Assembly: GCF_964204645.1 (NCBI RefSeq)
Contig: NC_134031.1
Location: 17,471,807 to 17,535,806, forward strand
Direction: 5' to 3'
DNA: 64,000 bases
From: Tubulanus polymorphus
Lineage: Eukaryota; Animalia; Nemertea
Each line of letters begins with the position of its first letter. Positions within the stretch are counted from its first letter, which is position 1. The translations under genes and the position numbers were made by a program. Under the pieces are notes generated by a model. That model ran no database searches. It saw only the letters and a list, made by a program, of their open reading frames with translations, and was not told where the DNA came from. Of this stretch, positions 1 to 64,000 are shown one piece after another.

Positions 1-1101
1 ATAATGCACGTGGCCCTTATCAGCCACGATATTTATCTTTTTATCGGCCAGATCAAACCGGTGGACCTGAATTTTGAATCGCAAACCGGCGACCATGCAA
101 GTCAATATTCAAGTCTGTATACATATTTTGTATTTATCTGTGTGGTGGGAACGTTTATAGGATCTTAGAGCGACGGAAATCACTACTATGGAAACAACCA
201 CTTCCAGGACTTGGGCGTGAACCTTCCAGCAGGTACGTAGGCCTACGTAGCTCGACCCCACGTTTTATATCGCACTTTCGTTTGGTGAACATTTTTTTCT
301 TTTTAACCGATTCCTATTTAACAATGTATAATGCAGAATCCAAGTCGATGAAAACACTTCTAAATCTTCCATAATCGTAATTTCTAACTATACCAAAGTG
401 ATAGAGAACGACCGCTGACCGTAAAAACCTGAGGCAATAATGATCAGTTTCATACCGCCTCAAACTGTTTCACTTTTTCCAGGTCATAAACATAAATGGT
501 GGGCTGAATCCTGTTGACAAACTTCCATACATCGGCAATCATGGTAAATATTGCAAGCGATTCTTATTTTCACTTAATCTCTAGTGACCACTTGAATGTA
601 ACCTTCAATGGATGCGTAAGTAAATGACAAATTCAACCGTTTTGAAGAGTTGTGAAGTGAATCAAAAGATGGAAATGGTGGCCGCAGTGGCGCCCACCCT
701 GTAACCCTTACAAGAAACGAACGAGACAATTGGTCAATGCATGCTTAAAGACAAGGAATGACTGTGTACTGAATTGTATTACAAAATTCTTGGTAATGAA
801 ATATATTCTTTCCAGTCAGGATTTACGGAAATTTGTTAAAAAAGCTCTGGCACGTACCAATTAACCACCAAGATATATTTTAAATGACAAATTACGATTT
901 GTAATGGGAAAATACATGTAACTTTCAACATTCCGAGTTTTGGAGAAAATATTTGTCATTGTGCTTTTTGTAGAGTTCGGACGCCTTTTTATTCCACCTC
1001 AGCAATTCGTTATAATGATGTTGAATCATATGTTTAAAAGCAAAAGTTTATGACCCAGATTTTCGGTTCTTCAAAGCATCTTTTTACTTAAATCATTTTA
1101 G

Positions 1102-2372
1102 TCAAGTCAACATATAAAGAGAATCCGTCCAAACTATTTTGTAGCTTTGCAAGTCACCAACCCTCAGGTAAATAAAATTCAAGTACATGTACAGTGTACC
1201 CTATAATTTTTGCTCGTATCGGTTTCGAAAGTGTATGCTGTAACGGTATATGTATCTTGATTTTCTAGATCCATTCAGCATTGTCTGATGTACAGGCACA
1301 GATTTTGGCGAAATGTCCTGAAATCGAAGAAGCCATGGTCGATATTAAGACTTTGCATGTTACAGTTATGGTGCTTCATGTGGAGAAGTGTGAAGAGAGC
1401 TTCAACAGGCGAGGAAAATCCTTACAAATATTTAGATCATAATATTTGGAGCTTGAATCATGTCGAGAATGAATTTTCCTTTTTTTCCAGGTTAAAAATG
1501 GCAATGGACAATTGTCAATCGAGAATAGACCAGGAGCTTGGAGGCCAATCTTTGGAAATTACATTCAAAGGTCTTGGTCATTTCAAACATAATGTGCTGT
1601 TCGCATCTCCCGTAGAAAATGAAAACCTTCTTCGATTAAGGAAAACAGCAGGTACGTGCGTAACCAGAACTAGGCCTTCTCTTTAAATCATGTGTTCTGC
1701 TGTCCTGATAAGCTTCAGTTCAACAGTTATTGGTCTGAACTGTATTCTATACTTACCAGAACTGGGCCTGCTCTTTAAATCAAATATTTTATTGTCCTGA
1801 TAAGCTTCAGTTCAACCAGTTTCGGGTTTAAGCTGTGTTCAATGCCAGCAGTTAGATTCAATTGGAAGTAAGCAAGATTTTTATTCCAAGACACAACCAA
1901 TCCTGGCCTCTCGTACTGTATGATTTTTTCAGAATGTGTTAATGCAGAATTCAAAGCACAAAATATTTCTAGTACAGATAGAGATGGTAAAGTTTTCAGA
2001 CCACATTTAACAATTCTTAAACTGTCCGATTTGTCGCCAAAGTTGAGAAAAAAAGGTGAGGATTTCAGAATGATTTGTTTTTGATTTCATCGATGCCATA
2101 TGAACCGGGTTTACTGGTTTTGCTGTATCTAAAAAAAAAATTTCATCTGCTTCACTTCTTCCTTCCATTGATCAATAATCATTGTGTTTATGTTACCAGG
2201 TATAAAAAGAATTGAACCCGAATTGTACGCGGAGTTTGTCGGTGTTGAATTCGGTGAAGACGTTTTCAAAAGTATCCAGCTGTGTGAAATGAAGAGAGAT
2301 GAAGAGACCGGTTACTACAGAATCGCTTACGAAGTTACTTTGAATAAAACTAATGAGAAATCTAAACGCTGA
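1102..2372 (+). CDS. AKAP7: AKAP7-like 2H phosphoesterase (AKAP7_NLS-type domain); spliced, 5' end unresolved
   Basis: Exons 1102-1167, 1269-1408, 1491-1651, 1933-2055 and 2200-2372 join in frame: ...RIRPNYFVALQVTNPQIHSAL...KTLHVTVMVL...ITFKGLGHFKHNVLFA...FRPHLTILKLS...KKGIKRIEPELY...FGEDVFKSIQLCEMK...GYY*. This contains both HxT motifs of the 2H family and the RPNYF, F.GLG.F...VLF, PHLT..KLS and QLC.M motifs typical of AKAP7. AATAAA lies at ~2496. The start codon exon was not identified; orthology is from motif recognition only. Confidence 0.85.
1663..1845. repeat. Diverged ~93-bp tandem duplication in an AKAP7-like intron
   Basis: ACCAGAACT.GGCCT.CTCTTTAAATCA...TGTCCTGATAAGCTTCAGTTCAAC occurs twice. 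Confidence 0.8.
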
Positions 2373-2664
2373 TAAATACCGTCCTCCAAGTTTTGATGAT
2401 TATTGAAAGTAATTTAATCATAATATAATTGATACAGATGTTTTTTCTCTTTGTTGAATGTAGAATTATTTAATATGAATGAAAATATATATGAAAATAA
2501 AGACGCATGGATGACTATATAGGTTTCCAGTTCTGTATTGATATACCATGATCCAGAAGTCCAAACTCATTCTTTCGAGTCCATAAGTCTAATGACAACC
2601 TTTGGACACGACTGTGCAACCGGTTCCAGCTGCTCTGTGATATGGGTACGGAGAAACCGGACAG

Positions 2665-2805
2665 AGCCCAACGCACGGAAACAAACCCGTTTGATCTCGG
2701 AAACTATGGCCGAAACCACGTTTCTCGTAAACGCACAAGGAAACGCTCGGTAACACGATTCTGTCTCTTGTTTTTGTGTCTCTCTACGTCGTGTCCATTG
2801 GGCTT
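2665..2805. mobile_element. Degenerate MITE-like element; related copy at ~52440-52605
   Basis: Imperfect terminal inverted repeats GCCCAACGCACG ... CGTGTCCATTGGGC. The internal GAAACAAAC..GT.TGATCT.G.AAAC...AAACCA.GTTTCTC block is shared with 52475-52545. Confidence 0.55.
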
Positions 2806-3861
2806 AACAGAATTACGTAGGCCTTCTATCAAAAGCTGATGAGGAAGAATGGAAGAAGGCAAATGTTACGTCTTTGTGATTATATCATATAACGTGTGCT
2901 GGTATTTGAAAACACCAGGTGTATCCATAGGGATACCCAGTTATCGGCCCTAGCTATACTGATATACACTGTACTATGATAATATATAACCAATTGAAAA
3001 TGAATTTGGTTCAATCATGTTATCGTATGTGGTATTCCGAATTGCACGAAAGTACGTTGACGAAATTTGGACATGAATTAAAATCGGGACGTTGAGGTGC
3101 TCCACTTAATAAATTATCCTTTGTCCGGATCTTTCTTCCTGTCAGTCGAGTTTCTGCTGCTTGAGGAATTTAGGTAATAAAAAGACACTATTCTTCAACA
3201 ACGGGCACATAGTTTATTCATAAAATCAAAAAATAAATTAGTTTTCATTTTTACAACCGGTTTATTCTATCTTTAATGAAGGGTCTCTCTTGACGAAGAA
3301 CGTGGTCATCCACGACACCAATAGACTAACAATTCAACAGTACGCGCTATATGTAACCACTAATCATGCATATTCGTACGTATAAACGAACTTAATGCAC
3401 ATTAATATTCTCCAGTTTCTATCGTCCGTCAGTTTCAATATAGGCTATAACACGATAGTTCTTATGCGTCCCAGACAACATTCAGTTCGTTCGCAGAAAG
3501 AAAACCACACGGTATCCCCCACCGTCAGTTGCCGATCCCCCTGTGCAGAGCTGACCAAGAGTAGCGTATTATATCACAAATAAAAACTTATCATAACGAA
3601 AACTATGTAATGCCAGGTTCAACAACACGAAGGTAATTAATACCACCCAGACCGTGTATTGTCCTGTGGTACAATAATATAACAGCGTACACATGTACGT
3701 AGGCTAATGCCAGGGTTTGCTAATATTATTTGATTTGTCATAATAGCTGGTTTATCATTTGATTTCAAAAATGGGCAAGTTGTCGATTTTTCCGTGATGT
3801 TTTTCTTCGAAAATGTTTTTTCTCTTGTGATGAGATTCGTATTGCTTTCAGCGCGTACCCA

Positions 3862-6800
3862 TCAAGCCGCTGCGGGTTCAGAGTCTTTACCGTCGTTGGC
3901 GGTTGCACTACCGGCCGGTCCAGCATGGCGCTTTCCTTTCTGGGCAAAACTCAGAGCCGAGCCCAGGTGACGTTTCACCGTTGTATCGCTTTGTTTCTCG
4001 TCGTTTTCTGAACGTTTTCCCGATCGCCAAGCCATCAGTGAACCGAGGTTTCGCTTTTCGTCTTCATTGTCTCGTTTACTACTTCGCCACGACATCGCCG
4101 CGCCCATATGCCGCTTGCCGCTACGCCAAGCCGAAGCTGATCCTATGTGTCTTTTCTCAAAATCGCCTTCATCGTCGCGCTTACCGGTTCTCCACGCCAC
4201 GAATGAACCCATGTGTCGTTTATACTCTTCGCCCGATTCTCTTTTTCCACCTCTCCATCTCATCATCGATCCCATGTGTCGTTTAATCTCGTCTCCTAGC
4301 TCCTCATTATCTCCGACAGCGTCGAATCTAGACGCTATTTGTCCAACGTCATGGTCATACAACTCCCGCTTCCCAACAAATCTCATGGTTGCTCCGATAT
4401 GTCGTTTATCATCAATTATATCATCGAACTCTCTTTTCCCCGCGAAATTTCTTGCAGAACCTAAATTTCTTTTTCCAGCGAAATTTCTGGCTGAACCTAA
4501 ATTTCTTTTGCCGTCTTCAAATTCCCTTTTTCCAGCGAAATTTCTTGCTGAACCTAAATTTCTTTTGTCGTCTTCAAATTCCCTTTTTCCAGCGAAATTT
4601 CTTGCTGAACCTAAATTTCTTTTTTCATCACCGAATTCTCTTTTTCCAGCAAAATTTCTGGCTGAACCTAAATTTCTTTTGTCGTCTTCAAATTCCCTTT
4701 TTCCAGCGAAATTTCTTGCTGAACCTAAATTTCTTTTTTCATCACCGAATTCTCTTTTTCCAGCAAAATTTCTGGCTGAACCTAAATTTCTTTTTTCGTC
4801 TTCAAATTCTCTTTTTCCAGCGAAATTTCTGGCTGAACCTAAATTTCTTTTTTCGTCTTCAAATTCCCTTTTGCCAGCGAAATTTCTTGCTGAACCTAAA
4901 TTTCTTTTTTCGTCTTCAAATTCCCTTTTTCCAGCGAAATTTCTTGCTGAACCTAAATTTCTTTTGTCGTCTCCGAATTCCCTTTTTCCAGCGAAATTTC
5001 TCGCTGAACCTAAATTTCTTTTTTCGTCTTCGAATTCTCTTTTTCCAGCGAAATTTCTCGCTGAACCTAAATTTCTTTTTTCGTCTTCGAATTCTCTTTT
5101 TCCAGCGAAATTTCTCGCTGAACCTAAATTTCTTTTTTCGTCTTCGAATTCTCTTTTTCCAGCGAAATTTCTCGCTGAACCTAAATTTCTTTTTTCGTCT
5201 TCGAATTCTCTTTTTCCAGCGAAATTTCTTGCTGATCCTAAATTTCTTTTGCCCGCAAAATTACGTGTTGAACCGAGATGGCGCTTCTCATTTTCGATAT
5301 CTTCCGATTCCCTTTTTCCCGCAAAATTTCGAGCAGAACCGATGTTTCTTTTTTCATTTTCCGCCGAGTCTCGTTTTCCAGTAAATCTCATAGTTGCCCC
5401 CAGGTGTCGCTTATCCATTTCGTCAGCTCCGTTCCTTTTACCGGCCGCAAAGTTTCGCACGGAGCCTAGATGCCGTTTCTCTTCCGCAGAGTCTCGTTTT
5501 CCTGCAAAGTTCCTCGCCGAACCAAGATGTCGTTTTTCACCCTCGATATCGTCAGATTCTCGCTTTCCAGCAGCAAAATTACGCGCGGAACCTAAATTCC
5601 GTTTTTCATTTTCCGCAGAGTCTCGTTTCCCGCTAAATCTCATAGTTGCCCCTAGGTGTCGCTTATCCATTTCGTCAGCTTCCTCCCTTTTACCGGCCGC
5701 GAAGTTTCGCACGGATCCTAAATGCCGTTTTTCTTCGTCGATATCAAATTCTCGCTTCCCGGCAAAATTCCTTGCAGCGCCTAAATTTCTTTTTTCGGCG
5801 TCGTCATCGAATTCGCGCTTTCCGACGAATCTCATCGTTGCGCCTAAATGCCGCTTCACACTTTCCATATCTTCCCTTTTGCCGGCGAAGTTTCTCGCTG
5901 CGCCTAAGTTTCGTTTTGCCTCTTGTTCCTCTTCGTCTCTCTTACCTCTGTGGTGGAAACCCCAGTTTTTCGCTGAGCCGATGTTTCTTTTATCCTCCAG
6001 GTAATCGCGTTTTCCCCATCGGAATGCCGCTCCCAGATGTCGTTTATCTGCGGGATCGTTGAATAGATTATCGTATCTCTTGCCCCACATATAAGCAGAT
6101 GCTAAATGACGCTTGGACGTGTCGCGTTTACGTCTGCTGGGAAACCGCGCCGATCTCGACAGCCATTGCGGGTAATTCGACTGGCCCCATTCTTCCGTTT
6201 CGTAATCATCGTCGACGTCTTCGTCGCGTCTGTCGTGATCAGGCGACTGGGCATTTTCGACCAAACGACTGAAATACGGTTCGTACTTGTACGAATTCTC
6301 GCGAGACCTGTCGGAGGTTTTCCACCAAGGTCGTCCGTCGTCGGCTCTCGTACGAACCAACGAGCTCAGGAATCTACGATCGCGGTAGTTCAAGTCATCG
6401 TAGAACGGAGGCGAATAGCCGACACCCGCGCTCTCTCCTCTGAATGGATAATATCTCATCGCTGGTTTCGGAATCCAGTTGTGTCGGGCCAGTGACGCGA
6501 TGTGCCGCTTTGAAATCTGAAAATACACAGAAACATTGTTTTAAGTAAATACAATAATCTATCATCTATTTCACTTATCTCGTCAAAATCTGAATAACGT
6601 TGACTTTGAATAGTTGTAATGTGTCTTGAGATATTTGTCCATTGCATATTCATCCTCGCATCAACGTTCTTGATGTTTACATAGAAAAATATTTTCCCCA
6701 TCGCGTTCACAGAATCGAGGCATTTTTGATATGGCATTCACATTATATATTAAATTCTTTCGCACATCGTATTATATTAATCAGTTACTGGTCGAATGTT

Positions 6801-9548
6801 TATAACACGTCGCTAAGTGATATCTATGTAGTATCTTCAACGAATTCGTGATAACGGGTGGAAATTCCTAAATATTACTTGGCGAGCATGAATTATGCAT
6901 GTTGACAAAAGAACTCATTTGAATTGTTAATCCTCTAACTAAAACATCAGACAAAACTGGGTGACGGCCAATTTTTCTTCAAATCTCAGCTTCGACACGC
7001 AGTCCATCAGTAAACGCTGTCGTTGGTAAATGTAAGAATAACGACCAGATTGTTTTCACAACCTTTTCATGTCGGCTCGTTTTCCTTTTTACGTTCGCGT
7101 GTGTTGTACCTGATAATTTGCCAATACGACTGCTCGGACGCGGAGTTTTCGACAATGTTTACCCGGAGATCTCATTTCGCGCGGACAGAACACATTCGGT
7201 AAATAAGACATCAAGCGACTTTGTCTACAAGTCTTAAGCCAACGCATCGGGTTTCAATATCATTAAAACTCCCCCGTGGCTGAGTAAGACGTATGGAATG
7301 ATGTTTTCTAGACTGCGTTCGTCTTATGGTTCCGATCCTTAGCTAAACTTACCAAAATTCAATCGTTCTACGTAGGCCTTACTTTGAAATTTTGCCGAAT
7401 TCCTTTTTTTTTGGGTATTTTTCAATACACCCTTAGGACTTCTGCTGTTGTCCTTAACGGAATATCACCCGACAACAGCTAACTAGGAGATGCATGATGG
7501 CATATAAATGAAGTAACATCTCTCACCGGCCTGGGGTTAAGTACAATGGGCAGGATTGTCGCGAAGGAACATGTACGAATCTTTCCCTAATTACTTATTT
7601 AGTGATATTGCGTGGGTCTGTTTCGTTTTTATTTTCTTCCATCGGAATCAATAATAGACGTAATAACGGAAAGGTTCGCCGAAAGGAGGCAATGTGTGCT
7701 TGCATCCACTTCCTGTCATATTAGCCGTCATTCAGGTAGAAATTACGAGGGATTTTTAGTCGCTGACATTTATACTGTTAAGAATTATGAACGCAAGTCA
7801 AGCCGGAACTTCCACTTGAATAAAGGGCGTTCGCACTCCCTCCGCCTTGCTCGTGATACCTATGGTAAACCACTAAAATCCATTTCTTAAAAAGTCAATT
7901 TCTTAGAAAGCCTTCCATTTGATTCTCGACTAAGGTATCACGTCAACCTGGTCCCAACGCTTCGAGTAGGACAAGGTTACTGCCCTCCGTCAGCTGATGG
8001 TTCACGCGAACCAGAAACGAAATTTCCAATTCTTTACTTCGATTTAAACAAAAGTTTATGTAAATTCAACCGACCATTCAATTTAACATTTTCTAATTCG
8101 AATTTCAAGATTAAACGATGGACTCGATGGAGAGTTTTAGAGTCCATGATTAAACCCACTGTCTCGTTCCCGGCAGGTAGGAAGGGACACGATAGATAAA
8201 CAGACAGATTAAGAAAAGCAAGATTAATTCGAAGCAGACAACTTATCATCGTTTACGTATACACTTCACTCCCTGTTTCTTTCACGGTCGTGAAGGCGAC
8301 CAAGAGGATAAAACAACATTGCATATCCTTGTAGATTTTGTAATAGTGATTAGGCTATTTATGGACCTCACTGCGCCGAAAATAACCACAACACGCTCGA
8401 TACGGTATTACTATTATCGAACTGATCAAGCGAATATACGTCTTTATTATATAAGACGGATTACTATTGTGAGGACAAAAAAAACAATGTAAGACCTACT
8501 GAAGCACCAAATCATTAATATCCATCATTTCTACGTCACCGCGTTAAAGTCGAATGCGAATGAACAGATTCTGAACATGACCTAACTAGATTGGTATCCA
8601 CATTTCTTCGTAAACGAATAAGCTATAATCAAAAATACACGATTTCTTAATTCGCAGTGTAGCCAATTAACTGGATTGACGTGATCCTATTATTCGTAGA
8701 TTCTTATTCAACCTAAAGAAAAATTTGTATTCTGACTATCTATATACGTATGTATGGTAAATATATTGACCATAATTTCCACGTTTTCAATGTAAGGACA
8801 TTTCAACTGGACAACTCTGTTCGAATTTTACTTTATTGTTCGTACGTTCAGAAATGTGGACATTCTAACGAAAACACGACACCCCGGGCGTACGTAGCTA
8901 CAAACGTATCATTCCTCATAAATGTCGAAGGAACTAATGGTTCTTTTTATTCGCTAAGAAACAGCGGTATCATGAAGGGGTACTTCGCCGAAAATATATA
9001 TGTATTTATCAACTACAACGTCTTGTTTCAAGCGCTGTGGACGACGTACGACTATACATTTTCATTAACGTCGATGTCTTGTATGACGAAGAATAAGATT
9101 CCCGTAGGAGACGAACTTATCAAATGTCCATCTAGACACTTCACTATGTAACGAATGGCCCCACTCTGTGCGCGGCTTTGTAACCCGAAGCAGCTCTCGT
9201 GATAACTGACAACGGAGATAGCATATTAACCGATATTGACGGGCTTTGATTTGTCGCCCACAGGTCGGACGCCGTGATCTCGATATTTGTCAGCCCATCG
9301 GGCAGAAAGGCATAATTAATATCAGATGTTTTTCATCTTTGTTTCGGCCCCGCCGTTGGGAATAGGATATAGTTAATGTCTATAGAAGCCTGCGCAGTTT
9401 ATACTGTCCTTTGAGGGAAAGGGCAAATGAAAAGCAGTATTTACTTGAAACTAATAAGAAATCATGTTATACGTACCGTTTTTCCTCGTATGTCAGTAAT
9501 GCAGACGATTAGAATCGCCATTATCAATAGAGCTAGCGTAGTCCCCAT
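3862..9548 (-). CDS. Large multi-copy neuropeptide precursor (~908 aa; NLGSARNFAamide / HLG- / HIG-type peptides; HIGA/NPLP1-like)
   Basis: Coding exon 9548-9477 reads MGTTLALLIMAILIVCITDIRGKT (signal-peptide-like; donor ACG|GTACGT, phase 0). It joins acceptor TTTTCAG| at 6516 (phase 0) and an 884-codon exon. That exon has ~36 KR-flanked related peptides, nearly all ending G-KR (amidation), separated by acidic spacers. AATAAA on the minus strand occurs at ~3213 and ~3261. Confidence 0.93.
4432..5244 (-). repeat. 57-bp coding tandem repeat (EFEDEKR-NLGSARNFAGKR) within the neuropeptide precursor
   Basis: Near-identical 57-nt units are directly visible. I count 15 exact NLGSARNFAG copies in the translation; two of them lack a preceding acidic spacer. 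Confidence 0.95.
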
Positions 9549-9635
9549 GCTACGTATTTTAAGAAGGCGGTTCTATAGAGAAATGTTTAGTTTAAAATGC
9601 CACTTCTTACACACGTTCGGCAACAGGCGACTCAC

Positions 9636-9650
9636 ATTGTCTGCCAGAAC
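9636..9650 (-). other. Candidate 15-nt 5'UTR micro-exon of the neuropeptide gene
   Basis: The minus strand reads TATTTTCCAG|GTTCTGGCAGACAAT|GTGAGT, i.e. a consensus acceptor and donor 15 nt apart. It lies 63 nt upstream of the acceptor (9572) of the signal-peptide exon. Confidence 0.55.
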
Positions 9651-12600
9651 CTGGAAAATAAGACAACGATACAATTCTTCAGTAATTATTGAAAGATGTC
9701 ATTGCACATTTTGGATACAAAAATGAATAGGGGTTGTTATCTCTAAGAATCACGTAACGCGTATGAGGGAGTTCGGGCAAAAAGTTTGTTTCAGATTGTT
9801 AGAGGGGAAATGGGTGTCTCGAAACCTCTGTTACATTTTGCTAAGTAATATCGCAAGGGTCTGATTTGTTAGATATTGTTACAAGGGAAAGGTAGTTAAA
9901 AACTTCCCCAAAAAATGTGTTACGTAAAACAGCCCTATATTATCCCTGGGTTTATTTACCCAATGACCAATATGTCGATAATATTTATAGAATACTTCTT
10001 GAATTTCAAGTTTTGAAAACACCTAAAAAGTCAACGTGGATTAAGCCTCGAGCTTTCGAACGATAGTGTCAAATTCAGATGCAGTCAAATAATTGGTGTA
10101 ATTTTTAGTTTCCGAATTATAACGGTCCAATCATCGGGTATGTTTACCAACATCGAAAAAACTAATCGGTGAAAATGTTTCGAAATCTTGTAGGTCTGCG
10201 TCACAGAGTAATCATCTTATAGATGAATGAAGCCGTAGAGGTCCACACGCGATTTGGATGCTCACTGATGTCAGACTAGCTAATCTGATCTGTCTGAATA
10301 GTTCACGGGAGCGCATCAACTTCTGCACATTCCTAGAGCTAAGTTCTATAGTGTGGTTGAAAAAATTGTCGTTCCACAGTTGCCATGTTACCACGGTTGT
10401 TTACTGATTACTGGTTTCGAGTTGCAGGTAGGAGAAGAGACCAGCGGCGATTCGCCGCCGGTTCCTGTCAAATCGAGCAGTTCCGACTGAAAGGGCGGCT
10501 CATAATTTGTTAGACGCTTCGGCCGTATTCCCTTGAATAACTCGCAGGCACAGGCTGACATCGGATTCTTACGAACTGACATGGCTAATAATATCAAATA
10601 AGTTTGTATAAGCCTGATTTACTGCGTCTTTCGCGAGCGCTCAGTCATTTTAATACTGTAAATTTCCACCGTTTGGCGGTTACGTCGGCGCCAACGGTGA
10701 CAACAGCAATTAACGTATATTTCTAATTAAATTTCTAAGACCTGATGTGATCCTGTCGCCAAATAACACGTAGCGCATCTATCATCCGTAGCTTCACCGA
10801 CGTAAAACGCGATACCGCGCAGTCCAAGGCCGCGACGTGCCCCGAAAACAAAGAACTGTACGCTGTTACGTTTCACAGAACCGTCCAAGACCTCCCTGAT
10901 CAAACCAATTAACGTCCCTCTGATGTTCAGTCACATTTTCTCTAATTAAAACGCTTGTAATGACAACTCATCATCATGCAGTGTTTAATTGTAAAGGAGA
11001 ACCTCTCCCGGAGGCCAGACTTGCTGCAAGTCGAGATTGAAGTGAAAATCCTTATGATGTTGATTCTTTTAAAAAAAACCGTTGTGCAATACGGGTGAAG
11101 GTGGCCATAGAAAAAAAACCCAACCTTAATTCTGAGTAAAACTATGATAGTATATTGTTATAGATCAAGCTATATGATGGCTATATGACACTTGTTCATT
11201 TTTAAATCACGTTGTAGTAGTGTAAAACCCTTCACGTTTTCAGCAGAAGTTGTGGTTGTAGTCGAATGGTGACGTTTATCCGTTTTAAAAGTGACAATTC
11301 GGCACGGCGATAGCTGACGACAAGTCCGTCGGTTTAAAAACTAACACGCATTATCAATAATTCACGATGAAACTATTACGCAGCGATGTGTCGCTGTCAC
11401 TTTGTCAATAAATTGCCGCGAGTTTTTGTCGGAGCCAATACGATCACCTCTACTGATAAAAGTTTTACCAGCACTCTTTGCTGTGTTAACTTTGTGTAGG
11501 ACAGAAAAAAAAGAACTATTACTAACGAAATTGACTTGAAAATAATCAGGATCCCGTTTCCGACTTAAATGATTCATATCCGATTAGCTATTGTTTTGAT
11601 AGACGATAAGTGTATAGTCGAAACGTTGAACAAACAATACTCTAGATAAAGAATAAGATTTTTGGACTTTTTCGTCTTTACAGTGAGATTCTTGTAATAA
11701 CAATTCACTATATATTTCCGACATCATTTGCTGAAGTCTAAAACGCCAATATCCAACAGCAGAATCCACCGCTCTCCGATTTTGTAGCACATTCAGGCCC
11801 CGATAGAACACTTTGCTATGGCTCGTGCTTCCGTCGATTCCGTGGGAACATAACCATTACGATCAATCACTAAACATATGAAAATATCAAAGCCACTATT
11901 AAATCCTTTTTCTCTTAACATGTATTTTATTAACAGGAAACGCAGAATGCACTATGGTCGATACTGTTGCTGTTTATGTTCACACAATAGTAAATTGCCT
12001 ATACCACCCAGTCAACCGAGATAAAAAAATGCGCCATACATATTCGTTCTAACCGTTAGAGAACCATTAGAAAAAGTACAACAAAACACCGCATCACTCC
12101 CCCATCGCTAAAAAATCGTGCGGCTTCGTCTCCCGAATTGCGACGCAGGATTTTATCTTACATCGATCCACAGACTTTGAGAAAGAGTCCGCGGATTGAT
12201 CCGAATGGAGAACAGTCTGCGTAGCCGGAAATCAAAGATGAAAACAGGTTGCCGTCTGCCGGAAGTTATCTGTCACAACGTTCGTTAACAAACCCTTCAA
12301 TGGTAAACCATACTTGAGAAGTTGGAGATGAGAGATTTTTCTCGCGTTTAATTGAAACCTGCCCCGGGTTCCTTTTTACCTACAACTCTACGTATTTCAA
12401 TACTTTATGTCGATTCTTTCTTATTCATATTTTGTATTTTATGACCAATATCGTTACTGAATTCAATACCATCCTATGAAGGACTGTTGCTAAGTGGACT
12501 CGAAAGGTTTTTGGGACTGCTTGCGAGAAGCCTCTTGTGGCCGGATTCTTTTTTGTTTGAACGTACATTAAATATTCAAGGATTCGCTTGGATCACCGTG

Positions 12601-15600
12601 ACTAGCCTAAAAGCATCAAAGGTGGTAGTATTTGTGGACATGATGAATCAAAGTGTCTCTATTTCACTTCATTTATAATCAAGAATCATCGCTGCATTCT
12701 GATCGACGAAAGCTAGAGGAACTTCGTGACTTCAATGCGGAAAGAAAATCCAGAAGGGTTTATGTATGCATGAAGTAATGATTCCGCCTTTTTTGTCAAT
12801 ACTGAAAAAAATCGCCATTAACTTCCAACGGAATAAACATTATTGCAACCTTTTCATTTTTTTCATTAATCGCAATTAATGGGATATTTCATTTTTGTGA
12901 TTCCATTGATAAAACCGAAAACCGCAACCGTCAACCACCACGATGACTGCAGCAGACCCGCGTGAGATCAATTTACCTACTAATACGAGATGGTAAAATG
13001 TACTGTTTGCCTTCGAATTGTATCGCCTTATTGCAGAACCATGCGTTCATTATTAAAGACGTGATGAATCGTAATAATTCGCTGATTTTATTGCAACCTG
13101 AGTCAACGAAAAGTGTAATAATTTGTTTAAACACGCGAGGAAGTAAATAAAGTAACTGTTGAGATAAACTACTCTGAATCAATCTACCGATTTCGCTATG
13201 AACTCGAATGTTTTCTCAGAAACCCATAACCAGTTTTCACTAGTAAAATTACTCTCGATATTTTTAACGGAACAGCTTAAAACTAACGATATGTATAACG
13301 ATTGTCAGTCAAATCACGTTTAAATGCTGAATCTCGACAATCCTCGCGAGAGCCTGCAATCGGTTTTACCGCAGTACGAGCACGCTCGATTGAATTCACG
13401 GTGTTACAAAAGACCATAGGACCGACTGGGGGAAAAACAGCTCGAATGATTTTCACTACACAATAGAAACACTTAGCAGATTAGCTTTCTGTCTCTTCTG
13501 TCGCGTTCGATTACCAGGCTTCCAGAAAAATTTGATTTTCACACGAAAAGTTTTGTAATTATTACCAAAAGCAAATCAATGGACCTTAATAGCTTTAGTC
13601 TTTGTACCGTAACGGCAATTTCTGGCGCGTGTATCGACTTATAACATTTTTCGACCCTTGACTCGAAAAAAGTACAGTAGGAATTGTATGTAAAACGAAA
13701 AATACATAAAACCTAAATCATTATTCTAAAGTTTGATATACGTTTTACCAAAAATACATTCCTCTTTATGTATTTATGTTAATAAGTAAATCAGACTAAG
13801 AATGCCCCTAAACATTATAGAATACGAAACCATCAAATATGACCTGTTGACGGCCTGGGTGTGTCAAAGCCACATATTAAATACTTAATCAAATCATATA
13901 GTCCTGTCTTGAAAATACCCTGAGGTAATGTATTGTTTTTAACGATGACAAAGCACATGCATAAAATCGGTTCATATGTTTTTGTACGTTGGTGAATTTC
14001 ATGTGCGTTATTTCATCAAAACCTTCGATGCATTTTAAATAGTATTTGCGACAAGGAATTTCGTAAAGGGTTAAAGAACAAAAAATGTCAATAAGTCAAC
14101 ATTTGCATTATAACTATTGTGGTGTGAGTGATCAAATGACTCATTTGTCACTACATGCACTGAAATGCATGCCGCAATGATGACATATTGGCTGCTCTCT
14201 GCGGTCGTGACATGTTCAGCATAAAATTATATAATTTCTATATTACGAAGCTAAGCAAAGAAAACGCAAAAATTAAACCAAATTAAATATTAAAACCTAC
14301 AAGCTATTTAGCTATGAATTATACAGGCAGTAATAAAACTTTATTATCACGAAAAAAAACTGCATGCGAAAGATTAAAATCCCACTTGATAACGACCTCT
14401 CATATTTACTTGAATGAACAAGATTCAAATCTTAAATTTATTGAGAAGTGTTTGCGTTTCGTCTACTTCGGAGTGTTTTCGATTATCGTCTTGTGTTTGT
14501 TGATCATGACGGCGGTTTGTGTGATGATGTCGTCTGGTGGATGTCTTCCGAAGGTTCCTTATTAGTCGAGTTCAAAATCAGTTCCGACCAACCTGCGATA
14601 GGTCCTAACTCGGGTCGGCTTGGTCTTTACATGGACTAAGTCCATAGTCGTTACTAGCGTATGCTTAGTATCGACTATCGGCCAAAGTGCATCATTTACC
14701 ATTTTGATTTTTTTCCGATCACACATAAACATTAATCAAATCTGGACGTACCAGCTTTCCGGTCCATTTATCGTGTCAAAAGCATATATTCGTATTCTTA
14801 GTTATATAGTTATTCTTAATAGTCGTATATAAGAAATAGGCGCAGAAAATTGGTTATTCTTGGTCGCAGATTCGGTGCGACTGAATGTTCTTTTTCAGAA
14901 AATGAAGTATCGGTTATTTGTAATAGATAGATAAAGATATAGTTGTTGTAAGTCACAAGACACCTCTCCATGGCGTAGCGACGTTATCTTTGATATCGTT
15001 TTTAACCGATATGATGGTACTATAAATGCAGCGCCAGTAATAAAAGGTTACTTACTGAGCCTCGTGGGAGCAGGTCAGATGTGTCGATTTATTGCGATAT
15101 GACAGCGCTGTCAATATCATTGGGCCTGGGAATGAACGTCCTACCAAACCTACTGTACGTTACAACTAACGTATGTTGCATTTCTGATGAGTATTTCGCA
15201 ACCAGCAGTTCTACAATAGGATTTCAGCCAAATTCTCTCTCTAAGTAATTGAACGACGACTTCGAAAGATACAGATATGGTTGGAAGCATTGCCAGTCAT
15301 TTCCTGTATAAGCTAATTAATATCTTAAGCCTTAGAAGCTCTATCGAGAAAAATCGAAAGCAATTAAAGGTTGGATTTTAAAGTGAATCTAAAAATAAGG
15401 TTTATATTCGCTCATCAAAATCGGAATTTAAAAATGCGAAATCTTCTTAAGAGGGAATTGACTGTCGATAAATGAGTTCCCGGTATTCCTAATCGTCGGT
15501 GATCTTAATTAGATTTTCTTCGTACAAGATTAGAGGACGAGTTTTGTTGTACAGAAGTTTATAATGCCAGTAGAAACTTCGAATTATCAGAGGAGTCAAC

Positions 15601-18600
15601 AGGATCGGTGTCGCGTGCACTGAGTTAGATACGATGTCAGTTGCATTTACTACCATGATTTTAAGTGGGATATGTCCATTTAGTAAGTACTTAACGATAC
15701 AAAATTAACCCGGAAACTAAGCCGCAATGCGTGATACGAGAAGCCCCGGACGCTTCGCAGCCATAAAAAAGTCCGTCAATCCGCTGTGTAACCCTATCAC
15801 GTAATAGATTGAAACGAAACGGCCGCCCGAAAAATCAAGTCCTAATGATTTCGTGGAGAGATCATCGCGAGATGACACGATATGTTTTATTAAGCGAATA
15901 ATACTTCAATGTCGGCCGGGGAAACTGGATATCATATTCGATATGTTGGAAATTCTGCAGTAACATTTACGTTCCATCGCGCGCCTCGATACTCAACCTG
16001 ATTTATGTATTAATTGCTACTAATACTCGAGTACAACATGTAACCGCAAAGTTCACTGAAAAATCTCTCCCGTATCCGTTGGATTTTGAGTTCGCGAGAT
16101 CAATCATTTGATATGTGAAGAAAATGCAATCAGTATGGAATTCTGATTTGTGTACTATCTTATTTTGGGGCCAATCAATGATATGAGGGACCAATTGCAC
16201 CCCGGGAAATCGGAATGCTTTTCATTTTAGTTCCCCATATGATCTGATGATCATCGTTACACGTACGTTCGGTCCTCCCAACGAGTTTCGGCATCGATTT
16301 CCGATCAGATATTTTTATGCTGTCTTTGATCGATGAATTGAAGACACTGCGATTAGCGCGCCGCCTAGGGGTGATGATTTTTGTAATAAAAATGGAGTCG
16401 TATTACGAAGACGTTGTTGATATAACGCTTAGGTCGGATTTCGGGTTCAGAAACTGTTACAAGCTCATCTATAACGAGATTGCACACAGCCGCTAGACAT
16501 TTCAGCGCTCGATTGGGTAAATTAGTTCGATTGGGCGAAAGTAAACAGAACCGTGATCGATTCTGTGGCACAATCAGTCGACCTAAGCACCTAAACTGTA
16601 CGACCGAGTCACATCTCTGCGACCAGTCAATCGCAATTGATCAGAGATAGGTTTGGATATCGGTGATATTATGATGCGCCGTTTAGCACAGAACGTTTCG
16701 ATAAGCAACGCTTTTATACGTGCGTCACGTCCGTTGCAGCAGACGACTCTAGTTCGGTGAAACGATAAACTAGAAACTAGGAAGACCGATCAAACTGAAG
16801 GTATCGGGAATGAGATAGATACCTGTGAAAAGCAAATTAGTTGTATCCGAACCTAAACCTATTAAAACGCAATCTTACTCGAGATAATCTATATGAACGA
16901 AACCGCGTTTCTAACATGATACGAGCGTTAATTTAATCGGCCCTCCAATTCGCCGGTACAACCGTCAACTTTTCCGACAATTAACCAGATTTCCGTAGGT
17001 CTCAGTAAAGTAATTAACGAACGAAGATCGGGGTTATTGCTAGAAGCGAGCTGACTTAATCGATGCAATTGACTGCAAGTTTAAGTATACACGTATAGTT
17101 GTTCCTCCGTTTCACTGTTTGAAATTAATGTCCGCATATTCCTAGAGTCGTCGATGGACGATTCTTGACGAAATAGCCAGTGCCATATTGATAATGTATA
17201 TACGAAATATAATATATAATCCTTTAATGGATACACGATATGGTTGGAATATGTTTTGAAAGTATTCCTGCTCTTGGGATATTGATGATGACGTAGTTGT
17301 CTAATGCCTCATCATCTGAATTTTTCTCCTGCGCGACAACCAACATAAGTGCTGACATGCCCATTTTCAGCGTTTCCTTTAACCGGTTATGCTAACATTC
17401 ACCTCACCCGAATTATTGTCATCGATATCATTTTGTCAGTCGCAGGATATCGGTGTTTCAATTATCATCTCGCGAACGCATTTGCTGCCATTTTCGTTTC
17501 AATCCAATTTTGCCGTTTGGACATGTACTTAGCCTCGTTTGAACTAAATACGGGTCTCGTCGACGATAAGTGACTTCCGGCTTCTGTCAGCGTTCACTTC
17601 CGGTTTCTGTCAGCCTCGTCCCGTCTGTCATTTCGTTTTGTAAAACGTAATACATGGTCCATGTTTGATATAAAATTACCCGTATATACAAGTGAATTGT
17701 AAATAAAGATATAGGTTTGAACATATACCTTCCCAAACTTTCTAGAATAGGCCTACGTCACGAACGAGTGATATCTTTTTTTTTGTTATATACATTGAAA
17801 CGTCTCAGCTAAGTAGAGAAATAAAGGTGCCTTTCTTATTCTTATTCTTGTTCTTTTCTATGACGGATATCGTTAATATCGATGAAGAATGGACGTGTCC
17901 TGTTGTACCGGCTTTGGAACTATTGATGATCCCGTTGCCTTAAGAAATGAAAAATTACATTGTCGTGTTTGAGGCTCTCCGCGGCCGAGCAACTTTTCTC
18001 GTAGATTACATAGATATGCAATTATCAAAGCGTCATTTAATCACTATACTGTCCAGCGCGATTTCCACCTTTGAGCGGGAGGACAATGCCCTGAAAAGTA
18101 CGGAGAAGAAAGGAACGGGAAGGGGAAATCGATGGATTAGTAATTCTCCGGTTGATCCGGATTAGCGTTTCCTACCTCTCAGTCGGACTGTAATTCAAAG
18201 ATTTACGTGCGTTTCGGGAGACACTAATTACACCGGGAGTTACTGTAAGACCGTACGTAACGTAAATACCAACTGACGTTCTGATGTTTAGTAGCAGCTT
18301 TCTATAGTGGGCTTCTGACAATAATTCAGGATACCTGTCTCGCCGAATAGATAGTTCGGATACGAAACTAAAGGCATAGGTCGTGTTGACTGTTTTTTGT
18401 TCGAAAAGCAAAGATATGTGACTGGTTGCATACGGCATTTTCTGCGACTAGAAATGAAAGATTTATTTAAGCATGGTCTAAGTCCATGATTTAAGTTACC
18501 GTACAGCGGCGCCTTTGTTCTATAATTTACCACCAACGCATCATAGCCACTTTTTCTGATCTTTCGTTCGGATCGCAACAGCATAACAAATGTTACTCAC

Positions 18601-21600
18601 CCACCATATCGCTTAATTTGCTTCCATTTGAGTTCGATCGCTTTGTGATTCCATTTTGAAGTGGGCGCAATATCCTAATTTTTGCTTATTAGCAACGTTC
18701 AGTTTATTCGTTGTCATGGTAACCATTGGCCATGGTAACGAGTATTTCAGCATTGTAAATATTACGTATATATTTGCATTCTAATAATAAACGTCAAGCC
18801 GCTGCGGCACTTTGCCATTTTCAATCTCAATTGCCTTATCTTTCTTTTTTGTTGCAAAAAATTCTCATGTGTTCATGTGGTATACATAAGAGTAACCTGT
18901 AATTGCTTTTGGCACTGCTCACATGTTCACGTGAAGTACCAGTTCCAAAGCTAGACAAACCCAGGAAGTACATACACATCGACACTTCAAAAACACGTCA
19001 AAGTTTCCACAGATTTTTAAACTATTTGATAAAGCATTTTTTTCGACGAATTCATATTTTCAGCGCCTATTTCATCCTAGAATCTTTCGAATCAACACAT
19101 TACCTAGAGATGCGCAATCAACTATTGCAAGAAGTTCCCATTATTCTTTATGCGAAGATTGATGCTATTTTGTTGTTTATTGTCATTAATCACATTTCAC
19201 ATGAAGAGTTGTTTGTTTAGGGGTCGGGGAATTGTTTTCCTAGATGCATTGTACAGTTTTTCCTCATTCAAACTTCCCGATAGAATTTGTAAGGCACCAC
19301 GCGTTTTTAGCTTAGCATAAGCAACATAAATGATACACATCGTCTATGCAGTAATACTATAGGGTATTAAATTAAGGAAGAATTCAAGAAAAAGATTAGA
19401 TTGGTATCTCTTTTAAGAAAAACTATCCAGTGTGTCATTGCTCCAAATGATCTTACTTTTCAATCGCAAGTTGATCAGTTTATCCTTTGTCCAATTCACT
19501 ATTTGCGACAAATCTCGATAAAATTCATCTATAAATCAAAAATCCAATTCGGTGCTGAGCAACGACCAGAATATGGGTTCGAATTGTGGAAAATGGCTAC
19601 ATGATTTCTATCTTGACTTCGAAAGCGAATGATTCACTTTACATTGAACAAACCCATCCAATGACGTCAATATAATGACGGTAAAACGGAAATAACAATT
19701 CAAATATCGGTACCGATTAAAAGTTCGCGTTTTACCCCTACGCATGTAATTCAGTTGGAATTGAAATAATTAGTTGAGAAGATAAATCAATAAATTGCTC
19801 ATGACTGGACTTTTGAATATGCATATCGTGTGTTTATAAGAACGTGCCTTAAACCTACATTTTGGAAATCCGATTTTTTTAGGTATTATATAAACAAAAT
19901 GAGCATGCTAAAGTTATCTGTCAATAAACCATCGGGTTACTGGGCACTAAACCTTCTTGTATTCTCGATAACCTCATCATCTGAACAAATTGACTTGATT
20001 GTCAAACATCGTTCGGTCAGTTCCGCTAATTTCCGGTGATTTCCGCCTTGTAATGAGGTAGTCAATAAACAGTCAACTCCACGACAATCGACGGTAAACA
20101 CATATTCGTGGGCTCGCCTCTAAACTGATTTTGTTTATATTGTTTGTGGCCCTTTGATAAAACACCGACAATCGCACTCGTATATGAGTCTCCATTTGAC
20201 TCTTTGATGCTACGTGAAAGCAGGAATTTCCAGTCTTTTAAAGAAACATTTTTTAGATAATTGATATGATTTCTTATAGCACTTCAGTCCAAAGAAGTCC
20301 ACCATTTCATGAAGCGAAGGAGATCACAAAGCAAAGCGCATTAAATTCACGTCGCTATTAGGTAACTCATAAAAAAACTAATACTTAGCTTGGAAACCAT
20401 ATCAACGTTGCGAGTATTCATACAAAGCAAGTACCCCTTTCGTGAAATTACCGCTTGTAGATCTCTTTTGGTGTGTTGTGTAAGCCGGTATTGATCAAGA
20501 TGGAGACTGTTTGAATAGCTACTAATTGCAATCAGATTACCAACGTGTTTTCTGTAAGGACCGCCCTGATGACATTTTTCTAGACTAATTCTCTTACGTA
20601 AACTGGTGTCTTTGGAGGGTTTCTATTCTTAATTAGCGAACCAGTCGAATTAATACTGAACAAAGCTGGCACGGTAAAAGTTACCGGCGGCAAAGAAAAA
20701 TAACCGAGAGAGAAAGTCGTCTATACTCGACATAATTGATTTTTATCTGAAGAAGATTTTTCGAACTAATCTAAGTTTCTCTTAAAACGATACCGCGATG
20801 CTATCTGTGACCTTTCGTTCAGTACAATCCTATCATGTTCTATCGTCGAGTAATTCTAAACGAGCGATATTTTCTTTAACATAATGGATAAAGATGTCGT
20901 AGAATAGCTCATCACACGCGACGTAACTAACAACTTTTCGAATACTGAATTAGTTCTACATAAATTGCGAATACTTTCGGTTAGGTCCCCTATCGGGTAT
21001 AAAAGTAGAAAGCTCATTTGATTACTCGTTGTAATCAGTCTTCTGTACTGTAATCCAATATCAATCCAAACTTTTGTGCTAATTACTCTTTCGAGGATTA
21101 TGCAACGATCATCGTTCGAACATTTCTTTCGCAATTTAGAAGCCGCTTAATTTGTCTGCTACGTTACTTAGGAAGGAAATTTGCTTTCAGGAAACTACGA
21201 TACAGTTTCCTATACTTGAATGTTGAATTTTTCTGAATTCCCACGTGACGTATGTTTGAATAGGCGCGCTATTTCGTGGAATAACGGTCGCAAATTTATC
21301 AGTTCCCCCGAATTGGAGCTCGGTTTTGTTTGCTTGATAGTCGCGTATCACAATAGGATACCTTTTTGGTAAACACGCTTGACGAGTTGATATTGGAAAC
21401 TGTTATTGCGGCGCTTGAAAAACCCGTGTTTCGTTCTTGCATCTGTTTTTGCGGAGGCATTTTATTGGGTTGTCGTACGCGTAGTTGAACGACGACAAAA
21501 GGCGATGACTGCGTTCACTAATAAACGCCGATAACATATTCGCCACCGAAAATTATTATTTCCTTCCTTTCATTAACAAACGCGTCGAAGTTACTATTTC

Positions 21601-23097
21601 TATCTTTCAGAATTGATCGAAGAATCAATTGTTTTAGTGAATATGATATTTTATTCGAGGAAATTTTCCTGGTTAACTTGTTTTATTAGTGTATCACTGT
21701 TGATGCTTGGTCTGTGGACTGTGTAAATGCCCTTAAAATAGGTAATTGTCCGACTTATTTATTTGATTTTGATTTGGTTTCGTTTGGTATCCCTTACAGG
21801 CCCCTCACAGCTGCCAGGAGCGGAAATCGGAAATCGAGGTATAGAAGAAATGTTAGTTTTCACGAGCCGTTTCCAGCTAGCTTTTTTCTGCTATACGCGA
21901 CAGGACCTTAAATCATTCCATAGAAATTCTCAACTGCAATTAAACGTCTTAAATATGTTAAAATCCCGTCGTTTGATGGCCCATGAATTCGTAATAACAA
22001 TTGACAACCATTGTGCCGGAACTACCGCGACGACAGGTGAAATATTTATCGCTGTATTCATTCCGTAACATATTGGAGACTGAATTGGAGACCTTTAGAA
22101 ATGGCGAACAAACGGCCGCGTTAGGACAGCGTGAGAAGTTGAGCGCCCGCCTTCGACATCAACCTAAAACCTTAGATCTTATCTGAAGGGCAAGTAAGGG
22201 CTGCGTTATAGTGTATGTCGAAATCAGTTCATTGACAATTGATTGAATAATGATTTGAGGAATCGAAATTGATTTTGCTACCACCCCCTGCCAAATGTCA
22301 TTCGCCTTCAGACATTCCACCTTCGCCTACGCGCTTTTTCTCGGAATAGCAACACTAATCCGTGCATGCGAATATCGTTTCAAGAGATTGATAGAATAAA
22401 TTACTTCCACTATTATGATAGTAACAATATTACGTGTACTATTACTTCAAACTTAATATCGATTTTGATTCTTGATACTGTGGATCTTGCTTTATTCATT
22501 TTAGCTGTGATATAATTTCATGATACGCGTTCGATATGTAAGTGATGACTTGTTGACAGATTTCAGATGCTGCGTCTCTCGCGCTCATCCACCGACGTCA
22601 CGATGATAGTCATCGGAGACGTATAGTGTCAATAGATGTATCAGTAAATTCCGACGAGCCCCCGTCGTGAAATCAACCCTCCTTACTGAACCCTCCTATG
22701 CTCTTCAAGATGATTTCAAATCATTTGTCTATATTCTAATTAGGCTGATTGAAAGCTTAACGAATATTTTCCCTTTGTTAGATCGATATCCATCAACGTA
22801 TTTATTCAAGAAGTCAATATCTTCACGATATAAAACAACCCCCAAAAATGATCGAAAATCAAAGTATCAGTCGATTCCGATGTGTTCCTCGGATTATGGC
22901 TATCGGGAGTGCCCTCATTAACGTCATTCCCAGTTTAATTTCGCAGTTTCAATTCAGCATAACGCACATATATATACTTAATGCCACATTGTCGAGTTCG
23001 ATCTTACTTACATACGATTTATTCCCGATGAAGGATACGGTATCTTCACGCCATATTTGTTTTCAAATCGACGCCCTCCGAATTTTTAGATGCTCAG

Positions 23098-23202
23098 GAC
23101 CCAGTTCCACAGTTGTGAGTTAAGAATCGACTCAGAGTTAACTCTGAGTCGAATGATAATTTTAACTCAGAGTTAACTCTAACTCAGAACACTGTGGAGA
23201 TC
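23098..23202. mobile_element. Short palindromic (fold-back/MITE-like) repeat
   Basis: Outer arms TCCACAGTTGTGAGTTA ... TAACTCAGAACACTGTGGA; an internal perfect 26-bp palindrome TCGACTCAGAGTTAACTCTGAGTCGA at 23127-23152. Confidence 0.7.
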
Positions 23203-23488
23203 CTGTATCGTTGAATTTAAGTTCGTTATTTTGGTGAAATACGTTAACTATCTGAGCATGTGTATAGCTTCATCGAGCCGTTGTATCAGTTTTTAACGGC
23301 TATAAGTCTGTTCATAAAAATCAGCTTAAACCTAGACTATTTGAATAAAATGTGTATAGGGTGAAATAAAGAAAATTGTTTAAAATGTTTAGAGGATTAG
23401 CGATTGTAACAATTTTTTGACGCTGTAAATACCGTTAAAATGATGTTTATATGACATTGATACCTGCGTAGTATGTGCCATTTAAAGG

Positions 23489-23813
23489 GGTTCTGTGTAA
23501 GTCGACGTGCACCACGTCATCAATATTGGCATTTCGAAATAACAATTACAATCACGAATTTTGGCGTTTATTTCTTACTCAATATGATTCACAACTTTTA
23601 TTCTATTTTTGATAAATTCCAATAATTATTTGACAATGTCAATATATTGGGGCTAGACTGGTTTCCGGTCAATTCAATTCAATTCAATTACCGACATATT
23701 TAAATCCAAAATAACTTTATTGATCCTTAGTATATAATTTATGTAATATCATTTGTTGTCGATAATACTACGCGATTTATGTTTGATTTTTCGAAGCGTC
23801 AATAAACTTTCAA
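23489..23813 (+). repeat. Dispersed repeat family A, copy 1
   Basis: Colinear with 63111-63472: GGTTCTGTGT...ACGTCATCAATATTGGC...GAATTTTGGCGTTTATTT...CTAGACTGGTT.CCGGTCAATTCA...GCGTCAATAAACTTTCAA. Confidence 0.85.
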
Positions 23814-25555
23814 CTTCGAAACTCTCTATGAATATATGTTGAGAAAATGCAGACTGATGCATAGAATATTACGATATTTCACATAAATCAAGGGTTTGTC
23901 GGAAATGCGCCATTTTATATCCGACACGAAATATTCTATCAGCGCTCGATAACACGGAATCAATGTTGAAGTCTGCACGGTACATTCTAATCAACAAACA
24001 AACTCCTGTGGGACAAAAATAGCGCTTTTCATATCGAAAAAAAAACTTATCAGTGTTTTCTTATTAAATACACTACCACAGTATTGCCAAAATTGGAATT
24101 AGGATTTTGACGGATATGACGTTATGTATTATGAATGGCGAAAATATTGTCTTTTTCATTATAGAGTTCTGACTATACAATTACATGCAGTATATGAATT
24201 CAGCTATTTCATTTCTCGAGTGAATTCGTAACTGTCTGACCAGAGGCAATGACTTCCTACTAATAGCAACATGGTTGAAGAAAAACCAAATTGGAATTGC
24301 GTAAACCTGATAACTTGGTTTTTTTCTTATCGGCGTTGATTAAAATATCACGGTTTGCTTTGGTTGAACAAGCTTTTCACGCTTGAGTAAATCGACTACG
24401 CAAAACACAATCGCGTTAGGTTTTCCGTTGCGTAGTTTCGCCACAACAACAGGTGCTACGCCATAAGGCGGAAAAATTTCGGCGTAAACGAATTGGTTAA
24501 CAGATTTAGACGTTCAACTGATCATCTTTTTTTAAGTCCATTCCGTTCTAAATAAACTGCAACATTTCAACTGTACGTATATGCATTATGTCGCTGAGTA
24601 CTTGTTCATTATTTGGTTGGCCTTTTAACAATGCATCAGTCCGTATCATAATCTCTCTCTTGAAGAATACGGAACTTCATTAAGCCGACGGTTATTGGAA
24701 ATACACGATCAAAATAACCAGGTTATTGCTGGCACCGCCTACTACTATTCAGAAATATGATATTCAGAATGCCGACAACATCAACTGATTTGATCATGTA
24801 GAACGTATTTTATTACGAATCGTGATTATTTCTTTACGAGAGACTCCATGGCTGTTACGGTGCTGATTTAACGCGTCAGTTGAAACGATTAATGCCCGGT
24901 TATCATCGTCCATCCCCCGGTCAAACCGACGATTAACGCCGATCGACAAGATCATAAAATTCAACATTCTTTATTCGCCTTCGTTGGCAGAAGTCCATCG
25001 TGATTCAGAACAACCGCTACCGGGCTTAATTCACTATCGATATCTTTATTTTTGCGTTAACTCCACAACCCTGAGATACAACTATGAATGGATCATATTT
25101 CAAAAGAATGCGCGAGATGAAATATATTGTGGCAAAAAATCAAGCCACAAAATAGAATATCCAATAAATGCTAAGGGTTTTATTACCAGAACAATGGCTA
25201 AATGAAAAATGATCTTGCGCATGTAACAACTAAACTTCGGAATTAAACTATATTATATAAAATCAATCACGCATTCATTTTTCAAATTAAAAACATGTGA
25301 AACTATTTTCGTTTCTGTGTAAACCTGATATCATTCAAACAGAATGTGCTGAATTAATTAATCATCGAAGTTGATTCTACGTGATATTAACTTTAATGAT
25401 ATAATGAATCTAGAAATGGGAATGGTACACGTAAAAACAGATGCAAATGTATAGAAATATAAACGAGTTTGCGACGGGGAATCATTAAACTTTTCAAGTC
25501 TTTTTTTTTCAGATGAAAAGGCTTTGTTAGAAACAAATAGTCATTATTCACTTAC

Positions 25556-25746
25556 CGGTTATGAGGGTGTCGTTAAAGTTTCGCCAACTGGTTTTAGTTG
25601 TTTCGCTTTTGTAAAAATCCGAAATCGGATATTTCTCTGTAACTTGTATCGGCGGAGTTGACAAATCAGATGTTGTAAGTTGTTGTGATGTTGTTCGGTG
25701 CTTTCAATGCGTTTGATGAGTGAGTGAATGCGTGGTGTATGACTGA
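25556..25746 (-). promoter_or_regulatory. Probable non-coding first exon and TSS of the neuropeptide gene
   Basis: Minus strand: initiator-like TCAGTC (25746-25741), then an A/C-rich leader with no ATG that I can see, ending at a consensus donor CCG|GTAAGT at 25556. Linkage to the 9.6-kb exons is inferred. Confidence 0.5.
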
Positions 25747-28700
25747 TGGTGATGCGAGTTGGTTCGATAAGTCCGCGTGAAACCAGCCATTCGCTTCTAA
25801 CTATTAGTGAGAGAGATAGAGAGTCAACGCGCAACAACTCCTGATATTGAATTATTAACTTTTTACTTTTATTTGAAGAAACCTGTAGGCGCGTGTTCTA
25901 ACTTATCATTAATGATCAAATTCTGTCCGTATAACGTAGGATAACTTGTAGGCGGGGAACATACGTTTATTCTCTCTCTATATATATATATATAAGTAAT
26001 AGACCAATTTCTTCTGTCATCGTCTTAATGTTTCTATTCGCCGTATATATATATGCCTTGGCTAATTTAACGCGTGAGACATAAAAGAGACGATCATATG
26101 AATTCTCCGTGAAAATGCGTTCGACGTAAATTTACAACGATAAACGGATATAAAAGATAAAACATTTCATACACGTTTTAAAACATCAAATGGTTTTCGC
26201 TGATGATTCTCTTTGTTCGTTCTATTCATGATGTGTTTGATTATTTGGTCTATAACGCGGCTGCCAAAAAGATGAAATATATACGAAAACGATTCGTTGA
26301 AAATCTACCGAAACGTTAACTGACGAAATTAACAACGGCGGAAGAGAATTTAGTAATCGGCTCATGTAATCAAGGTTCAACGAAAGGCCAATACTTAACG
26401 ACATTATAGCCTTATGTCCTTGATACGGTAAGAATTAAACATTTTAAGCCAATGCCGAAATTAGATATCTACGTATCGTGCGCCCGATAGGAACAAGCTT
26501 TTAACCATCAATGAACGCAATAGAAAATAAACAATAAACTTTTCTGTCTCGGCATGGTGTTATTTTTACCAGTGTCCTTTTTGTAGAATGAACCGGAAAA
26601 TCTAACTCATCCACAGGGCCTGCCAGATGCTGGGACCTTACTCAGCCCAAAGCCAACAAGCCAATGAGCTTCGCACCTGTCCTTCAGACTAGCCTTTATT
26701 CTTTACATTTATAAGACGCGGAGAAGTCGATTTTGGCAAAGTAAAAAATCATGTTTTCTACGTACATCATCTATCGATATACGCTTATTGAACGTTATAA
26801 TAATTTAGAATATATCCGTATATCATTTCAGGAAATCGATTTCGGATCTCTGCTGGTTTGAAGAAACGATCAATAGACGATTTCTAATGAAATCGCCGAG
26901 GTCAATGTGAACTGACACTCGTCGGCGAAACATATTGCTTCGATTTATTTACTTTTGCCGAAATTTGACAGCGAACGGCAAGTGAACGCTATACCGGCGA
27001 TGAGTCTGAGTGTCATCCATAAATAATGTCCGGTTTTGTAATTATACGCGCACAACTAACGAACAAATGGCGCATACGTTGATGGCATTCCATCGTTACG
27101 CTTGCCGGAAATAATATTCCGACGTGATTTCGTGTTGGCGTCCGTATCTTAGTGATCCTTTATTTACCGATACGCGAATGACTATCTGTGATAGAACCAT
27201 TGTATTCGGACGCGGTTTTTGTTGCTCCGTTGATATTTTCCTTGCATATTTTTCACCATATACGGCCGTTAACATCCATCATTCACGACGTGGTTCGGTG
27301 ACGCATCTCCTATAGGAGTATTAATTGTGCAGATGAGTTTCCTTTCACAGTTGATTTGTTGAAGTACTGCTCAATAAGTTGCGTTACTGGGGAGCAGTAG
27401 CACAAAACTTTAGCATCAACATAAATCAGACATTGGTTCATCACCTGAGACCATCGGTTGATAATGGGGGGGGGGGCAAGGCACCAGTCACCCCATGGGC
27501 AATGAATTAAACACCAATCCTTGATGTACCGTCATTTTTAGAATTACGATATATGCACAAACCATATGATTTATCACACGGTCGAGATAATAAAACAATC
27601 CACAAAACAATAAACTGGTGCGATGCCATGTCCTGTAACGGACATTTTGGTCGCTTAATCGGTCAGAAGAGCTTTCCGTTATGTCGTATAATACGGGTTT
27701 ACGATAATAGATAACATAATCTAGGTATGAAATCCCTCGGTTATTGCTACTAAATGAATCAATAATGTGACCATTTCCATTAACTTTCTGGTTTATTTAA
27801 AATGTGTAATAACAGTAATAAGTTTTTTCACGAAATATATACCGTAAACATACTACATTTTTTACCCGAAATACTCCGTAAAAAAAACTTACGAATGTCT
27901 CGTATCATGTGAGGTGAAAAACAATGTGTCAAACCTTTCAGGTCTGCGCTAATTGAGCGTTTCAGATCACATTAGCTCTACCCGGCAATCAGGTATGGTA
28001 TTCATACTTACCTAGGACTAATTCAATAAATTCGCGTTGACTTTCGGCTTCGTCGAGAAATTCACTGCAAATTCAATTTTCTACCGTATATAAGTGTAAA
28101 CCATTACTTTAATCTTAATTCTAAAATCGAGAATATTTTCCAAACTGAAACAACAGTTCGATTGAATGGATATAAAATTCCATCGTACCGGGGGCACCAG
28201 GAGCGCATCCGGAACCATTATCAACTGTATTCCGGATTTTAGAAGGGCACTTCATAGCACAGGGCATCTTTTCACGGCTACTGCCTATCTAACAGATCCC
28301 CGTGTAGCATTATATAAGGCCCCCCTACACAAATATCGCCTGGACTGTTATTCGTTAAGGTAGAAATCATTTTTAAAATCATCTATTGATAGAATATGCC
28401 AGAAAATACATTTTCTGGGGGAAGGGCATTATTTTTATTCACCACTGTATTCCGGAATACGGTCTGGGTACCGCGCCTATGCGTACTTGAGTTATTCATC
28501 TTAACCGAACAAAATGACATTTAACTTAGCGCGTGTATTCTCCACAGGTTCATTATATTCGCTTTAATTGATCGAAAGGACAATTCTAGAGGGAAACAAA
28601 TGATAAAACGGCACTTAAAGATGACTAGCGGTTTGAAATGGGAAACGCAGCGCCAAGAGAGATAGGGAAATAGAGGAAGCTGTTGATTAAAGATCCGAAC

Positions 28701-31700
28701 GGAGAACTCATAAAAGTGTTAAATACATCGCTGAAAGTGAGTTCACTGCGGCAATTAACAGATAATTTCCTTCTTATGAGTCGAGAGACAACTTCATCGA
28801 ATCGACCAGATGCTTTCGAGGAAGATTTCTAAGGCGCTCTCGTTAGATGCGCCGCGGTGAAATTTCTCCACTTTGAACTTGGAAAAAAAAAATAAAACAT
28901 CTCCATACTTCAAAGTTGATTTAAACATTTCTGCGATAACAGCCGAGTTGATTGAGGACGTTTCGAACCTTCAATCTGTGATCACGGTGATCACACAGAG
29001 TGATCGCGTCGTGTATTCAACTCATTTTATCTAGTGACCCGAAATAAAGAAAAAACGATTAAAAAGTTTTCGAGGGTGAGAGGAGATGATTGTAACGACT
29101 TATGTCTGAAATATATAGAGAAAAGGTTGACTACCCCTTTGTCCGGGACATTTTTAGTCTTGCTTGGTTTGTCCTAAATATTATCTAAATCACTTCTTTA
29201 CAAGCGGCGAATGTACAAAATTGGCAATAAGATCTTCAACAATCCTATGATATATTTTTTTTTTTCCAAATTTCGAAGTCTGTTTAATTAGGCAGACAAC
29301 AAAAATTAACCCCAATCAGTCGCTTGCCGGTTCAGAGATTGTTTGAATGAACCAGAACCGAAATTATGTACTTCGATTTAAACAATTCTTTTCGTTCCCG
29401 GCAGGACGAAAGTGGTGGGTTTGTAAGAGAAACATAACCAATAGAATCAAATACATAAACAGGGACAAGATCAAAAGATTGGATGTTGAATATAACAATA
29501 GACCCCAACTCAGTTTTTTTCTCGTCTTGTGAGCAACAGATTAAAAAATGGACCGAATCAGAAAAATTTACGGAGTGAACACGTAAAAAACATCATCATT
29601 TACAAGAAGTGTTTAACAACAGAAGATCGCTCGCTCGCTCGCTCGTATCAGTCATCGTTTTACGCGACGTTCGCCGAAGATAGCCGATCAGTCATTGTTA
29701 CACGGAGAAAGTCTGAGTGTCTCGGGCTGATAACGAAAGTAATTTCTCGTCGAATCATCGAACCGAACAGATGCAGTATCGTCGAATCGAGTCAAAGGAC
29801 ACGGCACGCATAGTCCCCGGATAGTCGTTCATCTCTTAGAGCAGTTCCATGATGATAAGTATCGAAGACGTGTCGACACTGAATGGATGTACTCCCGACA
29901 CGAGTGGTTGATATTGGCGATCGAACCACTCGACCTAGTACTCACTCAATCTGTAATCAACTCTCGTTCTCTGATTTCCCGGATAGTTTCCCGTCTCGTT
30001 ATTTTGTCCGGCTCTTTTTGTATGCCCGTTTTCCTAGGTACCTTTTCATCAATGAAGTTGGCGAGTGGCATGCTGACTTGGAAAGTCGATGTACACAAAC
30101 TCTCTAGTTCTTATCCGTTAATGCTTCTATTATGCAATGATTATGTTTCATTTTATCAATAATTCAACAATGGACTAAAAAATTCAACGGCAATATCCGT
30201 AGATTGACTTCCATGATTTAAGCCTGCTAAACGCCATCAGCGCATAATAGAATGACATAAAACAACGCCGTCGTAATTTATTTGCGCGCAATATCGCATT
30301 TTTAAGCGGCGGAGTTGAGTCGGCATGCGGTTGCTTTTAACGAACCTTGCCGGTACGATTTTCAGTGTCGCTACCGCTGATATTTATTTTCCTAGTGAGC
30401 AATAACCCGTAAGATAATTCGCGCCCCCTGCTGGCAACTTCATTAACTCCATCGTGTTTCTGCAAATATATTTTGTTGCGTGTAACAGGTTAGCCGGTAC
30501 GGAACAGAATCAGTCAAATCCACGAATCTCTAGCTTTCCATGTGATATTTCAATGAATATCCGCCCCGTAGCTCTAAAAGAATAAGCGCAACTCCCATCG
30601 ATCAATTGGTTTTTAAATTATGAATATTTTGACCATAGTTGATACCGTTATTCCGCTGTCGTCTGACAAGATAGATGAGTCGCATTCATATTGGCAAAAG
30701 ATAAATATCTATTAGACGACGACGATGCTGGATGTTGGTTGTCAGGTGTGATTATTGCGGTATCATTTCCGGCGAGCACTTAATAAAAATTTGACACAGT
30801 CAACTGCCGCGGAAACTATCAATATTTTACCACAAAGTCTTACGCTAATCATCACCATCGGTCTTTCCAAAACAAGGTGAAAAGTTCAAGCGAGAAAAAC
30901 TTTGATAATTTCGCACGAAAGAATGTCCGACCATTTTTGGCTATAAAACGTCATTGTAATAGATCTTATTTTCACACGAGGAGAAATGTATCAAAATGAA
31001 TCAGATTCCGGCTTGATTTCGATTTACTATTCTATCAACGATCGAATATGAAGATAATAGAAATCAATCGAGCACATGTTTTAGGCAAATACCTTAGTTT
31101 AATAAAGTGAGACTTTTCAAGAATCTGTTTACTAAACAGAAAATAAATAAATAGATAAATGGGGTTAAATTGCAATTAGCTGACATCGGAAAACATTCTC
31201 CCATCAGGACTTTTCAAAAGTCGGCTTACGGAAATGTTCCTATCGTTCCGAATGTATTCCAGGGGCGGAAAAAGTTGAAGGATTCAGTTCGCCTTGGTAC
31301 CAGTCAGTGTTGTCTTCGCGTCGCCTTGATTATCAGCATTTCAGTTTCTGTTATGATATAATAGTAACCGCGCCTTCGTTATCACATATAACAGGCAAAT
31401 ACAATATGATTGCCTGTAGCCGTACGCTGCAGCCGTTTATGCCCTTAATCTTGAAATGAAAACCCACAGAACCGGTATCAAATACGACGGTTTTCTTTGT
31501 TCACTCTTATCGATGACCGGTTTTTGCGATGTTGACGTCCATCGCAACGTCAATTTCCAAGTTTCGTGTAGCGAAAAGGGATTTCCTCCCGGGAATAAAC
31601 ATGCTCGATAACATTACCGAAGCTATAAAAACGCAGTCGTCTGGACAGTGTTCCTCCATAGCGCAATTTTCTCCGAAGCAGATTTTGAGCCAACGATGGC

Positions 31701-32019
31701 TGCAAACGCGCAACGTCGAAGCTTGTAGTTATTATCGAAGGTCGAGAACAATATTTATTATACCCAGTGGAACCGCGTTACAACGAACTTCATGGGACAA
31801 GTAAATCTGTTAAAGGGTCCCTACAGATCAGTCATTCCTGGATATAAGGAGTTTTAAAGGAGAAAATTTATAATTTCGAGGAAGTGTCTGCATCAGTTTC
31901 ATATCCCAATTACTGTAGCCTCAATCGAAACTGTTTATTTCGGTAAACTATTAATTCCACGGCTTTTTGTAAGCAAATTTACATCCTGTACACTACGTAC
32001 AAAAATCGGTTTTTCAATT

Positions 32020-32200
32020 CGGTAACCGCCTAATTGGGTAAAAACTCGAGGTCCTAACCGAATCGATACAGGCGTAGCTTAATGTACTACAAACATTTCT
32101 AATTGCCTTTTTCTCAAAATTGAAGGAGTTTTGGGCATTTTGCTCATATTAAAGAGTTTCAAGCACCTTTAAGCATTTTCCATTTAGGAATCAATGAGTT
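32020..32200. repeat. Dispersed repeat family B; further copies at ~32820-32925 and ~42960-43170 in the opposite orientation
   Basis: GAAGGAGTTTTGGGCATTTTGCTCA.ATTAA.GAGTTTCAAGCACCTTT here versus AAAGGTGCTTGAAACTCCATTAATTTGAGCAAAATGCCCGAAACTCC at ~32860. TAACCGCCTAATTGGG here versus CCCAATTAGGCGGTTA at ~43150. Confidence 0.8.
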
Positions 32201-32621
32201 GAAGGTCCCCAATAGTTCGTAATAATTTGGGATAAGGTTCTAGGCCTGTAATAACCGATAAATGGTTACAACAGAGGTCATTATAAACGGGGTTCCTACT
32301 ATGTTACTTATTCACCGAAGAATTTTGTCGATGCATTCAGCGACGACCAGGGTAATGAGTATATTGAAATTCACCCATAGACAAGCATATTTTACTACAC
32401 GGGTCCTTCCCGTAAATTAAAGAAACTCAGTCGTGTATTGTTCATCTACATTTAGAAAATACACGTTCACCTCACAGCCTATTCCACAACTCCTAGCGGT
32501 CAAAACTTATTTCTTTTCAATTATCTGAACTCATAAAGCACGACCAATAAGCAAATCAGAGACACAAGAGAAGAGACGAAGTAATTATATTCTATATACA
32601 CTAAAATTTTATTTGTGAGCC

Positions 32622-35474
32622 TTATCCATCACTGAGGAAAAACTGTTTTTTAGCAGTGTTCATATACGGCCTGTAAACCCATTCGACATCAGCTGTCTCC
32701 GCATTCTCCAACGTACCTTGTTTAATTTCATACACTGAAACAAAGAAAATATGTATTTCAATTCATGTACGTATGATTCTGAGGAATTAATGAGAATATC
32801 TTAATGGGTTCTTATGACTCCTTGATTCGTTAGAAACTCCTTAACAAATGCTTTTAAAGGTGCTTGAAACTCCATTAATTTGAGCAAAATGCCCGAAACT
32901 CCATTTAAAACTCCTTCACTCGTGAGAAATCTACTTACATTTCAATTCGAATCTTGGTCCGACTTCGGTAAGCTCAATTTCTTTATGATCGACTTTCTTG
33001 TAAATATGATGTCTGCAAATGGAAAATGATTCACATGTCAAATAACTCAAAAATTTTATGAAGGAAATATTTTCAGGGGGGCCACTTGACTATTCCCTGA
33101 CCTGCACGTTACTTTCCCTGACTCGATCTGCTAAGAATCCAATCAATTAACACTGTTTGATTTTACACGCGAGCTCGCAACAAATTTCTCTGACTTTTCC
33201 CGGGTTTTTAGCTTTTTTTTAACAAAATTTCCTGACTATTCCTAACTTTTTTAAAGAAAAGAAACTTCCCTGACTATTCCCTGATTTCCAGGTAAGAAGC
33301 AACCCTGAAAGATTATAAATGTATGGTACCTAAATGAAATTTGATCCCCTTCATTCGCGAAAGTGATCACTCTCTTGCTTTCATCTTTCGGCACCGGGAA
33401 GAGATACTTCAGGATGTTCATCACACGCTCGCCGAGTCGCGATTTGAAATTGTGGAATATTAAATGCGGATACGCTTCGGACATCGTGCCACTATCGGGT
33501 ATATCGTGTCGCATGATCGTGTTCGACATTGTAAAATGCGCTGTAGGTCCGTACGGCAAATGACAAACAATGAGGCCATCTACAAACATAAACAAGATTG
33601 ATTATTGAAAATGATCATTATTACAAAATCATGATATCTTCATATTTTTAACTATTTTTTACATGCCAAATAAAATAATCACAGGGCTAAAAAAATCTAC
33701 CTTGCATATTGCTTTTTTAAAATCATGATCTCAAACTCAGGAGTTATAGAAATAAACTGATACAAATTGTGTTGGAGTTAACAGTATGACCTGGCCGACT
33801 ACAAGAAACAAGGTATCATTTTTTAGCCTTTACTGGGTTTTTAAAATACAGTAAAAAGTACTAAATACGGTAAATTCCATAATAACGCCACGGTTGGAGG
33901 TCCAATGAAAAACAAGGCATCAAAACGAATTTGGCGTCGTAAAGAACAGTATCTTCATTGAATATCAAGATTGAGCAAATTTGTGTTCTCAGAAGAAAAT
34001 GTTGGCGTTAACAGAGCAGTGGCATTAAAATGGATGACATTATAACAAACTTTGACTGTATTAAGTATTACTCGTCCTTAACGGTCGGAGAAGAATTGAT
34101 AAAATTACCCGGTTGCCCTCTGTGCTCGTGGAGTAATATCAGATCAGTGACTTCGTTCGCACGGCACGCATCCATCAGTTGTTTCATCTCGTAGTTACCA
34201 CGATTTATCCGCTGAGAATTCGGGAATATGAGTCTCATTTCCTGAAAAAAAAAACACGAATAATCAGTGGTTACTTTTATTTTACAAGCTCTTACGTCGA
34301 CTATTCCCTGACATGCACGCAGATAATTAGATTGTGAGTCAGAGCAAATAGTTTGGGGAGTTTTCCCTAACTAGATCTACTTAGCATACAATCAATTAAC
34401 ACTCCCCAAACTATTTGCTCTTACGCATGATCTAATCATCTCAAAATATTTCCCCGACTTTTCCCTAGCTCTTTTCCCCCAAATTCCATGACTATTCCCT
34501 GCTTTTTTTTTTAAAGAATGAAAATTCCCAGACTTTTTCCTGATTTCCTGGAAAATTGCCACCCTGATAAGGATGTGATGATTCCATAATTTCAACTCAC
34601 AGTGAAATGAAACCCGCTGAACAATAACATACCTTTGCAAACATTTTCAGGCGGGAACTCGGATCTCGAGATGTAGTGACTACAATTTTCGGGTCAGTTA
34701 CCCCGGCCCATCGGTACTCATCATCGATGTGCGTCGTCAAACCTGCAGAATGTAGAGCGAATCAAGCTTCAAAAATGATTATGTGAGGGCTCAGGAATAT
34801 TCGTCTAGTAAAATAAAGTTTAGTTAATTTTTGTAAAGACAGTATAAATTGAAAGAATTGTACATACCATCAGCCCCTTCATCATCCCAATTCAACGTTT
34901 TCTCCAACGCGACGGCATCCGAAGCTAAATCTGTCGGTAGCTGTTTATTTTCTGTTTAAAAACAAATAAACTGATTATTTTCCAGACCAACAAGAAAGAC
35001 AATACAGGATATAGTTTGACAGTGTTGTGTCACGATAAGGTATACCTTTACTTCTGGGAAATTATGAGCATCAAGTTAACTGATAAGGGTATTACTTGGT
35101 CCAGGACATTGAAAATTGTAGTTTGAAATATTATTTAGAATTTTCGAATACTTGAATTGAATAACTAACCATCTATAGCATTTTTTAATTTTTGCTTTTT
35201 CTCTGCTATCGTGCGATCCCGGTCTTCTATAGACTTCCTATAAATATATTCCCTTCGAAGTCGAGCTTGTCGGCGCAACTAAAATGAAATGAGCGAGTTT
35301 CACCAGTAAATACAGCTTAATCATTGAAAAATTCAGAAAGATTCAATAAACTATATTTGACTTTGGAGCGTCTGAACCCGGAAGTAAATCAATTCTCGGT
35401 TTTAACGGTTAGAAAATGAACATGAAAATTACTAAATATAGTTTTGAGAATAGAGTACGTAAAGTTGTTACCAT
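32622..35474 (-). CDS. IMP4: U3 snoRNP protein IMP4 (Brix domain); 8 coding exons
   Basis: Exons: ATG only 35474-35472 (ATG|GTAACA), 35278-35170, 34951-34868, 34742-34633, 34241-34109, 33579-33330, 33012-32939, 32734-32622. Translation: MLRRQARLRREYIYRKS...HIDDEYRWAGVTDPKIVVTTSRDPSSRLKMFAKEMRLIFPNSQRINRG...HEHRGQPDGLIVCHLPYGPTAHF...ELTEVGPRFELKLYEIKQGTLE...EWVYRPYMNTAKKQFFLSDG*. All introns are GT-AG with consistent phases; AATAAA follows the stop. Confidence 0.97.
33075..33307. repeat. Dispersed intronic repeat family C (TTCCCTGA-rich; CAGGG...CCCTG ends)
   Basis: Repeated TTCCCTGAC units bounded by CAGGGGGGCCAC and GCAACCCTG. Related degenerate copies lie at ~34300-34567, ~46190-46400 and ~48925-49200 (the last two inverted). 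Confidence 0.65.
34326..34436. repeat. Intronic inverted repeat (hairpin) in IMP4
   Basis: Perfect 21-bp arms AGAGCAAATAGTTTGGGGAGT (34341-34361) and ACTCCCCAAACTATTTGCTCT (34401-34421), extended by imperfect outer pairing. Confidence 0.85.
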
Positions 35475-35880
35475 AGTTAATCTAGGAATCGGTATTATTC
35501 GATAAGTAACCGAAGAAACAGACGTAAAAAGTGTCACACGAACACATGGACGGGTATAACTCTGTGTCGTGACTCTTTCGCAAGCGCGACAGACCCGCTG
35601 TACGGACTTCGGCCCGGATTTAAACAAATGAATAACAAACGGCGGCTACAATGCGGTTTCGAATACCATCCGGATCCGATTCATTAGTTTCATAATAAAT
35701 GAAAATACAATAAATGAAATATACGCGACCCCCCCCCCCCCCCCGCGCTCGCCCGGAAAGAGATGAAGGTTATACGAGCTCAATAAGGTCTCACCAATAA
35801 TACGCTCACCGCGTGGGCTTCGTAGAAAGACCACTGCCTGTGGCCTTCCCAAATTTTAATTGACCTGTCTGATTTGGTCC

Positions 35881-36580
35881 CGTACATCCTCTATTCAGCA
35901 TTATGACCACTCTGAATCAGCATCAGTAATTACTGGGTTCGAACCCGGGACACCCCGGTACATCCTCCATTCAGCATCAGGGCCACTCTGAATCGGTATC
36001 AGTAATTACTGGGTTCGAACCCGGGACATCCCCGTACATCCTCTATTCAGCATCAGTAACGCTCTGAATCACTTATCAGTCATTACTTTTGTTAAGATAT
36101 CAACATTTTACCGTACGGTGCTGCCTCTATGCTCATCGTTAGCGGGATTTTTATACACTAACGTTAGTCAACTCTGGCAAGCTAAGGTCACGGAGTGTAA
36201 CGGCGCATAACATAACTGGACAGCACGTCGATTGCCAGAGTTGACTTTAGTTAGTGTATGAAAATCCCGCTAACGATGAGCATAGCGGCAGCACTGTACG
36301 GTCGGGACACCCCTGTACATCCTTTATTCAGCATCAGGACAACTCTGAATCAGTATCAGTAATTACTGGGTTTGAACCCGGGACACCCCTGTACATCCTC
36401 TATTCAGTATCAGTACCACTCTGAACCAGCATTATTGATTACTGTGTTCGAACCTGGGACACCCCTGTTCATCCTTTATCCATCAGGACCCTGAATCACA
36501 GTACACCCCGTACATCCTCTATTCAGCATCAGGACCACTCTGAATCAGTATCATTAATTACTGGGTTTGAACCCGGGACA
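35881..36580. repeat. ~76-bp tandem array (about 7 units) containing a Pol III B-box-like motif
   Basis: Consensus unit GTACATCCTCTATTCAGCATCAGGACCACTCTGAATCAGTATCAGTAATTACTGGGTTCGAACCCGGGACACCCC. Copies start near 35882, 35958, 36034, 36315, 36391, 36467 (truncated) and 36510. Confidence 0.9.
36116..36296. mobile_element. Tc1/mariner-type MITE inserted in the tandem array
   Basis: 181 bp with ~65-bp terminal inverted repeats (C(G/A)GTGCTGCC.CTATGCTCATCGTTAGCGGGATTTT...AGTCAACTCTGGCAA), flanked by TA on both sides, with no coding capacity. Confidence 0.85.
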
Positions 36581-37314
36581 AGATTGCCAGCTGAACAATG
36601 GTAGAACTTTAATAAGGCCATACAAATAAATTACTTGATTCCAACTACCCTCTTCTAATTTAGCCGCCGCCTGTCTTTTTTTGTCTTAAATTTTAGAATA
36701 ATTTATTGAAATCGAAGAATAAAAACGTTAACATTTATTGATGAAAACCTCTAGCTTTATTTCTCATGCATAGCTTCAATGCATAGCTTCCCCGAAGTGG
36801 TAACATAAATAATTCCTAGTTCAAGGCTAAACAAAAATGATACTTTGTTTCTTCGCAGCGGCCGTGTCATTTTTGTTAGATAGCCTATAATAAAATTTGT
36901 AATCAGTTCCTGCCGGTTCTTTTATAAGGTTATGGTAAAATTTATCACGATTTCAAAAACAGTAGGCCTCCACTAGGCCCGGTCTGTCAATAGAGGGGAG
37001 ACAACACCGATCCTCTGAAATTCGTAATTCGTGAAACGTAACTCGTAATTCATAATTCGTAACTCGCAAGTCGTATGGCCCTTGGGGAATTCCATAATTA
37101 TTAACATGTTCTTAACATTATTTTTAGTTAGTAAACAATCGAGTTGTTACTTTCGACATTTCGTCTATAAAATGCAAGGTTTTCATTTTCCATCGGGATC
37201 CCAAGTCCTCTCACGGGACATGCTGCGCTGCTGCAGTTTAACCTGTTTCACTTTTTCAGCATGAGTATTTTCATATAGGTATTAATTATATTTACTGGCA
37301 CTCGAGGAGGAAAG

Positions 37315-40300
37315 ATGAGAATCAACCTGCCAAATTCAACAACTGCCATTCGGCATATAACGCAAGGCACTTTATCTGAAATACGCAGCCAACAAGACGA
37401 CGAAAATGATATACAAGGAAAAATAAGTCGAGGTATTCGCCATCAATCAATTTACCCGTCCCATTCCACTTGCGGTTCGGTAAAAATCGACCAGTTCAAA
37501 AAGGGAATACTAGTCTAGTACCTAGCCGTCGTTCCACAACGGCACAAACAACGTCTAGGACGAAAGTGCTCATATATGGTTAGTTTTCGTCCCTCATTTT
37601 GAGGGACGAAGCTTTGAGCGTCTATTTCACCCCTTCATTCAAACACCATCAACTTACCTCAAACTGACTGTTCTGTAATCAGATGGAAGTTAACTATTGT
37701 TTGTGCATAAATTTATAATCCTAAGTAGCTTTTGACGATCGAAGTAACTCAAAACTTTTGCCTATTCGCCTCAAAAAACAGTTGAAGTGAAGCAATGTAA
37801 CAAATAGCGGTCATCCTTATTACCGAGATGACGTATTTTACCGAGATGAAATTAAATATAACATATTTATTTATTCCTTATCGATTTTAACAATTGATAT
37901 ATAATATTATATTGGTAATAAATGCCTGCTGGAGTCATATTTTACATATTTTGTCGGATATTTTTGTAGAAAAATAACTTTTAACTTTACCGATATGAGA
38001 TCGTCGATCAATCAAATTCAATATTTTCACTAGTGCATATTGAATTTTCACATTTTATTGATTTAGTCCGTATTGGAAATCCCGATTGTGGCAATCAGTT
38101 TAATTCAAATCAAATCAATAAATTCTCCGGTCCGCGTTCATTCATCAAAAATATTATTATCAAACAAGTTTTTTTTAAGTCAACAAGGTAACTAATCTAT
38201 TTATTTAAGTACAAAGGTTTGATTTGACACTAAAATCAGTTGTTGCATTGCAATTAACAGGAGTTAACCTCTATATGATATTTTAGCGTCAGACGTTGTT
38301 GGGGTATTCAGACTAAGGGAATACTGGCTCTGTGTCTGTAATCGTGAAAACGTCTTTTTTCATTTTTGTAGATGGAAAATTCTCGTGGTTTCATTGCGGC
38401 TCAAATCTTGAAGTCGTGGATACGTTTACCGGCGAACGGCTGGCTGCGTGGAGTTTCGGCGCGTGTCTCCACGACAAGAAAGCCACGATTACAGTGGTTA
38501 CCGAATATCGGTGTCCTGGTTCTCGGAAACTACTCGTCGGGGTCATGTACACGAATCAAACCAGTATGCTGTGCGTATTCAACATAAACAGATCAAAAGT
38601 AACGAAGGCAGTTGTCATGCCACAAATGGTTAGTGTCTGGCTATAAGACTGATCCTAATTGCAGCAGCCATTTCAACAGCAACAGGCCCTTCACTTACTT
38701 TACCAAATCACCAAATGTCCTTTAGGCCTACATATTTGAGGGTCCAAAGAGCGCCCCTATCTAAAATCTTCCTATCCATGCGCCCAAGACAAGCACACGG
38801 TATATGAATCAAAACGGTGAATATGGGGCCAAGAATAAACAATCAGACCTTTTGGGTTCGAACTGTTTTCAATGGTTTCCTGGCTCACTCGCTATCTGGT
38901 TGTTTCCCAGGGCACATCCGTGTTTCCAAACGTGCCGAGAAAGGGTTAAAATATAGTGAATAATCTCTGTCCTAGAAATGTTAATAAAAAGAACTCTTAA
39001 AAGATGACTTTCTTAAAAGATGACTCGATGATTTCAAAAAAGAAGTTAATTGTAAAAAGTAAATTTATCATCATCAATTGCGATGATTGCGTCATAGAAT
39101 TTCCATCTCAACGATGATACCGGTACCTCGTAATTTGACACTCCATAAATTCTTTTTTTTGTGATGATTCTCTTCTAATTTCTTATTTCAGGTAACGACG
39201 ATCGAGCACATCAGCGTCGGCGACAACGATATTCCAGACATCGAGTCTGTTCTCAGTGAACAACTGCGAATGTATTCCGGTTTAGTCGCTGTTGGTTTGA
39301 AGACCGGCCTCGTATTTCTAATCGGTATGTTTCACCGTGTAAAAAGCCTTGAACAATTAAATTTGGTTGAATGTGTACTGCCAACACTGCTGTTGGCAAT
39401 CAAGGGTTCCACTTGTGGCAAGTAAGGATCTGCTTGGTTTGCAAGCAGTTACTTGGTCCTTTGCATTTAATTCCTTTTACATCTCAGTTAAATCGAATTA
39501 ACTTTAGATAAATCAATTGTTGATAATGAAAACTATACCAATTACTGAGTGGACTTATGAATTCAGTGTATATTTGGGTGATCCTGTGATCATCGTTGGA
39601 TTTGGGAGCATTTCAAAGTTGATTGATGATGAACTGATTTTGACAACTCGAGTGCTCATCACGCTGTCAGCTCCCCCATTTCCTAACAATCCTACCAGTA
39701 CGCGTAAGCTGATTGACGTAACGAACAGAAGATCTAAGAACGTGCAGATTTCGTTTCTGGTTTTCAGATTTGAACGGAGATAGCTCTTTTACTTCCGATG
39801 AAGTGAGGCCGAGTCAACTTAGTATGATATCGCCCCGTGATACTGACACACATATCAAACGACACGCTGCGCTACAAAAAGGGGATCATTTATGTTTGCC
39901 GCTAGATTGTAAGTATGACAGCGAAGGAAAATCTGAATATTGATTCTAAAGGTAGATTGAATGGTCATCGAGTTCATGCTATGCATGCCTATCTATTTTG
40001 ATAGCCGAGTGTCATAGGAGAGGTTCGTTTCTATATCGGGCCACAGATGGTACGATATTGAAAAAATTTAACACGGGTAAGCAATGATTTTCAACCCAAT
40101 ACATTTTCACAATCATTTCACGTGTGCGTATTATTTTTTAAAATGTTTGTATTTTCGGTTCGTTTTGCGTAGATTATGTTTTCGTCAGTCAGCTACACTA
40201 CGCCAGACAGATCGGCTGCCTTTTGGTCGGGTTCAATTTCGGCTGTTTTCAAATGTGGCGTCTGAACAGTCCGGTTTTAGAGTACGTATGTTCCTCAGTC

Positions 40301-43300
40301 GCGTTGATTAGAATTTCTCTATCACCTGCAATGCGTTTAATACGCTACGTTTTCTATTTGATTGATCAGGTACAGTAGTCAGATTGAAGATGACCTAGCT
40401 CCGGTGATCGATTTTGTTTACCAAGAACCTGAAAACGACCCGAAGAATTTCGTTTATATCTGGGTTTGTCGCGGACCCAACTGTTTTGACCAAAGGTATG
40501 TGAATAATTTTTAGATTCCACGAAATTTTGATTATGCTTCGGTTTATTTTGATTATCGATCTTTGTTTTCAGGGATGGAGATTGTTCTTCTTTGTCGATG
40601 TACCAGTTCGGGTATAACAAGAAAAATCATATATCAAACTATGGATATTTGTACGAGGTATGTTCATCCCATATCATTAAGAGAAACCCTTAAAAATGGG
40701 TATGATAATTCCATTCGAAATGTAGGGGTTAAAATGATAACATCCGTTTGAATTGATATTGTGGTTTTCTATTAATGATATTCATCAAGACTGGAAATAT
40801 TCTCAACTATTTACAATGTTCATCCAGACTAGGCTTAATCGAAGTCATCAAAGTTTTGTTCTTAGTTCTGACTGGCTTGTTACGGTATAAATCATTAGAA
40901 AATGATAAAATGTCCCTGTTTTGTAGGATTTGTCGACAGTCGTACATAGGTTTGAGCACGCATTGACGATGGACCCGTACAACATGTCGGAAATACCGAT
41001 GAATTGTAGTAAACTCGTGAGCAGCAAACTGATCTGCGTCGACGCGATGAACTTCCAACAGGATTCTGAAGATTCATTCGATGGTAAGATTCTATTTTAT
41101 TCAGAAAATTTAGCTCGCGCTTGGAAAGAAACGAGAATATTGCGTTAAATTTTCGTCACAGTTTTCATTTTGCCTATCAAATTCCTGAAAATGCAGCTAC
41201 TACAGATGAAATATCTACTCAATCATGGAATTGGACGCTCATTTTGGATTGAAATGTTTGTTTTCTTGATCTTGGAATAGAGATTGTCTATCTATTTTTT
41301 TGATTGGTAGATTTGTTTTGATTTGGTATCCCTGACAAACCCACCACACCTGCCGGCAATGAATTGGAAGGTTTGATTTTGAAATCGGATTGACTTGTTT
41401 GTTTTTCAGGTAGTTCAAATGATCTTAGCCTGTGTATGTTTACATGGGAAGCCTATCCTGAAGATACGCATTCTCGGTCAGTTACGATACTAGCGATGTT
41501 CGACCTGAATCGATGGTATCACGCTCAAATGCCAGGATCCATTCGGTAAATTCAACGCACTAGTTAACTATGCATCAGAAAAGAAAAATTAATGTCTGAA
41601 AACTGATGATTTAGAGCGCTGTATAATGTACTTTTAGGCCGGCAAATCGTGAATGTTCATTTTTTGCATTTTACTCGTTGAAGGAATCACTTCTCGCGGC
41701 TAGTCATTGTAATTTAATTGTAAGCATTAAAATCTCTGCATTGAGGATTCTCGCTTTAAAGATTCTCACTCATATCTCAAAAACTTACATTAAATGTACG
41801 ATTCGTTTTGCAGGCTTGTGATGTTAATTCGGCCGGAGTCGTACGATTTAGTTCAACAGCAATGCCTTCGCCAGAACAGCATTTCTACCCGTCAGCTCTT
41901 TCATTTGGTGAGTACGGTTTAAAATAAAAACTTGTAAAAGCATACGGATAGTTCTGGGATGTCAATTGCTTGTCTAAAGGCAACTTTTAGCGGTATTTCT
42001 TGAATTACCTTTATCAACCAGTCACCATCAAAATGTTGACGTCCGTTGTATGATGGAGGTTCACTTTTACAAATGGTCGTATTTTCATCTTGAAAAACTT
42101 GAAAATCACCCATAAAATACCCGGGAAGACTTCGGAATTTCAAATTAGTGCTTGGAACAATGAACTCAGGGCTGATAGTGATAAAGTACTTGTTTCTACT
42201 TCCTATTATGTAGGATGAATTCTATCGTTCTCATTTTCTGTATCTTCTCAATGTTTGTAGATGTGATGTGTATGTTGGAAAACGGAATTGTAAGTGCGGA
42301 ATTTCTCGGCGTTCAGCGACAGTGTCTCGTTGATTTGATGCGTTTCGGCCCGATGGGAATCGTAGAACCGACTGATTTATATAATCGCTGTTATTTATGC
42401 GGCCTGCTGCCAAAAGGCAACAATGCCCCAGCGCCGAGCACCGCTTTGGTAAGCAATACTTATCCATCCATATTAAGTTAGGTATTTATCTATGTATTTC
42501 AGAAATGAATAACGAAAATTTGTACCAATCCTGAGATATATTGTGATATAAATCTGAAACAAAAAATGCAAACGGATAATTCTGATTAATTTTTTTACAG
42601 AATTTACAGCGTGAAGCTTTGCTGAGTATTGCCCTAGAATACGCAGTTGTTGGTATAATGTCTGCCTGTATAACCCAGTGGGCAGAAGGAGGTAGGTATC
42701 TAACTAGCTATAAAAAATCTCGTATACACAAGCCATTATGGTAAATCATTATCTTCGTTGAATAATCTAAATTAATCTCATTAATGTTGCTGGTATTGCA
42801 GAATTCACTCAGAAAGGTTGCAACAGACGCTTTCTGCTACAGTGGATGTGGAAACGAACCGTTCAGCTGAAGGAGTGCATCGATAAAATCTGTAAGCTTC
42901 AGCCCAACAATCCGCTTTTGCCAATTTTGAATTAACAAATCTATAACCTTTACAGGGTCACCTCCTTGATTCCTTAAACACTCCTTCCAAATGGAAAATA
43001 CTTTTAAAGATGCATCAAACTCCTTTAATTTGAGCAAAATGCTCGAAACTCCTTTAAAACTCCTTCAATTTTGAGAAAAAAAGGCAATTCAAAATTTGTC
43101 TAGTTTGTAGTTGCCTTAATCGGTACAGTTGGGACATGGATATTTTTTAACCCAATTAGGCGGTTACGGAATAAGAAGGCGTGTTAGGTATTGTGTAGAA
43201 TAAAAGTTTGGTTTTCAGCTCGCCTAAATTTAATCAACTTGTCGATCGACATCATTTTCAGGTATTCCGATGTTTAACTTCAGTAACTGTCCCGTCGATA

Positions 43301-46300
43301 GACAAACTCTACAGCTGCTTAATAACCAGTGCAACCAGTTGAATCATATCGTTTCATTATTCCAACTGCTGCAAACCGAAGAAGCTGGACCTATCACTGA
43401 ACAAGGTAATTTATGTATTCGCTAAAAGAAGACTTGTGCGATCCTAAATTGGCGATTATTTTTACGCGAAAATCAAAATTCTTGTATTGATTATTTAGGT
43501 TTGCGAGATTTAGTCAGTAAGAGCAGTGTGGTAACGTTACTGTTACAATTTACGCAGATGGTTCAGTGGTTTTTAGCCGCTCGGTTGCTGCCTGAAAACG
43601 AAGGTAAATTTCAAAATCATCAATATGTCTAGTTAAAACCCTTTCAGTGCTAACTTGTCAACTATCATCCGATTTCAAAAGAAGGCGATCCTATCATCTG
43701 GAGTCCGTTTATTACCGATAGATACGATGCATTTCAGAGAACTCGTATCCACCGGACGACCAGTACGCGTACCCAGTAACGTCGATACTCGCGGCATTTT
43801 CTGACCGACGCCAGGAATTGAGAAATATCCACTCGGATAGCGTGTTCCATGATTTATTGATGATCGATGGTATGGTCAATCAATTCGGCGATGAATTACG
43901 TCAAGTTTGGTTAAAAGAGGGCGGTACCGGAGTATACCCTCCAGCTAGTATACATGTAAGATTTAAATGAAAATATTCTCGGTTTAATGCCCCGAAATTC
44001 TAAATCTGAAATGTCCGTCATCATAATTCTAGGCGTTGCTGTCGATCTATTTATTGAACGGAGTTCCGTTGATGTTGAAACACAGTATAGTCGCGTATTT
44101 CATCCTCGACCTCATCTCTCTGCAAGCAGACGGTCGTCATGACAATATTACCGATTGTTGGTCGGGATTTTGTCAGAGGTTCTCACTGCCGCTCGGACTT
44201 ACTCGACTTATACATGGCATGTGGCAACTCGATCATAAAGACAGTGAGGTAAAAATCTCTACTGAGATTGTAGTTTTTGGGTCGTTCTTTATTCAAATAT
44301 GGTCAAACTTCTTTAAGTCATTGTAAAGAACAGTTGTAGTTGGGACCATTGATATGTTGATGACTTATTCGAGTTAAGTCTTATGCTAGTCGCAATGTTT
44401 TGCTTACTGCGATGAGATGTGTCTCTCCCAGTGGCAAGCAACATACTTTGCTCTGACAGGACTAGTCGCACACTTTTGCTGGTAATCGCATTGCAGTTGA
44501 TCTAAGCGCCCATTTACGACCAGTTTCAACCGATTGCGTCATACAAACAGTCGCAAATCAACCTACGCCTGCTTTAGTAAATTAAAACTTAAAATACGAA
44601 CTGGGACTCCGCAAGAGAGCCAGCATAAGTGATGTGATGACTGATGTGTACATTTCAGGAAGCGTTGAAAACGTTATTGGATCCGATGGTTGAGAAAGTG
44701 CTTCAACCCTGGCATCATAGACGTATATTGAAATCGTTCCTGTATCAAGGTCACGCTCGTTATGCACTGAGATATTTACACACGAGACGTCCGACAATCG
44801 TCTCGGCCGATGACGTCAAATTGAAACTCGATATTCTTCTAGCTAATGGGTTTGTAGATTATTTACGACATACATAGATAGGTTGCATGATATCTTCTAC
44901 AGTAGACTTGTTTAAAATTTTACTTATCCCAATCATCACTCTGACTACCCTGGAGGAAATCTATTGGTCCTATCTCGAATCAACAGCAGGATCTACTCTA
45001 TCAATAACTTCATCTATAAACAATTAATGCGGTTGGCATATCATTTAGTTTCGAGAATAATTCTGTAATGGCTCAATCTGGGGTCTCTGCTAGTCAGTAA
45101 TCTGTCTGTGGTTTAGTTTCACAATCGGATATTTTCAAAAACCACATTTTGGTATAAGCCCGTCCGATTAAAGAAGCTTACCACCAATGATTAGGTTAAT
45201 AACTAGGGCCTGTACTATATGCGTGTATCCTTCATTTACTGTGTTCTTTTCTAAACCTGTTTTTCGTTGCTACTTGATAACAGTTGTACGTCTGAGGCTT
45301 TCCATTACCAACGCTCTTGTCGCGATCAAATTAACTCTACAGACCTTCTTCGACATTTCTATCGAGGATGCCTTGAAAGTGAGTCGAGATTTTCATGAAT
45401 TTCGTACAGTTACGATGCTCATCTTCCCCGATTAACCACTGACTAATGACTTCATTATATCGTAAATAATTCTAGCTCAATCGATGGACAAGTTACTACA
45501 GCTGTCAATGAATAGTCAAGAAGAGGAAGCCCTCGTTTCTTACTTGAAAAACTGCGAGATAGATGGCGCCTACGCGGAGGAGTTGTTGACCATGCACTAT
45601 CTACAACGAGGCCGCTTTATCGAAGCCGTTCAACTGAACGAAAATTCAAAGCACAAAGCGCCGGTGGATGCCGACATGAGCCGGCGTACGGCTGCCCGCA
45701 ACGCCATCGTTAAAGGATACATGTCCGTTTTGCCGAACGTGCAGCGAAAATTCATCTATATGTCGAGCGGCGCCGCGTCGCAGCCGACGACGAAGAAAAG
45801 CGTGATCGCGCGACCGAAACCGCTGTCGACCGTCGTGAATAAAGATCACGGCGCTAAAGTGGTATCGCAGGCGAGTCTGATTCTCGCCGTGTTAGACAAA
45901 GTCGAAGAAACGAATCTACAAGAGGATCTACAAAACGATCCGAGGTAAAAATGACGTAAATCCCCGTTTGGAAGCTACCTTTCATCCATTCCCGGTCCTA
46001 CGCCGTGTTGTGTTTCTCTGCTTGTCCTGGGATCTTAGCCTTGAGCTTCGGCAGCGAATAAAGATTTACTCATAGATTTTATACGATGTATTATTTGAGA
46101 TACGACCTACAACAATGGCGTCATTCTCCCATCTTCAAATCATATGATGTATATTGATTCATACTTAACAATATATTTTGGAATATTGGGAAATCAGAAA
46201 CATCTAGAAAATAAATCAGGGAAAACTCGACAAATTCTGTCAAAAGTCAGAAAATTTCGAAATGCTTGACCACACGTTTCTTTATCAATACTTGACTCAT

Positions 46301-49300
46301 TGAAAATGAATTAATTGTAACATTTAAAACCAAGAAATTCCTTGGATTTACTCAGGGAAAACTCAGAGAATTAGTAAATTGGTGGAAAGTGACCTCCCTG
46401 GTCTAATTGAAACGGTGAAATGGCGCAGTGTATTTTATTTTATATAATCTTATTATTTGCAATGTAAAATATTTGGCTATATTTTGTTGTGGCATTGATG
46501 ATTTCAGAGAAACAAGTCAAGTTGTTTACGCCAGCATCATCGAGGAATTGAGTGATGGCCCGCCTGTCAGTAACACGCCATCGAAACTAGCATTCGGTTT
46601 ATCTCCTGTGAAGTCATTCCAAAAACGTTCCGACTCGGCAAAAAAGTAAGGACTTCTTAGGCATTAATGATGGTAGTTTGAGTAAGTAACATCTACATTA
46701 ATATTGTGCGTTCGATTTTAGAAAAACTCCGTATTACAACGCTGAAGCGATGGCTTTGTTGAAAACGCCACCGATCAGACATAAACCGGCTAGCAAAACT
46801 CCGATGTCGGCAAAACCGGCGCGCGCGTCGACACCTCAGTCAATCCTGAAAGTTCGTCAGATTAATGACGCCGTGACTTCATCTGCGACCAAGAAAGATT
46901 ACTCGGTTAAAGGCAGACGCATCCTAGGTATGTAGTGAATACTTTGAAAAATCTTTAGGGCCATTCATAAAGCGGGAATGCGAAACTTTCTGGTTTTCAG
47001 TAGTTGGGTTCGTAAACATGACTAAGGCAATCAATAGTACTTAACATACCGTAGCTGCTTTGAAATGTTTGAAATGCTCTTAAAAGTTTCTAAAAGTTTA
47101 TCATCCCTACTGCAGATCTAATCTCGAGTGAGAAAGAAACAGTTTCGTCTCCACTGGCGAAGTCGCCCGCCGTTTCTAGACTGCAAAAACAGACGACGAC
47201 TCCGCAGCAGACGTCATCGCCCGACCGTAAACAGTTACGATTCTCGATGCCCGGCGATACGACGACGGACAAACCTACCGATACGTCGTCGCGCGTCGAT
47301 GCCAGCAGCTCGTTGTTGCGTGCTGCGCAGCTGAAATCGATGTCGTCAAAAAAAGTTTCCATCTTAACTGAGCAGTCTCCCGATGCATCCATGGATACGA
47401 GTGAACAAGAGATTACTTTCAAATCGTCAAAAGGTAGAAATTGTTGTTATGTTTGCCTTCTTATTCATATTTACCCTTTACAGTCAATACAGTCACTCCT
47501 TCCATATAGAAAACTATCACTTTTGGCTTCAATGGTATGGCATTTTCTATTTAACTCACCGCGGCTTGACGGGTAGTATGGTGCTACCTTCTAAATACAA
47601 ACTAAAACCAATCGTGAAATGAGTGAAAAAATACAGTGATGAAGTTAATTACAATGGATGATAGACTGATTTTATGATTTTTTTTAAAGTTACTGGTGAA
47701 TAGTACGAGCTGTTTCTAATTTTCGATGTTGTGTTTTGATAGTTGCCGCCGCTGGTGGAGACAACGCGCACATCGGAAGACATTCACCCGTCGAGCCGAC
47801 CGAACAACCTTCAGCCTCGCAATCATTCCTCGGTCGATTGTTCTCATTCGGGACTCCCGAGCAGAAGTCATCTCCCGCAACTCGACTGTTCACCGGTGAA
47901 ACGTCGGAATCGACGCGACGAGTCGCCCATTCAATCGACGACGAATCGCAAGACGACGACGATGATCAGGAAGACGACGAAGAGGAAGAAGAGAAAGCCG
48001 ATGACGCCGACGACGAGGAAACAGTCGAAGATGAAGCGACGATGGAAGAGGGAGAAGATGAGGAGGATGTTATATCATCAGGAGATTCGGTCATTACCGA
48101 GGAGGATGCGGCACTACTAACGCCACCTGTCGTTCCTGAAGAGAAAACGGTGAATAAATAATCAGTTTACTGATTTAGATTTAGTTTTACAATTCGAGAT
48201 GACATTTTTGAAAAGTTTGAGAATGTTTGGTGTTATATATGACTGGTTCATGTTTGTGTATTTCTATTGATTTTTAGGTTGAAGAAGTGACGCCCACTGG
48301 GTCATCGGATGAATCGGAGATGTCAGGAGAACCAGGTATGTTTTAATACGTATTCGACCGATTCCTGATAGAAGTATGAAGAAAACTCCACCCTATGTGT
48401 TAGCGTTGGGAATGTAACTGTAAATGTGTCATGTCTGATGCAGGTACCTTAAGCGCCTCTCTTAAATTGTTCTTTATGAAGGTGCTGCTATGAAATGAGT
48501 CCTTGTTTCGTGGTTTTGTATGAAAGTTTCTATAAATTAAGTTTTTCTCTAGTTGTTTTTGAAAAATATTAATTTTGCTCGAAACGACTGATGTAAAAAC
48601 ATCGACGTTTGTTTTGTAGAACGAGACAGAACTCGTCAGAAGTCGCCGTTGTCGTCCGGATCGTTCATGATGCAAATGCGATCGGGAAAAGGAGGCCGCG
48701 ACCAAAGTCCAGATGAGGTTAAGCCTTCTCAGGAATCTCCAGAAAAAACAGGTAGGTTAGAGCGAATTGTTGCTCTGAGAATCGTTGATATTTCGTCTAT
48801 CATCCGAAATTATTAAATCGTGATTTGTGTTCGTTAACATTAGGAATGCAGCACAGTTTTACATTCGCGACGCCGGTTCCTGTGGAAACAGATGCAGGTG
48901 AGAGATAAACAACGGTCTTAGTGGACCTGGAAAACTGGGAAAATTCAGGGAATGGGAAAAATGTAGAAAACAGAGAAACTGTTGAAATCTGCCAAAATTT
49001 TGGAAACTGGGAATTTAGATATGCTATTGACCACGTATGTCTTTATGAATATGTGATTCATGAATAATGGTTATAGATTGTGACATTTTAAACAAAGAGA
49101 TTTCTCAATTTAAAATTCCATGGAATTCAGGAAATTTTGTGTTATAACATGGAAAACTCAAAGGGAATTTGTAAATGGGTGGAAGGTGGCGGCACCCTGT
49201 AGCATATGAAACTCCTGTTTTGCCCATCATGTAGTCGGTGGTTGTTGGAATATTTCTTTTCACTTTTGTAGCTTCTATCGAAAACAGTATATCTACGACG

Positions 49301-50289
49301 CCATCGACTCCGGCGAGACCGTTCGTCTTCTCTCCACCTCTCACTCGATCACGACAACGTCTACGTCGTAGCAACGAAGAACAAATACCGAAACCAGATT
49401 TACGTCTGCCTTCTCCGCCGAGGACTCCCGGCACGAGGTCGTCGCCGCCTCGTCGCAGCAGTCGTGGGGAAAAGGTCGCCAGCCCGATGGTTTTGACATT
49501 CGAGCAGCAAGACGTGCCTGATTCTCCGAGTTCACGGACGCGATCAAACCGGTGAGATACACAAATACAGCATTCGTAGCGAGTCTCCTTAAAAAGTGCT
49601 TACTTTTGAACAGATTTAGTAGGGCCCTTACTTAGCACGGAAAAAAATCTTGAAAAGTTTAAAAATTGCCTACAAAATTCTTGCTTTTGACTTTTGGTAT
49701 CCCAAATTTTTTTTTGACAATTATGTACATTATTATGCCAGTGTTAATGCCTGTATAAACATATTGTTGAAGATAACCTGTCCCACACTTCTGTGCTATA
49801 TAAAAGCTATACCAGTGTTTCACAAGCATGTTATGGATTAGAACGAGGGCCACTCTTAATGATAGGAAAAGTCCTCTCTTTTGTCTCAGTATTATGAACC
49901 CTGAAATTCCGGTCCGGATGGAAATTAATCGGCTGCCTTTTGAAATCAAATTTTCACATTTTCACCACCCACTGAAAACATCGTCTGGAATGGAGTAAGA
50001 ATGAACAATGATTTACTGCTTGCTTATTTTCAGGGGTAAACGAACTCAACGAATCCCATTAACGTCATCGTCGAAAACTGTCGCCGAGTTGCCCGTCGTC
50101 GGTGACGTCCGATCGTTAACCCCAGACGCGGTGGTAACGCAGTCTCCTCATCAGAAAAAACAACAAGACAAAAAAGCAGCCAGCGGATACCGCATGGTTC
50201 TACGTAATCGCAGGTCGTCGCTGTTGACTCCCGGCAGTCAAAGCACAAAATCTCGGCCATCAACTCTGGAACGTACGCGAAATAAATAA
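37315..50289 (+). CDS. AHCTF1: Nucleoporin ELYS / AHCTF1 / MEL-28; about 30 exons
   Basis: Exon 37315-37432 joins 38372-38628: ...GKISRDGKFSWFHCGSNLEVVDTFTGERLAAWSF...LCVFNINRSKVTKAVVMPQMVTTIEH, matching the ELYS beta-propeller start. Later exons give FCLQEPENDPKNFVYIW, FDLNRWYHAQMP, QWFLAARLLPE, LLMIDGMV...GGTGVYPPASIHALLSIYLL, LIHGMWQLDHKD and HYLQRGRFIEAVQLN, then an S/T-P-rich, acidic and basic disordered tail ending at 50289. Confidence 0.93.
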
Positions 50290-50759
50290 CGTAAATTCGA
50301 AATAGAGAATTGTATAATAACGGACTAAGGATTTGTACTTAAAAAGAAAATTCAAGGCACAGTTTCACGGAAAATCAAATTCGAGTTTTAAGATAAGCTG
50401 CTGTTCATTGCTTCATATTTCTGATAGAAATATTTTGTTGCGAGGCTCGGGCCTTGTTTTAAAGATGCCAATGCCGCAATTTATTTACACCGTATGCATT
50501 TAAGAGACGAATAAGAATTGACTCTGTGTGATAACGAGAAAGATGGCGCGTTAGTAGATTACGGCTGAATCTGATTAGTTAATGATGTTATGTTGCATGA
50601 TAATACATGTACATGATGTGTGAAAACATGGTTGATAATGTAATTTCATTGAATATAAATAAATGATGATTTATATTAAACATGTTCCATGATTTCGTTT
50701 TTCATTACGGTGATGGAACTGTCGTATCTTATTTCAAATTCATTTCGAAACGAAACTAC

Positions 50760-50897
50760 AAATTTGATATCACATCGATCATTGAGGATGAGTTACTGTG
50801 GATGCTCTTTAAAACCAAATCGTCTGCTAAATTTGGAATCACATTGACCAATGAGGATGAGTTACTGTGGATGCTCTTTAAAACCAAATCGTCTGCT
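50760..50897. repeat. 69-bp tandem duplication downstream of ELYS
   Basis: AAATTTG..ATCACAT.GA.CA.TGAGGATGAGTTACTGTGGATGCTCTTTAAAACCAAATCGTCTGCT occurs twice in tandem. Confidence 0.9.
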
Positions 50898-53800
50898 ATA
50901 ACCGATAGTCGGTATGAAAACACATGTACCTGTAACGAAATTCTAAGTTACAGTTTTAATAGAAACACAAGTTACAGTTTATTTGTATTCTGCTAAAATA
51001 TGATTTCCTACCGAGTACAATGCGTTTAGGTCAGAAACGGCTAAATTATCGATGTCCTGGTTCAAAATAATAATGATCAAATACGATGATGCATTCTAAT
51101 CAAACGTCTGCTAATAATCTATACACATTGCTTTGATGGTCGACGCGGGTTCCTGCGGGTTATGTTGATTCAGGAATCTCTGAATATCCAGATCAATATG
51201 CTCGGAAACGAATAGTTAAATGTAGCGTTGATTCCAGTCATCTACGTCTGCTGTTTTATTTTGCTGCCGTAAAAAGGATATTTGTTCAGGCCGTCAGCGA
51301 AAGTATTTTCCTATGAATCGCTCGAGGAATGTTGATTTCCAGCAATCTACGTCATTTCAGCTGTGTATCATTTTTCGTTTCATTTATTAGCCAGGTAGAC
51401 GGCGTATCTCGGCGATATTTTTTTCATAATCCCCAATCCAACCCAGTGAATATATACTTATCGCGGTAAGCAAAGATATCGGAATACTCGGATTTCAGGT
51501 CAGTTTATAACGTACGGATTATCTCGACAATCCTGAATTATGCAGGACACGAAAATGCAACGGGGAATGAAATAAGACCGCCGCCTTCAGGATTTTTAGC
51601 CGAAGATTTCTAAGCTAACCAAAACTTGTATCCGATAAAGAAATTTCATGTTTCCTTTGCTTTAGGCGAAGATAAAATGATACCTTGTTTCTCTAAATCA
51701 GCCGGGCCACTTTTGTAAACTGCAATAAGATTGATCCAGTTCATTTCTTTAGCTGGTTCTGCTATCGCTTTCTTCATTATGATTTTGAAATAGTAACGCA
51801 GAGAGAGTAGATAGGCGGCCGGGTCAACTTTCAAATCGTCAGAAATGAAAAACGAGGTTTCAATTTGTTTAGCCTTGTACATTCATTTTTGATAATCTAT
51901 ACTGAAATCGATTTTAAGTTGTTATAGCGTATGAAGTTCCCTATTTTATAAGAAAATGGAGCCGTTTATTGGACAGTTGCCGATACTCACAGCTAAGGGA
52001 ATATCGTAATTTTCCCCCAGTGGGTGATATGAAAACCTGCGTATATATATCGGTGATGATCAGCTATCATTTCAGAATAACGCCTACAAGACAATAACGT
52101 GATAGTTTTCTTCCACATGAATGAATGTCCACGACTGATATCTGTTTGCGCATTCAACTACATATACATATATATCCGTGTTCGAATTAAGGCTCCACGA
52201 ACAGACAGATACCGGTAAAAACGCCCTAGGAATTACAATCGAAGGAAGCGTAAAGCCGACTTTTAAGTCAGGACGCGAGTCAAGCCCAACGCCCACGAGG
52301 GTGACATGAAATTAATCTTATAAACGTTAAAAGGTTTCTTCATGCATTCCTTCATCTTAAATGTTTGTATTTGTTATATATACTATTGTGCGATTATCAT
52401 AATTAAGAATGGAAAATAGAATTGTCATTATTAACGTCATTAACGCACACGACGCAGGGAAACGCAGAAACACGAAAACAAACATGTGTGATCTGGAAAA
52501 CGTTGTTGACAAAACCATGTTTCTCATTACCATGTTTCTCGTTAACGTACGCGACAGAGAAACATGTTTCTGTCTCCTGTTTCCGCCTCCGTCTGTGCTA
52601 GGCTTTTAGAATCCCCTCGAAACCTTACGCTAACGGTAGTAATTTTCCCTTCATATTATATAACTTTCAAATCGAATCTAAAAACACTGGAACTGGTATC
52701 TTAAAAAAAAAACAACAAAAAACCAACCAAAAATTTGAAATAAAAAAAACTTTTTTAAGGACAATAGTCAACTGGGATGGTGTGCTACATGATTCAATAA
52801 TTTATCATTACTCGAAATTGTTATACGCCTCCAACGACGAAAATAATTCACTCGCTTTTAAAATTTTACGACTTCTGGGGAGAGACATCGAAACACACTT
52901 AACACGAACGCAATCGCAGCGTGTAGAACGCACTGTAATTAGCGACCCAGATTTCCCACGATTGATCACGCCCCATATTCCGTTGAAAAATCCTCTTGTT
53001 CCCGAACTGCAAAAATCGATGGTTGTTGTTTATTTTTGAACACGACCGAACGCCATGTGTTGATACGGATTCTAAAATGTCAATAACAAGGCTAGGCGCA
53101 GAGGTTGTCTGACTAAAGTCTTATAGGGATCACAATCCTTCATTAGAAAGACATCGACGTTAAATGCGCTATACATGTCTTTAGTTTCATATCAATGAAA
53201 ATCGTCTGCTGAAAAATAACCGCGCAGCTATGTGACATTGATCGTCTCTCTATCCAAGACCGCCAGCCCGTCCTTAAAATCTGCTTTTGAAATTTGATTT
53301 TTAACTCGTGATGCGAGCGGTTTGTCGTCGTGTCACGTGACTATTTTGAAGTTGCGCGAAATTGTTCGGAACACTGCGTCTGCGATATAAGATCAAAAAC
53401 GAGCCTCATCTATTCCTACCTTCCTTTCACGTCCAAACGCAAGTCTAAAAAGTAAATCCCATATGAATATTTTCCTTTCTAGATTTTCGCGTAAATGCGT
53501 AGAAATAATGAACCGCTGCCACGAACACAATTAACGGGATTTACTAATGTTTTAATGTCCTTTATGTTTCCATCGATCGAATCTTTACATATTCTGCATC
53601 AGGTAAAATAAGTTTGAAACGAGATACTGCATTTTGGATCAAAGACTATGAGATCAGGGAATTCAGATTTGCTATTAATTAAATTTTCCATCATTTGGGG
53701 AGATTTTTCATTAAATAAATGCTTTGAAAAAGTCACCACTGTTCTCCAAACTGAGTTGAACATTTGCAGGTTTTCTTCCTGAACTGTACTGTTACCAAGT

Positions 53801-54868
53801 TGTTGCAATTACCTGCAACGTTCGGCGACCTCCTGTCGTCAATTTACAGGGACGATGAGGTATTCGCATTGCACACGGGATTTCTACGGTTTCGAGACAT
53901 ACGATACGATCTGACACGGGTTTCCTCAGATCTTTAAGCGCCCACCAGTGTTAAGCACCGACTCTCCCTTCTTTTTACTTCCCAGCGATTTAATCAACAG
54001 ACCACGTACTCGGGAAACGAACGCATTTCCGAAAATTCCGAAACAGAAAGTTCGCATTGGTGTTTCGACGTCGTCAAACGACCTTTTCCGTTGCGGCTAT
54101 TTATAAAAATATACGGACCACACTGACATAGTCATGTCGTTCCTTGTTTTATTTATAGGAAACATCGATCCTTATTGGTGTTTGTAGAAACTGCTTGGAT
54201 CCATTTCGTCTTTCATTCGATAAGACGCTTTAAGATCATCAAAATCTGGATGCTTCAAAACGGCGATAATGGCTTGATCTCAACATTCACTGCAATACAG
54301 TCTCCTATATACCTTTATATGACCAGTGGAAAGAGTTGGTATTCTACATGTAATTTGGCAAGATGTATTTTCCGAGGTTATTTCGGATCGAACCCCGTTA
54401 TAAGTAATGTGTACTGGTCGTTATTTTCATAATGAGAAATTATTGTTACGACAGCAAATGCACTAAGTCCAAAAATAAACGAAAAATTTACGAGTAGATT
54501 AGCGTTCCTTCGCCATCGTGCAGACTTTGTTCCGTCGGTCCTCTGAATACCACCTGAAATTTCCGTATGTATACCGTGCGGCAATTGAAGCGACAAAAAG
54601 CATTAAGATGTGACCAGAATAGATTATGACAGTCATGTTGCATATTCAAATAAACGATGAGGGTTCAAAAGGATAAACTTCCTACGCATTTACATTTCCG
54701 GAATACATGTCTACCGTAATAGGCTATGCCTTTTGTTTTATGAATTAATGTATGCAACATGTTCATCCTACCTGTTGTTCTTTTTTTTTTATTCGCGATA
54801 ACTACGTTGGCGTTTAACGACGAGGGCTGACGAGCGGATGCTGGATTCTTACTGGCGCGCACATTTCG

Positions 54869-54893
54869 TGACGTCATTCTTCAGAACTTAAAA
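54869..54893 (+). promoter_or_regulatory. CRE palindrome and TATA-like element upstream of the NWFamide exon
   Basis: TGACGTCA at 54869-54876 and CTTAAAA at 54887-54893, ~140-160 bp before the ATG. A TGACG half-site lies at ~54828. Confidence 0.6.
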
Positions 54894-55031
54894 CTTCGAT
54901 GGCGCTACGATTCGCACCAGACCACAATTCCAGCGCGTGAAAACCATCCGTCGTAAGGCTGATCCTCATCGCATAAGATCAAGACGTGTGAATTATCTCT
55001 CAAATCTTTGGACGTTAAAGCTCACGAGAAA

Positions 55032-55116
55032 ATGATGTCCCGAGCAGTTTTCATAGCTTTCTTCCTCATGGCCGTCGTGGTGACAGTGTCCCAAGCGAAC
55101 TGGTTCGGAAAGAGAG
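55032..55116 (+). CDS. First coding exon of an NdWFamide-type neuropeptide precursor (signal peptide + NWF-GKR)
   Basis: AAAATG context, then MMSRAVFIAFFLMAVVVTVSQA-NWF-G-KR and a consensus donor AG|GTAAGT (phase 1). It has a hydrophobic core and an S-Q-A signal-peptidase site immediately before NWFG-KR. The downstream exon is uncertain. Confidence 0.88.
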
Positions 55117-58100
55117 GTAAGTAGCGGCTTTTGAAATTAAACATGTCTCGATTTCTTGGTTAGGTTGAACAAAGACGTTAAAAAACCTGATGATTAGAAT
55201 ATGCAGTTCTGAATTAAACCTCGCCTTACTCGGCAGCCAGGCTACCGGGACCGGAAAAAATTGACCGAGGTCCCGTAAGCAAAGTTAAGGATCGGAAAAA
55301 TAAGATGCGAAATCAGAAAATGATTTCGTTTCAATCCATTCGTCTAAAGTTCTAGTTTGTTTGGGTATGTCCGAGTAAGGCCAAGGTTTACTGTCACAGC
55401 GTATACTATTTGGAAAATTGAATACTTAGCGCAATGAAGAAAGGTAAAAAAGGTTACGTTAAGTCGAGAAGATGCACACAATATCCGTAAATATACACGA
55501 GAAAAATCCCACAATAAATTCCGCTAAAGATGAACAGTTCTTGAATAGAAATATGTATTCTTTGGCTGAATTATTTGAGGGATTTCTCTCGTATGTTTCT
55601 ATACGTTTGTTAGCAAGATTCGAAATTTTGCTTGTTACATAGAATAAAGAGTCGCCAGATAATTCTATTAATCCTATTGAATCATATTTTATGAATAGTT
55701 AAAAAAGAAGCATATACTTTAATGATTGTCAGAATTACCATCAGAATCATAAACAACGCGTTCATTTGAACTTTTAAACTTGTGCCTTCAAAGAAAGTTG
55801 GCTCGCGCGTCGTTAACGCTTTGAAGTCTCAGAGAAATCTCCAGTTACAAGTCACTTATCGATATTTCGAAACAGAACTCACAATGGAAGGATGCTGCTA
55901 TTGATATCATCCATCTCGTGGTGGAAGAAAAATATTCAAAACATGACGATGACTCAAATCACAGATTTGCCAGTTCCGCGAAGTATCACCTCATGTATAC
56001 GAAACTGAACATGTAAAGACAATTTGCCTCAACTTAGTTTGGTTACGATATTGCTTATGTTCCGCGTAATGCATCAGTCGCATTTGAAGATTTAATTGCG
56101 CTGACCAGTTTAATCTTACGTCCTTCGCGTATGGTTTCATCTGAATGCTCTGCATATTAAGTAGACCCATTATTTCCTATTCCTCATACTTTTTAGATGT
56201 TCTTACTACTGTTCTTTTTGTCATTGCACCGATGTATTTGAACATAATCTCAAAGTGTTAAGTTTAGAACAAATTCTAACTCCATCATATTTCCCATATA
56301 CGTATATACCAATTTGTATAGATATGATGTTTAGATCAATCTATACGATACATGTGTTACGCCTTTATATAAAGCGAATTGGGATGCCATATATGTATCA
56401 TCGTTGGTCAATCAGCAATTCTTGACCTTGTTGGCAATTAATCTATCAGCCATGACATGTTTCGCTTATCCACGAATCGCGGGATGCTTTAAGAAGATAT
56501 AATTGAATACCTTGTGCACGTTATTTTTATTCTGATATATTCAAGAACAAGTTTAATCCGGCCCTGTGTATAATGGCGATAATTTGATACTTCTTCTGTC
56601 GGCATGATCAAAGAAATTCGAAAGAAAACTATTTGCGGTTTTACATACGGAATAGCCAATCGGTGCTTTTATTTCGGATCACGTGGTCATACCGCACGTC
56701 GGTCGACCAATGAAAAGTTATTCGTCGATCTCCGAGCAACTTTTCTTTAAAAAGTACGTTCAATTTAAAGTAAGGAAATTTAGAATTATGAAACTACCCT
56801 CGGAATAAAGTTTGGGACGCCTCCGTTGCTCGTAAAGTCAATCTACTGATTCATTCACTCCATCGTATGCGTGAATAATCATTTTTTTTTATTACCATAT
56901 TGATGCTTTGGTGGACGTGCCATCATACATCATAACTAGAATTTCGACAATTACGCAATATCTGCGAACTATCGGCAACAGAGTTCACCTGAAAGGGGGC
57001 ATTTATGCACACAGTTCTTGAAATGCTTGGATTTTTTAGAAAATTATTTCTGAAAATAACGAACTTCAAAGTTCAGTACCCTTGATTTCTATGCGCACGG
57101 CAAAAACTGACCACCGATTTTTATATCGCTCTCATGTCGCATTGTTGTAATTTTGAGAAATGATTTTTACATAACTGAAAACTAGAGATTCACGCGGTTT
57201 GAATGTTGCTGAAACTGTCAAAATCCATCCATGGACAGATGAAATATGATACAACACGCATCACAGATAGTTTTTAAAAAAGAGAAAAAAATGACCCAAC
57301 AATACGGGACAAAAGTACCATAACAAAATGGCGGCTAGCAACTGTAAAATGGTTTATTGTTCGTCGTTTTACCCGCGTTAGCACCCGGTGATATACGATT
57401 TATACGCAATTCAATGAACAAAATACACTAGAGATTTGAAATACCGTCTGGTTTGTTTCATCAATACATGGTGCGGTATTCGTCTGAACTCCTAATCACC
57501 CGCACTCCCACACCTTTATCCGATTTCAAAGGTATAGCTTAGTTTAGTTGTCAATTGGTTATGATTGTCATCGTCAAAGTTAATTAGATATACCGAGTTC
57601 ATTTTGCTTTTTGTCCACAAACCTGTCATCACCGGCCGCTAAAATAACAACGAAGCTTATTTTGCCCGACACGCTTTTTTGTGAAATGTTCGTTTCGACG
57701 CGCAAAAATGAATCCGAATTGCGGGAAAATTGGGAATAGACAAAGTCGCGTAGCGAGTGGCTTTGATACCGATTTTCTCTATGATTTTTCAAACCCATAA
57801 TGAGATTTGAGTGCGAGTAATGTGAACTGTCGAAATGGGGATAGTGGTTGTAGATTGGATTTGCCGAGAACCGGATATGATATGGATTTTCTTCGAGCTT
57901 TCCTAAATCTGCCTGGCATGGATTCGCGCGGCCGCTCCCAAAGGGATTCCTAATCCCGCATTGTAAGGTGAAATAGAAAAAAAAAAGAAAAACGATGTTC
58001 TTAATGTTGAAATCAGTTTGAGGCATCGCCGAAATACATAAAGCAGACGGTGGAGTTGTGTTACTTTACAATTATTCTGTACTTCACTTCTTGGAAAGTC

Positions 58101-61100
58101 TCCACAGACAATGTTTTCCTCCAGGGGCGGATACAAGGGGATGGTGCAGGGGGTGCGCACCCCCTAAAATGTAAATGGCTCAATTCTACAGGGAAAATTA
58201 AGAATGTTAAATTGATACCTAAAGAGTTTGTTAAGCTTTTGTGTATTTCCAAAAAAATTGAGTTAATGTTTTCCGATGAGCTTTCTTTCGGGGGGGGGGG
58301 GGGGTTGCCCACGGAACCGAATGTTTGTTAGTTGGAACACTGATCTGGAAATGGACGACCACGGGATTCAGCATGTCCGCTGTTGTTCGGACTTAGTTTC
58401 AAGATGGCCGACACTGTAAAAAACGTTACGACCGAGCTAGAGTGCGTCCGGTAAAGTTGTGACTTAGTAGACTAGCTACGAAAACCGAAGGTTGGCTTGG
58501 TTGCCAATATTTCCTACCACAGGTGATGGTCACTTGAGGTTCAACCTCTAGTTTGCAGGTATAAAGGAAGAAATGGTGATTATATGTAAAGCTAGTTCTT
58601 CATAATTCGAAAACGAAGTCAGATTGAAATATCAAGAAATGTGTAGCAAATAAAAGGAAAATGGGGAAAAAATTGTAGGTGTTACCATTTCGTCACGGAT
58701 TGTCGTTCTTTGCGAGAATTATTCTCGCGTGATTACTTAAGCATGCAGACGATCTTTGAGAAACCACGTGTAACGTTTACAGATCAATGTCAACAGACGA
58801 GAATCACATCGACACCTGAAAAACTGGATGTGACAGATCGGGTTTTTTTCAAACTCGAACCATTCATTTGATCATAGCAAACAGCCGAACTTTCTTATGT
58901 ATTTGATTTTTCTCTGCAAAACAAAAAGCAAAATACTGTAACTTGAAAAACGTTGTTCGCCTTTGCAACGATGGGCACACAACAAAAATGTTAAAGAATT
59001 ACTGCTTTTCACGCGTTACGCGATATCATCAATAAATGCACAAGCCTCTGTCGATATCGATCATAAACGAATTTTTAACGAACAGATTATACTCAATTTC
59101 AATACCAAATTCATGGCGGTACGTAGGCCTACAATGCCATGATGATTGAAACCTTAAGATGAATGACGAAATAAAATTTCCAAATCCTTTTAGAAAAACT
59201 TAAGAGTGGATCTGTTTTGAACATGAGCACTTGTAGAAAGTGGAAATTTGAGATTTTTGGTCAATTTCCCAGGGACGCTGCTTAACTGCGTAGATAAATA
59301 GTATCGATCAGCCAATCCTTATTATCCATAAATAAACAACGAACATGGAAAACCATTCTCCGAAAACTTTTTTCGTTTCTTTTGACGGCAGATTTTGTCC
59401 TCGAAATAGAACGAACTAAAACCCAACAGCAACCCCGGGGATATTTAGACAATGGCGCCGAAATCTGGTGACGCGCATCGATCGGAGTTTGTAACCCAAC
59501 TCTTTACTAGCTGTTGATGTTGCAAACTAATACTTATCCCATTCAGGTCTGGAAATCCGGTACAGATGCTATCGACAACGCAAAGTCTATTATTTATTCG
59601 CTCCGACCGACGAGCGACGGTATACGGGGATCTAAACTATTGAATAATTGACGAAAAACATGAGAATTAATATCGCAAAATCCGACAGAAAGTTTACAAG
59701 AGATTTTATTCCCCTTAATCTATCAGCTCGTCTGCGCATGCCGATATTAGGTCATCTCAGAGAATTGTCACGTGATGGTATCCAGTAACCGACTTCAATG
59801 AAGATTTTTCAAAAGAAAAAAAATACGTTTGAAACGAATATCTGTGACTAGGTTCTCGAGCTAAAACTTCTCTCCAGATAATGAGTGGCTTATATTGCAA
59901 GTTTGTTATTGTTTTACAAAGAGATGCTTTTTACGAGACCTTTTGTTTTATTCGATATAAAGAATTGCTATAGTTCAAAAGAAACAATCTTCTTCGCTTC
60001 TATCCTTTTGAGTTTTAGTTACGCATACATTACATCTCGAATGGAATCTCCAATCAAACGCATAAGGCGCCGAGAAATCTTACCGGGTGAATTGGATTTT
60101 CATATGATACCCCGGAAAGTTTTTATCAGCAAATTACGTGTGCAGGCCTCGATTTTTTTCTCATATTTCATTGTTCTCGATAGATGAAAAATCAACATAC
60201 ATCCGATATCTCAAGACGTCATTCGTTTGAAATAATCAGTCGACGCTTTCGTAATTCCGAATGAACTCGGTTGCGGGATAATGACTTTCCTTTCGTATAT
60301 ACATAGAACAAACTTATCGGGTTTATTGAGCAAGTATATACACATATGCGATAACTATCTGTCTCAGAGGGTGTCGTGTATCGTGCATTGTTCTCCTGGA
60401 CAATCGAATCCGCGCAGGTATGAAATTAATCATCTATACTTTCGCGATTGCGGACTTTTTTGATGTCGTCGCCATTATTAGACGATTCCGCGAATTAAGC
60501 CGAACCCCTGATGCGCCCAGGTACTTCGTACAATACCGAACGTTAGTTATGCGAAATGTGAGCCACCATTTTATGGCGCTATATAATGGCGATTGATGAT
60601 TGCGCATCCCTTTTATTTTTCTGTTAATTATTCACGAAGATGTAGGGAAATTACAGTACATGGAAGGATATACCTAGGCCCATACAGAAATAATGTATCG
60701 GTTATGTGCGTTTGATTTAGTGTTTCCATCTTATGAAAATGAAAGAACCATGTTGCAAAACTGAAAGCTATCTTATTTCAATCAGTTCCTATGTCCACCA
60801 TCACTCTATTTACTTTACTCTGCTTACTTTAATCTGCATTGAAAGTTCCGAGTCGAGATGGAAGTCAGAGATTGCAATCGAAATCTGGCGTCAGGTTTCA
60901 ATATCTCCCGATGTATCAAGTTTATTTTCGACGAATCATTCTTTATTCATTTCTTTTTCTCGAAAAAGCAATACATGATCATCGAGTCTATCTCAGTGCA
61001 ACTCGTATTCGACCGGAGAGAACAGTCTGCGCGCATTATTTCGAGAACGTATGATCGCGCAAGCAGAAGAAAAATTCTAACGTTTGCCTGGAGATTCTAA

Positions 61101-62637
61101 CATTCAGTTTACGGACAAAAACCACCGGTTCTGGCGATGCTGTTACATTCTTTAGTTTATTATTGCAATCGAATCATTTGCTTGATCGCAGTTTATGAGG
61201 CGATAGTTTTGTTCGTTGGAATATATACCTGAGGCGAAGCGCGACAGTCCTCAACTCTAGCAAACATCGGGTCAAGTATTGATGATTTGCAAACTAGCAT
61301 AAAGGAATGTATATATAGCATTATTGAAATTAATTTTACTGAATATATTCCTTCCGAATGAGTTGGTCATTTTAACCTTTTAAACATGAAACATTTACAT
61401 GAGAACAATTTAACGTCTTTGAAGTATGGAATATGTATTGTCTTTAAATGCGCGATTCCGTTGAAACTACGATCATTAATTCTATGAAATTTTCTAAGAA
61501 CTTCTTAGAATTTCTAAGAATAGATAATCAATTTCCCAACTCGTTGACGAATTATTCTCCGTCTCCGTCGACGATCTTTCGATTTTCTTTCCGCAACTTT
61601 TTCGTTCGCTTTATCTTGAGTTGTATAAGCTGGTTGGCTAACTGCACACTTTTTCAATGACCTTGGTATCGATAGAAACAAAATATTGGAAAAAGCACTT
61701 TTTCGGATACACGTTTTTCTAAGATTGCGAAATGCGAGGTCTCGAAAAAATAAATACTTCATCTGCGCAGATTGCGATAAAAACTTAAACAACTTCTCAA
61801 AATAATTAATCACTGTCGAGTCGATATCATTTCACTCGGGTTGAATTACTTTTCTGTAATCAGCATCAGAACCGAAATGTAATACGAAACTGACTTTTTA
61901 GAAGTGCTGATTACATCGCACGCTCCACTCCCGTTACAGCATTTTGGGCTTTTTCGTACTTACAGAAATTCGAGGACTGTAACGATTGTTCGAAAATGTC
62001 ACTGCTATAATAAATAATCTCTGTGTCTGTTTTTAAGTTCCGTCAACAAAGTTTTAAACATTTTCCGTCGTCAGTCTGGTTTTCGGTAAAAAAATGGTTT
62101 TAGCTAAATGTTACAACGTCGAAAATGAACACATGATACTTTGATGAGAAAAATTCAGAAGTTAGTTCTGGCTACATTTTCACCATCTCAAAAATGGGTT
62201 CATCAAGGGTGTATGATGGCTATTTTTATTCATTTAGCGTAGGCAGTAGCGAATTAGACATGAGATCGAGACCTTATAGATATAAGAAACACGTGCCTTT
62301 AAACAAAAAGACTTCAAAGAATCAAATTTCAAAGAGTTTCTACATCACGGGAGACTTAGAACGGCTTTACGTCGTCGGCTTCACACACACTACATGTATA
62401 TGCAATTTATTCATGATCGAAAAGAATCTACAAAGAATCCGCAAGAAGTCGAACTCGAAACGATTGAATACTGAAAGATTTGAAGAGATCTAGATTATCA
62501 TATATCACGTCTATTAAAGCAAATATGTATAAATGTATTAGCATTAGCTCGTACGTCATTCAGTGTCCGATGCTTTTTCTTCGTCCACCAGCAAACATCA
62601 CATGAACAATCGCGTCATCATGTCATTTGTCGAATAA

Positions 62638-62900
62638 TAGCTCCAGGATCAGCCCGCCAACTTTAGGACTTAGGTCATGACTGAACAAGGGCTCTGAATT
62701 TTAAGTTTCGCATACTTCACGTGCAAATGTTAACAGCACAATACTGCCAAAAATATTTCAAATAAACTGCCATTCATGTTTTAGAAATAATATAGGGAGA
62801 AAAAATGATCGTGGTCTAGACACAATATTGGCTCTTTGAAGTCATTTGACTCAGGAGTCGGACTAAAATCCACGCCATGAAACTTTAGGTCCTGGAGCTA
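62638..62900. mobile_element. MITE-like element with short terminal inverted repeats
   Basis: TAGCTCCAGGA ... TCCTGGAGCTA termini, with weaker sub-terminal complementarity; non-coding. Confidence 0.55.
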
Positions 62901-63110
62901 GATTTGCTTTGTTTTATGTTTAATAAGCTCAGATCAATTTCATATTTCGTTCAATGGCGAATGAATTCAATGCGGCTTATAGATACATCGCCTGGGGTTA
63001 CTCCAAGTTTCCTTTTAGCGGTGGATGGAAGGTGGTGAGATTTTTGCCGCCGTAAAAACCGTTACAATATTGTTTGTACACATCGATACCTAGTATACGC
63101 TGTGCGAGTC

Positions 63111-63472
63111 GGTTCTGTGTGACTCGATGTGCATTACGTCATCAATATTGGCGTTTCAAAATAACATTTAGAATTGTGAATTTTGGCGTTTATTTTGTAA
63201 CTAGATATCTCATAACTATATTTTTTTCATAACCGAGATATTTCATAATTTTATATTTGATGAATTTTGATAATCGTTTTTGAGAGGATGCGCACTACGT
63301 CAGCAACATACCGGGACTAGACTGGTTGCCGGTCAATTCAATAATCGATATTCAAGTTCAAAATAACTTGTATAATTGAACCTTTATACCATATCATTTA
63401 CACTATATCATTCATTGTCGACAACATTAAGCAATATATGTGTTATTTTTCAAGGCGTCAATAAACTTTCAA
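63111..63472 (+). repeat. Dispersed repeat family A, copy 2
   Basis: Same ordered blocks and same orientation as 23489-23813. Confidence 0.85.
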
Positions 63473-64000
63473 GTTAGTAGTTTTCTGGTTAGGTTATGAA
63501 TGAAAAGGAATGCCACGTCGCTCCTCAAACGTTGTACGGAGACACCCCCATTAATCCGTCGGAGTATTTTCAGATTGCGGGATGTGCTTACCGTTGTCAG
63601 ATGTCATTTTCAGTGCATCACGCGCGCATATCGCGGAAACTATGTGACTTTTTCGCCAATTTTCTATTGTCAATTGCCATCTGTCAATCTCGCATCGTAA
63701 CTGTCCACTAATGGATCGGGAAATACACAACAATCGTTTTCTTATCGGTTTTCTTCTGCATACCTGGTCAACACCTCGCGAATGCTCTCAATTGAATTCG
63801 TTGGCTTTTTAGCCAATTCCATCATCTTCTTGACAGGTGCGCGAATTCCGAATAACAACTCGTGAAAATGGAAAGAACGATCTTTTCGCGGTATATATGA
63901 TTGGAATTGATTATAGATACCGGTATCATATGAAATGATAGCTTAAACCTTTCGGGGGGGGGGGGGGGCATTCGAATGATCTCTTGTTTAATATCCAATG

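Follow-up and report, generated by a model that had tools for sequence, protein, structure and literature searches.

The 64,000-nt stretch of ribbon worm (Tubulanus polymorphus) DNA analysed here, referred to as the window, contains an 888-aa open reading frame (ORF 3862..6528, minus strand, in the window ORF listing) filled with KR-flanked peptides, raising the questions of whether it belongs to a neuropeptide gene, of which family, and how far that family extends among protostomes. The locus is very probably a single HIGA-family proneuropeptide gene, with two exons, 36 peptides and standard prohormone processing.

A predicted 908-aa precursor with N-terminally conserved peptides

Joined to a 24-codon upstream exon, 884 codons of the ORF give a predicted precursor of 908 aa (Table 1). 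A script recovered 36 KR-flanked [HN][LIM][GA][SA] peptides, in agreement with the preliminary description, which had put the precursor at about 908 aa with about 36 related peptides. A C-terminal Gly precedes KR in 35 of the 36, and position 1 is occupied by His in 15 and by Asn in 21. NLGSARNFAG occurs 15 times, NLGAARNFAG and HLGSVRNFAAG twice each, and H[LI]GATMRF[VST]G four times, together with a set of W-type C-termini. These peptides include those first listed, to which NLGSARNFAA-G, HLGSARNFA-G, NIGSARNFA-G, HLGSTRNFA-G and the non-amidated HMGAAMSWRSS have to be added. Conservation was said to lie at the peptide N-terminus ([HN][LIM]G[SA]); all 36 peptides match [HN][LIM][GA][SA] directly after KR.

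Table 1. Features of the predicted HIGA-family gene, in window coordinates.
Feature	Position	Strand	Description
Coding exon 1	9477..9548	(-)	72 nt, 24 codons, MGTTLALLIMAILIVCITDIRGKT; predicted signal peptide
Intron	6517..9476	(-)	2,960 nt, GT..AG, phase 0
Coding exon 2	3862..6516	(-)	2,655 nt, 884 codons + stop; all peptides
First peptide after KR	6442..6504	(-)	HIASLARHNWIPKPAMRYYPF...
DYETEEWGQ motif of the nemertean HIGA N-terminal domain	6181..6207	(-)	once in genome
Mixed amidated-peptide region	5245..6108	(-)	HLASAYMWa, HLGAAFRWa, NIGSAKNWGFHHRa, N/HLG[SA][AVT]RNFA(A)a, HLGATMRF[VST]a
Array	4438..5244	(-)	15 identical NLGSARNFA-GKR units, short acidic spacers; 57-bp period
C-terminal group	3865..4401	(-)	HIGATMRFVa, HMGSMMRWRGa, HMGSFVAWRTa, HIGSASAWRSa, HMGAAMSWRSS, NLGSLMAWRSa, HLGSALSFAQKa, 21-aa tail
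Stop codon of exon 2	3862-3864	(-)	
Candidate polyadenylation signals	3213..3266	(-)	AATAAA from 3266 and 3218, ATTAAA at 3277

The array coincides with a tandem repeat (4464-5250) of a 57-bp unit, present in 13.8 units with 93% identity, and the mixed region is built from 126/252-bp higher-order repeats. Across the 15 copies of the 36-nt unit that encodes the peptide and its GKR, nine variant types occur at seven codons and all are synonymous; the 5-residue spacer of the array units carries E/G/D replacements. Purifying selection on the array peptide is therefore visible (9/9 variant types synonymous), and the tandem array with its synonymous-only variation shows that this is not a chance ORF. 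The array probably grew by recent unequal crossing-over of the 57-bp unit, with purifying selection acting on the peptide.

The gene is an additional member of the HIGA family

Judged by its sequence, the gene is an additional member of the catalogued HIGA family, distinct from the published Tubulanus transcript. Membership rests on motif and architecture, since Pfam holds no model for the family. The supplement of Thiel et al. 2021 (Mol Biol Evol, PMC8557429) gives 18 nemertean HIGA precursors from 9 species, with which the gene was compared by eye against the printed sequences, not by alignment. The nemertean-type N-terminal domain, KRHIASLARHNWIPKPAMRYYPF plus DYETEEWGQ, is present. As in the published precursors, the signal peptide is followed by KRH[IL][AG]SLARxNW[IL]PKPxxRYYPF, an RR-[YF]L[GS]SL peptide and DYETExWG, and afterwards by many KR-HxG[SA] peptides, with a GKR ending common. 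Nemertean HIGA precursors conserve no other element as strongly as the first peptide, HIASLARHNWIPKPAMRYYPF....

The closest published entry is HIGA_Nemertea_Tubulanus_polymorphus_comp33153 (PMC8557429). As read from print, 21 of the 23 residues of KRHIASLAR.NWIPKP.MRYYPF are identical in this cDNA, DYETEEWGQ is shared without change, and the first amidated peptides follow in equal order (HLGAAYNWa then NIGAARNWGSRYRa in the transcript, HLASAYMWa/HLGAAFRWa then NIGSAKNWGFHHRa here). However, the transcript is not that of this gene, and it differs clearly enough that the species name or the orthology keeps a loose end. This genome contains one HIGA-type gene only. None of the listed nemertean precursors (PMC8557429) has a 15-copy NLGSARNFA-amide array or RNFA/MRFx peptides, and the Asn found here at position 1 in 21 of 36 peptides takes the place of their His. 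Whereas the published entries are mostly partial transcripts, the present gene supplies the family with a complete 908-aa genomic model, intron included, and adds a predicted 15-copy amidated-peptide array.

The annelid precursor, that of Platynereis dumerilii (GenBank KF515947; PMC3890597, Conzelmann et al. 2013), strings together KR-H[IL]GAAM[NR]L... peptides. It is likewise very long, with about 32 peptides of the form H[ILM]G[AS]A[ML][NR].., flanked by KR and of conserved N-terminus, and it shares a few W-type peptides with this gene (HMGAAMNWRNSK.. there, HMGAAMSWRSS here). By contrast, its peptides are mostly longer and non-amidated, with LK/TK/PK rather than KR after Gly, and neither the HIASLAR..NWIPKP peptide nor DYETEEWG occurs in its N-terminal domain. 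Two database matches, P0058 (E 1.2e-30) and P0004 (E 1.6e-20), also consist of KRH[LMI]G[APS]A[ML].. peptides in series; both are unnamed environmental or assembly records, for which the label HIGA-like is ours.

The gene had initially been attributed to an annelid HIGA-like family. Its N-terminal layout and motifs uphold HIGA, but the 18 nemertean precursors contradict a restriction to annelids. Identity with a known precursor had been named as the finding that would remove the novelty: the family is catalogued, a Tubulanus orthologue included, but the sequence itself is not identical to it. The novelty is thus lower than first estimated, since the family was already catalogued in 9 nemertean species including Tubulanus. 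The suggestion that the peptides and their receptor may be undescribed is consistent with the literature searched, where GSARNF, GAARNF and GATMRF appear in no main text and the two works that name HIGA as a peptide report no receptor; NLGSARNFA is likewise absent from the published Tubulanus HIGA sequence.

Similarity between HIGA and arthropod NPLP1

The best database matches of the precursor are insect NPLP1 ("neuropeptide-like 1") proteins, a measurable similarity of broader interest, and we found no paper linking HIGA and NPLP1 in the literature searched. We lean towards the view that HIGA (annelids, nemerteans) and arthropod NPLP1 are one ancient protostome neuropeptide family, with HIASLARHNWIP as the counterpart of HIG[SA]LARLGWLP. 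Convergence of multi-copy precursors, HIGA having no relatives outside annelids and nemerteans, would also produce such likeness, and we regard it as possible but doubtful.

Several searches speak against convergence. Among about 5.8 billion proteins, all matches at E about 1e-15 or better were NPLP1 or HIGA-like, and no other named neuropeptide family was returned, the sole other entry, P0005, being weak (E 3e-7). A profile HMM of 16 non-louse insect NPLP1s, run against 1,220 window ORFs, matched only this ORF at E below 1 (E 1.9e-31 for the full ORF; best domain 2.3e-6; genome scale, Z = 5.1 million). When residues were shuffled 200 times within peptides, with every KR, Gly and spacer position kept, the profile score fell from 115 bits to -33 +/- 9 bits (maximum 17.6 bits, n = 200). 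The C-terminal segment 3865..4401 alone reached E 6e-7 with low bias. The N-terminal 159 aa alone gave E 3.4, not significant at genome scale, a result that favours convergence.

The peptide starts were scored on an arthropod-only matrix derived from 315 distinct units, louse sequences excluded. Window peptides stood out from their own shuffles (z = 13.4), and at least 5 bits were reached by 9 of 45 window units versus 0 of 859 control 8-mers. HIASLARH scored 20.5 bits, a chance of 2e-8 per 8-mer, which counts against convergence. Moreover, the best match to HIG[SA]LARLGWLP, the most conserved insect NPLP1 peptide (13 proteins), is the first peptide, HIASLARHNWIPKPAMRYYPF..., so that the top-conserved insect peptide pairs with the top-conserved nemertean one (HIASLAR[HL]NWIP).

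Comparison with individual NPLP1s (Periplaneta P0015, Schistocerca P0038, Tribolium P0044/P0049, Parasteatoda P0035 and the louse-type P0001-3) yielded both likenesses and differences. NPLP1s are also multi-copy precursors with conserved peptide N-termini, [NSYH][ILV][GA][SA][LM]A[RK]; HIG[SA]LARLGWLP resembles HIASLARHNWIP of this gene, and YLASLVR resembles RR-FLSSLVR. This gene and arthropod NPLP1 genes share a plan consisting of a signal-peptide first coding exon, a phase-0 intron (after codon 22 in Tribolium madens, 16 in Parasteatoda and 24 here) and one large peptide exon. This plan counts against convergence, but weakly, since it is common among neuropeptide genes. In contrast to this gene, Tribolium NPLP1 has extra 3' exons, and arthropod peptides are usually longer, with a ..LP.. 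core, and less often amidated. In insects HIGxLARLGWLP is found close to the C-terminus (in Tribolium madens, inside the stretch covered by a small 3' exon), whereas the similar peptide comes first in nemerteans.

Convergence draws its support from the restriction of the similarity to peptides of 8-12 residues and from the C-terminal module of the arthropod consensus (..EYPMPVxQN..DYEDL..KRFLG..), which is missing here, the window protein having neither PMPV nor KRFLG. Louse-type N[LIV]G[AS]ARNF peptides such as NLGSARNFG are almost identical to NLGSARNFA; as no other insects have an NLGSARNFG-type peptide, this likeness must have arisen in parallel. Cockroach and spider NPLP1 queries, searched against the whole genome in six frames, failed to retrieve the gene; the locus went unscored at the first pass, and the spider matches were simple repeat. 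A language-model search gave only generic arthropod multi-copy precursors (scores 0.78-0.81). Arthropod tachykinin and myoinhibitory/prothoracicostatic precursors resemble this one in generic design, with a signal peptide and many short amidated peptides set among KR sites and acidic spacers; however, they share no peptide motif with it and conserve the C-terminus, and the sequence searches returned neither family.

If common descent holds, two orphan families regarded as lineage-restricted, one "arthropod-only" and one "spiralian-only", would gain a single origin, and each might borrow functional and receptor leads from the other. Candidate HIGA receptors would then be orthologues of NPLP1 receptors, for example the receptor guanylyl cyclase of Drosophila NPLP1-VQQ, the sole NPLP1 receptor named in PMC3863949.

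Assignment of the putative signal-peptide exon

The 888-aa ORF contains no in-frame Met with a hydrophobic leader, as the preliminary description had observed in proposing that an exon 3 kb upstream supplies a signal peptide in phase. That proposal agrees with the exon at 9548-9477(-) and its phase-0 GT..AG intron. The junction is predicted from its phase, from its splice signals and from homologous cDNAs of other nemerteans. The donor (ACG|GTACGT) departs little from the standard consensus, the acceptor at 6516 reads ttttcag|ATT, and stops close the exon 2 frame directly upstream of it. The true first coding exon could instead lie elsewhere, or extra small exons could exist, so that the signal-peptide exon would be mis-assigned; a transcript of this species joining the two exons was looked for and none was found. 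We consider mis-assignment very unlikely, because, of 109 phase-0 ATG..GT candidates within 15.5 kb upstream, this exon has the most hydrophobic core (13 residues, LALLIMAILIVCI, on which the putative signal peptide is assigned), and because its junction with exon 2 is in phase and free of stops. In addition, its length and last residues (DIRGKT-ISKRH) mirror DIRVKAVTKRH in the HIGA cDNA that Thiel et al. 2021 list for Tubulanus polymorphus, which crosses the predicted splice site. About 95 nt ahead of the exon 1 ATG there is a possible acceptor, ttttccag, which could be read in favour of mis-assignment; because of it, an untranslated 5' exon may exist. At the other end of the gene, the candidate polyadenylation signals, identified by motif alone, lie about 600 nt past the stop codon.

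Predicted processing and function

By the standard prohormone pathway, the precursor would enter the secretory route, proprotein convertases would cut at KR/RR and a carboxypeptidase would trim the basic residues, after which peptidylglycine alpha-amidating monooxygenase would amidate 35 peptides by converting their C-terminal Gly. NLGSARNFA-NH2, in 15 copies (monoisotopic mass about 947.49 Da by arithmetic), would be the main product, with minor products comprising H[LI]GATMRFx-NH2, sets of xxG[SA]xxxWRx-NH2 and a long non-amidated HIASLARHNWIPKP... peptide. These predicted peptides may act as neuronal or neuroendocrine signals via a receptor, for which the conserved N-terminus [HN][LIM]G[SA] would be the recognition determinant.

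Ribbon worms secrete many peptide toxins, and venom glands also have multi-copy KR-processed precursors. A secreted, non-neuronal role, whether as toxin of the proboscis or epidermis, as mucus or as antimicrobial peptides, is nevertheless extremely unlikely. The peptides are 8-13 residues long, cysteine-free and predicted to be amidated, as neuropeptides typically are, and among outside relatives the nearest are insect proteins named "neuropeptide-like 1". Nemertean orthologues are kept across palaeo- and heteronemerteans (PMC8557429), and the orthologous Platynereis family is expressed in larvae, stage-specifically, a neuropeptidome study having found four of its HIGA peptides by mass spectrometry (Conzelmann 2013 supplements, PMC3890597). 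With NLGSARNFA-NH2 and the other predicted products, the gene offers peptidomics and receptor screens concrete peptides from a phylum that has been little studied. The same genome gave matches to Cu2_monooxygen domains (the PHM domain of the amidating enzyme belongs to this family), to P_proprotein convertase domains and to 7B2.

Structure of the precursor gene

The gene is carried by the minus strand, where the coding part of the second of two exons takes up nearly all of the large open frame (see table). Upstream of the exon 2 acceptor, stops close the frame and no methionine with a hydrophobic leader is present, and a predicted signal peptide is supplied by exon 1, three kilobases upstream. 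Within 15.5 kb upstream, we screened all phase-0 segments that run from ATG to GT and span 15-45 codons (n = 109 candidates): the exon 1 put forward in the preliminary description has the most hydrophobic core of all, and its donor is near the usual consensus. The two exons entered all searches separately. The predicted precursor is 908 aa long (24 + 884), and AATAAA motifs lie ~600 nt past the stop codon.

The exon 2 product was then cut at KR. It contains 36 peptides that begin with [HN][LIM][GA][SA], 35 of them with the terminal Gly that is the amidation donor. The RNFA-type peptides are NLGSARNFA-G (15 copies), NLGAARNFA-G (two copies), HLGSVRNFAA-G (two copies), NLGSARNFAA-G, HLGSARNFA-G, NIGSARNFA-G and HLGSTRNFA-G. 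The inventory further includes four H[LI]GATMRF[VST]-G peptides, HLASAYMW-G, HLGAAFRW-G and NIGSAKNWGFHHR-G, and a C-terminal set in which HMGSMMRWRG-G, HMGSFVAWRT-G, HIGSASAWRS-G, NLGSLMAWRS-G and HLGSALSFAQK-G are amidatable, while HMGAAMSWRSS is without the Gly. A 130-aa domain precedes the 36 peptides, starting with KR-HIASLARHNWIPKPAMRYYPF and including RR-FLSSLVRTR and DYETEEWGQ. Both gene structure and peptide layout are shown at the level of sequence: the ORF and the putative signal-peptide exon upstream are in phase, as first proposed, and the peptide list and counts drawn up earlier were right apart from a few omissions.

Features of the precursor gene and of other loci (positions within the window unless a contig or extracted stretch is named)
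Feature	Position	Strand	Length	Remarks
Exon 1	9548..9477	-	24 codons	translates to MGTTLALLIMAILIVCITDIRGKT; donor ACG/GTACGT at end
Intron		-	2,960 nt	GT..AG, phase 0, after codon 24
Exon 2, coding part	from 6516	-	884 codons	directly behind acceptor ttttcag
Open frame	3862..6528	-	888 codons	
Antisense ORF	4067-6004	+	645 aa	opposite peptide array
Antisense ORF	4389-5384	+	331 aa	opposite peptide array
Skewed segment	4001-6000			GC and AT skew about -0.33
AKAP7-like ORF	1288-1686	+	132 aa	2'5' RNA ligase-like domain (PF10469)
Exon-like ORF	45484-45948	+		
Exon-like ORF	47736-48161	+		very acidic (..DDDDDQEDDEEEEEKADDADDEE..)
Giant HIGA-like precursor	L002 7776-11698		at least 1,300 aa	ENA ERZ25767047, 1.39-Mb contig
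Simple repeat TRLAATTKDG	L008 2007-2855 (G000:C3:26631506-26632354)			~25 times in one frame
Cu2_monooxygen exon matches	G000:C3:23388139-23427735			four evenly spaced pairs, ~13 kb apart

Selection on the repeated peptides

The 15 identical NLGSARNFA units form a tandem array with a 57-bp period (13.8 copies, 93% identity). Selection acts on the array peptides. Within the 36 nt encoding NLGSARNFAGKR, nine variant types occur at seven codons across the 15 copies, and 9/9 are synonymous, for which we estimate a chance of ~4e-6 if ~1/4 of random changes are synonymous; E/G/D replacements are present in the five-residue acidic spacer between units. The two ORFs opposite the array have monotonous translations (..FPAKFLAEPKF.. 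and ..NLNFFF..) and, given the skew of this segment, are read as by-products of the purine-rich repeat rather than genes.

Assignment to the HIGA family

Because Pfam returned no match for the gene's protein, for insect NPLP1 (neuropeptide-like 1, an arthropod precursor family) or for the HIGA-like assembly protein P0004, there was no family model to rely on, and published precursors were used for comparison. The HIGA precursor of the annelid Platynereis (KF515947) is a long run of KR-H[IL]GAAM[NR]L.. peptides, four of which were detected by mass spectrometry, and it is expressed in a stage-specific manner (Conzelmann et al. 2013, PMC3890597, and its supplements). HIGA was reported in nemerteans by Thiel et al. 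2021 (PMC8557429), whose supplementary list prints 18 nemertean sequences; the family was thus already listed for nemerteans before this gene. In those with complete 5' ends, the signal peptide is followed by KRH[IL][AG]SLARxNW[IL]PKPxxRYYPF, RR-YLGSLLRS and DYETExWG, and then by KR-HLGS.. peptides, many with GKR at the end (Thiel et al. 2021, PMC8557429). This N-terminal layout is common to the gene and the published nemertean precursors. It supports the HIGA reading of the preliminary description and, at the level of sequence comparison, demonstrates family membership. An early guess, the mollusc LRNFVamide family, was dropped as the HIGA match made it unnecessary.

The closest nemertean HIGA, compared by eye with the supplement sequences as printed, is a Tubulanus polymorphus transcript (Thiel et al. 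2021, PMC8557429). Its KRHIASLARLNWIPKPSMRYYPF shares 21/23 residues with KRHIASLARHNWIPKPAMRYYPF of the gene, DYETEEWGQ is identical in both, and its order HLGAAYNW-GKR, NIGAARNWGSRYR-GKR is that of HLASAYMW / HLGAAFRW then NIGSAKNWGFHHR. The end of its signal peptide, ..EDIRVKAVTKRH, parallels ..TDIRGKT/ISKRH across the predicted splice site and, since the published sequence is a cDNA, this parallel offers the strongest support so far for the junction; no transcript of the same species was retrieved by a word search using the initial 422 aa or by looking for exact matches to the ORF, read from its first ATG. By contrast, the remainder of the published transcript is clearly different from the gene and is without the RNFA array. 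The genome carries only one gene of HIGA type, and neither a protein search nor a DYETE.WG pattern search of it returned a second one matching HIGA_Nemertea_Tubulanus_polymorphus_comp33153. A search of the assembly for mitochondrial COX1 gave no match. Since this sole HIGA gene differs from the published transcript, the latter may stem from a different species or a different population; alternatively, the name given to the species may be loose.

Resemblance to insect NPLP1

A word search against about 5.8 billion proteins gave six matches: P0001-P0003 (E 5e-21 to 2e-16), the HIGA-like P0004, a lobster protein, P0006, and, weakly, P0005 (E 3e-7). A further search with P0002 identified P0001-P0003 as insect NPLP1, the nearest named relative being from the louse Menopon gallinae, followed by dozens of named NPLP1 orthologues, from termites to spiders. 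The louse-type precursors (P0001-P0003 and P0007-P0012, from Logan assemblies) contain several N[LIV]G[AS]ARNF.. peptides in succession, such as NLGSARNFG-GKR, a form that closely matches the main peptide of the worm, NLGSARNFA, and is absent in other insects. Because other insects are without it, this near-identity looks like parallel evolution and the E-values of the louse-type matches are inflated; the louse group was therefore excluded from all later tests.

The resemblance was assessed with a position matrix built from 315 distinct 8-mers following dibasic sites in the remaining arthropod NPLP1s. In score, the gene's peptides exceeded shuffled versions of themselves by 13 standard deviations; 9/45 distinct units reached at least 5 bits vs 0/859 control 8-mers from other ORFs of the window, and HIASLARH scored 20.5 bits (chance 2e-8 per 8-mer). 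The motif HIG[SA]LARLGWLP, found in thirteen insect NPLP1s (cockroach, stick insects, bugs, locust, beetles and a wasp), is near HIASLARHNWIP of the gene and HIASLARLNWIP of the Tubulanus cDNA, and exactly these peptides align when the N-terminal 159 aa are compared by BLASTP with locust NPLP1 (pairwise E 6e-5).

All 1,220 ORFs from the six frames of the window were searched with a profile HMM of 16 non-louse insect NPLP1s, E-values being computed for a genome-sized database of 5.1 million ORFs. The gene's ORF was the sole significant match (E 1.9e-31, 117 bits; best single domain 2.3e-6), the next ORFs having E > 100. In 200 controls, residues were shuffled within segments only, KR, C-terminal Gly and the segments being kept fixed; the scores collapsed to -33 +/- 9 bits (maximum 17.6), so the match reflects the peptide sequences and not the KR/GKR rhythm. 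The gene plan is also alike: in NPLP1, a phase-0 intron lies inside the signal peptide (after codon 22 in Tribolium madens and codon 16 in Parasteatoda), followed by one large peptide exon, as it does here after codon 24. Such a plan is common, and the likeness counts for little.

We consider it moderately probable that HIGA and NPLP1 share a common origin. Several results stand against it. The NPLP1 C-terminal module (EYPMPV..KRFLG) does not occur in the gene's protein, and the N-terminal domain by itself gives no significant match to the NPLP1 profile (E 3.4 at genome scale). Cockroach and spider NPLP1, used as queries against the whole genome in six frames, failed to retrieve the gene, whose locus did not enter the set of candidates that were scored; the spider query matched a simple repeat, TRLAATTKDG, the source of these spurious matches. 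A language-model atlas gave generic multi-copy arthropod precursors only, all with scores below 0.9. The gene is therefore not filed as an NPLP1 member. Among main texts of open journals, we found no paper that joins HIGA and NPLP1 or pairs NPLP1 with lophotrochozoans in a common-origin sense, and the resemblance is the part worth following.

Proposed mode of action

In the standard prohormone pathway, the precursor would be secreted, cut by convertases at KR/RR, and the resulting peptides trimmed and then amidated. The same genome holds exon matches to proprotein-convertase P domains, the PC2 helper 7B2 and Cu2_monooxygen domains, a family that includes the PHM domain of the amidating enzyme. 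The peptides would be released from neurons, and a receptor would read their conserved N-terminus. The literature searched names no HIGA receptor; for NPLP1, the one peptide to which PMC3863949 assigns a receptor is Drosophila VQQ, with a receptor guanylyl cyclase. If HIGA and NPLP1 are one family, receptor guanylyl cyclases would be the first HIGA receptor candidates.

Neighbouring and other loci

The AKAP7-like domain match is just over the cut-off (E 7.7e-6), and its ORF is likely to be exonic sequence of an adjacent gene. The two exon-like ORFs, which have no Pfam match, belong to another gene, downstream. On contig C3 of this genome, the paired Cu2_monooxygen matches point to copper monooxygenase (PHM/DBH-like) genes clustered in tandem. 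In the giant HIGA-like precursor of the ENA contig, HLGSAMKFGHWNNEND and HMGAALAA-GKR units alternate, in two reading frames; the break at ~9500 is a frameshift or an assembly error.

Follow-up and report, generated by a model that had tools for sequence, protein, structure and literature searches.

The 64,000-nucleotide stretch of Tubulanus polymorphus DNA analysed here (the window; genome C7:17471807-17535806) very probably carries the first exon of a single-copy precursor gene of the NdWFamide family, with two coding exons, a phase-1 intron of 11.2 kb and a predicted prepropeptide of 75 residues. The gene is a further member of an already published family, known in nemerteans since 2021. 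Its interest lies in the Aplysia-type tripeptide Asn-Trp-Phe (NWF), encoded unchanged in a palaeonemertean, and in the complete genomic model supplied for a neuropeptide gene that the protein collections searched do not hold.

Two coding exons and the intron between them

The coding part of exon 1, as read from the window, is 85 nt long and is interrupted by the intron in phase 1, 85 nt into the coding sequence (Table 1). Its donor agrees with the consensus MAG/GTRAGT at eight of nine positions. No ATG lies between the in-frame upstream TGA and 55032, which is therefore the first possible start in exon 1, and position -3 of this start is an A. When the frame is read through the donor, it stops after 30 residues (TAG, 55122-55124). 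Because the read-through frame is only 30 residues long, the exon falls below usual ORF-list thresholds, and the plus-strand list of ORFs of at least 40 aa has no entry at this locus. The first-pass annotation had described an 85-nt exon absent from the ORF track, and a reading of 55032-55116 confirmed it; the end at 55122 that was given for it includes the donor hexamer.

Table 1. Features of the putative NdWFamide-type gene and its neighbours. Positions are those of the window unless prefixed L003, which denotes the 30 kb fetched past the window end.
Feature	Position	Strand	Remarks
Brix-domain (IMP4-like) exon	33254-33601	-	domain match
ELYS nucleoporin exons	38317-50300	+	domain match (beta-propeller and ELYS domains)
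Palindromic CRE-like octamer TGACGTCA	54869-54876	.	156 nt upstream of ATG; candidate promoter element
In-frame upstream stop TGA	54960-54962	+	window reading
Start codon ATG	55032	+	read directly from window sequence
Signal peptide (predicted)	55032-55097	+	22 residues: n-region MMSR, hydrophobic core of 13-15 residues, c-region ending SQA
Asn-Trp-Phe, predicted mature tripeptide	55098-55106	+	residues 23-25; window 55098 = genome position 17526904
Gly, predicted amide donor	55107-55109	+	window reading
Lys-Arg, predicted dibasic convertase site	55110-55115	+	GKR = residues 26-28
Last exon base, G	55116	+	first base of the Gly29 codon
Donor GTAAGT	55117-55122	+	
Intron part within window	55117-64000	+	no family-like exon; interspersed repeats
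Exon 2	L003:2337-2479 = contig 17538143-17538285 = extrapolated window 66337-66479	+	beyond window end
Exon-2 acceptor ttttttgtag/GT	L003:2337	+	pyrimidine-rich AG, matching phase 1
Exon-2 stop TAG	L003:2477-2479	+	exon 2 encodes 47 codons
AATAAA, candidate poly(A) signal	L003:2847-2852		about 370 nt after stop

Before any sight of exon 2, four short motif patterns were derived from the nemertean NdWFamide precursors in the literature. In a motif scan of 39 kb downstream, one open segment contained all four, in order. It lies 11.2 kb downstream of exon 1 and 2.3 kb past the window end. When the 38.9-kb region was shuffled 200 times with its composition preserved and read in six frames, no open segment reached beyond two of the four motifs. 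Within the window, neither motif scans nor a survey of every phase-1 acceptor after 55117 gave a convincing second exon.

With this segment as exon 2, the single intron is of phase 1 and measures 11,220 nt. The coding parts of 85 and 143 nt add up to 228 nt, a multiple of three, giving 75 codons plus the stop. The codon created at the junction (G+GT) encodes Gly, as in the GKRG of the published Tubulanus precursor. That orthologue is cDNA-derived and continues across the predicted junction with neither gap nor insertion, which supports the splice well, if indirectly. The layout also fits one described in a study of Conus, in which the NdWFamide gene has a large, TE-rich first intron and secreted-peptide genes show a general bias towards phase-1 introns 50-100 bp into the coding sequence; the intron of the ribbon-worm gene is of this phase and position. 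One of the interspersed repeats in the intron (63040-63490, about 430-450 nt) has at least 40 further copies on many chromosomes, at 70-79% identity.

Exon 2 holds no second copy of the tripeptide. Its translation contains the conserved C-terminal pattern of the family, namely aromatic-x-[DEQ]-Y-L, D-[ST]-x2-3-[VIL]-L-[KR]-x-I and [FY]-I-x3-[WY]-E. Structure prediction from this single sequence (exon 2 alone, mean pLDDT 81) gave a helix at residues 2-15, a loop and a helix at residues 19-45, and the hydrophobic moment is highest over the conserved second motif. The predicted helix-loop-helix, conserved across phyla, could, more speculatively, be what the processing machinery, or any isomerising machinery, recognises in the propeptide.

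The phase-matched exon 2 with four family motifs, never approached in the 200 shuffles, and the colinearity of the product with published orthologues leave next to no probability to the reading of exon 1 as a chance short ORF beside a chance donor, with no gene at all, even though a 30-codon ORF is by itself weak evidence and other NWFGKR-coding strings have arisen by chance in the genome. That reading is already refuted to the extent that sequence analysis allows. The first-pass proposal of a hidden NdWFamide-type precursor, its signal peptide placed directly before NWF-G-KR, is instead borne out by the reading of exon 1, by the phase-matched, family-specific exon 2 and by colinearity with the published nemertean precursors.

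Relation to published NdWFamide precursors

The NdWFamide family is documented as lophotrochozoan-wide. Thiel et al. 2021 (PMC8557429) list precursors from nine nemertean and three phoronid species together with mollusc members, and De Oliveira et al. 2019 is a further source for molluscs. Family membership of the ribbon-worm product rests on by-eye alignment with the precursors printed in the supplement of PMC8557429. The published precursors combine a signal peptide with a single [N/H]-[W/Y]-[F/Y]-GKR and with two helical motifs that are conserved, and are small (about 75-85 residues), a range that includes the 75 residues of the ribbon-worm precursor.

A comparison with lophotrochozoan NdWFa precursors, as suggested by the first-pass annotation, revealed this architecture in nemerteans, phoronids, gastropods, a bivalve and a cephalopod. 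The gene had been expected to matter most if the host was not a mollusc. The host is indeed a palaeonemertean ribbon worm, but the expected novelty is absent, as nemertean and phoronid precursors were published in 2021, including one from Tubulanus with an identical NWFGKRG.

The closest family member is that published Tubulanus 'polymorphus' precursor, which is transcriptome-derived (PMC8557429). Both proteins have 75 residues, start with MSR and share VTV-[ST]-QA/NWFGKRG (the slash marking the proposed cut). They are colinear across the splice junction (GKRG-D-[DE]-VNAFK-x-YLA) and again in DS-x-HVLRMI-x-FI-x-K-x-YE, where both have Tyr in place of the Trp of other nemerteans. The beginning is typical: MSR, MSK or MASR opens nine of the ten nemertean sequences, and the ribbon-worm product agrees with this when read from its second Met. 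However, only 41 of 75 residues are identical (~55%, by-eye count), the tails are unrelated and the linkers differ in length by one residue.

Judged from these two sequences, an identity of ~55% is too divergent for one species. This identity, together with the lack of a second copy in the genome, fits the published view that the name 'T. polymorphus' has covered separate Atlantic and Pacific species, of which the Pacific one is T. ruber (PMC8468679). Tubulanus genomes have been described as 'very small', at 313-358 Mb by flow cytometry (PMC8468679); the assembly used here is 268 Mb.

The precursors of NWYamide of heteronemerteans, HWYamide of phoronids and Lottia and NYFamide of Idiosepius are built in the same way, with both conserved C-terminal motifs present, and differ from NWF at tripeptide position 1 or 3. 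The peptide predicted here keeps the Aplysia-type NWF, as do those of the published Tubulanus and of hoplonemerteans.

In the gastropods Aplysia, Lymnaea and Euhadra, the precursors encode the same NWF as a single copy directly behind the signal peptide and followed by GKR. Like the ribbon-worm precursor, they are small and have a C-terminal helical region, although this region has strongly diverged. Gastropod NdWFamide is Asn-D-Trp-Phe-NH2. The D-Trp, the cardioexcitatory action and the tissue distribution have been shown in gastropods only.

Predicted processing and the question of D-Trp

By rule-based criteria, the leader has a basic n-region and a 16-residue uncharged run (residues 5-20) with a mean Kyte-Doolittle value of 2.7. 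The (-3,-1) rule for signal peptidase is satisfied at SQA/N, with the small residues S and A, and would equally permit cuts following residues 14, 18 and 20. Across the published precursors of nemerteans, phoronids and molluscs, the sole invariant boundary lies directly before [N/H]-[W/Y]-[F/Y]. Because only this boundary is conserved across the family, we take SQA/N as the probable cut.

Cleavage of the same precursor two residues earlier (after TVS), where the (-3,-1) rule is equally satisfied, would yield the pentapeptide (pyro)Gln-Ala-Asn-Trp-Phe-NH2 rather than the tripeptide. Gln-Ala does precede NW[FY] in Tubulanus and heteronemertean sequences, but SG or MG stands there in hoplonemerteans and KC or NA in phoronids, so that Gln-Ala is not kept as part of a peptide. 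The invariant boundary of the family is that of the tripeptide, and the NdWFa purified from Aplysia is a tripeptide. The pentapeptide is thus improbable, and the tripeptide NWF-NH2 is the likely product.

Under standard neuropeptide processing, the prepropeptide would enter the ER and be cut by signal peptidase after SQA. A prohormone convertase would then cleave after Lys-Arg and a carboxypeptidase would trim both basic residues, leaving Gly for use by peptidylglycine alpha-amidating monooxygenase and giving Asn-Trp-Phe-NH2 ([M+H]+ 465.2245). The 47-residue C-terminal peptide left over, with its predicted helix-loop-helix, might, speculatively, be co-released or serve sorting and processing. 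By analogy with Aplysia, NWFamide may act through a receptor as a neuro- or myo-active transmitter.

Enzymes of this pathway appear to be encoded in the genome, in which eight matches to proprotein-convertase P domains were found and PHM/DBH-type copper monooxygenase domains are also present. Such domains would be expected in any bilaterian, and their presence means only that the pathway has no gap there. In the searched supplements of PMC8557429, Lineus NdWFamide precursor strings occur only within sequence lists; the tripeptide is not known to have been detected chemically in any nemertean.

It is possible, though we put it forward only tentatively, that Trp at position 2 is isomerised to D-Trp as in gastropods, that isomerisation of residue 2 is ancestral to molluscs and nemerteans and that the genome encodes a neuropeptide isomerase. 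If Trp2 were isomerised, the peptide would resemble achatin/GdFFD, fulicin and D2-ATRP, short secreted peptides with a post-translational L-to-D change at residue 2. However, these come from unrelated and mostly multi-copy precursors.

Chirality is not written in the DNA, and the molluscan neuropeptide isomerase is described only as an activity in extracts of the Aplysia CNS, without a sequence. If D-Trp is present, an animal with a small genome must encode this enzyme, and should D-Trp peptides exist outside molluscs, the genome would be a place to seek it. A chromosome-scale genome of 268 Mb with a single NWFamide gene may therefore be a convenient system for D-Trp neuropeptides outside molluscs.

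Copy number, variation and genomic surroundings

The 268-Mb genome holds a single copy of exon 2, even when E values up to 10 are admitted. Across the genome, the pattern N-W-[FY]-G-K-[R/S] occurs at seven sites, compared with a single site for its reversed control, and only the copy at 55098 follows a Met-started hydrophobic leader. The other six were rejected as neuropeptide genes, as none has any leader. Two NWFGKR sites, L009 (C1:11942508-11943124) and L012 (C11:2275748-2276364), are embedded in two copies of a single repeat family; their flanking translations have ...KTSDQ...LNC-NWFGKR-L.F... in common, with stops nearby, and they are not neuropeptide genes.

A search for protein homologues with exon 2 alone gave no candidate. 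The sole HMMER match to exon 2 (P0001; 1.84 billion representatives) was rejected as a compositional artefact, with no BLASTP alignment to the query and with matches to seven unrelated Pfam families. The gene product and detectable relatives of exon 2 are absent from both protein collections searched, in agreement with the earlier remark that so short an exon is easily missed by annotation.

Sequencing runs were searched with a 4-kb, mostly intronic stretch, a choice of query that may have concealed small RNA holders, and no run on record as RNA was returned. In the three runs that were returned, contigs pass across the donor into intron sequence with no joint and so represent genomic DNA.

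Contigs of a second individual (S2: X2, X3) show no differences over 54765-55150, which spans the promoter and exon 1. The intron piece 55671-56073 has eight substitutions in 403 nt (~2% heterozygosity), and 54438-54624 has one substitution and a 2-nt deletion. Identity over the promoter and exon 1, set against the differences in the intron, is a weak hint of constraint.

These data bear on whether the gene could be a silent or decaying copy, with its structure intact but no peptide made from it. That would accord with a run search yielding genomic DNA and no RNA run, and with a long, repeat-rich intron. Nevertheless, it is very unlikely given an intact ORF, two canonical splice sites, a good start context, an AATAAA 370 nt after the stop and a promoter and exon 1 free of differences between two individuals; moreover, the genome has no other copy, and a silent gene would mean loss of the family from this animal. 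A functional gene is the preferred reading.

The CRE-like octamer upstream of exon 1 was discarded as evidence for a promoter: the window holds three such octamers against an expectation of 1.2, and a count of three was attained in 12 of 100 shuffles, which is within chance.

Exon 1 is separated by ~4.7 kb from the last large open frames in the ELYS region, which precede it. The first-pass mention of IMP4 and ELYS agrees with the neighbouring genes, a Brix-domain exon on the minus strand and ELYS exons on the plus strand.

Elsewhere in the window, at 3865-6540, an 892-codon stop-free frame on the minus strand overlaps one of 677 codons on the plus strand. A Pfam search of this region gave no match. 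Strand skew is strong over 4001-6000 (GC skew -0.33). A minisatellite occupies 4464-5250, with 13.8 copies of a 57-nt (19-codon) unit at 93% match, and repeats of 126/252 nt lie at 5350-5823. It could represent either a coding exon of repetitive sequence or simply a minisatellite.
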